Source: Oscillospiraceae bacterium
Lineage (GTDB): Bacteria > Bacillota > Clostridia > Oscillospirales > Ruminococcaceae
Assembly: GCA_016295145.1 (NCBI GenBank)
Contig: JAEDLR010000001.1
Coordinates: forward strand, 15,753-79,752
Direction: 5' to 3'
Length of the DNA stretch: 64,000 nt
The notes under the pieces: model-generated
What the model was told of the DNA's origin: nothing
Seen by the model: the letters and a program-made list of their open reading frames with translations, nothing else
The model's database searches: none
Program-made: the position numbers and the translations under genes
Shown: positions 1 through 64,000 of the stretch, piece after piece
Position numbering within the stretch: position 1 is the stretch's first letter
Layout of the letters: every line of letters begins with the position of its first letter

Positions 1-1
1 C

Positions 2-295
2 CAACTGGCACAGGTGCTTTCACCCCTGCCCTTTGACATTCCCGAGGATAAGCGTGTAGATGTGGCAATGGCCACCACGATGATCAACGACAGATTGGCA
101 AACGGCAGCTTTGATTTTGATCTGAGCACCGGCCGTACCGTATTTCGTCTGACCAGTGCATTTATGGGTTGTAACCTGAGCACTGAGGTGTACGACTACA
201 TGATCGGTGTTTCCGTTGCCACAGTGGATGAGTACAACGACAAGATTATGATGCTGTGCAAGGGTATGATCGAATTGAGTGCATTTGCTGAGTAA
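2..295 (+). CDS. C-terminal part of a small YbjN-like (sensory-transduction-regulator / secretion-chaperone-like fold) protein; 5' end lies outside the window
   Basis: The frame is open from the window edge (no stop before the listed Met at 14) to TAA at 293-295. Family guess rests by eye on the ...NGSFDFDLSTGRTVFRLTSAF... pattern. A terminator follows. Confidence 0.35.
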   Translation, partial: QLAQVLSPLPFDIPEDKRVDVAMATTMINDRLANGSFDFDLSTGRTVFRLTSAFMGCNLSTEVYDYMIGVSVATVDEYNDKIMMLCKGMIELSAFAE

Positions 296-318
296 TGACA
301 GCACAGTAAGGAATCGGA

Positions 319-351
319 AGCAGTCTGTTGTTTTGCGACAGGCTGCTTTTT
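319..351 (+). terminator. Rho-independent terminator-like hairpin after the YbjN-like gene
   Basis: AGCAGTCTGT (319-328) pairs with ACAGGCTGCT (338-347), with one G-U pair, followed by TTTTT (347-351). Confidence 0.6.
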
Positions 352-384
352 CCCTCGAATAACAAAAATAAGGAGAAAAATGCT

Positions 385-3300
385 ATGCCCAATGCGCTGC
401 AAGCGATCACTGCCGAGGAATATCAGGCGATTCTTACGGAGATCGCTGACAAAAACAATACCACCAAGCCCGAAATCTTTGAAAAGGTCGTGCTGCGGTT
501 TATCACATACTATGGCGAACAACTGAAAATTTCCGATGCCGTTGCGCAATATTATGCCGAGAAGGGCGGCGTCCTGATGCTGAAAGCATTTTGGGAGGCG
601 GGTAAGGATACCGTTGCTGCCGATGTGGATAGTCTGAATGCATGGATGGCGGACAAAGTGCAGGAGATGCTACAGACCCCCCCTGCTGATACCCCTTCCG
701 ACCGCCAGCAGGATCGCGTCAAGCAGACCGCTGCGGTGCTTGCCAAAACCAAGCTGCCTACCCTTGCAGAGGTAATGCAGCGGCAGGCAGCCGCATCGCC
801 CAAGCCAAAGGCTTCTACCAGTCAGGCACAGCTGGATGCGATTCTGGGCAGAAGCAAAGCAAAGCCGACAGAGGAGAATCCGCCCATTGACCCCACAACG
901 ATGCGCGGTGAACTGAAAACACTGGTAGAGCGCACCAATACCATGCGTGACACGCTGCTGCGCAATGTATTCGGGCAGGATCATGCCGTGAATCTGTTTG
1001 CGGAAGGCTATTTCCGCGCCGAGTTATTGGGCAGGGCAGATGCCAGCCGCCGCAAACCCAAGGCGACTTTTTTGTTTGCAGGCCCTCCCGGCGTGGGTAA
1101 AACATATCTGGCAGAGCAGGGTGCCGCGATTCTGGGGCTGCCTTTTCTGCGCATGGATATGAGCGAATATGCCGACAGCAGTGCTGCTGCGGAGTTTATC
1201 GGCTCAGATAATGTATACAAGGGTGCAAAATCGGGCAATGTGACCTCCTTCGTCAAGGAGAATCCCCAGTGCGTGATCCTGTTTGATGAGGTGGAAAAGG
1301 CAAATATCAGCATCATTCACCTGTTTTTGCAAATGTTGGATGCAGGTATCCTGCGAGACAGCAATACGGATGAGGAGATCTCTTTTAAGGATACCATTCT
1401 GATTTTCACCACCAATGCCGGCAGGCAGCTCTATGAAGCTTCCGAAACGGCAAATCTCTCCGGCATCAGCCGCAGAACGGTGCTGAATGCACTGCTCCAT
1501 GATGTGAATCCCCGTACGGGCTCGCCGTATTTTCCACCTGCCATTTGTTCGCGCTTTGCCACGGGCAATGTGGTCATGTTCAATCACATGGAAACCAACC
1601 ATCTGCTTTCCATTGTGAAAAAGGAGTTTGAACGGCAAAAGGAGATCATTGCCCAGGCATACGGCATTGAACTGCACGCCGCAGAGTCTGTTCTGACTGC
1701 ATTGCTGTTGGCAGAGGGCGGCAACGCCGATGCCCGTACGATGTCCAGCCGTTCGGCGGCTTTTTTGCAGCGTGAGCTATATGAACTGTTTCTGGTGCTT
1801 TGCTCTGAGGATGTGGAGTACGATCTGGATACCGTGGAGCGCATTACATTGGATGTGGTGACCGACGGGTGCAGTCCGGAGGTGCTTGCGCTGTTTGCAC
1901 CTACCGAGCCGGCAAAGATCCTGTTTTTGTCCCAGGAGCGCGCAGAGTATTTTATCACCGACAGTGCGCAGAGCAAACTGCTGCCCTGTACTACCGCCGA
2001 AGAAGCCATCGCCATGCTGGAACAGCAGGAGATCGCGTTTGTGGTGATTGACTGGAACAGCAAGGGCGATGCAAGAAGCGAGTATCTGCATATTGAAGAT
2101 GTGGATTCCCCGGCAAGGGTGCTGTTCCGGCATCTCCGGCAGTATATGCCCCATTTGCCGGTGTATGTGTTGGAGCATTGTGACTATCCGCTGCGCTACG
2201 ATGAGCGCGTGAGCCTGACAGAAAACGGGGTCCGCGAGATTCTGACAGTGGAAAAGGGCAGCAATGTGCTGCAGATTGCTGACATCGTCACCACGATGTA
2301 TCGCAATCAGCAGGTGATGAAGCTTGCCTCCGCAAGCCAGATTGTTGCCTTCGAAACTGCACAGAGTATGTCTGCTGACGGAAAAGAAGCCCATATCTCC
2401 CTGTTTGATTTTGCCGTGCGCCGTGCGGTGGATGCCGAGGATGTCAAACAGATTCTCAGCGATGTTTCCCGTCCCACGCAGCGTTTTGATGATGTGATTG
2501 GTGCCGAGGATGCCAAGGCAGAACTGCAATACTTTGTGGATTATCTCAAGAACCCTGTCAAGCTGAGCCGCATGGGCCTGCGTCAGCCGAGAGGCGTGCT
2601 GCTGTACGGCCCTCCCGGAACGGGTAAAACGCTGCTTGCGAAGGCGATGGCAGGCGAATCCGACGTGACTTTTATCAGCGCGGACGGCTCACAGTTCTTA
2701 AAGCGGTATGTGGGCGAAGGCCCCGAGGCTATGAAAAGCCTGTTTGCCAAGGCAAGAAAATATGCCCCGACCATTGTGTTCATCGATGAGATTGATTCCT
2801 TTGCCACTGACCGCGATGCAGGCAGAGAGCTAGCCGGCCGTGCCGAGATCCTCAATGCACTGCTGACGGAAATGGACGGCTTCCGCGAAAATACCGGCAA
2901 GCCCGTGTTTGTACTGGCAGCCACCAATGCCGCCATGGAGGGCGAAAACGGCCGTACCATTGACGGGGCACTGGCAAGACGCTTTGACCGTAAAATCTAT
3001 GTAGAACTCCCCGGGAAGCTTGAACGTATCCGCTTCTTGCAGCGAATGAATCAGGCGAATAACCCTCTGCGGCTTTCAGACGGCATGATTGATAACCTGG
3101 CGGTGCGCTCTACCGGTATGAGCCTTGCGGAGTTGGAGAACATCATTGAGCTTTCCTATCGCAATGCAGTGCGTGCAGGCAGCGACATCGTCAACGATGC
3201 GATCTTTGTGGAGGCATTTGAATCCTTCCAGAACGGTAAGGAGAAAAAGTGGAATGCCGATACCCGTTTGCGTGTGGCGCGCCATGAGGCAGGTCATGCT

Positions 3301-3810
3301 CTGTTGTGCTGGCACAGCGGCGAGATGCCTTCCTATCTTACCATTGTGGCAAGAGCCGATCACGGCGGCTATATGCAGCATGGCGATACCGAGGACAAGG
3401 GCATCTACACTGCAGAGGAGATGCGTGGCAGGATCCGTACCTCTCTGGGCGGCAGAGCTGCAGAACTGGTATACTACGGCGAAGATGGCAATTCCAGCGG
3501 CGCTTCCGGCGATTTGCAGAACGCCACCAACTGTGCGCGCAGAATGCTCTGCCGTTATGGTATGGATAACGATTTTGGTCTGGCAGTCATGGCCGGCGGT
3601 GAACTCAGTGGCGAGCAGAGCTTGCTTGTGCGCCAGCGGATCAATGCGCTGCTTGCAGATGAGTTGCAGCGCGCCAAGGAGATCATTGTGCAGGAGAAGA
3701 CCCGCTACGAGCAGCTTGTCAATGCGTTGCTGGAGCGTGATTATCTTACAGGCCCTGAGCTGGAAAAGGTTCTGGGCGAGGTGCCGAAGAAAGTGCCCGT
3801 TACCGTATAA
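385..3810 (+). CDS. Soluble tandem AAA+ / M41 metalloprotease fusion: N-terminal helical region, Clp/Hsp100 D2-like AAA+ module, receiver-like domain, FtsH-like AAA+ module, peptidase M41 domain
   Basis: ATG at 385 lies 9 nt after AGGAG (371-375). Module 1: VFGQDHAV, Walker A GPPGVGKT (nt 1081-1104), Walker B ILFDEVEKA, sensor FTTN; it aligns by eye to ClpB D2. Module 2: Walker A GPPGTGKT (nt 2608-2631), Walker B IVFIDEID, pore loop YVG, second region of homology (SRH) ATN...ALARRFDR. Protease: HEAGH (nt 3283-3297) plus GASGDL. No hydrophobic TM stretch is visible. Confidence 0.85.
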   Translation: MPNALQAITAEEYQAILTEIADKNNTTKPEIFEKVVLRFITYYGEQLKISDAVAQYYAEKGGVLMLKAFWEAGKDTVAADVDSLNAWMADKVQEMLQTPPADTPSDRQQDRVKQTAAVLAKTKLPTLAEVMQRQAAASPKPKASTSQAQLDAILGRSKAKPTEENPPIDPTTMRGELKTLVERTNTMRDTLLRNVFGQDHAVNLFAEGYFRAELLGRADASRRKPKATFLFAGPPGVGKTYLAEQGAAILGLPFLRMDMSEYADSSAAAEFIGSDNVYKGAKSGNVTSFVKENPQCVILFDEVEKANISIIHLFLQMLDAGILRDSNTDEEISFKDTILIFTTNAGRQLYEASETANLSGISRRTVLNALLHDVNPRTGSPYFPPAICSRFATGNVVMFNHMETNHLLSIVKKEFERQKEIIAQAYGIELHAAESVLTALLLAEGGNADARTMSSRSAAFLQRELYELFLVLCSEDVEYDLDTVERITLDVVTDGCSPEVLALFAPTEPAKILFLSQERAEYFITDSAQSKLLPCTTAEEAIAMLEQQEIAFVVIDWNSKGDARSEYLHIEDVDSPARVLFRHLRQYMPHLPVYVLEHCDYPLRYDERVSLTENGVREILTVEKGSNVLQIADIVTTMYRNQQVMKLASASQIVAFETAQSMSADGKEAHISLFDFAVRRAVDAEDVKQILSDVSRPTQRFDDVIGAEDAKAELQYFVDYLKNPVKLSRMGLRQPRGVLLYGPPGTGKTLLAKAMAGESDVTFISADGSQFLKRYVGEGPEAMKSLFAKARKYAPTIVFIDEIDSFATDRDAGRELAGRAEILNALLTEMDGFRENTGKPVFVLAATNAAMEGENGRTIDGALARRFDRKIYVELPGKLERIRFLQRMNQANNPLRLSDGMIDNLAVRSTGMSLAELENIIELSYRNAVRAGSDIVNDAIFVEAFESFQNGKEKKWNADTRLRVARHEAGHALLCWHSGEMPSYLTIVARADHGGYMQHGDTEDKGIYTAEEMRGRIRTSLGGRAAELVYYGEDGNSSGASGDLQNATNCARRMLCRYGMDNDFGLAVMAGGELSGEQSLLVRQRINALLADELQRAKEIIVQEKTRYEQLVNALLERDYLTGPELEKVLGEVPKKVPVTV

Positions 3811-3828
3811 TCCGATCATACAAAATAG

Positions 3829-3863
3829 ACAGAGCAGGCAAACATGGTTCCTGCTCTGTTTTG
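3829..3863 (+). terminator. Rho-independent terminator after the AAA+/M41 gene
   Basis: ACAGAGCAGG (3829-3838) pairs perfectly with CCTGCTCTGT (3850-3859), followed by TTTTG. Confidence 0.75.
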
Positions 3864-3909
3864 CTATGGATAGATGGGCGCAACAGCGAAAAAGCCAGTG
3901 CCGCGCCGC

Positions 3910-3938
3910 TTTACAGATTGGAAAAACTATGGTATAAT
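3910..3938 (+). promoter_or_regulatory. SigA-type promoter for the patatin-like gene
   Basis: TTTACA (3910-3915), 17-nt spacer, TATAAT (3933-3938). Confidence 0.5.
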
Positions 3939-3976
3939 AAAGCCGATCATGCTTGTTTGTGAAAGGAATGGGAATC

Positions 3977-4843
3977 ATGCAACAGAAAACAGGGCTTGTG
4001 TTAGAGGGCGGCGCCATGCGCGGAATGTACACCGCTGGGATTCTGGATGTGCTGATGGAGCATCATGTGGTATTGGATGGTGCCATTGGCGTATCGGCAG
4101 GTGCTGCCTTTGGCTGCAATTATAAATCCCGGCAAATCGGCAGAAGCATTCGCTACAATCTCAAATATTGCAAAAACAAGCACTATTGCAGCGTATATTC
4201 GCTGATTCGTACAGGTGATTTATACGGCGGGGAGTTCTGCTACCACAAGCTGCCCACAGAACTGGATTTGTTCGATGTGCCCACCTATACTGCCAACCCC
4301 ATGCCGTTTTATGTGGTGGCAACCGATGTGGAAAGCGGCAAGCCGGTGTATCATCGCGCAGACCGCGCCGACGATACCGATATGGAGTGGTTCCGTGCCT
4401 CTGCCTCGATGCCGTTGGTGTCCAATATCGTGCAGATTGGGGACAAGCATCTACTGGATGGCGGCATGAGTGACCCCATTCCGCTGGCGTATTTTCAATC
4501 ACTGGGCTATAGCCGCAATGTGGTGATTCTGACGCAGCCCCGTGGATACCGCAAAGCGGAAAACAAATCGTTGCCCCTGTTGCGGGTGATGCTGCGTAAG
4601 TATCCCAATGCCGTCAAGGTGATGGCAAACCGTCATCTGGTGTATAACCGCACCACACAATTTGTGCTGGATTCCGAACAGGCAGGGGATACCTTCGTAT
4701 TTGCACCCAAGGAGCCGTTGCCCATCAAACGCATATGCCGTGATCCGGAACTGCTGCAGCAAACCTACGATATCGGCAGAAAACAGGCACTGGAGCTGTT
4801 ACCCGATCTGTTGCGCTTCTTGGGGAAGGAAGAAAAAGCATAA
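3977..4843 (+). CDS. Patatin-like phospholipase
   Basis: Oxyanion motif GGAMRG, nucleophile elbow GVSAG and catalytic DGG (LLDGGMSD) are all present. Start moved to ATG 3977, 9 nt after AAGGA (3963-3967); the track start at 3953 is TTG. Confidence 0.85.
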   Translation: MQQKTGLVLEGGAMRGMYTAGILDVLMEHHVVLDGAIGVSAGAAFGCNYKSRQIGRSIRYNLKYCKNKHYCSVYSLIRTGDLYGGEFCYHKLPTELDLFDVPTYTANPMPFYVVATDVESGKPVYHRADRADDTDMEWFRASASMPLVSNIVQIGDKHLLDGGMSDPIPLAYFQSLGYSRNVVILTQPRGYRKAENKSLPLLRVMLRKYPNAVKVMANRHLVYNRTTQFVLDSEQAGDTFVFAPKEPLPIKRICRDPELLQQTYDIGRKQALELLPDLLRFLGKEEKA

Positions 4844-4897
4844 TCATGAGATGGAAAGAAAACAGGGGTGGCATTCGCCATGCCGAAAGGAGAATCT

Positions 4898-7687
4898 ATG
4901 TTACAGACATTACATCTGGCAGAGCGTTTTGCACTGCTATGTGACCCGATCCCCTGCAAGCATACCGCCCCCCCCGCGGATTATCCCGAAACCATGCTGC
5001 TGCCGGGTACTACCGCACAGCAACACATTGGTACGCCTAATTCTGCGCGGGAGACCGACTTTTTCACCGAGGTGTACCCCTTTGAGGGACAGATATGGCT
5101 GAAAAAGACCGTGACTGTTCCCGATGCGATGCTGGGCAAACGGCTGATATTGCAATTGGAACGCACCCGTATGACAAAGCTTTGGGTCAATGGGCAGTAT
5201 GCAGGAAGCTGCGACAGCCTCTGTACGCCCCATACCTATGATATCACAGCATTTGCCACAAGGCAGACCGAACTGGTCATCTGCGTAAAGAATACCGACT
5301 ACCCCACAAAGGGTGGACACATGACTTCTCCCGATACGCAGACCAACTGGATCGGGATTACGGGGGATATTACACTGACTGCCTATGCCGATCTGCGCCT
5401 GACCGCTTTGCGTGCTTACCCTGACGCTGCAACCAAATCAGTGCGGGTGACGGGTACGCTCTGCGGTGGATTGCAGACGGCGTGTGTCATACAGGCAGAA
5501 GCTTACGATCCATCAGGGCATACTGTGCCGCTTCCCATACTCTCGCGGCATACTATTTGTGCCGATCGGAAGGGGAATTTTTCGTTGTTGCTGCAAATCC
5601 CCGATGCGCCGCTGTGGAGCGAGTACTGCCCTGTGTGCATCCGTATGATACTGACTTTGCCTGAATCGGGGGATTGTGAGACCCTTTGCTTTGGTATGCG
5701 GAATTTTACAGCCTGCGGCGATCATTTTGAGATCAACGGCAATGCGGTGATGCTGCGCGGCAAACATGACGGCCTGGTGTTTCCGCTGACTGGCGCTGCC
5801 CCCACCGATGTGGATCAATGGATGCGTGTTTTTTCCATTGCCAAGGAATGGGGTATCAACCATTACAGATTCCACACCTGCTGCCCCCCTGAGGCTTGCT
5901 TTGTCGCTGCTGACCGCATGGGCATTTATTTGGAGCCGGAGCTGCCCTTTTGGGGCACGGTACACGCCCCCGATGACGAAAATTTTCAGAGAGAGGAGCA
6001 GGCGTATCTCATCCATGAGGGTCTGCGCATCGTCGATGCCTACGGCAATCATCCGTCGTTTTGTATGTTCTCGCTGGGCAACGAGCTTTGGGGCAGCCCG
6101 GAACGGTTGGCGGAGATCATCGCCATTCTCAAAAAGCATGACGATCGTCCGTTGTATACGCAGGGCAGCAATAATTTTCAGCATATGCCCCTGAAGGTGG
6201 AAAATGAGGATTTCTGGACGGGCGTGCGGTTGGGTTATGGCAAGTTGATCCGCGGTTCCTATGCGACTTGCGACGCGCCGATCGGATTGATACAGACCGC
6301 AGCACCCTCTACCGCATGGGATTATGAAACGTATCTTGCGCCCTATGGGACGGAAGATACCGCTTCTGACGGCACGGAAACCGAAATTGAGATCCAGTAT
6401 GGTACGGGGGTCAAAAAGGTGCGGGCCGTCAAAACAGAGGGCTTCTGCCCCGATGTGCCTGTGGTCACCCATGAGGTGGGGCAGTACGGCGTTTACCCCG
6501 ATTTTTCCGAGATTGACAAGTACACGGGCGTGGTGCAGCCACGCAATTTCGAGGTGTTCCGTGAGCGTCTGGCAGAGGCAGGGATGCTTTCACAGGCAGA
6601 GGAATTTTTCCGCTGTTCCGGTGCGCTTTCCCGGGCGTGCTACAAAATGGAGATTGAAGCCGCCATGCGTTCGCCGCATATTGCAGGGTTTCAACTACTG
6701 GATTTGCAGGATTTTCCCGGGCAGGGTACTGCGCTGGTAGGTATGCTGAATGCGCTGATGGAGAACAAGGGGCTGATCTCTCCCGAGGAATGGCGCGGTT
6801 TTTGCGGCGATATCGTACCCCTTGCAAAATTCAATTCGTTTGTGTGGGAAAGCGGTCAGCAAGTGCAGATTGGGATGGCGTTGCGCTGCTATCGCCCGAT
6901 GCCAAAGGCACAAACACTGCAAATGACCTTGCAGTGGGACGGGGAAACGCTTTGTGAAGCCGTTGCGGAGATCCCTGCGTTTTCCGTTGGCTATTGCGAT
7001 CTCGGCAGCGTGGAGTTTGCCGTCAAGCCGGATGTTGCGGGCAAGGTGGTGCTGAAGCTGGAAATTCCCGGCATAGGCGTTGCAAACAGCTATGATATCG
7101 TGGTTTTGCCGCCTGCCAAGCCCGTTACAGTGCCTGAGGGTGTATGCATCACCCACAGTATGGCAGAAGCAATGCCGTTGCTGCAACAGGGGAGATCTGT
7201 GGTGCTGCTGCCCGAAAGGCTCTCGCATAGCATACCGGGCTTTTATTGCACGGATTTCTGGTGTTATCATATGTTTCGCATCATTTCGGAATCTATGAAC
7301 AAGGAGGTGCCGGTGGGCACAATGGGGCTTTGCATGGACAGCGCACACCCGATCACAAGGGCATTGTACAGCGAGACTTATGCAACGCCGCAGTGGTATG
7401 CGCCCGTAACCCATGCCAATTGTGTGATTCTCGATCGGGCACCTGTGGGATATCGTCCCATTGTGCAAATGATTGATAATTTTGAGCGTAATCACCGACT
7501 GGGATTGATTTTTGAAGCAAAGGTTGCTGGGGGAAATTTATTGGTATCTGCGGTGCGCACAGAAGAATGTCCCGATGATCCTGCGATGCAGCTACTGGCG
7601 CAGGCATTGCTCAACTATGCCGCTTCGGATGCCTTTGCCCCTGCTTTCGAGTTGGATGCCGATATGTTGACCGAGGTTTTGTGCTGA
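4898..7687 (+). CDS. Glycoside hydrolase family 2-like enzyme (beta-galactosidase/beta-mannosidase-type TIM barrel), apparently cytoplasmic
   Basis: ATG 4898 follows AAGGAG (4886-4891). Has an N-terminal sugar-binding-like region, a barrel segment INHYRFHTCCPPE and acid/base-like LGNELWG. No signal peptide. Substrate not inferable. Confidence 0.7.
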   Translation: MLQTLHLAERFALLCDPIPCKHTAPPADYPETMLLPGTTAQQHIGTPNSARETDFFTEVYPFEGQIWLKKTVTVPDAMLGKRLILQLERTRMTKLWVNGQYAGSCDSLCTPHTYDITAFATRQTELVICVKNTDYPTKGGHMTSPDTQTNWIGITGDITLTAYADLRLTALRAYPDAATKSVRVTGTLCGGLQTACVIQAEAYDPSGHTVPLPILSRHTICADRKGNFSLLLQIPDAPLWSEYCPVCIRMILTLPESGDCETLCFGMRNFTACGDHFEINGNAVMLRGKHDGLVFPLTGAAPTDVDQWMRVFSIAKEWGINHYRFHTCCPPEACFVAADRMGIYLEPELPFWGTVHAPDDENFQREEQAYLIHEGLRIVDAYGNHPSFCMFSLGNELWGSPERLAEIIAILKKHDDRPLYTQGSNNFQHMPLKVENEDFWTGVRLGYGKLIRGSYATCDAPIGLIQTAAPSTAWDYETYLAPYGTEDTASDGTETEIEIQYGTGVKKVRAVKTEGFCPDVPVVTHEVGQYGVYPDFSEIDKYTGVVQPRNFEVFRERLAEAGMLSQAEEFFRCSGALSRACYKMEIEAAMRSPHIAGFQLLDLQDFPGQGTALVGMLNALMENKGLISPEEWRGFCGDIVPLAKFNSFVWESGQQVQIGMALRCYRPMPKAQTLQMTLQWDGETLCEAVAEIPAFSVGYCDLGSVEFAVKPDVAGKVVLKLEIPGIGVANSYDIVVLPPAKPVTVPEGVCITHSMAEAMPLLQQGRSVVLLPERLSHSIPGFYCTDFWCYHMFRIISESMNKEVPVGTMGLCMDSAHPITRALYSETYATPQWYAPVTHANCVILDRAPVGYRPIVQMIDNFERNHRLGLIFEAKVAGGNLLVSAVRTEECPDDPAMQLLAQALLNYAASDAFAPAFELDADMLTEVLC

Positions 7688-7723
7688 GATACGGTATTTA
7701 TGGAGACGCTATCCTTATATTCT

Positions 7724-7757
7724 TGCGCAAGGGGTATGACTCCTTGCGCATTTTGTT
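7724..7757 (+). terminator. Rho-independent terminator after the GH2 gene
   Basis: TGCGCAAGG (7724-7732) pairs with CCTTGCGCA (7742-7750), followed by TTTTGTT. Confidence 0.7.
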
Positions 7758-7892
7758 GAAGTATGGTAAAGTACATATCGCGTGATTGCAAAGCACCTAG
7801 GGCATTGCCTGAATTCTGACCAAAATCATGCGTTAGCGCAAGCTAACTGCTTGTGCAAACTTCCAAAATATCCCGTTTTGACCCGTTTCCCC

Positions 7893-7921
7893 TTGACAAA
7901 TCCCCTGAAAGGTTGTATCAT
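7893..7921 (+). promoter_or_regulatory. SigA-type promoter of feoAB
   Basis: TTGACA (7893-7898), 17-nt spacer, TATCAT (7916-7921). Confidence 0.55.
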
Positions 7922-7969
7922 ATAGTTCGACAAGGCTAACTTGGCAACTCACTGAAAGGAGACAACAGC

Positions 7970-8191
7970 GTGAAAACACTCAAAGATGCAAAAATCGGAT
8001 CAACAGTGCGCGTGGTAAAGCTGCACGGGGAAGGCGCACTGCGCCGCCGTATCATGGATATGGGCATTACCCGTCATACTGAGATTTACATACGTAAGGC
8101 TGCGCCGCTGGGTGACCCCATCGAAGTGCAGGTACGAGGCTATGAGCTTTCTCTGCGCAAGGCAGATGCAGAAATGGTAGAGGTGGAGTGA
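7970..8191 (+). CDS. feoA: Ferrous iron transport protein A
   Basis: 73-aa SH3-like FeoA sequence (VRVVKLHGEG...RRRIMDMGI...). GTG start lies 8 nt after AAGGAG. Sits directly upstream of feoB. Confidence 0.9.
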   Translation: MKTLKDAKIGSTVRVVKLHGEGALRRRIMDMGITRHTEIYIRKAAPLGDPIEVQVRGYELSLRKADAEMVEVE

Positions 8192-8259
8192 ATGCTCCCC
8201 CTTTGCTTTTTGGCAGGCAGTTAGCATAGAGTAATTCAAAGGCGAAAGGAGCAGGACAA

Positions 8260-10488
8260 ATGATGGACATACGAATTGCACTGGCGGGCAATCCCAATTG
8301 CGGAAAAACGACACTGTTTAATGCGCTGACGGGTTCGAACCAGTATGTGGGCAACTGGCCGGGTGTTACCGTGGAGAAAAAAGAGGGCAAACTCAAAAAG
8401 CAGGAGGGCGTGATTGTGACCGACCTGCCGGGTATCTACTCGCTTTCGCCCTATACGCCCGAGGAGATTGTTGCCCGCAGTTATTTGGTGGAGGAGCGGC
8501 CCGATGCGATTTTGAACATCGTGGACGGCACCAATCTGGAGCGCAATCTGTATCTTACCACGCAACTCATGGAGTTGGGGATTCCCGTGGTCATTGCCAT
8601 CAATATGATGGATGTGGTGCGCAGAAACGGCGATGAGATCGACATTGAAAAGCTTTCCAAAAGCATCGGCTGCAAGATCATTGAGATCTCCGCACTGAAG
8701 GGCGAGCATATTATGGAGGCGGCAGAAATCGCCATTGAAGCCGCAAAGGGCGGCACGACCGTACCGGGGCATATCTTTTCGGGCACGGTGGAACACGCAC
8801 TGGCGCATATCGAGGAAGCCGCGGTACATCATCTGCCGGAGGACAGACAGCGTTGGTATGCGGTAAAGCTGTTTGAGCGCGATGCCCGTGTGACGGAGAA
8901 ATTGCAACTGCCGGAAGCGACCCGAAAGCATATGGAATCGGATATTGCGGCGGTGGAGGCGGAACTGGACGATGATGCCGAAAGCATCATCACCAATGAG
9001 CGATACCTGTTCATTGACCGCCTGATGCAGCGTTGCTACAAGAAAAAGAACGCCGGTAAGCTTTCCATTTCCGACCGAATCGACCGCGTGGCGACAAACC
9101 GTTTCCTGGCACTGCCGATTTTTGCCCTGGTAATGTGGCTGGTCTATACGCTTTCCATTGGTACGGTGGGGGATTGGACAGTGGGCTTTATGAATGACGG
9201 CCTGTTTGGTTCCTTTGCCGACAATTACGGCGATACCTTTATGGCAAACTGGATCAGCATACCCGAATTGTTTGATCGGCTGCTGCTGAACGCTGCCGGA
9301 GAACCCGTGATCGCGCCATGGCTGTACAGCCTGATCCAGGAAGGAATTATTGGCGGCGTGGGCGCAGTGCTTGGCTTTGTGCCGCAGATGATGATCCTGT
9401 TTTTGCTGCTTTCTATGTTGGAGGACTGCGGCTATATGTCCCGTGTGGCGTTTATCATGGACAGGATCTTCCGCAAATTCGGTCTTTCCGGCAAGAGTTT
9501 TATTCCGCTGCTGGTGGCAACGGGCTGCGGCGTGCCTGGCATCATGGCAAGCCGTACCATTGAGCAGGAACGCGACCGCAGAATGACTGTTATGACCACG
9601 GCGTTCATTCCCTGCGGTGCCAAAATGCCCATTGTCGGCATGATTGCCGGTGCGCTGTTTGCCGATACCTGGCTGGGCGGTGCATGGGTGGCGACGGCAG
9701 CATACTTTGTGGGTATGGCGGCAGTGGTCATTTCGGGTCTGATCCTCAAGAAAACCAAGGCGTTTGCCGGTGATCCTGCCCCCTTTGTCATGGAGCTGCC
9801 TGCATATCATATGCCCGTGGCAAGCAATGTGCTGCGTGCCACATGGGAACGTGGCTGGGATTTCATCAAGCGCGCAGGTACTGTAATTCTGGTTGCAAGT
9901 GTTGCCATCTGGGTGCTCAACAGCTTTAGCTTTACGGGCGGTTTGCATTATATCGCCGAGGGGGAGAGCGACTCGATTCTGAATATCGTCGGCAGTGCGC
10001 TGGCATGGGTATTTAAGCCTCTGGGCTTTGGCACATGGCAGATGGCAGTTGCCACGGTGCTGGGTCTGATGGCAAAAGAGGAAGTCGTTGGCGTATTCGG
10101 TGCCTTGTCCTCTATGGCAAACAGCGGCATCGCGGATATCCTCGAAAGCGGTAGTTCGGAGCAGATGGCGTTCATCGGGCAGGAGTTTTTCAGCGGCAGT
10201 CGGCTTGCCGGCTTTTCGTTCATGGTATTTAATCTGCTGTGTGCGCCCTGCTTTGCTGCAATGGGTGCCATCCGGCGGGAAATGAACAGCCCCAAGTGGA
10301 CATGGGCGGCGCTGGGCTGGATGACGGGTTTTGCCTATGCGACCTCGCTGGTCATCTATCAACTGGGCAGATTCTTCACAGGCGGCGGATTCAGCTTCTG
10401 GACGGCGGCTGCATGGATTCTGCTTGCGGTACTGATTTACCTCGTTGTGCGCAAAAATCCCTATCAGGGCGGCAAGCTAAGAAAATAA
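8260..10488 (+). CDS. feoB: Ferrous iron transporter B (N-terminal GTPase plus polytopic membrane domain)
   Basis: G1 motif GNPNCGKTTLFNALTG, G-domain motifs, then a long hydrophobic permease region. SD AAGGAG lies upstream. Confidence 0.95.
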   Translation: MMDIRIALAGNPNCGKTTLFNALTGSNQYVGNWPGVTVEKKEGKLKKQEGVIVTDLPGIYSLSPYTPEEIVARSYLVEERPDAILNIVDGTNLERNLYLTTQLMELGIPVVIAINMMDVVRRNGDEIDIEKLSKSIGCKIIEISALKGEHIMEAAEIAIEAAKGGTTVPGHIFSGTVEHALAHIEEAAVHHLPEDRQRWYAVKLFERDARVTEKLQLPEATRKHMESDIAAVEAELDDDAESIITNERYLFIDRLMQRCYKKKNAGKLSISDRIDRVATNRFLALPIFALVMWLVYTLSIGTVGDWTVGFMNDGLFGSFADNYGDTFMANWISIPELFDRLLLNAAGEPVIAPWLYSLIQEGIIGGVGAVLGFVPQMMILFLLLSMLEDCGYMSRVAFIMDRIFRKFGLSGKSFIPLLVATGCGVPGIMASRTIEQERDRRMTVMTTAFIPCGAKMPIVGMIAGALFADTWLGGAWVATAAYFVGMAAVVISGLILKKTKAFAGDPAPFVMELPAYHMPVASNVLRATWERGWDFIKRAGTVILVASVAIWVLNSFSFTGGLHYIAEGESDSILNIVGSALAWVFKPLGFGTWQMAVATVLGLMAKEEVVGVFGALSSMANSGIADILESGSSEQMAFIGQEFFSGSRLAGFSFMVFNLLCAPCFAAMGAIRREMNSPKWTWAALGWMTGFAYATSLVIYQLGRFFTGGGFSFWTAAAWILLAVLIYLVVRKNPYQGGKLRK

Positions 10489-10501
10489 CGGAGGTGGCAC
10501 G

Positions 10502-10681
10502 ATGAACTGGCAATCGTGGCTTACACTGGCGATTCTGGCTGCAATACTGACGGCAATTATCGTCCGATGGATCTACAACAAACGAAACGGAAAATCTTCC
10601 TGCGGGTGCGGTGGCAACTGCGGAGCCTGTGGCATGGGCTGCCACAGACATCATGCAGAATCCGCTGCGGATAAGGAATGA
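10502..10681 (+). CDS. FeoB-associated Cys-rich small membrane protein (59 aa; below the ORF-track cutoff)
   Basis: My translation: MNWQSWLTLAILAAILTAIIVRWIYNKRNGKSSCGCGGNCGACGMGCHRHHAESAADKE. One TM helix plus a CxCxxxCxxCxxxC tail. ATG follows GGAGG and lies 13 nt after the feoB stop. Confidence 0.7.
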   Translation: MNWQSWLTLAILAAILTAIIVRWIYNKRNGKSSCGCGGNCGACGMGCHRHHAESAADKE

Positions 10682-10693
10682 TAGGATACAACC

Positions 10694-10735
10694 AAAGCGC
10701 TCAGCTTATGACATCAGCTGAGCGCTTTCTTTGTT
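10694..10735 (+). terminator. Terminator of the feo operon
   Basis: AAAGCGCTCAGCT (10694-10706) pairs with AGCTGAGCGCTTT (10716-10728), followed by CTTTGTT. Confidence 0.7.
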
Positions 10736-10767
10736 ATGTCCACGCAGTGTCGGCTGCGGCCAAGGGT

Positions 10768-10807
10768 CAGACATACAACAGACCGCCCCGAAAGATTCGG
10801 AGCAGTC
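10768..10807 (-). terminator. Probable terminator of ftsH
   Basis: On the minus strand, GACTGCTCCGAA-TCT-TTCGGGGCGGTC forms a 12-bp stem with two G-U pairs, followed by TGTTGTATGT. Confidence 0.5.
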
Positions 10808-10826
10808 TCTTGCATTGCATTTCTGA

Positions 10827-12767
10827 TTACTCGGCAGTCGGCTCTGCTTCGGGGATATCATTTGCAGATGCATCCTCGGTGGGCTGTGCAGGTGCAGGGT
10901 TCTCCTTTGCCTTCCGGGAAGCAACCGTCAGTTCGCCTTTCATGATCTGCGTGAATTCGTCCTCGTTTGCCTTTTCGTATTCAATCAGGTATTCGGCAAG
11001 TGCATCCAACTGGTCACGGTGTGCCTTCAGGATATCTTTTGCCTGGGCGTAGCCGTTTTCTACCAGTTTGCGCACCTCGGCATCAATGCGTGCCGCCACA
11101 TCTTCGGAGTAATCGCGCACATGACCGTAATCTCTGCCAATGAACACCTCGTTGTTATCGGAGCCATATACCACAAGGCCCAGTTCATCGGAAAAGCCCC
11201 ATTTGGTGACCATATTTTTGGCAATCTGGGTTGCGCGCTCCATATCGTTGGAAGCGCCCGTACAGACATCATCCAACACCAGGGCCTCTGCTGCACGGCC
11301 GCCCAGCAGCATCACAATGCTTTCAGCGAGCTTGCGGCGCGTCATGTGATCGTCCTCTGCATCGGGGCGCGTCCATGTCATACCCGCCGCCATACCGCGC
11401 GGAATCACGCTGACCTGCTGCACGGTATCCTGCGTTTCCAGATGATATGCCGTTACGGCATGACCTGCCTCGTGGTAGGCAGTGATCTTCTTATCACGCA
11501 TGGTAATTTTATGCGATTTCTTCTCCGGGCCTGCAATGACCTTCATAGTGGCTTCCTCAATATCCGCGTGGGTGATCGCCTTGCGGTTCGCTCTTGCGGC
11601 GAGAATTGCAGCCTCATTCAGCAGATTCTCAAGATCTGCACCGGTAAAGCCTTGTGTATCTCTTGCGATTTCGCGCAGATCCACATCGGGGCCAATGGGC
11701 TTTTTGCCCTTGTGTACCTTGAGAATCTCCTCTCTGCCCTTGACATCGGGGTAGTTGACGGTGATCTGGCGATCAAAACGGCCGGGACGCAACAGTGCAG
11801 GGTCGAGAATATCGCGGCGGTTGGTGGCGGCAATCACAATGACGCTCTCGTTGCCGGTAAAGCCGTCCATTTCGACCAGTAACTGGTTGAGGGTCTGTTC
11901 GCGCTCATCGTGGCCGCCGCCAAGCCCCGAACCTCTGTGGCGTCCTACGGCGTCGATCTCATCAATGAATATGATAGAGGGCGCGTGCTTCTTTGCCTGT
12001 TCAAACAGATCGCGCACACGGCTTGCACCTACACCCACGAACATTTCCACAAAATCGGAGCCGGAAATGGGGAAGAACGGCACACCGGCTTCACCTGCAA
12101 CAGCTCTTGCCAGCAGCGTTTTACCCGTACCGGGGGGGCCAAGGAGCAGCACACCTTTGGGGATTCTTGCACCGATTTCATCGTACTTTTTGGGGTTCTT
12201 TAAGAAGTCCACGATTTCCGCCATCTCAGCTTTTTCCTCGTCGGCACCCGCCACATCGGCGAAGGTAGCCTTTTTGGCTTGCCCGGTCTGCGCCTTGATG
12301 GTTGCCTTGCCGAAGGAATTGATCTTGCCGCCGCCGTTTGCCTGACGGAACATGAATATGAACAGCGCGATGCCCAGTACCAGCATCAAAATGGTAGGCA
12401 GTACGGTCAGCAGCCAGGAATTATCTTTAATTTCAAAGTAATCCTGCTTCAGCGGTGCATCGGGGTAGCGCTCGTTGTACTCTGTGCGGTAGTTGAGGGT
12501 TTCGTCCACAAACAGTGCAACATAGGGTACATCGTAGGTATAGGTTTTGTCCTCGCCGCGTAGCTGGTACTTCAGCTCGCCGGTGCCGAGATCAAGCGTA
12601 TAGCCTATGACCTCGTAGTTGTCAAAATGGGAGATGACCTCCGAGTAAGTGGTTTTGTTCTTACTCTCGGAGAGGGCTGGCAGCACGAACATAATGGCAG
12701 CGATGAACAGAATCGCAATCACTACATAGGCGAGAATGCCACGGTTTTTTCCTTGCAATGGTTTCAC
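10827..12767 (-). CDS. ftsH: Canonical membrane-anchored ATP-dependent zinc metalloprotease FtsH
   Basis: Two N-terminal TM segments, Walker [12 protein letters not shown], Walker B IIFIDEID, pore loop FVG, HEAGH. The GTG at 12767 directly abuts the SD AAGGAG, so the TTG at 12758 (8-nt spacing) may be the true start. Confidence 0.95.
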
Positions 12768-12770
12768 TCC

Positions 12771-14117
12771 TTACTGAATTTCTGTCGGGTTTGCAGCTGT
12801 GCATTGCAGCAACAGCAGCCGTTTGCTTGTAGTCCTGGGCGCAACGTCTGCTGCGACGCCGACGCCCTCGCAGAATATGCAGCCTGTATCATCATACAGT
12901 GCATAGATACTCTGCCGCAGGGGAAGGGGTACCTTTGCCTGCACAGTTTTGCGCAGTGCTTCCGACTGCTTGCGCCCCGGCAGTGTGATGCGGTCATCTC
13001 TTTGCCGCAGACGAAAGCATGGTTTACCAGTTATTTTATCATAATCGAGCGCATATTGGGTGAATGATTTGTGAATCTTCGGTGATAACGTAACATTTTC
13101 AAGGCTTGCAAAGCAGATACGCTCTGCAAATTGCCGGTTTTCGCCAAGGGTCAGGGGCAGCACATCGCATAAGGGCTTGGTATCGCGCATTACAAACAGC
13201 ATTCCCCGATGTACTTGCGCGTAAACATCACCGCTTACGGTGATTTTACCCATATTCTCTCGCACAAGCCTGTCAATGGCGCAAAGCAGTGTGTAAGAGG
13301 GGTCGATCCGGTAGCGCGCCAGCAGCATACGGTAGCAACGTATGCGCAAAGGTTTGGGCTGTTCTGCCATATACTGCAAACCGCCCCACTGTGTGTGAAA
13401 ACTCTGCGCAAAGACTTGTTTTGCCTGCCCCGTGAGATACGTTTCATCCTCGCGTAGGGTTTGCGCCGTATGCGTGAGATGAGTGACCAGTGCCGGCTGA
13501 TATTCGCGCAGCATGGGCAGGATGCGGTGCCGCAGATGGTTTCGCGTGGCGTCTTCGGTGAGATTGCTGCTGTCGGTGACGAAATCCTGCCCCTGCCTTT
13601 GCAAATATGCCAACAGCGCGGCTTTGGAAACGCCAAGCAGCGGACGAATAATCCTGCCGCGTTTTGGGGGAATCCCGCACAAACCGTTTAAGCCGCATCC
13701 GCGCAGCAGATAAAACAGCATCGTTTCCGCTTCGTCATCGGCGTGATGTGCCGTAGCAATCAAACCCGCGGGGGCAAGCTGCTGCAGTGCTTCATAGCGC
13801 AGGATGCGTGCGGCGGTTTCGGTGGAAAGCTTTTGCGCCGCTGCAAATGCAGGAACATCCACATAGCGGCAGCGAAACGGGATCTGCCGTTTTTGACACA
13901 ACGCCTCACAGAACGCTGCGTCACGGTCAGCTTCCTCACCGCGTATACCGTGGTGGATATGTACCGCCTGCAAATCGTAACCGAATTGCGGCTGCAGCTC
14001 CACCAGCAGAAGCAACAGCGCAACACTGTCTGCACCGCCGGAAAGTGCCACAGTCAGCTTGCCCTCATGGGGCAAAAGACCGCTTTGCACCACAGCCTCC
14101 GTCAGATGACTGCTCAT
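12771..14117 (-). CDS. tilS: tRNA(Ile)-lysidine synthetase
   Basis: PP-loop motif ALSGGADS near the N-terminus. Length and position upstream of ftsH are typical. The ATG overlaps the dnaB stop (ATGA). Confidence 0.9.
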   Translation of the reverse strand: MSSHLTEAVVQSGLLPHEGKLTVALSGGADSVALLLLLVELQPQFGYDLQAVHIHHGIRGEEADRDAAFCEALCQKRQIPFRCRYVDVPAFAAAQKLSTETAARILRYEALQQLAPAGLIATAHHADDEAETMLFYLLRGCGLNGLCGIPPKRGRIIRPLLGVSKAALLAYLQRQGQDFVTDSSNLTEDATRNHLRHRILPMLREYQPALVTHLTHTAQTLREDETYLTGQAKQVFAQSFHTQWGGLQYMAEQPKPLRIRCYRMLLARYRIDPSYTLLCAIDRLVRENMGKITVSGDVYAQVHRGMLFVMRDTKPLCDVLPLTLGENRQFAERICFASLENVTLSPKIHKSFTQYALDYDKITGKPCFRLRQRDDRITLPGRKQSEALRKTVQAKVPLPLRQSIYALYDDTGCIFCEGVGVAADVAPRTTSKRLLLLQCTAANPTEIQ

Positions 14118-15505
14118 GCCGGGGGCACGGCGTCATCCCGTGCGGGCGCAGAAAAGCGCGTGTACTGTGCATCCCAGATGAGATTGACCGTTGCGGTTTC
14201 GCCGTGACGGTTTTTCTGCACAATGCACTCGGTGATATTGGGCTTTTCGGTATCACGGTTGTAGTAGTAGTCGTTGTAAAGGAACATGACGATATCGGCG
14301 TCCTGCTCAATGGAGCCGGATTCACGCAGATCGGAGAGCATGGGACGCTTATCGGGTCGGCTTTCCACGCCACGGTTTAACTGGGAAAGCAGCAGTACGG
14401 GTACATTCAGCTCCTTTGCCATCAGTTTTAAGCCTCTGGTAATTTCGGAGATGACGAGTACACGGTTATCGCTTTTGGTGGGAGAATCCATCAACTGCAA
14501 GTAGTCAATGACCACCATGCCGAGATTTTTCACTCTGCGAAGCTGTGCCTTCATCTGCGAGACGGTAATGCCCGTCGCTTCCGAGAGCAGAATGTTCATG
14601 CCGGAAAGCATATCGGCACTTTCTGCGATTCTGCCCCATTCTTTTGGGTCAAGCCTGCCGGTGCGCAGCTTGTGGGAATCGACCAGTGCAGCGGTGGAAA
14701 GCATACGCGAGGCAAGCTGTTCCATGCTCATTTCCAGAGAATAAATGGCAACGGTCTTGCCGGAACTGCGGCTGACGTTTGTGGCAAGATTCAGTGCAAA
14801 GGAGGTTTTACCCATACCGGGTCGGGCAGCCAGCAGCACCAGATCGGAGTTGTTCATGCCGCCTGTGATGTGGTCCAGTTCGGGGTATCCGGTGCGTGCA
14901 CCCACAAACTGGTCACGGTCGGGTCCGGAAATATCCACCAGATGGCGATAGGTAGAAACCATCACATCGCCGATGGGCACCAGTCCGCGCACATCACGTC
15001 CCTGGCGGATATCGAAAATGCGCTGTTCGGCAGAATCCAGCAATGTTTGTGTTGATTCAACGCCCTCCGCGATTTGGTTCAGGATATCACGGGCAACGGC
15101 AGCCAGCATTCGTTCGCTGTGTTTTTCGGCAACGATTTTGGAGTAGCTGCGGATATTATCGGGTGAGGGAACCGTATCAGCCAGTGCGGTCAGATAGCGT
15201 TTGCCCTCGGCGGCATTTTCAAAGATGCCCAGCCGCAGTGCTTCATTGAGCACCACCACGGGGTCCATGTTTTCCGCCTGTGCGCCTGTGAACATCGAAA
15301 CCAGCAGACTGAACAGTTCACGGTGCTGCTGCAGCGAGAACGCGTCCGCCTTGATATATTCCAGTGCGGTGCTGATGGTTTCAGGGGAAAGCAGAATGGA
15401 GCCCAGTACCGATTGCTCCGCCTCAATATTGGCAGGATCGTTGCGCACGGTGCCTTCGGAAGCCAAACCGCCTGCGCCGTAGGAAGAACCGTCATGCTCA
15501 GGCAT
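14114..15505 (-). CDS. dnaB: Replicative DNA helicase
   Basis: N-terminal [12 protein letters not shown], Walker [14 protein letters not shown] and a RecA-like C-terminal domain. Follows rplI as in other Firmicutes. Confidence 0.95.
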
Positions 15506-15950
15506 TATCAGCCACCACGGATACGGTAAATTCGGCAGTTACGCCGTTAAACAGCTTTGCTTCGGCAGCGTAGGTGCCTTCGTTTTTGATCTCTACGGCG
15601 GTGGCGATCTTGCGCTTATCCACAGCAAAGCCGAACTGTGCTTCCACCGCTTCAGAGATGCTTGCGGGGGTAACGGCACCAAACAGTTTGCCGCCCTGAC
15701 CTGCTCTTGCGTGTACGGTCACGGTTTGCCCTTTGAGTTTTGCCGCCTGTGCTTCGGCTTCTGCCTTTGCGACATCAATTTTGTGCTGTGCGGAATCCTT
15801 TCTGCCCTGCAATTCGGTCAGATTCTTGGGGGTTGCTTCCAACGCAAGCCCCTTGCCGATGAGAAAGTTTCTGGCATAGCCATCAGAAACATTCTTCACA
15901 TCACCTTTTTTGCCTGTACCTTTTACATCCTGCAATAAGATTACTTTCAT
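15498..15950 (-). CDS. rplI: 50S ribosomal protein L9
   Basis: [30 protein letters not shown] is the canonical L9 N-terminus. Confidence 0.95.
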
Positions 15951-15957
15951 AGTTTTC

Positions 15958-17955
15958 TCATCCTTTCGTTAATGCTTCGGTGTCTATGGTCTGCTCAGCG
16001 GAAGCCAGCGCATCCAGTACACCGATGAGCTTGATTCGTAATTCGGTCGGGGAGCAATCCTTGCACTGCACAGCAGCCATCGTCTGGTGGCCGCCGCCGC
16101 CAAGCTGCTCCATAATGACCTGTACATTCATTTTGCCCAGCGAGCGTGCTGAAATACAGCTTGCGCCGCGGTTGGGATAGATCACAAACGATGCGTCAAC
16201 ACCCTCGATGCCAAGCAGTTCATCCGCAGTTTGCGAGGCAATGATCTGGATATCGGGGCATTCTTCCCGTGCAACGGTAATGGCACTGTGGCGATGCAGT
16301 TCTGCATCTACCACCATGCGTGAACGCTGACGGTACGCACTCATGGTAGCGGCAAACAGTGCTTTGACCACAGTGGGGTCAGCACCGCATTCACGCAGCA
16401 GTGCCGCCGCTTCAAAGGTATGTACGCCCGTTTGCATGACGAAGTTTTTGGTATCCAGCATAATGCCTGCCAGCAGAGCTTCCGCGTACAGCACGGGAAG
16501 ATCCTTGTGCAGTTCCAGATATGCAAGCATCTCGGTGACCAGTTCTGCCGCCGAGGAAGCCTGAGGGTCATGCAGCAGCAGCGTCATATCGTCAATGCAG
16601 TTTGCCATCTTGCGGTGGTGGTCAATCACCACAATATGTTTTGCCTTTCGGTAGAGTTCTTTGCTCTCCAGTAATTCCTTGTTGACGGTATCCACGATCA
16701 CCAGAACGGTATGTTCATCGCAGAGGGCAAGTGCATCCTCAGGGGTGATGAGCAGACTCTCGCATTCCTTTTGCAGACGCATGACCAGCGGTGCGGCAAG
16801 GGTGGCCTCCACATGAATAGCGATATTGGCAGGAGTGCTCAGTTGCTGTGCAAGATATGCGATGCCCACAGCTGCGCCCACAGCGTCCAGATCGGTGAAG
16901 CGGTGGCCCATTATGAGTACGCGGTCGTTTTCCTCGATGATCTCCTGCAATGCCTTTGCCACATAGCGGTAGCGGGTTTTCGAACGATGCTCCACAGCCT
17001 TGGAAACGCCGCCGAAGAAATCAAAGCCTGAGCGTGTTTTCACCGCTGCCTGATCGCCGCCGCGGCCCATTGCCATATCCAGTGACTGCCGCGCAAAAAG
17101 ATCGTTTTCAGCAAAGCTTTCCCCGTTGCAGCCCACGCCAATGGACAGGGTGAGTGCTTTTTTGCCGCCCACCAGAATCTTTCTGGCGGCATCTAGAATG
17201 GGAAATTTCTTCTCCTGCAATGTGCGAAAATGTTGTGCCTCGATCATAACGATAAAGTGATCCTGCCCCAGCGGACAAGAAATGCCGCGGTAGCTGCTGA
17301 ATGTACTGTCAATCAGCAGTTCCAGATTGGCGGTCAGTGCGGCGCGTTCGCCTGCTTTCAATCCATTGATGAGATCATCATAGTTATCTGCCATAATATG
17401 CAGCACGCAGAGCCTGCTATTCTCAAACAGATTGCGGTATTCCTGCTCCACGCTGAAATCCTGAAAGCACAGCAGAATCAGTTTCTGCCCCTTGCACTGA
17501 TGCTCGTTATAGTAAACACGGTAGAAGCCGCTGTCGTTATGCATGGTACACGCGCCGCTTTCCAGCAGCTTGCGGAAATCCAGCGGTATGATATGCTGAA
17601 TGCTTCTGCCGTGGCAGTTCTCATCTTTTGCAATCAGCTTCGAGAAGCGGTCGTTATACCACAGCACCTCTCTGGCATCGCTCAGCACTGCCACGGGGAT
17701 GGGCAGTTCCTTTGGGGAGATCTGTGCTGCGTCGTTGAGAGCAGCGTCCATTTGCGAGATATATCCCCAGAAATTGCGGTGCAGCAGAATGCCCTCTAGG
17801 GCAACCCACAATGCGCCGACAGCCAACAGTGCCACCGCCGTATAGAACGGCACGCCCTGCGGCTTTTGCAAATAAACCATGCAAAGAATATATACCGCTG
17901 ACGCAATCAGAGTCAGCAGCGCACCAATCAGGCGCCATGTTGATTTTCTGCGCAT
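15958..17955 (-). CDS. gdpP: GdpP/YybT-type membrane DHH-DHHA1 phosphodiesterase (cyclic-di-AMP phosphodiesterase family)
   Basis: Two N-terminal TM helices, a PAS-like and degenerate GGDEF-like middle, a DHH motif (VVIDHH) and DHHA1 GGGGH. Conserved gdpP-rplI-dnaB order. Confidence 0.85.
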
Positions 17956-17994
17956 TTTCTCACCGCTTTCTGTTCGTATTTGCTGTTTGGGGGC

Positions 17995-19878
17995 TTATTC
18001 CATCTCCATGATGATCGGCAGGATCATGGGGCGGCGCTGTGTGGCTTCGCGGATATAGTCGATCAATACATCACGCAGCGTCAGCTTGAGAGTATTCCAT
18101 TCGCGTATTGCGTTGGCAGAGCAGCTTTCGATCGCCTCGCATACACGCTGTTTTGCGCCCTCCATGATTTCTTCCGCCTCGCGCACATACACAAAGCCTC
18201 TGGAGATCAGTTCGGGGCCGGATACCACGGTACCGTTCTTGTCGATGCCCAGCACCACAATAATCAGACCGTCCTGCGCCAGGTGCTTGCGGTCACGAAG
18301 CACAATTGCGCCCACATCGCCCACGCCCAGACCGTCCACCATGACGCTGCCTGCTGGTGCCTGTGAGACGACTTTCATCTGCACACCGTTGGTTTCGATT
18401 ACATTGCCCAGTTCTGCAATGAGTACATTCTCTTTCGGAATGCCCATATCCACCGCCAGCTGTGCGTGTTTTTTCAGATGCTTATATTCGCCGTGTACAG
18501 GTATGAAGAACTTGGGCTTTGTCAGTGCCAGCATGAGCTTGAGCTCCTCCTGGCAGGCGTGACCCGAAACGTGTACCTCGTACATTCTCTCGTACACCAC
18601 CTGTGCGCCGGATTTCATCAGCTCGTTGACCACACGGGTGACATATTTCTCATTGCCGGGGATTGGCGTTGCGGAGATGATAATATAATCCTGTGGCGTA
18701 ATTGCCACTTGCTTGTGACTGTGCATCGCCATACGGGTGAGTGCCGACATCGGCTCCCCCTGGCTGCCCGTTGTGATCAGTACGATATCTTTTGCGGCAT
18801 AGCGGCCCATCAGTTCCGGCTCGATGAGTGTGCCCTTCTTGATCTGCAAATGCCCAAGCTTTGTGGCAATGTTCATGACATTGACCATACTTCTGCCCAT
18901 GACCACAACTTTTCTGCCGTAGCGTTCCGCGCAGTTGATGATCTGCTGTACGCGGTGAACATTGGAGGAGAAAGTCGCCACAATGATACGCTTGCCCTCG
19001 GCGGTGGCAAACAGCTTTTCAAAGGATTCGCCCACGGTGCGTTCTGTGGGGGTAAAGCCCGGTCGCTCTGCGTTGGTAGAATCTGCCATGAGTGCCAACA
19101 CACCCTTAGAACCAAGCTCACCAAAGCGCGCCAGATCAATAATGCCGCCGTTAATGGGGGAGTAATCCACCTTGAAATCGCCCGTATGCACCAGTACGCC
19201 GGCAGGGGTATGCACCGCAAGACCGACTGCATCTGGAATGGAGTGGTTCACATGAATGAATTCGACTGCCATGCAGCCCATGCGCACAGTCTGGCGCGGT
19301 TTCACCACATTCAGCCTTGCACTTTGGCTCAGGTGATGCTCTTTCAGCTTGGATTCCACCAGTGCAAGCGTCAACTGTGTGCCATACACGGGCACATTGA
19401 TTTTTTTCAGCAGATACGCAAGACCACCGATGTGATCCTCGTGACCGTGGGTGAGTACAATGCCCCGCAGACGGTCTGCGTGCTTTTCCAGATAAGTAAA
19501 ATCGGGAATGACCGAATCGACGCCGGGCATTTCTGCATCGGGGAATGCCATGCCGCAATCGATGATAAACATATCGTTTGCACATTCGATGACGGTCAGA
19601 TTCTTGCCGATTTCGCCCAGTCCGCCCAATGGAATGATGTGTACAGGCGTTTTTGGACGCTCTGCCATGTTGCTGTGATCGGGCGTTGCGGTTTTCTTTG
19701 CCACTACCGGATGCTGTTCTGTTTTACGGGGCTGTGATTTTTTATCTTTTTCGGCAGGGGGGGCGGTTTCATTGCGGAAATACTTTTTGCCCACTGTCGA
19801 AAGCGGTACGCCGTTCTTGGCTTTTGCGTGATAGCCAATGCGGCGTCCATTGTTATTGTGATTCGGATTTCTGTTCAA
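17995..19878 (-). CDS. rnj: Ribonuclease J (beta-CASP metallo-beta-lactamase RNase) with a basic N-terminal extension
   Basis: HGHEDHIGG motif and beta-CASP domain. Start set to TTG 19878, 9 nt after AAGGAG. The track ATG at 20022 lies inside or upstream of the predicted promoter. Confidence 0.85.
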   Translation of the reverse strand: MNRNPNHNNNGRRIGYHAKAKNGVPLSTVGKKYFRNETAPPAEKDKKSQPRKTEQHPVVAKKTATPDHSNMAERPKTPVHIIPLGGLGEIGKNLTVIECANDMFIIDCGMAFPDAEMPGVDSVIPDFTYLEKHADRLRGIVLTHGHEDHIGGLAYLLKKINVPVYGTQLTLALVESKLKEHHLSQSARLNVVKPRQTVRMGCMAVEFIHVNHSIPDAVGLAVHTPAGVLVHTGDFKVDYSPINGGIIDLARFGELGSKGVLALMADSTNAERPGFTPTERTVGESFEKLFATAEGKRIIVATFSSNVHRVQQIINCAERYGRKVVVMGRSMVNVMNIATKLGHLQIKKGTLIEPELMGRYAAKDIVLITTGSQGEPMSALTRMAMHSHKQVAITPQDYIIISATPIPGNEKYVTRVVNELMKSGAQVVYERMYEVHVSGHACQEELKLMLALTKPKFFIPVHGEYKHLKKHAQLAVDMGIPKENVLIAELGNVIETNGVQMKVVSQAPAGSVMVDGLGVGDVGAIVLRDRKHLAQDGLIIVVLGIDKNGTVVSGPELISRGFVYVREAEEIMEGAKQRVCEAIESCSANAIREWNTLKLTLRDVLIDYIREATQRRPMILPIIMEME

Positions 19879-20022
19879 TACGATACGCTCCTTTTGAAGA
19901 ATTTGTTTTGTGTTTTGTTTGTGCAAGGGAAAATCGAATATATCGCACCTGCTTTTTCCTAGCAGGTAAAAACCAAATGGTAAATTCTGCCGGATCGTAT
20001 AAGCACACTCATACATATACAA

Positions 20023-20051
20023 GTATACGACAAATCGGCGGAAAAGTCAAG
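20023..20051 (-). promoter_or_regulatory. SigA-type promoter of rnj
   Basis: Minus strand: TTGACT (20051-20046), 17-nt spacer, TATACT (20028-20023). Confidence 0.55.
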
Positions 20052-20230
20052 CGTTTTTGCCTTTGCGATAGATGAAAGGGGCATTTTCGCCGTGTTTCGA
20101 TGCTTTCTGACAGCATCTCCCTGCACGTTGTACATGGGTACTCCTTGCCAGTATACCCGATGTCATGCTGCTTTATGCGATATTGCAAGCCCTGTTGTGG
20201 GAGGGCTTCTCCATATGCACCCTTACAAAG

Positions 20231-20262
20231 CAAAACCGCCTCCGAACAAGCATCGGAGGCGG
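20231..20262 (-). terminator. Terminator of the xylanase gene
   Basis: CCGCCTCCGA (20237-20246) pairs with TCGGAGGCGG (20253-20262). On the minus strand the hairpin is followed by TTTTG. Confidence 0.75.
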
Positions 20263-20301
20263 TAAAAATGCATATGTGGCGCACAGTGCGCAATGATCTG
20301 C

Positions 20302-21789
20302 TTACAGACCAGCCAACATCTTCAAAATGATCGTAGCGTCTTCGCTATCGGCTGTACCGGATGCGTTCATATCGGCGTTTGCCATGCCAGCTGCGCTGAT
20401 GGTGGCTGTCGTATCCTCGGCGAGGAAACGATTGAGCAAAATCACATCGCCGACTTTTACGTCGCTGTCGCAATTGACATCACCCGGCTTGGACGCCTGA
20501 ACTGGCTCGGAACTGGTTGTGGTGGTAGTAGTAGTAGTTGTTGTTGTTGTTGTGTTGGTTGTTGTGGTAGTTTCAATTGGGGGGGCGTTGCTTACCACGC
20601 CCTCGATGCCGCCATAGGCTTCATCCATGAAGAAAGCGCAGGTACTGTCAGCGATTTCGACATACAGCAGCATGGCACTTGCGCCGTTGGGAATGGTATA
20701 CGATGGATTTTCCAGCGTGACCCATTGGTCGCTGGTACCCATGGCGGAAGCCACAGTGTCATACTGTGTTTCACCATTGGCATCATTGTATTGCAGCGTC
20801 AGCCTGATTTCCTGTTCCGCACCGCTTCTCTGCATCACGCTTGCGCCAAAGCCGTAGGCAGAGCCGGGCTTGAACACGCTCGCACTGAGATCGCGTCCCG
20901 CGCCGTTCCATGTATCGGTACGGCCGATAACAGCAAGGGCTGTATCGCCTGCGCGGGCAACGTCGGTGGTATATGCCAGTGATGATTCGCCGCGGGAAGT
21001 CCACTTGCCCATATCATCCTCAAAGGTATCATAGAAATAGTAGCCGTTTTCATCCGGCTCAATCACGGGCGGGGCGGTTGTGGTAATGGGAGCATCACCG
21101 CCCAGGGTAAGGATATTCTTGTTGACCGTTGCCGAGCCGCTGCTCTGATATCCCTCAACAGTCAGGGCGATCTCGTAGAACTTGCCGCTCATATCCAGCC
21201 CCAGTGATTCCCACGCCTTGAAATGCTCATGCACCGAGATCACACCGCTGGTGCGCTTTTCCTTGCGCACGCTCCAATATTGATAGAAGGTGGTGTCGCC
21301 GATGATGGAGGGCTTATTCTCGCGCAGGGTCTTGTAGACATCATATTCTGCACCGTCTACAGTTACAGTGCCAATGGAACTGCCCCCTGGCGGACGCCAG
21401 CTGCCCCAGCTATCTACAATGTAATACTCGATCAGCGGATTCTTGGTCCAGCCGTAGACGCACAAATACGAGTTGCCGTTGGGGTTGTAATCCACATCGT
21501 ATTCTACCGTCACAGCGCCGATATCCTTGTAGCTCTGTGTGCAGTCGAATTTTTGCCCCGTGCGGAACAATGCGTTGCCGATATTGTCCCATTCGCAACT
21601 GAATGCGCCGTTGCCGAGCAGCGTCATGGTGGTGTTGCCGTAATCCTTCCACAGCTCATAGCTGTAGCCGTCCTCAGTACCGGTCGCATTTCCGGTAAGG
21701 ACTGTTGCTGCGCTTACGCTTTGCGGCAAAATGGCGCTAAAAGCCAATGCCGTAGCGCAACAAGCAGCAAGCCACTGGTGTTTTTTCAT
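20302..21789 (-). CDS. Secreted modular endo-1,4-beta-xylanase: signal peptide, GH11 catalytic domain, carbohydrate-binding module, Thr-rich linker, type I dockerin
   Basis: GH11 signature blocks ([47 protein letters not shown]). The C-terminus has duplicated Ca-binding dockerin segments ([21 protein letters not shown] / [21 protein letters not shown]). ATG 21789 lies 8 nt after GAGGGG. Confidence 0.9.
20515..20570 (-). repeat. Imperfect trinucleotide (ACN)n tract encoding the poly-Thr linker of the xylanase
   Basis: Plus strand reads GGTTGTGGTGGTAGTAGTAGTAGTTGTTGTTGTTGTTGTGTTGGTTGTTGTGGTAG. It encodes [20 protein letters not shown]. Confidence 0.8.
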
Positions 21790-21868
21790 AGACATTTCCC
21801 CTCGTTATTAATATATTTGACGACGACGCGCAGGATCGGTACAATTATACGCCTTGTCGTCATTTTAC

Positions 21869-21897
21869 ATTTTATCACAAGGGGTATATTCTGTCAA
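21869..21897 (-). promoter_or_regulatory. SigA-type promoter of the xylanase gene
   Basis: Minus strand: TTGACA (21897-21892), 17-nt spacer, TAAAAT (21874-21869). Confidence 0.5.
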
Positions 21898-22016
21898 GAT
21901 TTCCCAGTGCAAATATTACTTTCACAGATTAAATTCGTATATTCTGCAAATGCTCGCTCAAGATTATGACGCTATTTTGTAAACATCGACGAAAATGAAA
22001 ACGGTAAAAAAAAGTC

Positions 22017-22045
22017 TTGACTTTTGGGGCAAAATCTGATATAAT
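22017..22045 (+). promoter_or_regulatory. Near-consensus SigA promoter of the tRNA pair
   Basis: TTGACT (22017-22022), 17-nt spacer, TATAAT (22040-22045), about 20 nt upstream of the tRNA-Leu 5' end. Confidence 0.65.
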
Positions 22046-22065
22046 GTTCTGGTAATGAATGAGAA

Positions 22066-22148
22066 GCGAGTGTGCTGGAACTGGCAGACAGGCACGTTTG
22101 AGGGGCGTGTGCTTCGGCGTACGGGTTCAAGTCCCGTCACTCGCACCA
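22066..22148 (+). tRNA. tRNA-Leu (anticodon GAG), CCA encoded
   Basis: Acceptor GCGAGTG/CACTCGC, anticodon stem CACGT/GCGTG with loop TTGAGGG, long variable arm, T-arm GGGTTCAAGTCCC, 3' ACCA. Confidence 0.9.
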
Positions 22149-22168
22149 CCGTTTGTGCAATTGAATAT

Positions 22169-22257
22169 GGAAAGATGGCTGAGCTGGTCTAAGGCGCACG
22201 ACTGGAAATCGTGTAGGCGTTAATAGCGTCTCGAGGGTTCGAATCCCTCTCTTTCCG
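22169..22257 (+). tRNA. tRNA-Ser (anticodon GGA), CCA not encoded
   Basis: Acceptor GGAAAGA/TCTTTCC, anticodon stem CACGA/TCGTG with loop CTGGAAA, long variable arm, T-arm GAGGGTTCGAATCCCTC, discriminator G. Confidence 0.9.
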
Positions 22258-22260
22258 CTG

Positions 22261-22290
22261 AAAAGGGTACGCAATCGCGTGCCCTTTTTT
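22261..22290 (+). terminator. Terminator after the tRNA pair
   Basis: GGGTACGC (22265-22272) pairs with GCGTGCCC (22277-22284), followed by TTTTTT. Confidence 0.7.
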
Positions 22291-22388
22291 CATTGCAGCA
22301 AACGGCATACCGGGGCACTGTCATGCCAATCAACAGAGTAGTTTGGCAGCAATCGTGTGCAGAAACGGACAAATTGTCGCATGGCAAC

Positions 22389-22421
22389 AAAAAAGCACCG
22401 TGATAGACGCACGGTGCTTTT
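22389..22421 (-). terminator. Terminator of ppiB (hairpin flanked by A-run and T-run, potentially bidirectional)
   Basis: AAAAGCACCGTG (22390-22401) pairs with CACGGTGCTTTT (22409-22420). Confidence 0.7.
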
Positions 22422-22442
22422 GGTTGATTGCGGTGATTGCAA

Positions 22443-22919
22443 TCAATCTGCAATCACTTCTACCGTTTTCATGATCTGGGGCTGCAGGGGCTTATCAGCA
22501 TAGTTGGTATCTACTGCAGCAATCTCATCGACCACATCCATGCCCTCTACGACTTCGCCAAAGGCGGCGTACTGACCGTCCAGATGGGGCGCATCCTTGT
22601 GCATGATGAAGAACTGGGAACCTGCGCTGTCGGGATGCGCAGCCCGCGCCATGCTCAGGACACCGCGGGTGTGTTTGAGATCGTTGGGCACGCCGTTTGC
22701 GCGGAATTCACCCTTGATCTGCCAGCCGGGGCCGCCGGTTCCGGTGCCCAGAGGGCAACCGCCCTGAATCATAAAGCCGGGAATGACACGGTGGAAGCAC
22801 AGCCCGTTGTAGAAGCCCTGCGCTACGAGCTTCTCAAAGTTTTCGCAGGAGATGGGTGCCACTTCGGGGTGCAGCCGCAGTTTTATTTGCTTACCGTTTT
22901 CCATCGTAATCAGAATCAT
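22443..22919 (-). CDS. ppiB: Cyclophilin-type peptidyl-prolyl cis-trans isomerase
   Basis: FHRVIPGFMIQGG and SMARA..PDSAGSQFFI motifs. ATG 22919 lies 7 nt after AAAGGAAG. Confidence 0.9.
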   Translation of the reverse strand: MILITMENGKQIKLRLHPEVAPISCENFEKLVAQGFYNGLCFHRVIPGFMIQGGCPLGTGTGGPGWQIKGEFRANGVPNDLKHTRGVLSMARAAHPDSAGSQFFIMHKDAPHLDGQYAAFGEVVEGMDVVDEIAAVDTNYADKPLQPQIMKTVEVIAD

Positions 22920-22936
22920 GAGAAATCTTCCTTTCA

Positions 22937-24520
22937 TTAGTTCAGTTCAATATCCTTGACATCTTCCAACGTCAGTGTAGTCAACTCGGCGTCGGTGATG
23001 TTTGGGTCGTTTGCCAGGCGGTTTGCCTGCTTCGTGATGGCACGCTCATAAAAGTTGCGGATATCACGGGCATTGGCAAAGGTTTTCAGATTCATGCCGC
23101 AACGCTGCACAAAATAGGCAAGCACCTCCTGCTCTGCCTCCGGGGTCACAGTCATGCCGGAACGCGTACAGGTGCTCTTGAAGATATCCAGCAGTTCGTC
23201 GGGCATATAGTCCTGGAAGTTGATGATCTTGTTAAAGCGCGAACGCAGACCAGGGTTGCTATCCAGAAATTCTTCCATGAGATCGGTGTAGCCCGCTACG
23301 ATCACAATGAAGTCATCACGGTGATCTTCCATGGCCTTCAGCAGGGTGTTGACAGCCTCCATGCCAAAGTCATTTTTGCCTGTGCTTGCGGTGAGCGCGT
23401 ATGCCTCATCAATAAACAGCACGCCGCCCATTGCCGAGTCGATGACCTCCTTGGTCTTGATGGCGGTCTGACCCACATAGCCGCTGACCAGCCCCGAACG
23501 GTCGACCTCCACAAGTTGCCCCTTTTCCAGTACGCCCAGACTGTGGTAGATGCCTGCGAGAATACGCGCCACGGTGGTCTTGCCCGTGCCAGGATTCCCC
23601 AGAAATGCCATGTGCAGCGACATGGGTGCCTGCGGCATACCGCGCTCCTCGCGCATTTTGCGCACACGGATGAGGTTGATCAGACTGTTGAGATCCGCCT
23701 TGACCGCATCCAGACCCGTCAGATCGTTAAGTTTTTGCAGTTGTTCCTCCAGTGTGAGGGGCTTGTCCTCTGTCTTCACCTGCGGTGCAGCGGGTTGCTT
23801 TGGCTGCGTAGGCTGTACAGGCTGCTGTGGCGTAAACGGTGTGTTGGCAGGGGTCACCGGAATGTTTGGTCTGCCGTTATATGCAGGTGCCTGTGGCCGC
23901 ACGGGGGATTGCGGTGCAGGCGGATGATTGGGCGTATTGGGCGTACTAGGCGTATTCCATGGCGAGCTGCCGTATCCCGTGGGATACGAGGGGCGATTCT
24001 TGATGCGCTGCTGCTCTGCGATCATTTTTTCCCAGTTGGAAATGTACTCCATGCGAAAATTGCGCAGTGCAAGGATCAGCGCGGCGAGATCCTGCATCAC
24101 AAAGGGATCCGGCTTGTGACCGTCCACCTGCATGAAATCCAAGCCGGCCTGATTGAGAAATTCAATGAGTGCAAGGCTCATACCGCCCATAGGGGAGGTT
24201 TCCAGATCCAGTCGCAGAAAGGGCATCATCAGCGTAATAATGCTGTCTTTCAGGCTGTATTTGGTGATCTTACAGCTGACGTGGAAACGGTCGATCTGCT
24301 CTGCGGACATCATATAGCCAAGTGCGCCGTTGATGTAGCCGATCTCGTTCATGGAGATATTGCCACTGTTTGCCCCCAGATATACAAAGAATTTCAGCAG
24401 GGTAAAGCGCAGGTAATCCTGCATGGATTTGCCCTGTACGGAAACGGAATAGCCGTGGGACTCGCACACCTGACACTGTGCATGGATATGCGACAGCTGC
24501 TTTGCAACATCCTGCTGCAT
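22937..24520 (-). CDS. SpoVK/CbbX-type AAA+ ATPase with an N-terminal helical domain and a long Pro/Thr/Gln-rich linker
   Basis: C-terminal half carries GNPGTGKTTVARILAGIY, Walker B VLFIDEAYAL and IVAGY. ATG lies 9 nt after AGGAGG. Confidence 0.8.
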   Translation of the reverse strand: MQQDVAKQLSHIHAQCQVCESHGYSVSVQGKSMQDYLRFTLLKFFVYLGANSGNISMNEIGYINGALGYMMSAEQIDRFHVSCKITKYSLKDSIITLMMPFLRLDLETSPMGGMSLALIEFLNQAGLDFMQVDGHKPDPFVMQDLAALILALRNFRMEYISNWEKMIAEQQRIKNRPSYPTGYGSSPWNTPSTPNTPNHPPAPQSPVRPQAPAYNGRPNIPVTPANTPFTPQQPVQPTQPKQPAAPQVKTEDKPLTLEEQLQKLNDLTGLDAVKADLNSLINLIRVRKMREERGMPQAPMSLHMAFLGNPGTGKTTVARILAGIYHSLGVLEKGQLVEVDRSGLVSGYVGQTAIKTKEVIDSAMGGVLFIDEAYALTASTGKNDFGMEAVNTLLKAMEDHRDDFIVIVAGYTDLMEEFLDSNPGLRSRFNKIINFQDYMPDELLDIFKSTCTRSGMTVTPEAEQEVLAYFVQRCGMNLKTFANARDIRNFYERAITKQANRLANDPNITDAELTTLTLEDVKDIELN

Positions 24521-24552
24521 GGTAAGATGCCTCCTGTCAAATCAAAATAGGA

Positions 24553-25770
24553 TCAGCCGAGGGTGACCTTGTGGAAGGTCTTTTTCCCCTTTTTGAGAAT
24601 TACTTCGCCGTCGATGGCAACTTGTGTTTTGACATCGGTGATCTTGGCGTCGTTGACTGTGATACCGCCCTGCTGCACCAGACGGCGTGCCTCACCGATG
24701 GAGGGAGCAAGCCCGGTTTTGACCAGAAGCGGCAGCAGACCCATGCAGCCGTCGGTCAACTCGGAAGCGGCAACGGTGGTGGTAGGCATATCTGCAGAAT
24801 TGCCGCCTCCTGCAAAAATGGCTCGTGCTGCATCGCGCTGTTTGACGGCTTCTTCCTCGCCATGCACAAGTTTGGTCAGTTCAAAGGCAAGCAGCTCCTT
24901 TGCCTGATTGTATGCGGCACCTTCCATGTTCTGCTCCATCGCTTCGATCTCCTCAATGGGCAAGAAGGTCAGCATTTTCAGGCACTTGATGACATCGGCA
25001 TCGGCAACATTGCGCCAATACTGGAAAAACTCGTAGGGAGAGGTCTTTTCTGCATCCAGCCAGACAGCACCTTTTTCAGTTTTACCCATTTTTTTGCCCT
25101 CGGAGTTGAGGAGCAGCGTAATGGTCATGGCATAGGCGTCCTTGCCGAGCTTTTTGCGGATCAGTTCCGTGCCGCCGAGCATATTTGCCCACTGGTCATC
25201 GCCGCCAAACTGCATATTGCAGCCGTAATCCTGGTACAGTCTGTAGAAGTCGTAGCTTTGCATAATCATATAGTTGAACTCAAGGAAGGTCAGACCGCGT
25301 TCCATGCGCTGTTTGTAGCACTCAAAGGTGAGCATTTTGTTGACAGAGAAGCACGCGCCGACTTCGCGCAGCACTTCAATGTAGTTGAGCCCGAGCAGCC
25401 AGTCTGCATTGTTGACCATCAGTGCCTTGCCCTCGGAGAAATCAATGAAGCGACTCATCTGCTTTTTGAAGCATTCACAGTTGTGGTCGATGTCCTCTTT
25501 GGTGAGCATTTTGCGCATATCGCTTTTGCCCGAGGGGTCACCGATCATACCGGTACCGCCGCCTACCAGAGCAATGGGTTTATTGCCTGCCATCTGCAGT
25601 CGTTTCATCAGGCACAGCGCCATAAAATGCCCCACATGAAGGGAATCCGCAGTGGGATCAAATCCGATGTAGAAGGTTGCCTTACCCTGATTGATAAGGT
25701 CGGCGATTCCCTGCTCGTCAGTGGTCTGCGCGATCAGTCCGCGCCGAGTGAGTTCTTCGTAAAGAGTCAT
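24553..25770 (-). CDS. tyrS: Tyrosine--tRNA ligase
   Basis: HIGH-type motif (LHVGH), KMSKS-type (KMGKT), C-terminal S4-like domain. Canonical N-terminus [15 protein letters not shown]. Confidence 0.95.
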
Positions 25771-25940
25771 AATCGTATATTCCTTTCAATTTCTAAAAAC
25801 GCTATTTCTGCAACCTGCAACTGTACCACAGCCGCCGTTGGGATCAATCAAAGCAGCAGATATCATACGGTGCAATGCCGTGTCATCAACATGATTTGCC
25901 TATGCAACATATGCTGCCGCTCCTTTCTTATGAAATCAGT
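25771..25940 (-). promoter_or_regulatory. Putative T-box-type leader of tyrS (about 170 nt)
   Basis: The leader RNA contains ...GGCGGCUGUGGUACAGUUGC..., with the T-box core UGGUAC at 25823-25828. A long imperfect upstream hairpin (GGCAGCAUAU...AUAUCUGCUGCU) has UAU-G in its 3' side. A U5 run precedes the SD. The terminator helix is weak. Confidence 0.4.
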
Positions 25941-25947
25941 GATTTTT

Positions 25948-25976
25948 ATTATACTACAAAGCAGAAAAAATGTCAA
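25948..25976 (-). promoter_or_regulatory. Consensus SigA promoter of tyrS
   Basis: Minus strand: TTGACA (25976-25971), 17-nt spacer, TATAAT (25953-25948). Confidence 0.65.
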
Positions 25977-26085
25977 ATGAAAAGAGAGTTTCACGCTCCG
26001 CGGACAGCGGCAAGGGACGCTGTCCCTTGACCCTGCAACCCTTTGGAAAGGCTTGACCGAAACTATGATTATAGGATGGTCTGCT

Positions 26086-27015
26086 TCAGCCACCCAGGCG
26101 CAACATTTCATCCAGACAATGCCGTGCAGATGTCATGAGCGCATCAGGCAGCAGAAGCTCCTGTGCGCTGCCGTTGCCGATCTCCCGCAACACACGTGCA
26201 ATATCGCTGACTGTTGTGGCACGCATATCGGGGCACATCAGGCGGTTTGCTATGGGATAAAACCGCTTTTCGGGGCAGGCAAGTGCCAGTTGCGCTGTAA
26301 TGCTGATCTCCGTGCCGATGATGAATTCTTTTGCCGCCGATTGCTTTGCATACTGCAGAATGCCGGAAGTCGCACCTACATAATCCGCCATAGCAGAGAT
26401 CTCTTTTTTACACTCGGGATGTACCAGCAGCAGCGCATCGGGATGTGCGAGTTTCGCTGCCTGTGCCTCTTCTACGGTAATGCTGCTGTGGTGGGGGCAG
26501 CCCCCTTTCAGCAGATGAAACTGCTTTTCGGGACAATTTGCCTGCACATACGCGCCCAGATTGCAATCCGGAATAAAGAGAATATCGTGCTGCGGCAGCT
26601 TTTTGACGATCTCCACTGCCGAGGAGGAGGTCACGCACACATCGCTGATGGCTTTGAGTGCCGCCGAGGTATTGACATAGGCAACCACAGCGCAATCGGG
26701 ATGCTTTGCTTTCTCTGCCAGGATCTCCTCAGGGGAAAACTGCTCTGCCATCGGACAGCCTGCCGTGGGGTTCGCCTCATAAATATGCTTTTGGGGACTG
26801 AGCAGTTTTGCGGTTTCCGCCATAAACCGCACGCCGCACATCAACAGACGATGCGTATTTTGTTCTGCCGCCATCTTGCTCAGTAAAAAGCTGTCGCCTG
26901 TGATATCAGCAATCTCCAGAATATCGGGGGACTGGTAGCTGTGCGCCAGAATGCACACATCGTGTTCTTTTTTCAGCCGTAAGATCTCCTGTTGTACTTC
27001 ATAAATCGTCTGCAT
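26086..27015 (-). CDS. nadA: Quinolinate synthase
   Basis: MQTIYEVQQEILRLKKEHDVCILAHSYQ... is a typical NadA N-terminus, and about 309 aa is typical NadA length. The start overlaps the 3' end of the upstream transporter gene. The track N-terminal extension was rejected. Confidence 0.85.
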   Translation of the reverse strand: MQTIYEVQQEILRLKKEHDVCILAHSYQSPDILEIADITGDSFLLSKMAAEQNTHRLLMCGVRFMAETAKLLSPQKHIYEANPTAGCPMAEQFSPEEILAEKAKHPDCAVVAYVNTSAALKAISDVCVTSSSAVEIVKKLPQHDILFIPDCNLGAYVQANCPEKQFHLLKGGCPHHSSITVEEAQAAKLAHPDALLLVHPECKKEISAMADYVGATSGILQYAKQSAAKEFIIGTEISITAQLALACPEKRFYPIANRLMCPDMRATTVSDIARVLREIGNGSAQELLLPDALMTSARHCLDEMLRLGG

Positions 27016-28345
27016 TTTTGATATCATCCTTTCCGTTTTCACTTGCGATCCCTGCAGCGGTTTCCTCTGCCACTGGATTTTCAGCCGGTGTTTGCTGCGA
27101 TGCTTCTGCCGATGGGGTTGCGTAGACCAGTTCCTTTCCCATATAGCCCTCGGTGCTGCTGGGCAGACCCTTTTTTGCCAGTCTTGCCGCAAGGAATTCC
27201 TTGAACAGCGCGTAGAGCGCCGCAAACAGCGGCACAAATGCTACCATGCCGAAGAATCCGAACAGACCGCCGCCGATGAGGATCGCAAACAGCACCCAGA
27301 AGGTCGGCAGACCCATGGAGTCACCAAGAATTTTCGGCGCAATCAGATTGCCTTCGATCTGCTGCAGTGCAAAGATGAAGATCACAAAGGGAATCAGCTT
27401 GGTAGGCTCTGCAATGAGGACCAGGAAACCGCTTGGGATTGCACCGATAAACGGGCCAAAAAAGGGAATGAAATTTGTGACGCCCACCACCAGAGAGATC
27501 AGCGCAGCGTAGGGGGCATCCATGATCGTCAGACCAACGAAAGTCGTGACTCCCACCATCAGACAGTCCACCGTTTGCCCCACCAGAAAATTCTGGAAGA
27601 CATGGTGTACCTTTGCCAACACGCGCAAAGTGCTGTGTACACGCTGTTCCGGAAACAGTGCGTATAAAATCTTTTTGATCTGTGCAGGGTAGCGTTCCTT
27701 GTTGTACAGCAGGTAGATTGCTGCAATGATGCCGATCAGGAAATCTATGACGCCGCTGACCAGCGAATAGGCACCGCTTGTGATCGAACCGATGATATTG
27801 GCACCGCTGACGATGCTGTCCAGCTTCGGTTCATACTGTGTGGCAAAGTTGATGAGCTTGTCCTGCAGACTGTTGAGTGCCGCCATAATGGATTCGTAAA
27901 CCTGGGGGCTGGATTCCTTTAGACCTGCCAGATGGTCAGTACACCATGTGGCAATGTTCTTTGCGTAGCTCGGTATATTGTTGAACAGCGTGCGTACACT
28001 GTCGATGAGTTCAGGCAGCAGCATGGCAATCATGCCTGCCAGTGCCGCTATCAGAATGAAAATGGTGACGGTGACAGCCACTGTGCGGCGCAGAGCAGGA
28101 TGCGGCTTTTTGCGCTCGATGAGTTTTGAGAGAATACGGCGCTCCAGCCAGTTTTGCAAAGGCGACAGAAGATACGCAAATACCAAACCCCATATCACGG
28201 GCGAAAGCGATGAGATCGTCTTTTTGGCGATCACCATTACGGAAGAAAACCGCCATACCACGATCGTGAGCAGCAGGCAGGTGAAAAATACCCCGATGGT
28301 GCATATCGCTAAGGATTTCTGTTTTTCTGTAATTTGTATTTTCAT
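26999..28345 (-). CDS. AI-2E family (PerM/YhhT-like) transporter
   Basis: Multi-TM protein with the family-typical SPVIWGLVFAYLLSP..W and FIPFFGPFIGAIP segments. ATG 28345 follows GAAGGGGGG. Confidence 0.8.
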   Translation of the reverse strand: MKIQITEKQKSLAICTIGVFFTCLLLTIVVWRFSSVMVIAKKTISSLSPVIWGLVFAYLLSPLQNWLERRILSKLIERKKPHPALRRTVAVTVTIFILIAALAGMIAMLLPELIDSVRTLFNNIPSYAKNIATWCTDHLAGLKESSPQVYESIMAALNSLQDKLINFATQYEPKLDSIVSGANIIGSITSGAYSLVSGVIDFLIGIIAAIYLLYNKERYPAQIKKILYALFPEQRVHSTLRVLAKVHHVFQNFLVGQTVDCLMVGVTTFVGLTIMDAPYAALISLVVGVTNFIPFFGPFIGAIPSGFLVLIAEPTKLIPFVIFIFALQQIEGNLIAPKILGDSMGLPTFWVLFAILIGGGLFGFFGMVAFVPLFAALYALFKEFLAARLAKKGLPSSTEGYMGKELVYATPSAEASQQTPAENPVAEETAAGIASENGKDDIKNADDL

Positions 28346-28642
28346 AGTAACCCCCCTTCGGATGCGAGCAGATGTACGATGAACGATGAACGATGTACAA
28401 CGATATGATTCTATTATACAGTAAAAAGCCAAAAAAGAAAAGCGTTTTTTGCAAAAAAACACAAAATTTTTGGGGCGGTTTCAAAAAACGGCATCAGTGA
28501 CAATATTTTTTTGAAAAAAACTATGAAAATTTCAAAACAGCCCTTTTCATTTGCAATGTTTTGTGTTATAATGACAGTGTATCGGTCTGCGCACTGGCGC
28601 AAACCGCAGCGTACCCGATATTCAGAACGGAGCGTAACATCT

Positions 28643-31012
28643 ATGCAAACGATGCAGAATCTCAAGCAGGCTGCCATTGATCGGCTGCTTGCTTCCCGTA
28701 GATTGAATCCTCCGCAGCAGGAGGCGGTGCGAACCGTCAACGGTCCTGTTGTGGTGCTGGCAGGTGCCGGCAGCGGGAAAACCACCGCCATTGTCAACCG
28801 AATTGCCTATATGATGCAGTTCGGCGATACATACAATACCCCCATGGGCACCGTAACAGAAACAGAAGCGCAGTATCTTGCCGATGTGGCAGAGGGCAAA
28901 GCCACCCCCGATGCAGAGCGTCTGGCAGAGATAGTAGCCGATGCCCCCGTTCACGGATGGAATATTCTTGCGATCACCTTTACCAACAAGGCGGCTGCAG
29001 AACTGAAAAACCGCCTGGAGACGATGCTTGGCGAGGACGCCGCTACCGTATGGGCGGCGACCTTCCACAGTGCTTGTGTGCGCATTCTCAGGCAACATAT
29101 CGACCGACTGGGCTATGCGCGTTCCTTTACGATCTATGATGCAGATGACAGCCGCAGAGTGGTATCCGCCTGTTTTGGCGACCCAAGCGTCACAGACCCC
29201 TATACGGGTGCTGCGATCTCCGAAAAAGCATTTCCGCCCAAGGTGGTGGCGGGAGAGATCAGCAGGGCAAAGGATCGGCTGATTTCACCCGAGCAGATGC
29301 TGGCTGATGCAGACGGCGACTACCGCACGACCATCATTGCCATGCTGTATCAGGCATATCAGATGCGCCTGAAGGATGCCAATGCTGTTGATTTCGACGA
29401 TATCATCGCGCTGACCGTCCGTCTTTTTCAGGAGCATCCCGATGTGCTGGATATCTATCAGAACCGCTGCCGCTATCTGCTGGTGGACGAATACCAGGAT
29501 ACCAACACCGCGCAGTATGAGCTGGTTCGACTGCTGGCAGAAAAATACCGCAATCTCTGTGTGGTGGGCGATGATGACCAGAGCATTTACAAATTCCGCG
29601 GTGCAACCATCGAAAATATCCTCTCGTTTGAAAAACAGTTCCCCGATTGCAAGGTCATTCGCCTGGAGCAGAATTACCGTTCCACCGGCAGAATCCTTGC
29701 AGCGGCAAACTCTGTGATACGCAATAATACCGAGCGCAAGGAGAAAACCCTCTGGACTGCTTCCGGCGAGGGCGACCGTGTGTTCTGGTTCAAGGCGGCT
29801 GACCAGAATGAGGAAGCGGCTTTTGTCACCGATACCATTCTGGAACGGGTCAAGACAGGGGGCGCTTACAGCGATCATGCTGTGCTGTACCGTACCCACG
29901 CCCTTTCCAATACCATTGAGCGGCATCTTTCGCAGGCAGGCATACCCTACCGCGTGTACGGTGGTTTGCGCTTCTTTGACCGCAAAGAGGTCAAGGATAT
30001 GGTCTCTTACCTGAGCGTCATCAACAATCCCCATGATATGCTGCGCTTCCGACGGATTGTCAATGAGCCGAAACGGGGTATCGGCAATGCAACACTGGAT
30101 GCCATTGAACAAATCGCAAATGACCTGCATCTTTCTCCCATTGAGGTGCTGCGTACTGCAGCGGATTACCCTGTGCTTGCCCGCAAAGCAACTGTGCTGC
30201 GCGCCGTGGGCGAAATGTTCGATACGCTGACAGAACTGGCGGATACACTTGCACCCGACGCCCTCTACGATCGTGTGCGCGAGCTGACGGGCTATGATGC
30301 CATGCTCAGCGCACTGGGCGAGGAGGGTCAGACCCGTCTGGAGAATGTGGAGGAGCTGAAATCCAGTATCCTGCAATATATGGAAACTGCCGAGGAACCG
30401 ACACTGGGCGGATTTCTGGAGGAGATCTCGCTGTATACCGATCAGGATCGCACCGATGAAAGTACCGATGCCGTCACACTGATGACGATTCATGCGGCAA
30501 AGGGGCTGGAGTACGATACCGTGTTCCTTGTAGGAATGGATGACGGTGTGTTCCCCAATACCCGGTGGACGCTTTCGCAGCAGGAGCTGGAGGAGGAACG
30601 CCGTCTTGCGTATGTGGCGATTACCCGTGCCAAGCGCAGACTGTATCTTGTGAATGCCGCCAGAAGGATGCTCCACGGCATGACTGCCAGCAGCTTCCCA
30701 TCGCGGTTTATCAAGGAGATCAGCCCCGAATGCATCGAGAAGCATGGCAGCGAGGTGACGGTGCCTGCAAAAGGCGCAGCCGTTGCAAGAACCGGCTCCG
30801 TTTCGCTGCAACAGCAGATTTTACAGCAGAAATCTGCTACCCCCAAGCCGGAAAGCTTTACCGTGGGTGAGCGGGTGCGGCATTCTGTGTTCGGTGTGGG
30901 TACTGTGCTGAGCGTGCTGCCCACCGCAGGGGATGCGATGCTGGAGATTGCATTTGATAAAGTGGGCACCAAAAAGGTTATGGCGAAGTACGCAAAAATC
31001 AAAAAGATATGA
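28643..31012 (+). CDS. pcrA: ATP-dependent DNA helicase PcrA/UvrD family
   Basis: LNPPQQEAV, Walker A AGAGSGKT, DEYQDTN, and later helicase motifs including TIHAAKGLE. Start at ATG 28643 after ACGGAG. Confidence 0.9.
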   Translation: MQTMQNLKQAAIDRLLASRRLNPPQQEAVRTVNGPVVVLAGAGSGKTTAIVNRIAYMMQFGDTYNTPMGTVTETEAQYLADVAEGKATPDAERLAEIVADAPVHGWNILAITFTNKAAAELKNRLETMLGEDAATVWAATFHSACVRILRQHIDRLGYARSFTIYDADDSRRVVSACFGDPSVTDPYTGAAISEKAFPPKVVAGEISRAKDRLISPEQMLADADGDYRTTIIAMLYQAYQMRLKDANAVDFDDIIALTVRLFQEHPDVLDIYQNRCRYLLVDEYQDTNTAQYELVRLLAEKYRNLCVVGDDDQSIYKFRGATIENILSFEKQFPDCKVIRLEQNYRSTGRILAAANSVIRNNTERKEKTLWTASGEGDRVFWFKAADQNEEAAFVTDTILERVKTGGAYSDHAVLYRTHALSNTIERHLSQAGIPYRVYGGLRFFDRKEVKDMVSYLSVINNPHDMLRFRRIVNEPKRGIGNATLDAIEQIANDLHLSPIEVLRTAADYPVLARKATVLRAVGEMFDTLTELADTLAPDALYDRVRELTGYDAMLSALGEEGQTRLENVEELKSSILQYMETAEEPTLGGFLEEISLYTDQDRTDESTDAVTLMTIHAAKGLEYDTVFLVGMDDGVFPNTRWTLSQQELEEERRLAYVAITRAKRRLYLVNAARRMLHGMTASSFPSRFIKEISPECIEKHGSEVTVPAKGAAVARTGSVSLQQQILQQKSATPKPESFTVGERVRHSVFGVGTVLSVLPTAGDAMLEIAFDKVGTKKVMAKYAKIKKI

Positions 31013-31077
31013 GTTTAGGCGATGCCGCACAAAGCTGGTGGTGCGGTGCTGTCTTTGATGTTCCGAAAGGAAGCACT

Positions 31078-32412
31078 ATGAGTGAACAACGCAAGTCCGC
31101 CAGGGAAGGCGGCAAGCAGCGGCAGGCAGGCATTGGTGATGTGTGCAGGGCACTGTGGAAACGGATCAAAAAAACGACAAAGCGCACTGCAAACCGCTGC
31201 AAAGAGGCGGTGAAGAATCTGCCGCAGACCATAAAAAACGGCTGCCGCGCAATGGCGGATCGTGCAAAGAAAAAGTGGCGCCGTCTGATGAAGCAAGCAA
31301 AGCAGAACCGCAAGGAGATCATTTTGCACGCAGTGCAGTTTGTGCTTTCGTTTGCGTCGGTGGCGTATCTCATCGGCGTGGTGATGCTTGCGCTGAATTG
31401 TCTGCTTTATCGTCTGGAGATACCGCCGGCGATGCAGTCGGGCTTCTGCGTGCGCCTGAGCCTGATCTGTGCAGGCTTTGCCGCTGTGATGATCTTCACA
31501 CGGCGGCAGATCGTCACGCGATTCTGTATTATGGCGGCCATGCCGTTTTATTTCCCGATTTTTCTGTTCAATACCGAATATAAAGTGCTGATGATTCCCT
31601 TGGGGCTGCTTGGCATTGTTACTTTCTTTGCCAACGGTGCAAAGGAGGGCACAAAAACCATTCTCGGTACAGTGTATCTGATGTTTTATGTGCTGGGGGC
31701 ATTCTGCTACCTCAATGTGTTGGATCTACTGAAAACCTCCTCGGTGGAAACCGTGACCGAGGCGGGCATTTCGCCCTCGGGCGCATACCGTTACGAGATC
31801 ATTGAGGTGCAGGATCAGGCAGGAGGCAATACCTATGTTTCTCTGGAGCCGAACACCTACGATATCCGGTACGATCACTGCACATTCTATGCCATGGGAT
31901 ATGACAAGCGCATCTATCTGGAACGCCCGCTGACCGATTTTCAACCCCAGTGGCTCACTGCGACCCGTGCCGATATCAAAAACGAGCTGATTGCCATTAA
32001 CCCCGATGTGGCGTTTACCATGTCTGCTGCGCAGATGGAGCTGCTTGGGCTGGATAAGGGTTATACCAAGGATTACAAGGCATCGGCACTGAGCCGCAGC
32101 CAGCGATTTGCACTGGGCATCTGCATCTCCAATGACCTCATTGGCGATCAGACACCCGAATCCGAGGGGTTGACGCTCTACAAGAAGAGCGACATTGTGA
32201 CCTTGACGTATCAGCAGATCAAGGAACTGGGGCTGACCGCTTCCGTGGAGGTAAAGCTTGCAGATCTGACGGAGAGCGATCTGGTAGCGCTTGGCGTGCC
32301 CGAAGAAAACGATGTGCTGCTCATCAATGATAAGGTGGTTTTCCGCCAGTTGATCGCCGTGCTGGAGGATACCTTTGACAATGCACGCAGCTTCGGCTAT
32401 CTGTTGGAATGA
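31078..32412 (+). CDS. Hypothetical membrane protein: highly basic N-terminal tail, about 4-5 TM helices, about 230-aa C-terminal soluble domain
   Basis: ATG 31078 follows AAAGGAAG. Hydrophobic segments are visible. I recognise no family. Confidence 0.6.
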
Positions 32413-32492
32413 TATCATGCGGCAAGCCCGTGTGTGTCAGAATAAAATCAAAGCAAAAAAACGGAGTGTATCCGGTACAGGAGGTTACTACC

Positions 32493-33818
32493 ATGAGCGA
32501 ATTTTTCAAGAACATTGGCAAGATCCCTTTTGAGGGCAAGCAGTCCACCAATCCTCTGGCATTCAAGTATTACAATCCCGATGAGATCATCGACGGCAAG
32601 CCCATGCGCGAGCATCTGAAGTTTGCGCTTTCGTGGTGGCACACAATGGGCGGCGACGGCACCGATATGTTCGGCTGCGGCACTACCGACAAATCTTGGG
32701 GCGAGAACGAGCCCATGGCAAAGGCAAAAGCAAAGGTCGATGCTGCTTTTGAAATCATGGATAAGCTGTCCATCGACTATTTCTGCTGGCATGATCGTGA
32801 TCTTTCCCCCGAGTATGGCACGCTGGCAGAAACCAACGCCAAGTTCGATGAAATCGTGGACTATGTTGCAGAGAAAATGGCACAGTATCCCGGCAAGAAA
32901 CTGCTGTGGGGTACGGCAAAGTGCTTTGATCACCCCCGTTTCATGCACGGTGCAGGTACGTCTCCCTCCGCAGATGTGTTCGCATATACCGCAGCACAGA
33001 TCAAAAAGGCACTGGATGCAACCATGAAACTGGGCGGCAACGGCTATGTGTTCTGGGGCGGCCGTGAGGGATATGAGACCCTGCTGAATACCAATATGGG
33101 TCTGGAACTGGACAACATGGCGCGTCTGCTGAGAATGGCAGTCGATTATGCACGCGCGCAGGGCTTTACCGGCGATTTTTACATTGAGCCAAAGCCCAAG
33201 GAGCCCACCAAGCATCAGTATGATTTTGATGTGGCAACCGTCATGGGATTCCTGAACAAGTACGGTCTGGATAAGGACTTTAAGATGAATATTGAGGCAA
33301 ACCATGCGACACTGGCACAGCATACCTTCCAGCATGAGCTGCGTGTTGCCCGGGAAAACGGCTTGTTCGGCTCCATTGATGCAAACCAGGGTGATCCGCT
33401 ATTGGGCTGGGATACTGACCAGTTCCCCACCAACATCTACGATGCAACCCTGTGTATGTATGAGGTCATCAAGGCTGGCGGCTTTACCAACGGCGGCCTG
33501 AACTTCGATGCAAAGACCCGTCGCGGTTCCTTTACCGCCGAGGATATCTTCCTCAGCTATATTGCGGGTATGGATACCTTTGCACTGGGCTTCAAGGCTG
33601 CACGGGCACTGATTGCAGACGGCAGGATCGACCAGTTCGTCAGTGAGCGCTACGCAAGTTGGACTACCGGCATCGGCAAGGACATTATCGACGGCAAGGC
33701 AGATATGGTCGCTCTGGAGAAGTATGCGCTGGAGAAGGGCGAGGTGACCGCTTCTTTGAGCAGCGGCAGACAGGAAATGCTTGAGGCGATCCTCAACAAT
33801 GTACTGCTGAATCTGTAA
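32493..33818 (+). CDS. xylA: Xylose isomerase
   Basis: [29 protein letters not shown]..., FCWHDRD and [18 protein letters not shown] signature blocks. ATG follows AGGAGG. Confidence 0.95.
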
Positions 33819-33917
33819 GCATATCGAATCAACTGTAGGGGCGGCAGACGCTTCCGCTGCCGTTTCCCTGGGGTTGATCAGCAAAAGCTTCTACTACATA
33901 TGAAGGAGTATACCGAC

Positions 33918-35441
33918 ATGGCATATTTTATCGGTGTCGATATCGGTACCAGCGGTACCAAAACCGTACTGTTTGACGGCATGGGCAAAGTCATTGCTTC
34001 TGCGACTGTCGAATACCCCCTGTATCAGCCGCAAAACGGCTATGCAGAGCAGATGCCGCAGGATTGGGACAATGCCGTGATGCAGACGCTGGCAGCCGTC
34101 ATGGAACAAAGCGGTGTGGCCAAGGATGAGGTCAAGGGCATCGGCCTTTCGGGGCAGATGCACGGTCTGGTGATGCTGGACGAGAACAATGCGGTGATCC
34201 GTCCTTCGATCATCTGGTGCGATCAGCGTACCGCCGCCGAGTGTGAGGAGATCACCCAAAAGGTGGGGGCAGAGCGCCTGATTGCCATTACTGCAAACCC
34301 TGCTCTGACGGGATTTACCGCCTCGAAGATTTTGTGGGTGCGCAATCACGAACCCGAGAATTACAAAAAATGTCGGCACATTTTGTTGCCGAAGGATTAT
34401 ATCCGCTTCCGTCTGACCGGCGAGTATGCCACCGAGGTTTCCGATGCTTCGGGTATGCAACTGCTGGATATCCCAAATCGTTGCTGGTCGGATGAAGTGC
34501 TTGCCAAGCTGGATATTGACAAGGCGATGCTCGGCAAGGTATACGAAAGTCCCGATATCACAGGCTACCTTACCGCAGAGGCCGCAGCACGTACCGGTCT
34601 GAAAGAGGGCACCCCTGTGGTCGGCGGTGCAGGCGATAACGCTGCTGCTGCCATTGGTACGGGCGTTGCACAGGACGGCAAGGCGTTCACCACCATCGGT
34701 ACCAGCGGTGTGGTGTTTGCACACAGCTCGAAGATCTCCATTGACCCCAAAGGCAGAGTGCATACTTTCTGCTGTGCAGTGCCCGGATGCTGGCACGTGA
34801 TGGGTGTAACGCAAGGCGCAGGACTGAGCCTGAAATGGTTCCGCGATACATTCTGCGATGCCGAAAAGCAGACTGCGAAATCCATGGGTGTCGATGAATA
34901 CTACCTCATGGACAGGGAGGCAGAGCAATCGCCCATTGGCGCAAACCGTTTGCTGTATCTGCCATATCTGATGGGAGAACGCACACCCCACCTTGATGCC
35001 AATGCAAGAGGTGTGTTCTTCGGGCTTTCCGCCATGCACACAAAGCGTGATATGCTGCGCGCCGTGATGGAGGGCGTTACCTATTCGCTGCGGGATTGTC
35101 TGGAAGTGTTCCGCGAAATGAACATTACCGTAAACGATATGATGGCTTGCGGCGGCGGCGGTTCTTCTCCCCTGTGGCGGCAGATGCTTGCCGACCTGTA
35201 CGGCTGCCCCATCCAGACCCTTGCATCCAAGGAAGGCCCTGCCCTGGGCGTTGCGATTCTTGCAATGGTTGGCACGGGCTACTATCCCACTGTGGCAGAT
35301 GCCTGCAAAGCAATTATCAAAACCAATCAAACCTGTTCCCCCAATGCTGACGCAATGGCGGCATATGAGCCGTACTATCAGCTTTACCGCCGCGTTTATC
35401 CTGCCCTGAAAAGCGAGTTCGCAGCTCTGGCAACCCTTTGA
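33918..35441 (+). CDS. xylB: Xylulokinase
   Basis: FGGY kinase N-terminus IGVDIGTSGTKTVLFD and C-terminal GGGSSPLWRQMLADL. ATG 33918 lies 9 nt after GAAGGAG. Confidence 0.9.
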   Translation: MAYFIGVDIGTSGTKTVLFDGMGKVIASATVEYPLYQPQNGYAEQMPQDWDNAVMQTLAAVMEQSGVAKDEVKGIGLSGQMHGLVMLDENNAVIRPSIIWCDQRTAAECEEITQKVGAERLIAITANPALTGFTASKILWVRNHEPENYKKCRHILLPKDYIRFRLTGEYATEVSDASGMQLLDIPNRCWSDEVLAKLDIDKAMLGKVYESPDITGYLTAEAAARTGLKEGTPVVGGAGDNAAAAIGTGVAQDGKAFTTIGTSGVVFAHSSKISIDPKGRVHTFCCAVPGCWHVMGVTQGAGLSLKWFRDTFCDAEKQTAKSMGVDEYYLMDREAEQSPIGANRLLYLPYLMGERTPHLDANARGVFFGLSAMHTKRDMLRAVMEGVTYSLRDCLEVFREMNITVNDMMACGGGGSSPLWRQMLADLYGCPIQTLASKEGPALGVAILAMVGTGYYPTVADACKAIIKTNQTCSPNADAMAAYEPYYQLYRRVYPALKSEFAALATL

Positions 35442-35522
35442 GATCCCCTGCTTTTTTCATTACCTACATTGAGAAAGGAGTGCCGGTCGGGTGCCCTCCC
35501 GATTGACGGCAACAACACCACC

Positions 35523-36458
35523 ATGGAAACTTTCAACGGCTGGCTGATCGTAAACAGCTACTACAATCCGGCAAAATTCCGTTCGCTCTACAAACTGCTC
35601 GCTGAGTCTGCCGAAAAGGCAGAGCTGCGCTATTCTATGTGGAGCTCCGATGCGCTGCCTACCATCATTGGCAGCAAGGCAAGAGAGCCGCGCCCTGATT
35701 TCGTGATTTTCTGGGATAAGGATATCATGCTTGCCCGTGCTTTGGAGCTGGCCGGTCTGCGGCTGTTCAACCGTGCAGATGCCATTGCAGACGCCGACGA
35801 TAAGGTGAAAACCGCATTGTTGCTTGCCGAAAAAGGCATTGCAATCCCCGACACCATTCCTGCGCCCATCGTATTCCCGGGCTGTAATCGCAATGGTGCC
35901 GCCGCAGAGCAGGCAGGCAAAATGCTCGGTTGGCCCATGATTATCAAGGAGAACTGTGGCAGCTTCGGTCAGCAGGTGTATCTGGCGCGTAATCTGGCAG
36001 AAGCCACCAAGATACTTGCACGCATCGGCGAGCGCAACTGCTTGTTCCAGCGCTATATTGAGGCAAGCAGCGGAAAGGATCTGCGCGTAACGGTTGTGGG
36101 CGGCAAGGTCATCTGCGCGATGGAGCGTCATGCGGCCAGCGGCGAGTTCCGTTCCAATATTACCAACGGTGGCACCGCCAGTGCCAGAGCCATTACGCCT
36201 CTTGAGGAGAAGCTGGCGTTGGATGCAACGGCTGCACTGGGTCTGGATTTTGCAGGTGTGGATATTCTCATGGGCCGTACCGAGGACGAGCGTTATGTCT
36301 GCGAGGTCAATTCCAATCCGCAGCTGCAAAGCACCATTGATTGCTGCGGCGTGAATCCCGCACTGGAAATGATGTGGCATATCCGTTCCGAGGTGAAAAA
36401 GCAAAAAGCCGATGCTGCGTCTGTGATTCCAACCGTTACAGTGGATAACGCTGAGTGA
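35523..36458 (+). CDS. RimK-type ATP-grasp ligase, paralog 1
   Basis: RimK-like blocks: DKVKTALLLAEKGIAIPDT, PMIIKENCGSFGQQVYL, DLRVTVVGGKVICAMERHAASGEFRSNITNGGTA, GLDFAGVDIL, CEVNSNP. The start is uncertain: ATG 35523 has no SD, and TTG 35469 is also in frame. Confidence 0.75.
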   Translation: METFNGWLIVNSYYNPAKFRSLYKLLAESAEKAELRYSMWSSDALPTIIGSKAREPRPDFVIFWDKDIMLARALELAGLRLFNRADAIADADDKVKTALLLAEKGIAIPDTIPAPIVFPGCNRNGAAAEQAGKMLGWPMIIKENCGSFGQQVYLARNLAEATKILARIGERNCLFQRYIEASSGKDLRVTVVGGKVICAMERHAASGEFRSNITNGGTASARAITPLEEKLALDATAALGLDFAGVDILMGRTEDERYVCEVNSNPQLQSTIDCCGVNPALEMMWHIRSEVKKQKADAASVIPTVTVDNAE

Positions 36459-37255
36459 AAGGGCTTCTGCTCTATCAGGCAGAGGATCTGCGCAAAAACC
36501 ATTGGTTTGCAAAGCAGTTATGCGATGCGGTACGATCCTATGGTCTGGAGTTGACAGTAGAAACCGTTGCGGGGCTTTCTGCTGCGTTTTCGGCAGATTT
36601 TATCATTAACCGCAGCCGTAATGCAGCCATCTCAAAGCAGTACGAGCGCCGTGGCGTGCGGTGCATTAATCGCCCGCTGATTACCGATATCACCAATGAT
36701 AAGTGGGAAACCCATTGTTTTTTGCAGCGGCACGGTTTGCCCGTGGCGCAGACCGTCCTTTGCTCCCATCAAACGCCGCCGCCCGCAGTCTACCCTGTGG
36801 TGTGCAAACCCCTTGATGGACATGGCGGTGCGGGGGTGCGGTTGGTGTGCAATGATGCGGAGTATCTTGCTGCCAAAGCATCGCTGCCCGGACAGTTTCT
36901 GGTGCAGCAGCCGATGGTACTTGGTTGGGATACACGCATTTATGTGCTAGGCGGTAAGCCTTACGCCGCCATGCTTCGTACTTCCCATGTAGATTTTCGC
37001 AGTAATTTTTCACTGGGGGGCGCAGCAAAGCCCGTCAAACCCGATGCTGCGCAGTGTGCGATTGTGGCAGAGGTCACAAGGCTTTTGCACCCCGATTTTG
37101 TCGGTGTAGACCTGCTGCGGCATCCAAAGGGCGGCTATGTCATCGGCGAGATTGAAGACGCGGTGGGGTGCAGAATGCTCTATCAGCACACGAAACTGGA
37201 TCCTGTACAGGATTTTGCGGCGCATATTGCATCCGAACTGCTGACGCATCCATAA
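36455..37255 (+). CDS. RimK-type ATP-grasp ligase, paralog 2
   Basis: GTG start overlaps the stop of paralog 1 (GTGA). DKWETHCFLQRHGLPVAQT, VVCKPLDGHGGAGV, DFRSNFSLGGAA, DFVGVDLL. Confidence 0.7.
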   Translation: MKGLLLYQAEDLRKNHWFAKQLCDAVRSYGLELTVETVAGLSAAFSADFIINRSRNAAISKQYERRGVRCINRPLITDITNDKWETHCFLQRHGLPVAQTVLCSHQTPPPAVYPVVCKPLDGHGGAGVRLVCNDAEYLAAKASLPGQFLVQQPMVLGWDTRIYVLGGKPYAAMLRTSHVDFRSNFSLGGAAKPVKPDAAQCAIVAEVTRLLHPDFVGVDLLRHPKGGYVIGEIEDAVGCRMLYQHTKLDPVQDFAAHIASELLTHP

Positions 37256-37362
37256 CACATCATGTATCACAGAGGGGAAGCCTTTTTGCGGTTTCCCCCT
37301 TGCATTATACTGTGGATACGCTATGATAGCGGTATACAGAAAGAAACACTTCGGAGGATACC

Positions 37363-39075
37363 ATGAACAGACGCTTTCTTGCGGTACTGCTTGCTGCAAC
37401 CCTTGCCTGCGGTGCCATGACTGCCTGCAGTGAAAACAGTTCCGTAAACGATGGGGGATTGGTGGAATCGGTGGTGCAGTACCGGCAGCTTACCGCTGTG
37501 GAGTTCACTGCAACCGATGTAAGAGCAAGCGATGAGAATTATCTCACTGCCCCCACAGAGTTGACCCTTTCTGCTCCTGACGGCGCAAGAATCTATTATA
37601 CGCTGGATGGCAGCAAGCCCGATGAAAACGATACGCTCTATGACCCTGCCAAGCCCATTCGGATGCAGGGCGAGACGGGCAGTCACTTTCCCACCTCGCT
37701 GGTTCTGCGTGCCAAGGCGTATTTTGCTGACGGTACGGAATCGGAAATTGTTACCCGTACTTTCTTCTGTGCCATGGATGTGGAGAGCCGCTACCGTCAT
37801 GTGATGTTTTCTATCAGCGGCGAGCCTGCCGAACTGTACGAAAAACCGGACGGTATCATGTACGGCGAGAATGTGAAGCAGCGCGGCAGAGAAAGTGAAC
37901 GGGAAGTCTATGTAGAGGCCATCAACCGTGATGGCAGCATTGTCTTTGAGCAAAATGCCGGCATCCGATTGTACGGTGCGGCATCACGCTTTTCTGCGCA
38001 AAAGTCATTTAAGCTGTTTGCCCGTAAGGAATATGACCCAGACTATGGAAAATTCCCACTGGATGTGTTCGGTACTGTGGGAGCGGACGGCAATGTGATC
38101 GACAAATATGATAAGCTTGTGCTGCGCAGCTTCGGGAACGATTATCAGTTTGGCTTCATTCGAGATGAGTTGAATCAGCGGTTGGCTGCACAGGCAGGTT
38201 ACACGGATTGCGAAGCAGTGGTGCCTGCGGTGATCTATCTCAACGGCAAATACTACGGTCTTGTGTATCTCCACGAAACGTTCTGCGATGATCTGTTCAA
38301 AGAGAAGTACGGCGGTGCCTTGGGCAAGTATGAGATACTGGAAGGCAAAGACACCGAGATGAATGTAGATGCGGATGATGCTGTCGCAGCAGCCATCGCG
38401 GAGGAATATAACACCCGTTACAACGCGTTTGCAGCCGCTGATCTCACCGACGATGCCGTTTATGCGGAGCTTTGCAAGTTTATGGATGTGGAAAATTACC
38501 TGCAAAATTTCGCGTTTAATATTTGCGTGAACAATAACGACTGGCCCCAGAACAATTTCAAGTGCTATCGCTATTTTGCTGCTGAGGGCGAGGAATACAC
38601 CGATGATACCCATCAGGACGGCAGATGGCGTTATCTGCTGCATGATATGGATTATTGCATGGGCCTGTACGAGCAGGACGAAACCCAGGCGGAATACAAT
38701 AATCTCAAGCACATTCTCACCGCGGGGGATGACCGTTATTCTCCCATGTTTGCCGGTTTGCTTGCCCGTGCGGATTGCCGTACATTCTTCTGCAATGAGA
38801 TGGAGCGTTTGATGCATGGTGTGCTTTCAGCGGAAAATATGCAGAATACCCTCGATGCAATGAGCACCGAACGCTTCTTTGAGATGCGCTATTATTACGA
38901 GCATATGGAGAACGAGAAAAAACACAATCAGGAAATCTGGACATGGTATGATAATCTTATGCCGCAGACTGCGTTGATTCGTCAGTTTATCACGCGTCGC
39001 AATGATTGCCTGGAGGAGTATCTTGCGGAGGCGATGGCTGTTTATGAGCCGGTGGAAACCACCGTTGCGCCGTAA
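37363..39075 (+). CDS. CotH-family protein, predicted lipoprotein, with an N-terminal chitobiase/Fn3-like module
   Basis: Lipobox signal MNRRFLAVLLAATLACGAMTAC. CotH-typical blocks: SFKLFARKEY, LVLRSFGNDYQFGFIRDEL, YLNGKYYGLVYLHE, NNDWPQNNFKCYRY, WRYLLHDMDYCMG. ATG follows GGAGGA. Confidence 0.75.
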   Translation: MNRRFLAVLLAATLACGAMTACSENSSVNDGGLVESVVQYRQLTAVEFTATDVRASDENYLTAPTELTLSAPDGARIYYTLDGSKPDENDTLYDPAKPIRMQGETGSHFPTSLVLRAKAYFADGTESEIVTRTFFCAMDVESRYRHVMFSISGEPAELYEKPDGIMYGENVKQRGRESEREVYVEAINRDGSIVFEQNAGIRLYGAASRFSAQKSFKLFARKEYDPDYGKFPLDVFGTVGADGNVIDKYDKLVLRSFGNDYQFGFIRDELNQRLAAQAGYTDCEAVVPAVIYLNGKYYGLVYLHETFCDDLFKEKYGGALGKYEILEGKDTEMNVDADDAVAAAIAEEYNTRYNAFAAADLTDDAVYAELCKFMDVENYLQNFAFNICVNNNDWPQNNFKCYRYFAAEGEEYTDDTHQDGRWRYLLHDMDYCMGLYEQDETQAEYNNLKHILTAGDDRYSPMFAGLLARADCRTFFCNEMERLMHGVLSAENMQNTLDAMSTERFFEMRYYYEHMENEKKHNQEIWTWYDNLMPQTALIRQFITRRNDCLEEYLAEAMAVYEPVETTVAP

Positions 39076-39114
39076 CATATCGCCCTGCGGAATATTTGTA
39101 TATTGATGTGCATT

Positions 39115-39150
39115 TCGGTCGAGCCTTAGAAAAGGTTCGGCCGAGTTTTG
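39115..39150 (+). terminator. Terminator after the CotH-family gene
   Basis: TCGGTCGAGCC (39115-39125) pairs with GGTTCGGCCGA (39134-39144), followed by GTTTTG. Confidence 0.7.
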
Positions 39151-39203
39151 CATTCTGGGGAGAAACGGTCATATCCCATCGGCAAAGTATGCGCGATTGA
39201 TGA

Positions 39204-39232
39204 TTGACTTTTTGCACGGAGCATGGTATAAT
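39204..39232 (+). promoter_or_regulatory. Consensus SigA promoter with extended -10
   Basis: TTGACT (39204-39209), 17-nt spacer ending TGG, TATAAT (39227-39232). Confidence 0.65.
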
Positions 39233-39268
39233 ATACAGTGATTCAGTATGTAAAAAGGAGCAAAAGCC

Positions 39269-39949
39269 ATGGCAAAAGAGAAGTTGCTGTTTGTAATAGA
39301 GGGGCTTGACGGCTGCGGAAAATCCACACAGTTGCCGCTTGTATCTGATGCGCTGGCGGCGCGGGGAATACCAAACCGTCCCATTAGCTATCCGGATTAC
39401 GAAAGCGAATCCTCTGCGTTGGTGCGACTGTATCTGCAGGGGGCGTTTGGCGGCAGCGCCGATGATGTCAACGCCTTTGCTGCATCCAGCTTCTATGCTG
39501 TTGACCGCTACGCTTCTTATATGCAATACTGGAAACAAGATTACGAAAACGGCAAGGCGATCCTTGCAGGGCGTTATGTCAGTTCCAATGCAATTTATCA
39601 GATGACAAAGCTTCCTCGTGAAGCGTGGGACGCTTATCTGGCATGGCTTGCCGATTACGAGTATGATAAGTTGGGTTTGCCGCGTCCCGATGCTGTTGTT
39701 TTTCTGGATATGCCTCTTGCGCTGTCACAGAAACTGCTGATGCAGCGATATGAGGGCGAAAACGACCGCAGGGATATCCATGAACGTGACCTGGCATATC
39801 TTGCAAATTGTCACGAAGCTGCCATGTATGCCGCCGAAAAAATGGGGTGGCATATTCTGCCCTGCGCCGATGAAAACGGGCTGTTGCCCCGTGAGGTAAT
39901 GACTTGGCGCATCGCCGATCTGCTGATGCAGATCGCACAAAACGCATAA
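39269..39949 (+). CDS. Thymidylate kinase family protein
   Basis: P-loop FVIEGLDGCGKSTQ and a DRY-type motif (AVDRYAS). SD AAGGAG lies upstream. Whether it is the housekeeping tmk is uncertain. Confidence 0.65.
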   Translation: MAKEKLLFVIEGLDGCGKSTQLPLVSDALAARGIPNRPISYPDYESESSALVRLYLQGAFGGSADDVNAFAASSFYAVDRYASYMQYWKQDYENGKAILAGRYVSSNAIYQMTKLPREAWDAYLAWLADYEYDKLGLPRPDAVVFLDMPLALSQKLLMQRYEGENDRRDIHERDLAYLANCHEAAMYAAEKMGWHILPCADENGLLPREVMTWRIADLLMQIAQNA

Positions 39950-39978
39950 CCGCTGTATACAGGAAAGGGAGAACACAG

Positions 39979-40524
39979 ATGATTTATGTATTTCTTGCGA
40001 AAGGCTTTGAAGAAGTAGAGGCACTGGCTCCGGTGGATTGCCTGCGTCGCGCAGGGAAACAGGTGAAAACGGTAGGCATTGGCGGAAAGGTGATTGAGGG
40101 TGCACACGGCATCTCTGTGACTGCCGACATCACCGAAGATGCTTTGGTGTTGGATCATACACTGGAGATGGTGGTGCTGCCCGGCGGTATGCCCGGTACT
40201 TTGAACTTAGGGCAGAGCGATACCGTAAAAAAAGCATTGCAATTTGCCAAAGAACAGGATAAGTGGATTACCGCCATTTGCGCGGCACCGTCTGTTCTGG
40301 GCAGAGAGGGTCTGCTGAAGGATAAAAAGGCTGTGGTGTATCCCGGCATGGAAAAAGAACTGCACTGTGCAAAGGTCGGGCATGAAACACTTTGCGTGGA
40401 TGGAAAGGTCATTACCGCAAAAGGTCCGGGCGTTGCCTTTGATTTCGCACTGAAATTGGTAGAGGTGCTGCTTGGTAAGGAAGTGCGCAAGTCCCTCGCC
40501 GAAAAAATGGTCTGCAAGAAATGA
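39979..40524 (+). CDS. DJ-1/PfpI (ThiJ) family protein
   Basis: MIYVFLAKGFEEVEALAPVDCLRRAG... and a nucleophile elbow AICAAP. ATG follows GGAAAGGGAG. Confidence 0.85.
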   Translation: MIYVFLAKGFEEVEALAPVDCLRRAGKQVKTVGIGGKVIEGAHGISVTADITEDALVLDHTLEMVVLPGGMPGTLNLGQSDTVKKALQFAKEQDKWITAICAAPSVLGREGLLKDKKAVVYPGMEKELHCAKVGHETLCVDGKVITAKGPGVAFDFALKLVEVLLGKEVRKSLAEKMVCKK

Positions 40525-41096
40525 ATGCCGCTTCGGTGAGCAAGGCTGCTTTGCGTGATGCAATGCTGCAAAAACGCAGGGCGATGCCTTTTGATATCCG
40601 TGCAGCAGCCGATGAAGCCATCGCAAAACGGGTGCTGCAAAGCCGCGAATATGCATCGGCAAGCAGGGTGTTTGCGTATGTTTCTATGCCTCATGAGGTG
40701 CATACCCGTTTTCTGCTGAGCGAGATCCTTGCAGACGGCAAGCAGCTTGCATTGCCCGTGTGCGATACCAATCGGCATACCATGCAGTTTTATTTGCTGC
40801 GCTCTATGGATGAGCTGAAAAGCGGCGCATATCGCATACCTGTGCCCCCCGTTGCGCCTGAACGCTGTGTGCAGCCCGATGCTGCCACACTGATGCTGCT
40901 GCCGATGCTCGCATTTGATGCCGAGGGATATCGTCTGGGCGCAGGGGGCGGCTACTATGACAGATATCTTTCGCTTTACCATCCCATTACCATGGGCTTG
41001 TGCTATGCAGATTGCTTTGTCAGCGCACTGCCGCGGAATGCATACGACCGCAGAATGCTCTGCTGCGCAACAGAACAAAGAATGGAGGTCTTTTAA
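40521..41096 (+). CDS. 5-formyltetrahydrofolate cyclo-ligase
   Basis: Family-typical length and the GYRLGAGGGYYDR motif. The start overlaps the upstream stop (ATGA). Confidence 0.85.
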   Translation: MNAASVSKAALRDAMLQKRRAMPFDIRAAADEAIAKRVLQSREYASASRVFAYVSMPHEVHTRFLLSEILADGKQLALPVCDTNRHTMQFYLLRSMDELKSGAYRIPVPPVAPERCVQPDAATLMLLPMLAFDAEGYRLGAGGGYYDRYLSLYHPITMGLCYADCFVSALPRNAYDRRMLCCATEQRMEVF

Positions 41097-42511
41097 TGGC
41101 TGAAAATACAGAAAAAGAACGGGATGCCGTCGATGATATTCTCAATGAGATTCTGCGGAACAATAAGCCTGAGGAGCAGGCACCCACATTGAGCGAATCT
41201 CTTGCGGACGAGGCGGAAGCCGCACCATACGCTGAGGAGGAAATCACCGCGGAGGATGTGGATGACGCCGATGATGCAGCATCCGATGCAGACGAGGACG
41301 CTAACGATGTAGATGATGATGACGACGAAGAGGATTATGACGAAATGCGCCGCCGCAGGGCAAAAAAGCGTGCCGCACGTTTCACAGGCGAAACTGCGAA
41401 AAAGCGCAAAAAGCGGCATAAAAAGGGCAGAGGTCTTTCCTTTTCGCTGTTGGCACTGACGCTGATTTTCGGTGTGTCGATCGTTTTGTCGGCAGCGATT
41501 CTGGCAACGGCAATGGAGCTATTCGGCATCAACAAGAGCATGGTGGAAAAGCCCGTAACAATCCCTGCCGGTGCTACCACCACCGACATCGCGGAGATAC
41601 TGAAAGAGGAGGGCATCATTCGTGTACCCAAGCTCTTTGTCATCATGTCGCGCCTGAATGAAGCGGACGCATCCTACATCGCAGGCGAGCATATTGTCTA
41701 CCCGGCAATGGGCTACGAGGCAATCATTGAGGAACTGTGCGATGATGCCATCAACAAGCGGCAAACCGTCAATGTGACCTTCCCGGAGGGAATGAACCTG
41801 TACGATGCGGCACAGCTGCTGGAGGAAAACGAGGTCTGTGATGCGGATGATTTCATTTTTTACTTCAATGCAGGCGGCTACGGCTATGCCTTTGAGAGCA
41901 TGGTGCCCCAGACCAGTGAGCTGAAATTCTACCGCATGGAGGGCTACCTGTTTCCCGATACCTACCAGTTCTATGTGGATGAAGAACCTGAGATTGTGGT
42001 GCAGAAAATCTACGAGAATTTTGAACGCAAGCTGACCGATGCAGATATCGCGCGCATGGAAGAACTGGGCATGACGCTGGATGAGCTTGTGACCCTTGCT
42101 TCTATTGTGCAGGCAGAGGCACCGGTTTCTTCCTCCATGAAAATGGTTGCGTCGGTGTTCCATAACCGTTTGAACAACAGCAGTTTGTTCCCGTTGCTGC
42201 AATCCGACCCTACCCGCGTGTATGTAGAAGATGTCATTGCGCCGAATCTGGATATTGCCAACCAGTTGATGTGCGATTCCTACAATACCTATGTGGGACA
42301 GGGTCTGCCGCCCGGTGCCATTAACAATCCCGGCAAAGACGCCATTGATGCTGTACTGTATCCTGCGGAGAGCGACTACTACTTCTTCTGTGCCAATGTG
42401 CAGACCGGTGAGATCTTTTACGCAAAAACCAATGCCGAGCACGAGGAGAATCTTGCGCTGATTAAACAGCAGCAGGAAGGCGGCGGTCTGGGCGATGACG
42501 GTGAGGGCTGA
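41096..42511 (+). CDS. mltG: Endolytic murein transglycosylase MltG (YceG-like) with a long acidic-then-basic N-terminal tail and one TM helix
   Basis: YceG domain blocks (FPEGMNLYD, LEGYLFPDTYQF, LASIVQAE, YNTY...GLPPGAINNPG). ATG 41096 follows GGAGG. Confidence 0.85.
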   Translation: MAENTEKERDAVDDILNEILRNNKPEEQAPTLSESLADEAEAAPYAEEEITAEDVDDADDAASDADEDANDVDDDDDEEDYDEMRRRRAKKRAARFTGETAKKRKKRHKKGRGLSFSLLALTLIFGVSIVLSAAILATAMELFGINKSMVEKPVTIPAGATTTDIAEILKEEGIIRVPKLFVIMSRLNEADASYIAGEHIVYPAMGYEAIIEELCDDAINKRQTVNVTFPEGMNLYDAAQLLEENEVCDADDFIFYFNAGGYGYAFESMVPQTSELKFYRMEGYLFPDTYQFYVDEEPEIVVQKIYENFERKLTDADIARMEELGMTLDELVTLASIVQAEAPVSSSMKMVASVFHNRLNNSSLFPLLQSDPTRVYVEDVIAPNLDIANQLMCDSYNTYVGQGLPPGAINNPGKDAIDAVLYPAESDYYFFCANVQTGEIFYAKTNAEHEENLALIKQQQEGGGLGDDGEG

Positions 42512-42515
42512 TATC

Positions 42516-43736
42516 ATGCCGGACAGACCCGAATTGCTTGCGCCTGCAGGGGATATGGAATGCTTTTCCATGGCACTGCAATATGGCGCGGATGCGATCT
42601 ATGTGGGCGCAAAAACTTTCGGAATGCGCGCCGCAGCCAAGAATTTTGATTTTGAAACGCTGCAACAGGCGGTGGCAAAAGCCCACGAAAAGGGCGTCAA
42701 GGTGTATCTGACCGTGAATGTGCTGCCCCGCTGCAGCGAAATGGATATCATGCCCGATTTTCTGCGCGAGGCGGCTGCCTGCGGCATTGACGCGGTCATC
42801 GCAGCCGACCTGGGGGTTATGACAACCCTGCGGCGCATTTTGCCCGATCTGCCGCTGCACGCATCCACACAGACGGGGGTTGTAAATTATGCCACGGCAC
42901 AGGCACTCTATGATATGGGTGCTGCCCGTGTGGTGCTTGCGCGGGAATTGCCACTGGAGGATATTGCGGAGATCCGCGCCAAAACCGACCCTGCACTGGA
43001 GTTGGAGGCGTTTGTACACGGTGCTATGTGCATGAGCGTTTCGGGACGCTGCCTGCTCTCGGAATACTTTACGGGCAGAGATGCCAACCGCGGTGCCTGT
43101 GCGCAATCCTGCCGCTGGCGGTATCATCTGGTGGAGGAGAAGCGTCCGGGCCAGTATTTCCCCATTGATGAGGACGAAAACGGCAGCTATATTCTCAATG
43201 CCAAAGATCTCTGCATGATGCCCCATCTGCAAAAGCTGTATGATGCAGGTGTCACATCGTTTAAGATCGAGGGCAGGGCGAAATCGTTTTATTATGTGGC
43301 AGGCATCACCAATGCCTACCGCGCTGCGATGGATGCCATGTTTGCTGATGTACCGCAGCCTGTGCCCGATTGGGCAATGGCTGAGCTGGAAGCGGTCAGC
43401 CATCGCCCTTACACAACAGGATTCTATTTTGGGAGACCCAATGACAGTATTCACAACGCGACCGCAAGCTATGTGCGCACCACGGAGGTCATTGGCGTTG
43501 TGCAAAAATGCGAAAACGGCAGACTGTATCTTTCACAGCGCAACCGCTTTTTTGCAGGGGATGCTGTTTCTCTGCTGTGCCCCCATGAACCGCCGCGCAG
43601 TTTTACCGTCACTGATTTGCGCAATGCGGAGGGAGAACCCATTGAGGCTGCCAATCATGCCATGATGGATTGCTCTGTTGCCTGCGATATTTCCGTGCCA
43701 AGCGGCGCGATTCTGCGTAAGGCTGCCGTGGACTGA
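42516..43736 (+). CDS. Peptidase U32 family protein
   Basis: ELLAPAGD...ALQYGADAIYVG and a central Cys-rich block (GAMCMSVSGRCLLS...CAQSCRW). Lies downstream of mltG as in the B. subtilis yrrL..yrrN/yrrO region. Confidence 0.85.
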   Translation: MPDRPELLAPAGDMECFSMALQYGADAIYVGAKTFGMRAAAKNFDFETLQQAVAKAHEKGVKVYLTVNVLPRCSEMDIMPDFLREAAACGIDAVIAADLGVMTTLRRILPDLPLHASTQTGVVNYATAQALYDMGAARVVLARELPLEDIAEIRAKTDPALELEAFVHGAMCMSVSGRCLLSEYFTGRDANRGACAQSCRWRYHLVEEKRPGQYFPIDEDENGSYILNAKDLCMMPHLQKLYDAGVTSFKIEGRAKSFYYVAGITNAYRAAMDAMFADVPQPVPDWAMAELEAVSHRPYTTGFYFGRPNDSIHNATASYVRTTEVIGVVQKCENGRLYLSQRNRFFAGDAVSLLCPHEPPRSFTVTDLRNAEGEPIEAANHAMMDCSVACDISVPSGAILRKAAVD

Positions 43737-43775
43737 GACCTGAACCACACAACAAAGAAAAGGAATAATAAAGCC

Positions 43776-45638
43776 ATGCTGTTTGAGAAAATCGAGCCGT
43801 TGTTGCTGAATGTGCAAAAGCCTGCCAGATATATCGGCGGCGAGCCGGGCAGCATCATGAAGGATAAGCGCGATGTCAAAGTGCGCTTTGCTTTCTGCTT
43901 CCCTGACCGTTACGATGTCGGCATGAGCCATCTGGGCATGAAGATTCTCTATTCGGCGATCAATCATCGCCCCGAATACTGGTGTGAGCGCGTGTTTGCA
44001 CCGGATGTGGATTTTGAATCCGCCATGCGTGCCCATGGCATCCCTTTGTATGCGCTGGAAAGTCTGGAGCCGATCAAGGATTTTGATTTCATCGGCTTTA
44101 CGCTGCAATATGAGCTTTGCTACACCAATATCCTCAATATGCTGGATCTGGCGGGTGTACCGCTCATGCAAAAAGATCGTGGCGAAAACATCGCGCCCAT
44201 TGTATGTGCAGGTGGTTCCTGTGCGTGCAATCCCGAACCCATCGCCGATTTCTTCGATTTGTTTTTCATTGGCGAGGGCGAGGAACTGGATCTGGAGGTC
44301 ATGGATCTCTATGAAAAAATGCGCGCCGAGGGTGCTACACGCAGTGAATTTCTGCGTGCGGCTGCCGGAATTGAGGGCGTATATGTGCCATCCCTTTACG
44401 ATGTGACATACCACGAAGATGGCACCATTGCGGCTTTTACCCCAAAGGGCGATGCGCCCAAAACCGTCCGCAAGCGCATTATTGCGGACTTTGACAAGGC
44501 GGATGTGCCGGAGGAGTTTGTAGTCCCCTTTGCGGAGATCGTACACGACCGTGCCGTTACAGAGGTGCTGCGCGGCTGTATCCGCGGCTGCCGCTTCTGT
44601 CAGGCAGGATTTTTGTATCGTCCCTTCCGTGAAAAATCGCCGGAAGTGATCTGCAAGCAGTCCAAAACGCTCTGCGACCGCACGGGCTACGAGGAACTTT
44701 CGCTTTGTTCGCTTTCCACTTCCGACCATTCGCAGATCGAGGCAATGCTGGACGGTCTGCTGACCTTTACCGAGCAGGAACATATCAACCTGAGCTTGCC
44801 CTCGCTGCGTGTGGATAATTTCAGCACGGGCCTGATGAATCGCATCCGTAAGGTGCGCAACAGTGGCTTGACCTTTGCCCCCGAAGCCGGTACACAGCGC
44901 CTGCGGGATGTGATCAACAAGAATGTGACAGAGGAAGACCTCATGCGCACCTGTAAGATCGCGTTTGCAGGAGGACAAGCCACCGTAAAGCTTTATTTTA
45001 TGATGGGACTGCCCACTGAAACCGATGAGGATATCACCGCGATTGTAGATCTTGCACAACGGGTGGTGGATATGTGGTTTTCGATGGACGAGCGACCCAA
45101 GGGCAAATCCGTGCAGATTTCTGTAAGCGTGGCGACTTTTGTGCCCAAGCCCTTTACGCCGTTCCAATTCCATCCCCAGGATACCGTTGCCATGATCGCC
45201 CACAAGCAGCATCTGCTGGAGGAGGCTGCCAAGGGGCACAAGCGCATCCGTGTCAGTTGGCACGCCCCCGAAACAAGCATTCTGGAGGCGGTTCTGGCAA
45301 GAGGAGACCGCCGGCTGGGCAAAGTGATTCTGGACGCATGGAAAAAAGGCTGCCTGTTTGATGCGTGGTCAGAGCATTTCCGCTTTGATCTGTGGCAGGA
45401 AGCCATGACGGAGAACCATCTGACCATGGAGTTTTACGCCAATCGTCCACGCAGCTACGATGAGATCCTGCCGTGGGATCACCTGGATTATTATGTAGAC
45501 AAGGCGTTCTTCATCAAAGAAAACGAAAAGGCAATTGCAGCATCTACCACGCCCCATTGTCGTATGCAATGTACTGCCTGCGGCGTGAGCAGGGTCATGG
45601 GCAAGCCGTGTTTCCCCAAAAAGGAGGAGAATGTATGA
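43776..45638 (+). CDS. B12-binding-domain radical SAM protein, TIGR03960-like
   Basis: N-terminus MLFEKIEPLLLNVQKPARYIGGE and radical SAM cluster CIRGCRFCQAG. About 620 aa. Confidence 0.8.
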   Translation: MLFEKIEPLLLNVQKPARYIGGEPGSIMKDKRDVKVRFAFCFPDRYDVGMSHLGMKILYSAINHRPEYWCERVFAPDVDFESAMRAHGIPLYALESLEPIKDFDFIGFTLQYELCYTNILNMLDLAGVPLMQKDRGENIAPIVCAGGSCACNPEPIADFFDLFFIGEGEELDLEVMDLYEKMRAEGATRSEFLRAAAGIEGVYVPSLYDVTYHEDGTIAAFTPKGDAPKTVRKRIIADFDKADVPEEFVVPFAEIVHDRAVTEVLRGCIRGCRFCQAGFLYRPFREKSPEVICKQSKTLCDRTGYEELSLCSLSTSDHSQIEAMLDGLLTFTEQEHINLSLPSLRVDNFSTGLMNRIRKVRNSGLTFAPEAGTQRLRDVINKNVTEEDLMRTCKIAFAGGQATVKLYFMMGLPTETDEDITAIVDLAQRVVDMWFSMDERPKGKSVQISVSVATFVPKPFTPFQFHPQDTVAMIAHKQHLLEEAAKGHKRIRVSWHAPETSILEAVLARGDRRLGKVILDAWKKGCLFDAWSEHFRFDLWQEAMTENHLTMEFYANRPRSYDEILPWDHLDYYVDKAFFIKENEKAIAASTTPHCRMQCTACGVSRVMGKPCFPKKEENV

Positions 45639-46312
45639 TTTCCGTGCGTGCTACCTTTGCGAAACGGCGCAGAGCAAAGTACATCTCCCACTTGGATCTG
45701 ATGCGCTGTATGCAGCGTGCATTCCGCCGTGCCGGCGTGCCCGTCTGGTTTACGGAGGGCTTTAACCCCCACGCGTATCTGATGTTTCCCCTTGCGCTTT
45801 CTCTGGGCTATGAGAGCGACTGCGAGTGTATGGATTTCCGCATTGATGGGCAAATGTCCATGCAGACCGCCATGCGGCGGCTCAATGCGGTGCTGCCCCC
45901 TGATTTGCAGATCGTGAAAGTGGCGGAGCCTGTGCGCAAGCATACCGATATTGCCTTTGCCGACTACAGTATCTGTCTGGATTGCGCAGAGGGTACTTCT
46001 GCCCATGGGCTGCGCGCTGCATGGGATGCCTACATTGCGCAGGATACCATACCCATTGTGAAGAAAACCAAGCGCGGCACGGCTACCATTGATCTGAAAG
46101 CGCAGGCACAGATTTTGATGACGCAAACCCTCGATGACGGCTTGTGGCTGAAGCTGAGAATGCCTGCCGGTACTTCCGTGAATGTAAATCCCGGGCTGCT
46201 CATTGACAGCTTCCGCAGCGCTCTGGAGCAGAATCACCCTGGGGTGCAGTGCGGCATGATGCGTGCTTCCCGACTGGCAATTCTGTGTGCTGACGGCAGC
46301 GAGTTCGTTTGA
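45635..46312 (+). CDS. Radical-SAM-associated DUF2344/TIGR03936-like protein
   Basis: RATFAKRRRAKYISHLDLMRCMQRAFRRAGVPVWFTEGFNPH is family-typical. The start overlaps the upstream stop (ATGA). Confidence 0.8.
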   Translation: MISVRATFAKRRRAKYISHLDLMRCMQRAFRRAGVPVWFTEGFNPHAYLMFPLALSLGYESDCECMDFRIDGQMSMQTAMRRLNAVLPPDLQIVKVAEPVRKHTDIAFADYSICLDCAEGTSAHGLRAAWDAYIAQDTIPIVKKTKRGTATIDLKAQAQILMTQTLDDGLWLKLRMPAGTSVNVNPGLLIDSFRSALEQNHPGVQCGMMRASRLAILCADGSEFV

Positions 46313-46323
46313 GGAGGCATAGG

Positions 46324-46851
46324 ATGAATTGCAAAAAACAAATGCGGCTGTGCTTGCTGCCGATGCTTGCTGTGGTGCTGTATCTGTTGGTGACGGCATT
46401 GTGCAATCATTTTACCCTGCATAATTTCAAGCAGGCGGTGGATGCTGCAGGCGCGTTTGTCACGGATGTCACATCAGACGGCGAGGTCAGCGATGTGGAA
46501 GGCTACGGTGCAATTCTCAGCAGCATCGGTTATGTATTCGGCTCTGTTTTTTATGGTGTCGGTGCATTTTTGGCGGTGTGGGTGCCCGTTGCGATTGCAG
46601 CGGTCGGCGCATTTGGGGTGCTGGTGGCAAGGTTGCTGTATGCTCCCAATGGCGTGCGAATGGTGTTGTTTCGCATCCAGATGGTGCTGTTGTACCTGCT
46701 GTTTGGTGCGACCGCTGTCACAGTGCTGATATTCGTATTCAGCGTGGGCAATATCGGCATCATGATAAAAATAGCGCTGTTTGCACTGCCCATCCTTGCG
46801 GCGATTGCGTGCAGCGCGGTATGCTGCTTCCGCAAACCACTGGCAGGTTGA
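46324..46851 (+). CDS. Hypothetical small multi-TM membrane protein
   Basis: ATG 46324 follows GAGGAGG. About 4 hydrophobic segments. I recognise no family. Confidence 0.55.
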   Translation: MNCKKQMRLCLLPMLAVVLYLLVTALCNHFTLHNFKQAVDAAGAFVTDVTSDGEVSDVEGYGAILSSIGYVFGSVFYGVGAFLAVWVPVAIAAVGAFGVLVARLLYAPNGVRMVLFRIQMVLLYLLFGATAVTVLIFVFSVGNIGIMIKIALFALPILAAIACSAVCCFRKPLAG

Positions 46852-46912
46852 CAGAGAACCCATGAGATTCGCGGCAGATTTTGCATCAATTGCGCAAAAA
46901 TGAAAAAAATGC

Positions 46913-46941
46913 TTGCAATTTCATATGGATTGTGATATAAT
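46913..46941 (+). promoter_or_regulatory. SigA promoter with extended -10 upstream of rplS
   Basis: TTGCAA (46913-46918), 17-nt spacer ending TGA, TATAAT (46936-46941). Confidence 0.6.
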
Positions 46942-46947
46942 AGTACA

Positions 46948-47132
46948 GCGTTTGAGCGTCCGCCGGTTCCTTGCCGGCGAGAGTCAATTGCGGTGTGTGC
47001 CTCATGCGGTGCATGGGCATACGCACAAGTATTACGACATGGACGGTCCGCTGGTACGGCGTGCAGAATACATCTGCGCAGATGATTGCCGTGCGAATGA
47101 ACGCCCGTAAACAATCAAAGGAGGATATTCCC
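46948..47132 (+). promoter_or_regulatory. Long structured 5' leader of rplS (candidate r-protein autoregulatory leader)
   Basis: About 185 nt lie between the predicted start site and the ATG. Several GC-rich hairpins are visible: CGCCGG/CCGGCG; GUGUGUGCC-U-CAUGC-GGU-GCAUG-GGCAUACGC; GUGCAG/CUGCGC competing with CAUCU-GCGC-AGAUG. Confidence 0.45.
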
Positions 47133-47477
47133 ATGAACGCTTTGGAGCAAATCAGCAAGTCCAGCATGAAGGAGAATGTGCCTGAACTCAACATCGGTGA
47201 TACCGTTAAGGTTCATGTGCGCATCAAGGAAGGCGACAAGAGCCGCATTCAGGTTTTTGAGGGTACCATCATTGCCAAGAAGCACGGTGGCATCAACGAG
47301 ACCTTTACCGTCCGCCGCGTTGCGCACGGCTGTGGTATTGAGCGTGTATTCCCCGTTCACTCTCCCTCTGTTGACAAGGTAGAGATCGTCCGCAAGGGCG
47401 TTGTGCGCAGAGCAAAGCTCTACTACCTGCGCGGCAGAGTCGGTAAGGCTGCCAAGGTCAAGGCACAGGTACACTGA
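47133..47477 (+). CDS. rplS: 50S ribosomal protein L19
   Basis: Canonical L19 sequence ([32 protein letters not shown]...). ATG follows AAAGGAGG. Confidence 0.95.
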
Positions 47478-47490
47478 TTGCAAACAGGCG

Positions 47491-47517
47491 AAAGGGGGGC
47501 AGCCATGCCCCTTTTTG
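47491..47517 (+). terminator. Terminator after rplS
   Basis: GGGGC (47496-47500) pairs with GCCCC (47507-47511), extended by A/G-U pairs, followed by TTTTT. Confidence 0.6.
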
Positions 47518-47548
47518 CTTTATCCGCATAGTAAGGATGTGATTTTTG

Positions 47549-48220
47549 ATGGCGGAGAATACCAAGCCGATGGAGTCGGAGCAGACGCAGCAGACCAAGG
47601 AGAAGGCAAAGTCCACGCCGCTTTCCATTTTATACGATTTTCTGGATATGGTGGAGTCGGTACTGATCTCCTGCTTTGTTGTGATGCTGCTGTTCGGCTT
47701 TGTGCTGCGTCCGGTTAAGGTGGATGGCTCCTCAATGGTGCCGACACTGTACAATATGGATCAACTGTTGATGATCAGCTTATTCTATCAGCCTGCTTAC
47801 GGCGATATCGTTGTCATCAACGGCGATTACGCCACGCTGTTTTCTGATGCAGAACAGACTGTACCCTATGAGACGCAGGGTACCGATATCAACCTTGTCA
47901 AGCGCGTGATCGCGACCGGAGGGCAAACCATTGATATCGACTTTGACACGGGAAATATCACCATCGACGGCGAGTTGCTGGATCAGTCTTTTATCACGCT
48001 GAAGCCGACGCGCAACGAAGGTGCATTTACATACCCCATGACCGTGCCTGAGGGCTATTGCTTTGTCATGGGCGATAATCGTAACGGCAGTATGGACAGC
48101 CGCCACCCATCCGTGGGTTTGATTTCCGAAGATCAGGTGCTGGGGCATGTTGTGCTGCGCTACGGCAGAGACGACGAACACTGCCGTCAGTGGACGGATC
48201 GTTTCGCTGTTTACAACTGA
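47549..48220 (+). CDS. lepB: Signal peptidase I
   Basis: GSSMVPTL (catalytic Ser box), KRVIATGGQ (Lys box), GDNRNGSMDSR. One TM anchor. Confidence 0.9.
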   Translation: MAENTKPMESEQTQQTKEKAKSTPLSILYDFLDMVESVLISCFVVMLLFGFVLRPVKVDGSSMVPTLYNMDQLLMISLFYQPAYGDIVVINGDYATLFSDAEQTVPYETQGTDINLVKRVIATGGQTIDIDFDTGNITIDGELLDQSFITLKPTRNEGAFTYPMTVPEGYCFVMGDNRNGSMDSRHPSVGLISEDQVLGHVVLRYGRDDEHCRQWTDRFAVYN

Positions 48221-48238
48221 ACATAAGGAGAACGCCCC

Positions 48239-49210
48239 ATGGCAATTAGAAATACAGAGCAGGATGCTGCGCCTGAGCGTTCCGCAACGGGTGAAGTATT
48301 GGCAAATGAGGCTGCAACACCTGCGGAGGAGACCGCCATTACAGTGGTGAACCCTGCATCCGCAGAGGAGAGCGCTGCGGCAGAGGCTGTGACTGTTGCA
48401 CCCGAACAGGAGCAAAGAGAGGATCAAACAAACAGCACAAATGATACTGACAGCGCGAGTGATACAGACAGCACAGTGGTGAAAGACAGTGTAAACGATA
48501 CAGATACTGCAGAAGTCTCCGTGCAGGAGGCGGAGGAAGCACCTTCTGAAGCACCGGTAGAAGCGGAACAAGCAGCCGATGCCGCTGATGCTACGGAGAA
48601 AACTGCAAAGCAGCCCATAGGCGAGCGTATTCCGGCAGCGGTGAAAGACACCCTCTTTGATGTGCTGGATACCTGTGAATCGGTGGTGATCGCCATGTTT
48701 ACCGTGCTGCTGATCTTTACCTATCTGTTCAGTGTGGCAGTGGTGGAGGGCGATTCCATGCTGCCAACCTTGCACGATGCCGACCGTCTGCTGCTGATGA
48801 ATTTTGCGGATCCCGAACCGGGCGATATCGTTGTGCTCAACAGCGAGTATGCCTATACCTTTGACGAAAACGGCGCGCTGCAATCGGGAAGTGGTTTGGG
48901 GAAGCGGATTGTCAAGCGTCTGATTGCCACTGAAAATCAGACCGTAGATATTGATTTTGCCGCGGGTATCGTCTATGTGGACGGCATACCGCTTTCCGAA
49001 CCGTACACCAGTACACTTACCACAAGGGATGAGGGCGCGTTTACTTATCCCATTACTGTGCCGGCGGGCTATGTGTTCGTGCTGGGCGATAACCGCAGCA
49101 TCTCCAAGGACAGCCGTCACCCTGATGTGGCACTGATTCCGGAAGAGGATATTGTGGGCAAGGTGTGGCTGCGCGTGTATCCTTTTGATGATTTTATGGC
49201 AGTGAACTGA
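48239..49210 (+). CDS. Signal peptidase I paralog with an approximately 150-aa acidic low-complexity N-terminal extension
   Basis: GDSMLPTL, KRLIATENQ, GDNRSISKDSR. The N-terminus is rich in E/D/A/T/S before the TM anchor. Confidence 0.85.
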   Translation: MAIRNTEQDAAPERSATGEVLANEAATPAEETAITVVNPASAEESAAAEAVTVAPEQEQREDQTNSTNDTDSASDTDSTVVKDSVNDTDTAEVSVQEAEEAPSEAPVEAEQAADAADATEKTAKQPIGERIPAAVKDTLFDVLDTCESVVIAMFTVLLIFTYLFSVAVVEGDSMLPTLHDADRLLLMNFADPEPGDIVVLNSEYAYTFDENGALQSGSGLGKRIVKRLIATENQTVDIDFAAGIVYVDGIPLSEPYTSTLTTRDEGAFTYPITVPAGYVFVLGDNRSISKDSRHPDVALIPEEDIVGKVWLRVYPFDDFMAVN

Positions 49211-49247
49211 TGCTGCTACTGCCCTTTATCGCAGAAACGGAGCTTAT

Positions 49248-50195
49248 ATGGAGGATATGAAGGATATCCAGTGGTTTCCGGGACATATGGCGAAAACACG
49301 GCGCATGATACAGAAAAGTCTGCCGCTGGTGGATGCCGTTGCCGAGCTTCTGGATGCCAGACTGCCGCTGAGCAGCCGAAACCCCGAATTTGACCGTCTG
49401 ACACGCCGCAAACCAAGGCTTGTCATACTGAATAAAGCCGATATGGCTGACCCCGTGCTGACACAGCAGTGGGTAGAATACTATCAAAAGCGCGGTGCAG
49501 CCGTTATTACCGCCGATTCCAAATCGGGAAAGGGCGTGAAAAGCTTTGCACCGGCATTGCGCCGTTTGCTTGCACCCCAGCTTGCCAAATATGAGGCAAG
49601 GGGCATGAAGGGCAGGCCAATCCGCGTGATGATCCTGGGGATACCCAATGTGGGCAAATCGTCGCTGATTAACCGTCTGGCAGGCGGCAAGCGTGCCAAA
49701 GCAGAGGACAGGGCAGGTGTTACACGGGTACAGCAGTGGATCAAGATTGATGGTGGCGTGGAGCTGCTGGATACCCCTGGCGTGCTTTGGCCGAAACTGG
49801 AGGATCAGGAGGTTGCCTGCCGTCTGGCATTTACAGGTGCCGTTCGCGATGAGGTGCTGGATACTGAGGCACTGGCGGCACGGTTGCTGGTGTTTCTGCA
49901 TCAGCAGTACCCCAAGGCTCTGGAGGAGCGTTACCGCATCGCGCCGGATTGCACCTATGAAACAGGCTTTGCGCTGTTGGAGCAAATGGCAAAAAATCGC
50001 GGGATGTTGCTTTCCGGCGGTGTGCCCAATACCGAACGCGCTGCCATTGCGGTGATTGATGAATTCCGTGGGGTTAAGCTGGGGCGGATTACACTGGAGC
50101 GTCCCGAAGATCAGCGGACACCGCAGACAGCATCGCAGCAGAATGGAGTGGATCATGGCAAAAAAGCCTCTGACGGTGCAGACGGCACTGTTTGA
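49248..50195 (+). CDS. rbgA: Ribosome biogenesis GTPase A (YlqF/RbgA)
   Basis: IQWFPGHMAKTRR and circularly permuted GTPase motifs (NKADM ... GIPNVGKSSLIN). Confidence 0.9.
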   Translation: MEDMKDIQWFPGHMAKTRRMIQKSLPLVDAVAELLDARLPLSSRNPEFDRLTRRKPRLVILNKADMADPVLTQQWVEYYQKRGAAVITADSKSGKGVKSFAPALRRLLAPQLAKYEARGMKGRPIRVMILGIPNVGKSSLINRLAGGKRAKAEDRAGVTRVQQWIKIDGGVELLDTPGVLWPKLEDQEVACRLAFTGAVRDEVLDTEALAARLLVFLHQQYPKALEERYRIAPDCTYETGFALLEQMAKNRGMLLSGGVPNTERAAIAVIDEFRGVKLGRITLERPEDQRTPQTASQQNGVDHGKKASDGADGTV

Positions 50196-50787
50196 ATTTG
50201 ACGCCGATGTGCGCACCCATGTGCCTGTGTTCTGCGGCGTGGATGAAGCAGGCAGAGGGCCTCTGGCAGGCGATGTGTATGCGGCAGCCGTGATTTTGCA
50301 GCCCGATGCACGCATTGCAGGGCTCAACGATAGCAAAAAGATTCCCGAAGCGCGCCGCGAGGATATGGTTGCCGAGATCAAGGAAAAATCTGTGGCGTGG
50401 TCGATTGCATTTGCAACGGTAGAGGAGATCGAGCGGCTGAATATTCTGCAGGCGACCATGCTTGCCATGCGCCGTGCGGTGGAGGGGCTGGCGGTTGCTC
50501 CGCAGCTTGCCCTGATTGACGGAAACCAAGTGCCGGATTTGCAGATTCCTACACAATTCCTGATCGGCGGCGATGCAAAATCTGCAAGCGTTGCGGCCGC
50601 CTCTGTGCTGGCGAAAACCGCCAGAGATGCCACTTTGCGCGAACTGGATACGCGCTACCCCATGTACGGCTTTGCGAAGCATAAGGGTTACGGCACCAAG
50701 GCGCACTACGATGCCATTCGCCAATATGGGATGTGCCCTGCCCACCGTCCCTCATTTTTGAAGAAATTCTATGGCAACGAGCAATAA
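50155..50787 (+). CDS. rnhB: Ribonuclease HII
   Basis: GVDEAGRGPLAGDVYAAAV and DSKK motifs. Start at ATG 50155 overlaps the rbgA 3' end. Confidence 0.9.
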   Translation: MAKKPLTVQTALFEFDADVRTHVPVFCGVDEAGRGPLAGDVYAAAVILQPDARIAGLNDSKKIPEARREDMVAEIKEKSVAWSIAFATVEEIERLNILQATMLAMRRAVEGLAVAPQLALIDGNQVPDLQIPTQFLIGGDAKSASVAAASVLAKTARDATLRELDTRYPMYGFAKHKGYGTKAHYDAIRQYGMCPAHRPSFLKKFYGNEQ

Positions 50788-51136
50788 GCGCGCCATTGGC
50801 AATATCGGGGAGGAGGCTGTTTGCCGATTCTTGGAGCAAAAGGGCGCAGAGATCCTTTGCCGCAATTATACAATCCGCGGCGGAGAAATTGATATCATTG
50901 CGCAGTATGGCGATATGCTGCTGTTTGTAGAGGTCAAAACCCGTCAACCCCATGCGCTGCAATCGGGGGCGGCAGCGGTGGATCTTCGTAAGCAGCAGTG
51001 TGTGAGACGCACCGCGGAGCAATATCTGCTGAAGTTGGCGCAGCCTCCTGCACAAACGCGGTTTGATGTGGCAGAGGTAGAGTACGCAGGGCATACGGTG
51101 CATCGGATACGATATATTCCGGGGGCGTTTTATTGA
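50771..51136 (+). CDS. YraN family (UPF0102) endonuclease-like protein
   Basis: GEEAVCRFLEQKGAEILCRNYTIRGGEIDIIA...FVEVKTR is family-typical. Follows rnhB as in many Firmicutes. Confidence 0.85.
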   Translation: MATSNKRAIGNIGEEAVCRFLEQKGAEILCRNYTIRGGEIDIIAQYGDMLLFVEVKTRQPHALQSGAAAVDLRKQQCVRRTAEQYLLKLAQPPAQTRFDVAEVEYAGHTVHRIRYIPGAFY

Positions 51137-51227
51137 CTCCTGCACGAAACTGGCGGCGAGGCGGTCTGCCATATGGACAAGAATAAACAAAAAAACGAAG
51201 CGAAAGCTTCGATAGGAGGAAAATACC

Positions 51228-52724
51228 ATGTTGTACCACAGCACAAGAAACCGTGCGCTTTCCGTGACCAGCGCAGAAGCCATTGCACAGGGCATTGCCG
51301 CCGATGGCGGTTTGTTCGTGCCAGAGTCGATTCCGGAACTTTCTGCCGCAGATTTTGAGTCCCTCAAGGGGCTTTCCTACGCAGAACGCGCCGCACGGAT
51401 CTTCCATTTGTATCTTACAGATTTTACGCTGGATGAATTGCGTGAGTGTACCACCGCTGCATATGCAAGCGGCAATTTTGAAACCGAAAATGTACAGGAG
51501 ATCTCCACGCTTGCTGACGGTACCATGCTGTTGGAACTGTGGCACGGCCCCACCTGCGCCTTTAAAGATATGGCATTGCAGATTCTGCCCCATTTTCTTA
51601 CCCGTTCTGCGAAAAAAAGCGGTGTAGACCGTGAGATCGTTATTCTGACGGCAACTTCCGGCGATACGGGCAAGGCGGCACTAGCAGGCTTCAAGGATGT
51701 GCCCGGCACGCGTATTCTGGTGTTTTATCCCGAAGATGGCGTCAGCTCCATGCAAAAGCGTCAGATGCAGACTCAAGAGGGCGAAAATGTCGGTGTGTGT
51801 GCTGTAAAGGGCAATTTTGATGATTGCCAGAACGGTGTTAAGGCGATTTTTACGGATCCCGGGATGCAGGCAGCCCTTGCCGCAAACGGGATGCAGTTCT
51901 CCAGTGCCAATAGCATCAACTGGGGCAGATTGGCACCGCAGATCGTATACTATGTGTCCGCTTATGTGACCATGCTGGAAAAAGGCATTCTCAAGCCCGG
52001 CGAGCGTTTTGCGCTGACCGTGCCCACAGGCAACTTCGGCAACATTCTGGCTGCCTGGTATGCAAAGCAGATGGGCGTTCCCATGCAGCATCTGGTTTGT
52101 GCATCCAATATCAACTGCGTGCTCAGCGATTTCATTGGCACGGGCACTTATAACCGCAACCGCGATTTCCATGCAACGGTATCTCCCTCCATGGATATTC
52201 TCATTTCCAGTAATTTGGAGCGTTTGCTCTATCACATGACCCACGAGGACGATGCCCAGATCCGTGCGTGGTTTGGCGCGTTGAAATCGGAGGGCAGCTA
52301 TACCGTTTCTGCAGAGCTGCGCAACCGCATTCAGGCGGAGTTTTCGGGCAGCTTCTGGGACGATGCCCAGACCAAGGATATGATCGGCAAGGTGTTCGGT
52401 GAAAACGGCTATCTCAGCGATACCCATACAGCCGTTGGCATCTGTGCTGCAAGAGCCTATCAGGCAACGGCTGCCGACAAGCTTCCCATGTTGGTGGCAT
52501 CTACCGCAAACCCCTATAAGTTCGGCAATGCCGTGCTGGAGGCAATTGATACGGTTCCTGCTGATGCCGATGAGTATGCTGTTCTGGATCTGTTGCAGGC
52601 AAAATCGGGCATGGGCATTCCAAAAGCACTGGCTGAGCTGAAAACCAAGCCTGTCCGCTTCACCGATTCCGTTGAACAGGAGGCCATGGCAGATTATGTG
52701 AAGGCGAAGCTGGGAATCGCATGA
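51228..52724 (+). CDS. thrC: Threonine synthase
   Basis: YHSTR N-terminus, PLP lysine context PTCAFKD, about 498 aa. ATG follows AGGAGGAA. Confidence 0.9.
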   Translation: MLYHSTRNRALSVTSAEAIAQGIAADGGLFVPESIPELSAADFESLKGLSYAERAARIFHLYLTDFTLDELRECTTAAYASGNFETENVQEISTLADGTMLLELWHGPTCAFKDMALQILPHFLTRSAKKSGVDREIVILTATSGDTGKAALAGFKDVPGTRILVFYPEDGVSSMQKRQMQTQEGENVGVCAVKGNFDDCQNGVKAIFTDPGMQAALAANGMQFSSANSINWGRLAPQIVYYVSAYVTMLEKGILKPGERFALTVPTGNFGNILAAWYAKQMGVPMQHLVCASNINCVLSDFIGTGTYNRNRDFHATVSPSMDILISSNLERLLYHMTHEDDAQIRAWFGALKSEGSYTVSAELRNRIQAEFSGSFWDDAQTKDMIGKVFGENGYLSDTHTAVGICAARAYQATAADKLPMLVASTANPYKFGNAVLEAIDTVPADADEYAVLDLLQAKSGMGIPKALAELKTKPVRFTDSVEQEAMADYVKAKLGIA

Positions 52725-53410
52725 GCCTGTTTGTCATCGGTGACCTGCATTTGTCGTTCGGCACCGATAAACCGATGGATATCTTCGGCGGTTGGGAAAA
52801 TCACCATGGGATGCTGCAAAAGGCGTGGCTCCAAACGGTTCACGCGGATGATACCGTTGTACTGGCAGGTGATACCTCCTGGGGCATGACCATGGAAGAA
52901 GCACTGCCCGATTTCCAGTGGATTCACGAGTTGCCGGGGCGTAAAATCATTTTAAAGGGCAACCACGATTACTGGTGGACGACCGTGACCAAAATGAACC
53001 GCTTCTTTGAGGAAAACGGTCTGGATAGCCTGCATCTGCTGCATAATAATCACTATGCCTATGAGGCGTACGGCATTTGCGGCACACGGGGCTGGGTGAA
53101 TATGGATCATGACGAGCCTGCCAACGCAAAGGTCAATGCGCGGGAGGCACAGCGGCTGGAAGTATCGGTGACATCTGCTGAGACAGCAGGACTAAAACCC
53201 ATCGTGTTCCTGCATTATCCGCCCATATATGGGGCAAGCTGCAACTATGAGATGCTCGATGTATTGTGGAAGCACCATATCACCCATTGCTACTACGGCC
53301 ATGTACACGGCAGCAGCCATCGCCATGCCATTAACGGCATGAGAGAGGATGTTTGTTACCATTTGATTTCAGGTGATTTTTTACAGTTTTCACCAGAAAT
53401 TGTTCTTTGA
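52721..53410 (+). CDS. Metallophosphoesterase family protein
   Basis: GDLHL, AGDTSW, GNHDYWW, HYPP motifs. The start overlaps the thrC stop (ATGA). Confidence 0.8.
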   Translation: MSLFVIGDLHLSFGTDKPMDIFGGWENHHGMLQKAWLQTVHADDTVVLAGDTSWGMTMEEALPDFQWIHELPGRKIILKGNHDYWWTTVTKMNRFFEENGLDSLHLLHNNHYAYEAYGICGTRGWVNMDHDEPANAKVNAREAQRLEVSVTSAETAGLKPIVFLHYPPIYGASCNYEMLDVLWKHHITHCYYGHVHGSSHRHAINGMREDVCYHLISGDFLQFSPEIVL

Positions 53411-53553
53411 TTTGTAAGAATCCATGAAGTGTACGAAAATACTGGAAAAATCATTGAAATCGTGCTATAATAACAGGGTATCTGTGCAGAAAAATCAACG
53501 CGTTTTGTGCGCGCTCTGCACATTCGTTGAAAATGCATTTTGGAGGAATTATC

Positions 53554-54906
53554 ATGCGTATCGTTTCCGATGTAAAAACCGATATCAATATGAGAGAAGT
53601 TACTTTCGAGATCTCCGCTGAGGCTCTGGAGGGCGCTTGCGAGCGCGTGTATCAGCGCCAGAAGAAGGATATCCTGATTAAGGGCTTCCGTAAGGGTAAG
53701 GCTCCCCGTAAGATGGTGGAGAAGATCTACGGCGAGGAAGTGTTCTTTGAGGACGCAGTCAATATGCTGCTGCCTGCTGAGCTGGATCAGATGGTGACCG
53801 AGCTGGGGCTGACTCTGGTTGACCGCCCTGCGATCGAACTGGTTTCCTGCACCAAGGCTGAGGGTGCTGTCTGCAAGGCGACTTGCATCACCAAGCCTGA
53901 GGTTGAAATCAGCGCGTACAAGGGCATTCATGCGCCTATGGTTGTACATGAGGTGACCGATGAAGATATCGACCAGCAGATTGAGATCTTCCGCCAGCGT
54001 CAGGCTCGTATCGTTGAGGTGACCGACCGCGCTGCCGAAAACGGCGATGAGGTCAAGATCAACTTTGAGGGCTTTATTGATGATGTGGCATTTGAAGGCG
54101 GCAAGGGCGAGGAGTATCCCCTGCGTCTGGGTAGCGGTCAGTTCATCCCCGGCTTCGAGGAGCAGATCATCGGCCACAATATCGGCGAGCAGTTTGATAT
54201 CACTGTTACCTTCCCTGAAAGCTATGGCGATGAGCGTTATGCGGGCAAGGAGGCAGTGTTCAAGATCGAGTTGCTGGCAATCTCCATGCAGGAGCTGCCC
54301 GATGCAGACGATGAACTGGCAAAGGATGTTTCCGATTTTGACACGATGGAGGCATTGCGCGCAGATATTCGCGGGAAGATGACCGAGACCGCACAGAAGC
54401 AGGCGGAGAATCAGTTTGAGAGCGCGGTGTTCGATACCCTGATCGCAGCCACCGATGCTGCTGTTCCCTCTGTGATGTACGAGCGTCGCATCAGCCAGAT
54501 GGTGCGCGATTTCGAGCAGAATCTGCGCAGACAGTACAATGACATGACCCTCGCAGATTATCTCTCCTACACCGGCATGACCGAGCAGCAGATGAGAGAT
54601 ACTTACGAAGAGCAGGCCCGCAAGGAAGTACTGCTGCGTCTTGCACTGGAGAAGATTGCTGATCTGGAGGGCATCGAGGTTTCCGATGAGGAACTGGAGG
54701 ACGGCCTCCAGGACTTCGCAGCAAAGGTCGGCGTTTCCTTGGAAGTTGTCAAGGCACAGATTCCCATGGCAGACTTCAAGCTGGATATGCGCGTGACCAA
54801 GGCAGTAGAACTGGTGAAATCCAACGCTGTTGTTGACAATGATATGGCACCTGCTGCTGAGGAGGCTCCTGCCGAGGAGACTGCTGAGGCAACAGACGCT
54901 GAGTAA
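53554..54906 (+). CDS. tig: Trigger factor
   Basis: Ribosome-binding motif GFRKGKAP, central FKBP-like PPIase region, acidic C-terminus. ATG 53554 follows TGGAGGAA. Confidence 0.9.
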   Translation: MRIVSDVKTDINMREVTFEISAEALEGACERVYQRQKKDILIKGFRKGKAPRKMVEKIYGEEVFFEDAVNMLLPAELDQMVTELGLTLVDRPAIELVSCTKAEGAVCKATCITKPEVEISAYKGIHAPMVVHEVTDEDIDQQIEIFRQRQARIVEVTDRAAENGDEVKINFEGFIDDVAFEGGKGEEYPLRLGSGQFIPGFEEQIIGHNIGEQFDITVTFPESYGDERYAGKEAVFKIELLAISMQELPDADDELAKDVSDFDTMEALRADIRGKMTETAQKQAENQFESAVFDTLIAATDAAVPSVMYERRISQMVRDFEQNLRRQYNDMTLADYLSYTGMTEQQMRDTYEEQARKEVLLRLALEKIADLEGIEVSDEELEDGLQDFAAKVGVSLEVVKAQIPMADFKLDMRVTKAVELVKSNAVVDNDMAPAAEEAPAEETAEATDAE

Positions 54907-54930
54907 GCCGAAATCCATATACCAGACATT

Positions 54931-54956
54931 GAGCGACGCTGTTTACGGCGTCGCTC
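54931..54956 (+). terminator. Hairpin between tig and clpP (weak T-run; possibly a partial terminator)
   Basis: GAGCGACGC (54931-54939) pairs with GCGTCGCTC (54948-54956). The downstream sequence ATCTTGAAT is only modestly U-rich. Confidence 0.45.
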
Positions 54957-54981
54957 ATCTTGAATGAAAGGAAGAACGAGA

Positions 54982-55572
54982 ATGAGCCTTGTCCCAACCG
55001 TCATTGAACAAACAGGCCGTGGCGAGCGCGCCTATGATATTTTCTCACGCCTGCTCAATGACCGTATCATTATGCTCTCGGAAGATGTCAACGACACCAC
55101 CGCAAGCCTGGTTGTCGCACAGTTGCTGTTTCTGGAGAGCCAGGATTCTGAAAAGGATATCTCTCTGTATATCAACAGCCCCGGCGGTTCTGTGACTGCC
55201 GGTATGGCGATCTACGATACCATGCAGTATATCAAATGCGATGTTTCTACCATCTGCATCGGTCTGGCAGCGTCCATGGGCGCATTTTTGTTGGCGGCAG
55301 GTGCCAAGGGCAAGCGTATGGCACTGCCCAACAGCGAGATCATGATTCATCAGCCGCTGATTATGGGCGGCGGGCTTTCCGGTCAGGCGACCGATATCAA
55401 GATCCGCACGGATAATCTGCTGCGCACCAAGGATAAGCTCAACCGTATGCTTGCCGAGAATACCGGAAAGCCCCTTGAGGAAATCCAGCGTGATGTAGAG
55501 CGCGATTACTTTATGACCGCAGCAGAGGCACAGGCTTACGGCCTGATTGACAAGGTTGTTGCCAAGCGGTAA
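54982..55572 (+). CDS. clpP: ATP-dependent Clp protease proteolytic subunit
   Basis: Canonical ClpP sequence ([38 protein letters not shown]). Confidence 0.95.
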
Positions 55573-55616
55573 GCGTTTCTCCCCCCCCTCCCTCCCACAT
55601 GAAAGGAAGACAATCT

Positions 55617-56978
55617 ATGCCCAATTCCAACCAGACATTTCGCATATGTAACTTCTGCGGTAAGGGCGAAAACCAGGTGATGACCCTGTTCTCCGCAGGA
55701 GAATCCAATATCTGCGACGAGTGTGTATGCTATTGTTATGAGATGATCTACGGCAGCGGTGCTGAGGTATCCCGTAAGCAGAAACGCCGCAGCGCAAAGA
55801 AAAAAGAATCCGAAGTGAAATTGCCCAAGCCAGCCGAGATCAAAAAGGTGCTGGATGAGTATGTTGTCGGGCAGGAGTCGGCAAAAATCGCACTGTCCGT
55901 TTCGGTATACAATCACTATAAGCGTATCTTCAGCCACGACGACGGTGACGATGTGGAGCTGCAAAAGAGCAATGTGCTGCTGATCGGCCCCACGGGTGTG
56001 GGCAAAACTTATCTGGCACAGACCCTTGCCAAAATCCTTGAGGTGCCCTTTGCCATCGCGGATGCAACCACTGTGACCGAGGCGGGCTATGTGGGTGATG
56101 ATGTGGAAAATGTGCTGCTGCGTCTGATTCAGGCGGCAAACTTCAATGTTGAGGCAGCCGAGCGCGGTATCATCTATATTGACGAAATTGATAAAATCGC
56201 AAGAAAATCCGAGAATACTTCGCTGACCCGTGATGTCAGCGGCGAGGGCGTGCAGCAATCGCTGCTGAAGATCATTGAGGGCACTGTATCCAATGTGCCC
56301 CCCCAGGGCGGCAGAAAGCACCCCAATCAGGAGTTCATTCAGATTAACACGAAGAATATCCTGTTCATTTGCGGCGGCGCATTTGACGGTCTGGAGCGCC
56401 ATATCATCAACCGCACACAGTCATCGGGGCTGGGCTTCGGTGCGCAGATCGTTTCCAAAAAGGAGCAACATACCAATATCTTCCGTAAGGTCATTCCGCA
56501 GGATCTGGTCAAGTTTGGCATGGTGCCTGAACTGGTGGGCAGATTGCCCATCATCACCGCGCTGGATGAGATGGATGAGGAATCGCTGACGCGCATTTTG
56601 ACCGAGCCGAAAAATGCTCTGCTCAAGCAGTATGCCAAGCTGTTTCACTACGATGGTATTCAGCTTGAGGTTGAGCCGGATGCGCTGAGCGAGATTGCAA
56701 AGCGTGCCATTGAGCAGAAAACAGGTGCCCGCGGTCTGCGCGCCATTTTGGAGGGCATCCTCATGCAGACGATGTTTGATGCACCCTCTGCAAACAATGT
56801 GGAAAAGGTGGTCGTTACCGCAGAGTGCGTGCGCAACCGTACCGCACCGCTGCTGGTGCAGCGACCCGAAGTGCCCGAACCGGAAATGCCCGAACCGGAA
56901 GCGTCAGAACCGGAAGTGCCGAAATCCGCAGCCGCAGAATCCGCAGCGGAGACTGAAGCAACGGAAGCCGCTTTGTGA
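55617..56978 (+). CDS. clpX: ATP-dependent Clp protease ATP-binding subunit ClpX
   Basis: N-terminal zinc-binding CxxC...CxxC, Walker [22 protein letters not shown], pore loop GYVG. Acidic/Pro-rich C-terminal tail. Confidence 0.95.
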
Positions 56979-56990
56979 CACAGCATATTG

Positions 56991-57028
56991 GCAATCTCCT
57001 GCCCATGCAGGGGATTGCTTTGCTTTTT
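56991..57028 (+). terminator. Terminator after clpX
   Basis: 12-bp stem GCAATCTCCTGC (56991-57002) / GCAGGGGATTGC (57007-57018), followed by TTTGCTTTTT. Confidence 0.75.
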
Positions 57029-57072
57029 GCGGAAAATGAGCGAAACGCACCGTATTCTGCCACATTTTGCAC

Positions 57073-57101
57073 TTGCAATTTTCACGGATTTCTTGTATAA
57101 T
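57073..57101 (+). promoter_or_regulatory. SigA promoter of lon
   Basis: TTGCAA (57073-57078), 17-nt spacer, TATAAT (57096-57101). Confidence 0.6.
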
Positions 57102-57184
57102 AGAACAACAGACAGATATGTCCTTTCGGCTGCGCACGGTGGGACAATGGATATCAATGCCGCGCAGGGCAGTCAGGAACAACT

Positions 57185-59674
57185 ATGAAAAACGAAGAAA
57201 AAAATACGCAGATGCCTGAACACGCCGAGGACAGAGTGTTTCCTGCCATCGCGCTGCGGGGTGTGGTTGCATTCCCGGGGCAGGTGCTGCATTTTGATGT
57301 CGCCCGTGAAATATCCAAAAAGGCAATTGATGCCGCACTGGCAGGGGACCGCATGATCTTCCTGGTGGCACAAAAGTATCTTGCCACCGAAAAGCCCGGC
57401 CGCAAGGAGTTGTATCGTGTCGGCGTGATTGCCGAGATCCGGCAGGTGCTGCGCAACGGCGAAGTTGCCCGCGTGCTGGTTGAGGGCGGCTACCGTGCAA
57501 AAATTCTGAATTTGGAAATGAGCGAAGGGGAATACCTGCAGGCGCAGTGTAAAAAAATGCCTGCGGTGCAGCGCGTGACAGCCGACGAGGTTGAAGTGGA
57601 CGCTATTATGCGCTCGCTGCGGGATGTGTTTGTGCGTTATGCGGGCTTTTTTCCCAAAATGCCGCGAGAACTGGTGGATACTGTTTGCACCAAGGAAACC
57701 CCTGCGGATTTGTTTGAGGCAGTGCTGTTCAATGTGCAGCTGGACTATAGCGACCGTCAGCAGTTGCTGGAGCAGAACAGTCTGTTTTTGCGCCTGACCA
57801 TGCTTTATGCCATGCTGTGCCGTGAAATCGAAGTGTTGGAGATCGAACGGGATATTCATATGCAGGTGCAGGAGAGCATGGATCGCAGCCAGCGGGAATA
57901 CTATTTGCGCGAGCAGATGCGTGTGATCTCTGCCGAATTGGGCGAAGAAGAGCCGGGCACTGAGGACCCCATGCAGTATACGCAACGGATTCTGGCATTG
58001 GGCTTGGATGAGGATATCACCGTAAAGCTTCTGCGAGAAACCGAGCGCCTGCAAAAAATGCCGCCTTCTTCTCAGGAGGCGTATGTCATCACCAATTATC
58101 TGGATACCGTTTTGGAGCTGCCCTGGAACAGCTTCACCAAAGAAAAACTGGATATTCACAAGGCTGCAGCACTGCTGGATAAGGAGCATTACGGCTTGAA
58201 GCGCGTCAAGGAGCGCGTGCTGGAAAGTCTGAGCATCCATGCCCTGAACCCTGAGGTCAAAGGGCAGATTCTCTGCCTGGTGGGTCCCCCCGGTGTGGGC
58301 AAAACATCCATCGGGCGTTCCATCGCCAAGGCAATGGGCAGAAACTATGTCCGCGTGTCCCTGGGCGGCGTGCGGGATGAATCCGATATCCGCGGCCACC
58401 GCAAAACCTATGTGGGAGCCATGCCCGGCCGTATTATGGATGCCATGCGGCAGGCAAAGAGCAAGAATCCGCTGATTCTGTTGGACGAGATCGACAAAAT
58501 GGGCAACGATTTTAAGGGCGATCCCTCTTCTGCCATGCTTGAGGTGCTTGACAGCGAGCAGAATCACGCATTCCGTGACCACTTCATCGAGTTGCCCTTT
58601 GACCTCTCCAATGTGATGTTCATTACCACTGCCAATACGCTGGATACCATTCCTGCGCCCCTGCGCGACCGTATGGAGATCATCGAACTGAACTCTTATA
58701 CCCGTATGGAGAAGTTCCATATCGCGAAATCGCACCTGCTGAAAAAACAGTTGAAGAAGCACGGCATTAAGGCATCTCAGATGCGCATTACCGATGCGGC
58801 GATTTTCGATTTGATCGACTACTACACCAAGGAGGCAGGCGTGCGTTCTCTGGAGCGACTGATTGCTTCCCTTTGCAGAAAATGTGCGCGCAGCATCGTC
58901 AGCGATGACACAAAGCGTGTGGTGTATACCCCCGAAACCCTGGAAACTGCACTGGGGCCGCACAAATTCCTGCCTGATTATCAGGAGCACGAGGACACTG
59001 TGGGCCTGGTCAACGGTCTGGCATGGACTGCTGCCGGCGGCGTGTTGATGCCCTTAGAAGTGCTGGCGCTGGAGGGCAAGGGTGAGGTGCAGTTGACAGG
59101 CTCTTTGGGCGATGTGATGAAAGAAAGCGCGAAGCTTGCCGTATCCTATGCCAGATATGTGGCAAAGGATTATGACATCCGGCCTGAGCTGTTTAAAACA
59201 AAGGATCTGCACATTCACGCCCCCGAGGGTGCTGTGCCGAAAGACGGTCCCAGTGCAGGCGTTACCATGATCACTGCGTTGGTTTCGGCACTGTCCGGCT
59301 GCCCTGTGCGCCATGATATCGCCATGACCGGTGAGATTACTTTGCACGGCAGGGTGCTGCCCATCGGCGGTCTGGTGGAAAAATCCATGGCTGCTTATAA
59401 GGCGGGGATGCGTACGGTCATTTACCCCAAGGCAAATGAGCCGGATCTGCAGGAGCTGGATGAAGCAGTGCGCGAGAGCATTCGCTTTGTGCCCGTAGAG
59501 CGGATTGAGCAAGTACTGGAGCTTGCTCTGGTGCAGCCTCAATATGATAACAAGCTGGAGCCGTTGCATAATACCGAGTTGCAGTCCATTGGTTTGCCGG
59601 CTGTTTCCGTGTGGGATGTGCCGCAACAATCCCGCAAGCAGAAAGTAAAAACAACGACGGAGAAAACACAGTGA
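57185..59674 (+). CDS. lon: ATP-dependent protease Lon (LonA type)
   Basis: N-terminal LON domain, Walker [17 protein letters not shown], protease domain with PKDGPSAGV (catalytic Ser) and the downstream Lys region. Confidence 0.95.
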
Positions 59675-60276
59675 ACTGGAATATTGCAGAATTTTTATCT
59701 GCCTATGGTCTGTCATCGCAGCTACCAAAGGGCGAACAACCTGAGATCGCTTTTGCAGGGCGCTCCAATGTGGGTAAATCCACGCTGATCAATAAACTGT
59801 TCAACCGAAAAGGCTTGGCAAGAGTCAGCGCAGTGCCCGGCAAAACGGCAACCATCAACTTTTATCGGTGCGATACCGTCACTTTTGTGGATTTGCCCGG
59901 CTACGGCTACGCAAAAACTGCAAAATCCGAACTGCATCGTTGGCGTGACCTCATCAACGGCTACCTACAGGCGGAGCGCGACCTGCGTGCGGTGCTGTTG
60001 TTGATTGATATGCGGCACCCACCCACGAAAGACGATTTGCAGATGGTGGATTTTCTCATAGATACCGAGATGCCCTTTGCCATCGTGCTGACCAAGGCGG
60101 ACAAACTCAACCGCACTCAGCGCGAAAAGCGTCTGGCGGCATTGCCCGGTGAGATCCCGCAGTTTGATGAGATGAATGTGACCGTTTTTTCTGCAATGAC
60201 CGGTGAGGGTGTGCCCGAACTGCGTGCTCTGATCGAGGAGATCACTGTGGATACACCCGAGCAGGATGAAGTATGA
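59671..60276 (+). CDS. engB: Ribosome biogenesis GTP-binding protein YihA/YsxC (EngB)
   Basis: GRSNVGKSTLINKL, DLPGYGYA, TKADK. GTG 59671 overlaps the lon stop (GTGA). Confidence 0.9.
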   Translation: MNWNIAEFLSAYGLSSQLPKGEQPEIAFAGRSNVGKSTLINKLFNRKGLARVSAVPGKTATINFYRCDTVTFVDLPGYGYAKTAKSELHRWRDLINGYLQAERDLRAVLLLIDMRHPPTKDDLQMVDFLIDTEMPFAIVLTKADKLNRTQREKRLAALPGEIPQFDEMNVTVFSAMTGEGVPELRALIEEITVDTPEQDEV

Positions 60277-60284
60277 GCGCAAAA

Positions 60285-60320
60285 GTATCCTCTGCCAACT
60301 GGCGGAGGATATTGCTTTTA
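60285..60320 (+). terminator. Terminator after engB
   Basis: ATCCTCTGCC (60287-60296) pairs with GGCGGAGGAT (60301-60310), followed by ATTGCTTTT. Confidence 0.65.
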
Positions 60321-60372
60321 TGACCAATATTGCTTCATTGCATGGGGAATCTTGTGCGTTGGAAAAAACCAC

Positions 60373-60401
60373 TTGCATTTTGCCCCGTGATGTGATATAC
60401 T
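60373..60401 (+). promoter_or_regulatory. SigA promoter with extended -10 for the GH5 gene
   Basis: TTGCAT (60373-60378), 17-nt spacer ending TGA, TATACT (60396-60401). Confidence 0.55.
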
Positions 60402-60438
60402 AAATGTGCTTTTACAGCATAGAATATGGAGGAATACC

Positions 60439-61581
60439 ATGATGAGAACAAAACGGATCATTGCATTGCTGCTGGGCATGGCACTGACCGCATCCGCACT
60501 GACCGCTTGTAACCGCGGCAGCAGCAACGATATGGGAGAGATGTCCACCATGGAGATCGTGAAGGACATGGGCATGGGCATCAACCTTGGCAATACCTTG
60601 GAAGCCTGCGGCGATTGGATCAACAGCAGCAGCGTGACCAATTACGAAACCGCATGGGGCAGCCCTGTGATCACTGAGGATATGATAAAGGGCTACCGTG
60701 CAGCAGGATTCGGCGTGCTGCGTGTGCCTGTGGCGTGGTCGAATATGATGGCAGAGGATTACACCATTCACCCCGATTATATTGCAAGAGCCAAGGAAAT
60801 CGTGGATTGGGCACTGAATGCTGACCTGTATGTGATCTTGAATATTCACTACGACGGTGGCTGGTGGACAGAGTTTCCTACTGACAAGGAAAACTGTATG
60901 CATAAATATGTGCGCATCTGGGAGCAGCTTTCCGACGCGTTTGAGGAATACGATGAGCATCTGATGTTTGAATCTCTCAACGAAGAGGGCGGCTGGGACA
61001 GCCTCTGGAACCGCTACAGCGGTACACTGGAGGGAAAAGACGAATCCTTCGGGCTGCTCAATGAGATCAACCAGACCTTTGTGGATACTGTCCGTGATTC
61101 GGGTGGCAACAATGCGCAGCGTCACCTGCTGATCGCGGGCTACACCACCGATGTGGAACTGACTTGCGATGCCCTGTTCAAAATGCCAAAGGATCCTGCA
61201 AACCGCTGTGCCGTTTCGGTGCACTACTATACGCCCTCCACTTTCTGCATTCTGACCGAGGATGCAGTCTGGGGCAAGGCACGCACCGAATGGGGCAGCG
61301 AAAAGGATATCGCTGAGCTGAACAAATATATGGATATGCTGAAAACCAACTTTGTGGATAAGGGTTACCCTGTGATTATTGGCGAGTACGGCGTTGCTGC
61401 GGAGAACAAAACCCGTGAGATGATCAACCTCTATGTTACTTCCGTCTGCGAGGCAGCCTATACCCGCGATATGTGCCCCGTGCTGTGGTCTACCACGGGC
61501 AATTTCTATAACAGAGATACCTGCACTGTCTATGATACCGAACTGAACGAAGCCATGCGCGGGATCGTTGGGGCAGAATGA
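60439..61581 (+). CDS. Glycoside hydrolase family 5 endoglucanase-like enzyme, predicted lipoprotein, no dockerin
   Basis: Lipobox MMRTKRIIALLLGMALTASALTAC. GH5 blocks GINLGNTLEA, VRVPVAW, ILNIHYDGGWW and FESLNEE (acid/base Glu); nucleophile region IGEYG. ATG follows TGGAGGAA. Confidence 0.85.
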   Translation: MMRTKRIIALLLGMALTASALTACNRGSSNDMGEMSTMEIVKDMGMGINLGNTLEACGDWINSSSVTNYETAWGSPVITEDMIKGYRAAGFGVLRVPVAWSNMMAEDYTIHPDYIARAKEIVDWALNADLYVILNIHYDGGWWTEFPTDKENCMHKYVRIWEQLSDAFEEYDEHLMFESLNEEGGWDSLWNRYSGTLEGKDESFGLLNEINQTFVDTVRDSGGNNAQRHLLIAGYTTDVELTCDALFKMPKDPANRCAVSVHYYTPSTFCILTEDAVWGKARTEWGSEKDIAELNKYMDMLKTNFVDKGYPVIIGEYGVAAENKTREMINLYVTSVCEAAYTRDMCPVLWSTTGNFYNRDTCTVYDTELNEAMRGIVGAE

Positions 61582-61598
61582 TTTCCGCATCATAAAAC

Positions 61599-61638
61599 AA
61601 AAATTCCTCTTAACATGGTTGAGAGGAATTTTTTGTTT
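61599..61638 (+). terminator. Terminator after the GH5 gene
   Basis: AAAATTCCTCT (61600-61610) pairs with AGAGGAATTTT (61622-61632), followed by TTGTTT. Confidence 0.8.
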
Positions 61639-61892
61639 GCATTTTCGTATCATATGCATGCAGCAACATCATCGTAAATCAAATGGCAACGCGTTGATGA
61701 AAAAATGCGCAGCAACAGGAGTACATCGCATTTACCATTGCAAAATGTGCGCAATCGAACGCATTTGCCTTTCCATAACATACCACTGATAAACCGTGGT
61801 GCCTGCAGCATAATACTAGCACGGCAGCAAAAGCGATCGGGCACACAAGAGATGCACGGGCAGAAAATCCGCTGCCGCAAAGGAGAATGAAC

Positions 61893-62141
61893 ATGAAGGG
61901 TGAATTTACGCAAAAGGGCAAGGAAGCCATGGAGCGATTTAAGATGGAGTCCGCCAACGAGGTTGGCGTTACTCTGAAGCAGGGCTACAACGGTGATCTG
62001 ACCTCTCGTCAGGCCGGTTCGATCGGCGGTCAGATGGTCAACATGATGATGCCGCAACAACAATGGGAATTCAGCCGCAACAGTATGCGAAGCAAATGCC
62101 ACCGCATTACCATTCGGTATGAGGTGGCACTGGCGGTGTGA
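61893..62141 (+). CDS. Alpha/beta-type small acid-soluble spore protein with an atypical extended C-terminal tail
   Basis: The two SASP signature blocks are present: RFKMESANEVGV and DLTSRQAGSIGGQMV. ATG 61893 lies 7 nt after AAGGAG. The last ~30 residues (Trp/Cys/His-containing) look unlike SASPs. Confidence 0.7.
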   Translation: MKGEFTQKGKEAMERFKMESANEVGVTLKQGYNGDLTSRQAGSIGGQMVNMMMPQQQWEFSRNSMRSKCHRITIRYEVALAV

Positions 62142-62157
62142 TGGATCGGGCGGGCGG

Positions 62158-64000
62158 TCAGTCGCTTATTGCCGCAGTACCGCCCTCTTTTTCTGCATTG
62201 ATGCGGTCGATTTCCTCTTGGATCAACTGACCCAGTGCGGTTTCATCCACTTCGGTATTGTAGGATTCATGCTGTTGTGCCGCTACGGACTGATCTGCAA
62301 AAGCGTCAAAGATCTTCTGCTTTTCCTCCAGCAGCTTGGTGATCTTCTCATCAATGGAATTTTCACACAGCAGCCGATACACCAGCACATTTCTTGCCTG
62401 CCCCATACGGTAGGCTCTGGAGATAGCCTGATTCTCAATAGAGGGCTTCAACTGGGGTTCACAGATCACAACCACACTGGCAGATTGAATGTTCAGGCCT
62501 GTTCCGCCCGATTGGATCTGTGCCAGCAAAACGGAGCCGGCAGGGGCTTTTTCAAACGCATCAATAATCTCCTGGCGGCGATGGGGCGGCACCGAGCCGT
62601 TAATGGGGCCGTAAAACTGCACATCCCGCAGGCTCCCTGCGGTACGGATGGTATCCAGAAAGAAGGAAAACACCAGTATTTTCCGTTCTTCCGCTTCCGC
62701 CTCTCTGATCAGCTCATGCAGACGCTGTACTTTACAAGATTTCTCGGGATCTTCTGCATTCCATGATAATCTGCGTGCAGCGGCATAATTTTTGGAAAGA
62801 ACACTCCGTTCATAGATGTCCTTTTCCTCGGGAAACATGGTACACCATTCCTTGGTTTCGATCAGCTCGGGAAGCTCTGTCAGCACATCCTCACGTTTAC
62901 GCCGATAGTAAACAGGTGCCACACAATTGCGGAACTGCGGTGCATTGGACAGATATGTCATCCCCTGCACGGAAGCGGCAACATTCGGTTGCAGCACCTC
63001 GATCAGGGATACCATTTCTTCTACCCGATTTTCCAGGGCGGTACCTGTCATAAACAGCAGCCGCTCGGATTTTCCGCACAGAGATTTTACATTGATGCTG
63101 CGCCGTGCCTCCGGATTTTTGATGTAATGCGCTTCATCCACCGTGATCATATCCAGCCTGGTAATATCGTCTTCCTTGAAATAGGCTGTGGTTTCATAGG
63201 TTGTCACCGCAACACCGCCTGTTTTGCTCCACGAACGCAAGGCCTGCATTCTTCCTGCGCCATGTACCTTGGTCACACTAAGCTTGCTGTGTGTCTGGAT
63301 CTCACGGCACCAGTTGGTCACCACGCTGGCAGGGCATATTACCATAAAATGCGTCGCACCGGTATTCCGCAGTGAAACCATGGCAGCAATTGCCTGCACG
63401 GTTTTGCCAAGACCCATTTCATCGCCAAGCAGCACTTTCTTTTGGTGCAGAATGTACTTCACGCCCCATTCCTGATAGCGGCGCAGCTTGCAGTTTAAGC
63501 CATCGGGGAAAAAGGCTTCCTCCTGGATCTCCCGTGCCAGCTCCTCGGGCAGACCATACAGACCATCACCATTGCCCAAGGCACCGGGAACGATCTCATC
63601 CAGCACTGCGTAGTATTCTGCATTATGCTGTATGAAATCCTGCCATACTGCATCATCGGCAGGAGCCGTTTTGGATACCGAAAGCGCAAGATGCAGCTTG
63701 CTGACGGCTTCTGCATATTCCCCTTCCGCAGCAGATACTATGCTTTGGTAGGATTGCCGTACCTCCTCCTGCTGCTTAGGCAGATAAAACAGCCAAGGCA
63801 ATCCGTTGCCTACCGCATCTAGTACAGATTTGGCATAGGGCAGCTTTGCCTCATAGCTGCGGATGATGTCCTTTTGTTCACGGGCAGCCTGATTGCTCTG
63901 CAAATGGATACATATCGCCTTCAACAGCTCGGTTGCCGCTTTATTCCGATCATCGGCACTTAACTTGATCTTCACGCCATCCTGTATTTCCTTCAGAAAC
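62158..64000 (-). CDS. SNF2/RapA-family helicase-like ATPase; the 5' end probably lies beyond the window
   Basis: LRRYQEWGVKYIL, DEMGLGKTVQAI, DEAHYIKN, and C-terminal helicase motifs (LAQIQSGGTGLNIQSA, QAISRAYRMGQ). The frame stays open from the listed GTG (63975) to the window edge. Confidence 0.85.
   Translation of the reverse strand, partial: FLKEIQDGVKIKLSADDRNKAATELLKAICIHLQSNQAAREQKDIIRSYEAKLPYAKSVLDAVGNGLPWLFYLPKQQEEVRQSYQSIVSAAEGEYAEAVSKLHLALSVSKTAPADDAVWQDFIQHNAEYYAVLDEIVPGALGNGDGLYGLPEELAREIQEEAFFPDGLNCKLRRYQEWGVKYILHQKKVLLGDEMGLGKTVQAIAAMVSLRNTGATHFMVICPASVVTNWCREIQTHSKLSVTKVHGAGRMQALRSWSKTGGVAVTTYETTAYFKEDDITRLDMITVDEAHYIKNPEARRSINVKSLCGKSERLLFMTGTALENRVEEMVSLIEVLQPNVAASVQGMTYLSNAPQFRNCVAPVYYRRKREDVLTELPELIETKEWCTMFPEEKDIYERSVLSKNYAAARRLSWNAEDPEKSCKVQRLHELIREAEAEERKILVFSFFLDTIRTAGSLRDVQFYGPINGSVPPHRRQEIIDAFEKAPAGSVLLAQIQSGGTGLNIQSASVVVICEPQLKPSIENQAISRAYRMGQARNVLVYRLLCENSIDEKITKLLEEKQKIFDAFADQSVAAQQHESYNTEVDETALGQLIQEEIDRINAEKEGGTAAISD

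Follow-up and report, generated by a model that had tools for sequence, protein, structure and literature searches.

A soluble 1141-residue protein combining two different AAA+ modules, a receiver-like domain and an M41 peptidase domain: probably a cytosolic ATP-dependent protease of a new type

The gene and its genomic neighbourhood

The open reading frame at positions 385-3810 on the forward strand of the window—i.e. of the whole stretch of 64,000 nucleotides from a gut Oscillospiraceae bacterium that was analysed—gives a stop-free translation of 1141 amino acids. Its start was placed at ATG 385 rather than at TTG 328, because the former is preceded by AGGAG (371-375) and because the close homologues, which are also 1141 residues long, begin with MPNAL or MSNAL. 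The features of the locus are summarized in Table 1.

Table 1 Features of the protease gene and its immediate surroundings (positions in the window)
Feature	Position	Strand	Evidence
YbjN-family gene, 3' part (97 codons), cut by the window edge	2..295	+	Pfam YbjN, E 0.0011 (fragment)
Intercistronic terminator-like hairpin followed by U5	310..353	+	MFE -25 kcal/mol, z -4.6
RBS AGGAG (371-375) and start codon ATG (385-387)	371..387	+	Sequence reading; length and N-terminus match homologues
Whole gene, 1141-aa soluble AAA_2 / REC-like / AAA / M41 protein	385..3810	+	
Subclade-specific helical N-terminal domain, residues 1-100	385..684	+	AF2 helices 10-97, pLDDT 67-87
Disordered Ala/Lys/Pro/Gln-rich linker, residues about 101-168	685..888	+	pLDDT <50 over 102-167
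D1, Clp/Hsp100 D2-type AAA+ module with small helical subdomain, residues 186-470	940..1794	+	Pfam AAA_2, NCBIfam, alignment
Pseudo-receiver, receiver-like (flavodoxin-fold), residues 507-624	1903..2256	+	AF2, Foldseek, hhalign
Connector, long helix (632-649) and beta-hairpin (652-680, FETAQ...LFDF)	2278..2424	+	AF2 secondary structure
D2, classical-clade AAA module, residues 696-950	2470..3234	+	Pfam AAA 1.9e-49; FtsH_fam 693-1125
Peptidase M41 domain, residues 959-1129	3259..3771	+	Pfam Peptidase_M41 5.8e-30
Terminator-like hairpin 3' of the stop codon	3827..3861	+	MFE -18.1 kcal/mol, z -3.1

The full version of the truncated upstream gene, coding for 157 residues, is present on a contig with a 99%-identical protease (L001:9438-9908); it reaches 33.5 bits where the cutoff is 22, and a family HMM gives 141 bits. 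According to PMC5398634, YbjN proteins adopt the fold of class I type III chaperones.

The sequence-only reading had described hairpins on both sides of the gene, and both were indeed found, the upstream one being matched in stability by none of 200 shuffles and ending about 20 nt before the RBS. A simple terminator scan missed the two, since their loops (9 and 11 nt, read by hand) exceed its 8-nt limit. The same reading had regarded the gene as a stand-alone module, a view that did not hold: there is no promoter-like site between the YbjN-like stop (295) and ATG 385, and genes for YbjN-like, RyR and TM-TrkA_N-RyR proteins recur alongside. On the contig with the 99%-identical protein, it is the YbjN-like gene that has a strong promoter-like site (TTGACA-17-TACAAT, with TG) in front of it. 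The protease gene of the window is probably transcribed by read-through from the upstream YbjN gene, the hairpin between the two being probably an attenuator. For the gene following the protease, a separate promoter-like site lies at 3910-3938.

Concerning the neighbours of the family members in general, at least 16 of 25 independent lineages have genes of the YbjN-like, RyR-domain and TM-TrkA_N-RyR kinds beside them on the same strand. The YbjN-like genes, usually as tandem pairs, are adjacent in 10 lineages and the RyR or TM-RyR genes in 11, all of them on the same strand; small RyR-domain proteins are adjacent in six. The TM-TrkA_N-RyR protein—450-780 residues with 2-3 N-terminal TM helices, its TrkA_N and C-terminal RyR matches being weak and under the Pfam thresholds—is encoded next to the protease in eight lineages, with a spacing from overlap to +40 nt, or of -18/-80 nt if upstream. 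At least four lineages with adequate flanks lack all three partner genes, the most prevalent human-gut one among them. In the prevalent human-gut lineage, the gene immediately upstream of the protease is a TIR-STAND-TPR gene, and a 1721-residue relative adjoins kinase, HEAT and HSP70 genes together with IS66 elements. At the present locus there is only one YbjN-like gene, with the strong hairpin between it and the protease gene. Downstream of the protease, both in the window and in the 99%-identical relative, a patatin-like lipase and a glycosidase are encoded, and the locus is surrounded by housekeeping genes (purine operon, FeoAB, FtsH-TilS-DnaB).

Domain architecture of the protein

Pfam recognized AAA_2 (residues 224-355, E 1.6e-35), AAA (residues 738-874) and Peptidase_M41, the E-values of the latter two being given in Table 1. 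The prediction from the sequence of two AAA+ lineages within one soluble chain is borne out by the alignments, D1 to ClpE/ClpA and D2 with M41 to the host FtsH, and the motifs quoted in support lie where they had been located, i.e. GPPGVGKT (233), VILFDE (297) and TTN (342-344) in D1, GPPGTGKT (742), IVFIDE (797), YVG (775) and RRFDR (865-869) in D2, as well as HEAGH (967) and GASGDL, including D1043, in the peptidase. No TM segment was detected in the 1141 residues, in agreement with the absence of a membrane anchor proposed previously: the highest 19-residue Kyte-Doolittle mean is 1.23, compared with 3.15 (residues 11-29) and 2.75 (residues 122-140) in the pair of TM helices of the canonical FtsH encoded in the window (10827-12767). 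The AF2 monomer of the full protein is of moderate confidence (pLDDT 73, pTM 0.40).

With regard to the N-terminus, which had been said to match nothing recognizable, neither the Pfam search (no family above noise, no domain in residues 1-200) nor the profile comparison changed this picture. The domain of this subclade is unrelated to the N-domain of the majority (hhalign probability 0.4%), the profile of which gives only E about 1 with ClpA N. It is a swappable module, exchanged between subclades and replaced in long variants by kinase/TPR, NADAR or a third AAA, and presumed to serve for specificity or adaptor binding. The linker behind it is unalignable and of variable length among homologues.

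In D1, the key residues are K239 (Walker A), D301/E302 (Walker B), Y278 (pore), N344 (sensor-1), R390 (Arg finger) and R451 (sensor-2), all invariant in 30 homologues. The Walker A and B motifs and the pore tyrosine are matched in the alignment with the D2 of ClpE/ClpA; the sensor-1, Arg-finger and sensor-2 positions are those that we take to be equivalent from that alignment and from what is generally known of ClpB. NCBIfam matched ClpA/ClpB D2 over residues 181-441, it being the D2 portions of ClpA, ClpB and ClpV that match D1. The equivalog cutoffs of ClpA (171 vs 993) and ClpB (128 vs 1232) were not reached by the protein.

The domain between the two ATPase modules is modelled with better scores (pLDDT 84, pTM 0.74), and its best Foldseek matches are the receiver domains of LuxO, PhoP, RssB and CheY (E about 1e-4, TM by target 0.6-0.68). 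The comparison by hhalign (87%, E 4e-6) places D556 (codon 2050-2052) on D57 of CheY, i.e. on the phospho-acceptor position at the end of beta-3; this Asp is kept in at least 90% of 30 homologues and replaced by His in two. The acidic pair after beta-1 is absent, the strand ending in LFLSQE or VLVFAS, as the sequence-only reading had noticed. Of its regulatory receiver, the fold and the Asp thus stand, but Thr87 is replaced by Glu/Gln597, the position of Lys109 is variable with no conserved Lys, and residues 400-717 have no Pfam match, Response_reg included, at E up to 10. Since the Asp alone of the phosphorylation set is kept, the domain is designated here a pseudo-receiver and its classical phosphorylation appears unlikely. 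It also differs from typical receivers by a 13-residue invariant acidic insert after beta-3 (E571, D572, R578).

The connector then leads to D2 by a highly conserved, family-specific beta-hairpin with the invariant residues Q660, G666, A669, I671, F674 and D675. For this helix-hairpin no sequence match was found in the PDB, where matches start only at about residue 679. The NCBIfam models of PAN, whose PAN/ARC-type N-domain consists of a coiled coil and an OB fold, begin matching at residues 629-636, a region where AF2 gives only a helix and a two-stranded hairpin, compared with the five-stranded OB barrel of PAN.

The D2 module contains K748 (Walker A), D801/E802 (Walker B), Y775 (pore), DGF 831-833, N848 (sensor-1) and the SRH arginines R866/R869; these residues are invariant in the homologues, and K748, D801/E802, Y775, N848 and R866/R869 are aligned to FtsH. 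Together with M41, it shares 35% identity with the host FtsH over 456 residues. NCBIfam matched FtsH over residues 693-1125 without reaching its equivalog cutoffs (343.6 vs 600 bits for TIGR01241 and 209.6 vs 1008 for NF008004). The Peptidase_M41 (PF01434) match scores 105 bits against a threshold of 29.9 and covers profile positions 6-191 of 191. The claim of an M41 domain with intact HEAGH (codons 3283-3297) and GASGDL proved correct, H967, E968, H971 and D1043 being invariant and aligned to HEAGH and GASND of the host FtsH; D1043 (codon 3511-3513) is presumably the third zinc ligand, judging from the alignment and our general knowledge of FtsH.

Every catalytic residue checked is intact. 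Across 30 homologues of 45-86% identity, none of the residues of the Walker motifs, pore loops, sensors, Arg fingers and zinc site varies, an argument for selection acting on the two ATPases and the protease as active enzymes.

Distribution of the family

The same architecture was found in more than 120 clusters at 90% identity, and a family-specific profile of the middle domain retrieved 349 clusters at 50% identity, nearly all of about 1100-1250 residues with unchanged layout; such recurrence speaks against chance or misassembly. The family occurs mostly in gut Clostridia, its named members belonging to Oscillospiraceae/Clostridia. It is also present in human-gut metagenomes, where one cluster at 90% identity comprises 1617 sequences, and its substrates could thus have a bearing on how gut commensals function. 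None of 50,697 phage and 72,556 plasmid records contains the family-specific domain. Identity with IetA or another defence ATPase of PADLOC was considered and rejected: the search gave neither a full-length match nor a cognate IetS protease partner. No curated family, solved structure or paper was found for the AAA_2/REC-like/AAA/M41 architecture, and the protein, which is uncharacterised, probably represents a novel kind of cytosolic ATP-dependent protease.

Proposed function and alternatives

We infer that a stacked-ring unfoldase-protease is the best reading, because the two AAA+ lineages, the receiver fold and the unmatched N-terminus are all supported; that its product is an ATP-dependent zinc protease of the cytosol, self-compartmentalising and of undescribed architecture, is considered rather probable. 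On the model of the Clp/Hsp100 and FtsH hexamers, three rings would be built up from six chains and stacked—the Clp-D2-type ATPase (D1), the classical AAA (D2) and M41. Substrates, gripped by the pore tyrosines Y278 and Y775, would be unfolded, threaded through the D1 and D2 rings and cleaved at the zinc site formed by HEAGH and Asp1043. The constant core would consist of D1, the receiver-like domain, the helix-hairpin, D2 and M41, the choice of substrate or adaptor being left to the variable N-terminal domain on its disordered linker. The likeliest adaptor or substrate-presenting partner at this locus would be the co-encoded YbjN-like protein with its type III secretion chaperone fold. The pseudo-receiver is probably located where D1 and D2 meet, and would there serve regulation or structure, not switching by phosphorylation. 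We know of no precedent for an insert of 230 residues between D1 and D2 in stacked-ring unfoldases, and it could be an obstacle to coaxial stacking.

It is rather unlikely that the enzyme, albeit soluble, acts as a membrane-associated protease in trans, recruited by the TM-TrkA_N-RyR and/or small RyR proteins. The membrane partner would then replace the anchor of FtsH itself and be subject to FtsH-like quality control or turnover. The direct adjacency of the TM-TrkA_N-RyR gene in eight lineages and of small RyR proteins in six points in that direction; no such gene lies, however, near the protease in the window or in the 99%-identical relative, the interaction is putative, and the RyR and TrkA_N matches of the membrane protein are under the Pfam thresholds. 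An effector or regulator of a conflict system (anti-phage or toxin-antitoxin-like), with proteolysis triggered by a fused or neighbouring sensor, is unlikely. It could account for the long variants with an N-terminal Ser/Thr kinase and TPR or a DarT1-associated NADAR, for the surroundings of the 1721-residue relative, for the TIR-STAND-TPR gene of the prevalent gut lineage and for partial PADLOC matches to IetA, DolB and PDC-M37B. These matches are, however, limited to generic AAA cores (the D2 AAA core, 669-954) and do not extend to the partner genes or neighbours; moreover, the domain is missing from the phage and plasmid records mentioned above, the locus is embedded among housekeeping genes, and the catalytic and structural residues are invariant over the 30 homologues, a comparison made within the family.

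That the protein is chiefly an unfoldase or disaggregase, remodelling in the manner of ClpB with a protease domain that is structural or trimming only, seems very improbable. D1 is indeed closest to the D2 modules of ClpA, ClpB, ClpE and Hsp104, disaggregases included, but the M-domain and the first NBD of ClpB are absent, and if the active site had decayed, HEAGH, D1043 and many further positions of M41 would not be expected to stay invariant.

Returning to the stacked-ring protease, it may, as a tentative and somewhat doubtful extension, stand for a distinct, unrecognised AAA+ protease class in which a Clp-type ring on an FtsH-type ring with an M41 chamber is gated by the pseudo-receiver and served by dedicated YbjN adaptors resembling type III chaperones and by RyR partners. 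Energy-dependent proteolysis in bacteria is usually ascribed to ClpXP/ClpAP/ClpCP, HslUV, Lon, FtsH and the Mpa-proteasome. If the proposal is true, a widespread soluble enzyme with AAA+ modules of two clades and M41 would be added to these machines, and gut Clostridia would be able to degrade proteins in the cytosol by a mechanism distinct from those of Lon, ClpXP/ClpCP, HslUV and the membrane FtsH. It would also offer a natural experiment in the coupling of heterologous rings and in the role of a receiver-fold domain embedded in an unfoldase. The recurrent linkage provides a concrete, testable hypothesis on the roles of the YbjN-like and RyR-domain proteins, for which, to our knowledge, no molecular function has been established in bacteria.

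Comparison with known systems

The likeness to FtsH concerns residues 693-1130, a classical AAA fused to M41 in which the Walker A/B motifs, aromatic pore loop, SRH arginines, HEAGH and the Asp of GASxD are aligned; threaded polypeptides are therefore probably degraded in the same way. The N-terminal TM helices and the extracytoplasmic (periplasmic) domain of FtsH are, however, missing, the FtsH-like part being preceded here by an ATPase module of another clade and the receiver-like domain. The pore loop reads KYVGEG, a form that we take to be Rpt/Cdc48-like, compared with MFVGVG in FtsH.

The Clp/Hsp100 proteins of class I (ClpA, ClpC, ClpE, ClpB) align by their D2 module end to end with residues 186-470 and share the pore tyrosine, sensor-1, Arg finger and GAR-type sensor-2 (here DAR). 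Only this D2-type module is present, without the D1-type NBD, the M-domain or a detectable Clp_N; no ClpP-docking loop was seen in the protein, proteolysis being provided by M41 in cis instead of ClpP. With the receivers of response regulators, including the ClpXP adaptor RssB, the middle domain has in common the fold and the Asp at the position of CheY D57, but it is embedded between two ATPase modules rather than N-terminal.

The FtsH-type tandem AAA+ proteins of the MoxR-vWA ternary conflict systems, known from multicellular delta-proteobacteria, actinobacteria and planctomycetes (Kaur et al. 2020, PMC7159879), are likewise soluble with two AAA+ modules, of which one in the present protein is FtsH-type; in those systems both modules are FtsH-type, the N-terminal one is inactive, and the partners are MoxR and vWA, which are absent here. 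Finally, Cdc48/VAT-20S and ClpAP/ClpCP embody the same concept, a proteolytic chamber topped by a pair of stacked ATPase rings, and the linker and AAA core of D2 are highly similar to those of the VAT/p97 D2. Those machines, however, have rings of one lineage (Cdc48) or the protease as a separate protein, whereas the present protein unites ATPase modules of two clades and the protease in a single polypeptide.

Gene, start site and domain architecture

The protease gene, at 385-3810 on the forward strand, is an open reading frame of 1141 codons. An alternative TTG start at 328, giving a longer frame, is mechanically possible; ATG 385 is taken as the true start because AGGAG (371-375) lies at normal spacing and the close homologues are 1141 aa long, beginning with MPNAL or MSNAL. 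The three domains named in the sequence-only reading—AAA_2, AAA and Peptidase_M41—are all found by the Pfam search (see the table), and the motifs quoted there all lie at their positions in the protein. Concerning NCBIfam, the ClpA, ClpB and ClpV models match with their D2 part alone (residues 181-441) and the FtsH models with their cytoplasmic part alone (residues 693-1125), all scores being far lower than the equivalog cutoffs, none of which is reached. The maximum of the Kyte-Doolittle scan is 1.23, compared with 3.15 and 2.75 for the two helices of the canonical FtsH encoded in the window; the protein is therefore soluble, and the absence of a transmembrane segment claimed from the sequence is borne out.

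Conservation of the catalytic residues

In the alignment of 30 homologues, sharing 45-86% identity, the invariant residues of D1 (the Clp/Hsp100 D2-type AAA+ module, residues 186-470) are K239 (Walker A), D301/E302 (Walker B), Y278 (pore Tyr), N344 (sensor-1), R390 and D449-A450-R451, those of D2 (the FtsH-type AAA module, residues 696-950) are K748, D801/E802, Y775, the DGF motif, N848 and R866/R869, and those of the M41 domain are H967, E968, H971 and D1043. When D1 is aligned at the residue level with ClpE and the ClpA D2, Y278 pairs with the GYVG tyrosine and TTNAG with the sensor-1 segment, and the NRxD arginine finger is matched by SR390F; R390 and the GAR are what we take, from ClpB, to be the arginine finger and sensor-2. 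The C-terminal 456 residues share 35% identity with the host FtsH, HEAGH and GASxD being aligned. The catalytic residues, whose loss on proper alignment had been named among the findings that would weaken the earlier proposal, are intact, no such loss being seen in the 30 homologues or in the FtsH, ClpE and ClpA alignments.

Middle region: receiver-like domain and FETAQ hairpin

Residues 400-717 have neither a Pfam match nor a PDB match by sequence. The AlphaFold2 model of residues 468-702, for which 23 homologues served as input, is confident (pLDDT 84, pTM 0.74), and its top Foldseek matches in the PDB are receiver domains—LuxO, PhoP, RssB, CheY, PmrA and FleR—with E about 1e-4 to 1e-3 and target-normalised TM of 0.6-0.68. 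The profile-profile comparison with five classical receivers (probability 87%, E 4e-6) aligns D556 (VVIDWN) with CheY D57, places Glu/Gln at the Thr87 position and leaves the Lys109 position unconserved, while strand beta-1 ends without an acidic pair. With this pair and the Thr87 and Lys109 equivalents missing, the middle domain is thus a pseudo-receiver, and the resemblance to a receiver devoid of the acidic pair, noticed earlier by eye, agrees with both the fold and the alignment. The 13-residue insert (HIEDVDSPAR) after beta-3, just past Asp556, contains the invariant E571, D572 and R578 and could be a metal- or ligand-binding site replacing the acidic pair.

The domain is followed by a long helix (residues 632-649) and a highly conserved beta-hairpin (652-680; FETAQ...LFDF), for which relatives were not detected. 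The NCBIfam PAN models start matching near this region, and PDB sequence matches begin at about residue 679, in a Cdc48/VAT-like pre-AAA linker. A PAN-like OB collar at residues 632-680 finds no support in the AlphaFold2 model, which has no OB barrel, or in the PDB sequence search.

Family distribution and the N-terminal module

Searching with the whole protein gave full-length clusters, more than 120 in number, of about 50% identity; those with a name come from Oscillospiraceae, Ruminococcaceae, Clostridia or Eubacterium MAGs, and their only annotation is 'AAA family ATPase'. The middle-domain profile matched 349 clusters among 1.84 billion representatives, 264 of them at E <= 1e-10; nearly all 349 are 1100-1250 aa long with the middle domain at about 440-740. 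One 90%-identity cluster, recovered in human-gut metagenome contigs (scan with a 6-sequence alignment), counts 1617 members, called 'cell division protease FtsH' in some sources. The genome-contig scan, made with a D1 plus middle-domain alignment, was keyed on LFDE[IV]EKA and [FM]DMSEY, and because these patterns are common to ClpB and ClpA, 79 of its 80 loci are ordinary Clp genes. The remaining one (L003:1-3696, from a Roseburia sp. MAG) is an apparent distant relative with 32% identity over residues 2-519 (D1 and middle domain) and 606 bits against the whole query, which suggests that Lachnospiraceae, too, may have members of the family.

In the subclade of the window protease, the N-terminus is a helical domain (residues 1-100), after which comes a disordered linker. 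The N-domain of the majority consists, by eye, of two repeats, TAERFLVAVID... and LTAxxLLxCIxxDPS. Homology between the two was rejected (hhalign probability 0.4%), a putative Clp_N identity of the majority domain has no Pfam match behind it, its profile reaching ClpA N in the PDB with an E no better than about 1.1, and DMP19 for residues 3-58 (E 0.0047, short of the cutoff) was taken as noise. The long variants of the family (1.3-2.1 thousand aa) carry an N-terminal Ser/Thr kinase with TPR, a DarT1-associated NADAR domain or a third AAA module. Since the N-domains are unrelated between subclades and are replaced in the long variants, the family has an N-terminal module that can be swapped, whereas its core of D1, receiver-like domain, hairpin, D2 and M41 is constant. 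One long variant, at L089, adjoins kinase, HEAT-repeat and HSP70 genes and IS66 elements, surroundings that look like those of a conflict system.

Genomic context

Coordinates of the genes and domains (L-handles, contigs of relatives; P-handles, long family variants; L001 codes for a 99%-identical protein)
Feature	Location	Strand	Evidence or remark
YbjN-family gene	window 2-295; L001:9438-9908	+ (window)	Pfam YbjN; last 97 codons in window, cut by window edge
AAA_2	residues 224-355		Pfam E 1.6e-35
Insert after beta-3	window 2089-2130, residues 569-582
AAA	residues 738-874		Pfam E 1.9e-49
Peptidase_M41	residues 959-1129		Pfam E 5.8e-30
Patatin-like phospholipase gene	window 3910-4843	+	downstream; Pfam Patatin/DUF6363 in relative coding for 99%-identical protein
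939-aa GH2-like protein	window 4868-7687
FeoB	window 8260-10488
Canonical FtsH	window 10827-12767	-
TilS	window 12771-14117	-	translation read by eye only
DnaB	window 14114-15505	-	translation read by eye only
Ribosomal protein L9	window 15498-15950	-	translation read by eye only
GdpP-like protein	window 15958-17955	-	translation read by eye only
TM-TrkA_N-RyR genes	L100:7150-9222, L097:4610-6403, L091:4621-6510 and 10061-11422, L083:12126-14462, L095:4037-5812, L134:8605-10911
Small RyR genes	L083:7699-7998, L087:9507-9788, L093:10073-10354, L100:9236-9526, L132:2557-2853, L134:10934-11248
Long variants	P0234, P0245, P0164, P0262, P0013; L089:5341-10506

The neighbourhood survey covered 25 independent lineages, the neighbouring ORFs being clustered and then searched with HMMs. 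It revealed three recurrent partners, all on the same strand as the protease gene, with one or more in at least 16 lineages; none of the three has a PADLOC or NCBIfam match. YbjN-like genes (10 lineages) usually form tandem pairs of about 157 aa. The TM-TrkA_N-RyR protein (8 lineages; 450-780 aa) has 2-3 N-terminal TM helices and weak TrkA_N and C-terminal RyR matches, and falls into no Pfam family either; its gene often lies at 16-40 nt from that of the protease or overlaps it, and a role as membrane partner or as substrate is possible. Small single-domain RyR proteins of 93-104 aa (6 lineages; Pfam RyR E 6.8e-33 for L087) have their genes immediately next to those of family members, with gaps of 3-51 nt in three cases. 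We know of no established bacterial function for the RyR domain. At least four of the 25 lineages, with adequate flanks, have none of the three partners, the prevalent human-gut lineage (L131, that of the 1617-member cluster) included; there, YbjN/RyR genes being absent, a 931-aa TIR_2-NPHP3_N(STAND)-TPR gene (3371-6166) and three small ORFs (one DUF5640) lie directly upstream of 7001-10471 on the same strand.

In the window, the gene upstream of the protease belongs to the YbjN family (33.5 bits for the full gene in L001; cutoff 22), for which a type III chaperone fold is described (PMC5398634). Both flanking hairpins (310-353 and 3827-3861) were confirmed by folding; a simple terminator scan missed them, their loops, read by hand, exceeding its 8-nt limit. 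About 20 nt separate the end of the upstream one from the RBS, and between this hairpin and ATG 385 there is no promoter-like site. In L001, it is the YbjN-family gene that follows a near-consensus promoter (TTGACA-17-TACAAT with extended TG), the protease gene having none before it. The earlier description as a stand-alone module thus does not hold: the hairpins are real, but the gene lacks a promoter-like site of its own and the YbjN/RyR partners recur. A separate near-consensus promoter-like site (TTTACA-17-TATAAT with TG, 3910-3938) belongs to the patatin-like gene, which is not conserved beside other family members. The stretch 4868-17955 looks like ordinary chromosome.

Proposed mechanism

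The reading with the best support makes the protein a hexameric unfoldase of the cytosol, its two ATPase rings joined to an M41 chamber. What is observed for this protease comprises its domains, the conserved residues, the fold, its solubility and the linked genes. The two rings would be stacked and proteolysis would be processive, the N-domain on its flexible tether selecting substrates or adaptors. The YbjN-like protein suggests itself as a candidate adaptor that would present substrates, much as chaperones deliver effectors to the type III ATPase, and the pseudo-receiver with the hairpin at the D1/D2 junction could couple or gate the rings.

The invariance of the zinc site contradicts an unfoldase devoted to remodelling only. 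That the TM-RyR partner recruits the protease to the membrane in trans is plausible for the lineages having this partner, the window locus being without it. The kinase, NADAR and TIR contexts among relatives suggest a conflict-system effector; the housekeeping setting of the window locus speaks against this, as do the lack of family copies in mobile elements (no middle-domain profile match in phage or plasmid collections) and the PADLOC matches, generic AAA ones with none specific. Membership in a defence system was rejected on the PADLOC and the phage and plasmid results.

Comparison with known systems

The PDB contains no chain matching the middle domain by sequence, its matches being limited to the separate ATPase or FtsH-like parts, and no description of the architecture was found in the literature searched. 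The nearest described protein, as outlined in PMC7159879, is the inactive-plus-active tandem FtsH-type ATPase of the MoxR-vWA systems—a different protein from different taxa. Of the receiver features, the middle domain has the fold and the Asp and lacks the other catalytic residues. The first ATPase resembles the Clp D2 ring, although, unlike ClpA/B/C, the protease has no first NBD and no Clp_N and scores below their threshold. The C-terminal half probably works in the manner of FtsH, whereas the protein has no membrane anchor and scores below the FtsH threshold. The protein is real and widespread, and in function a predicted AAA+ protease.
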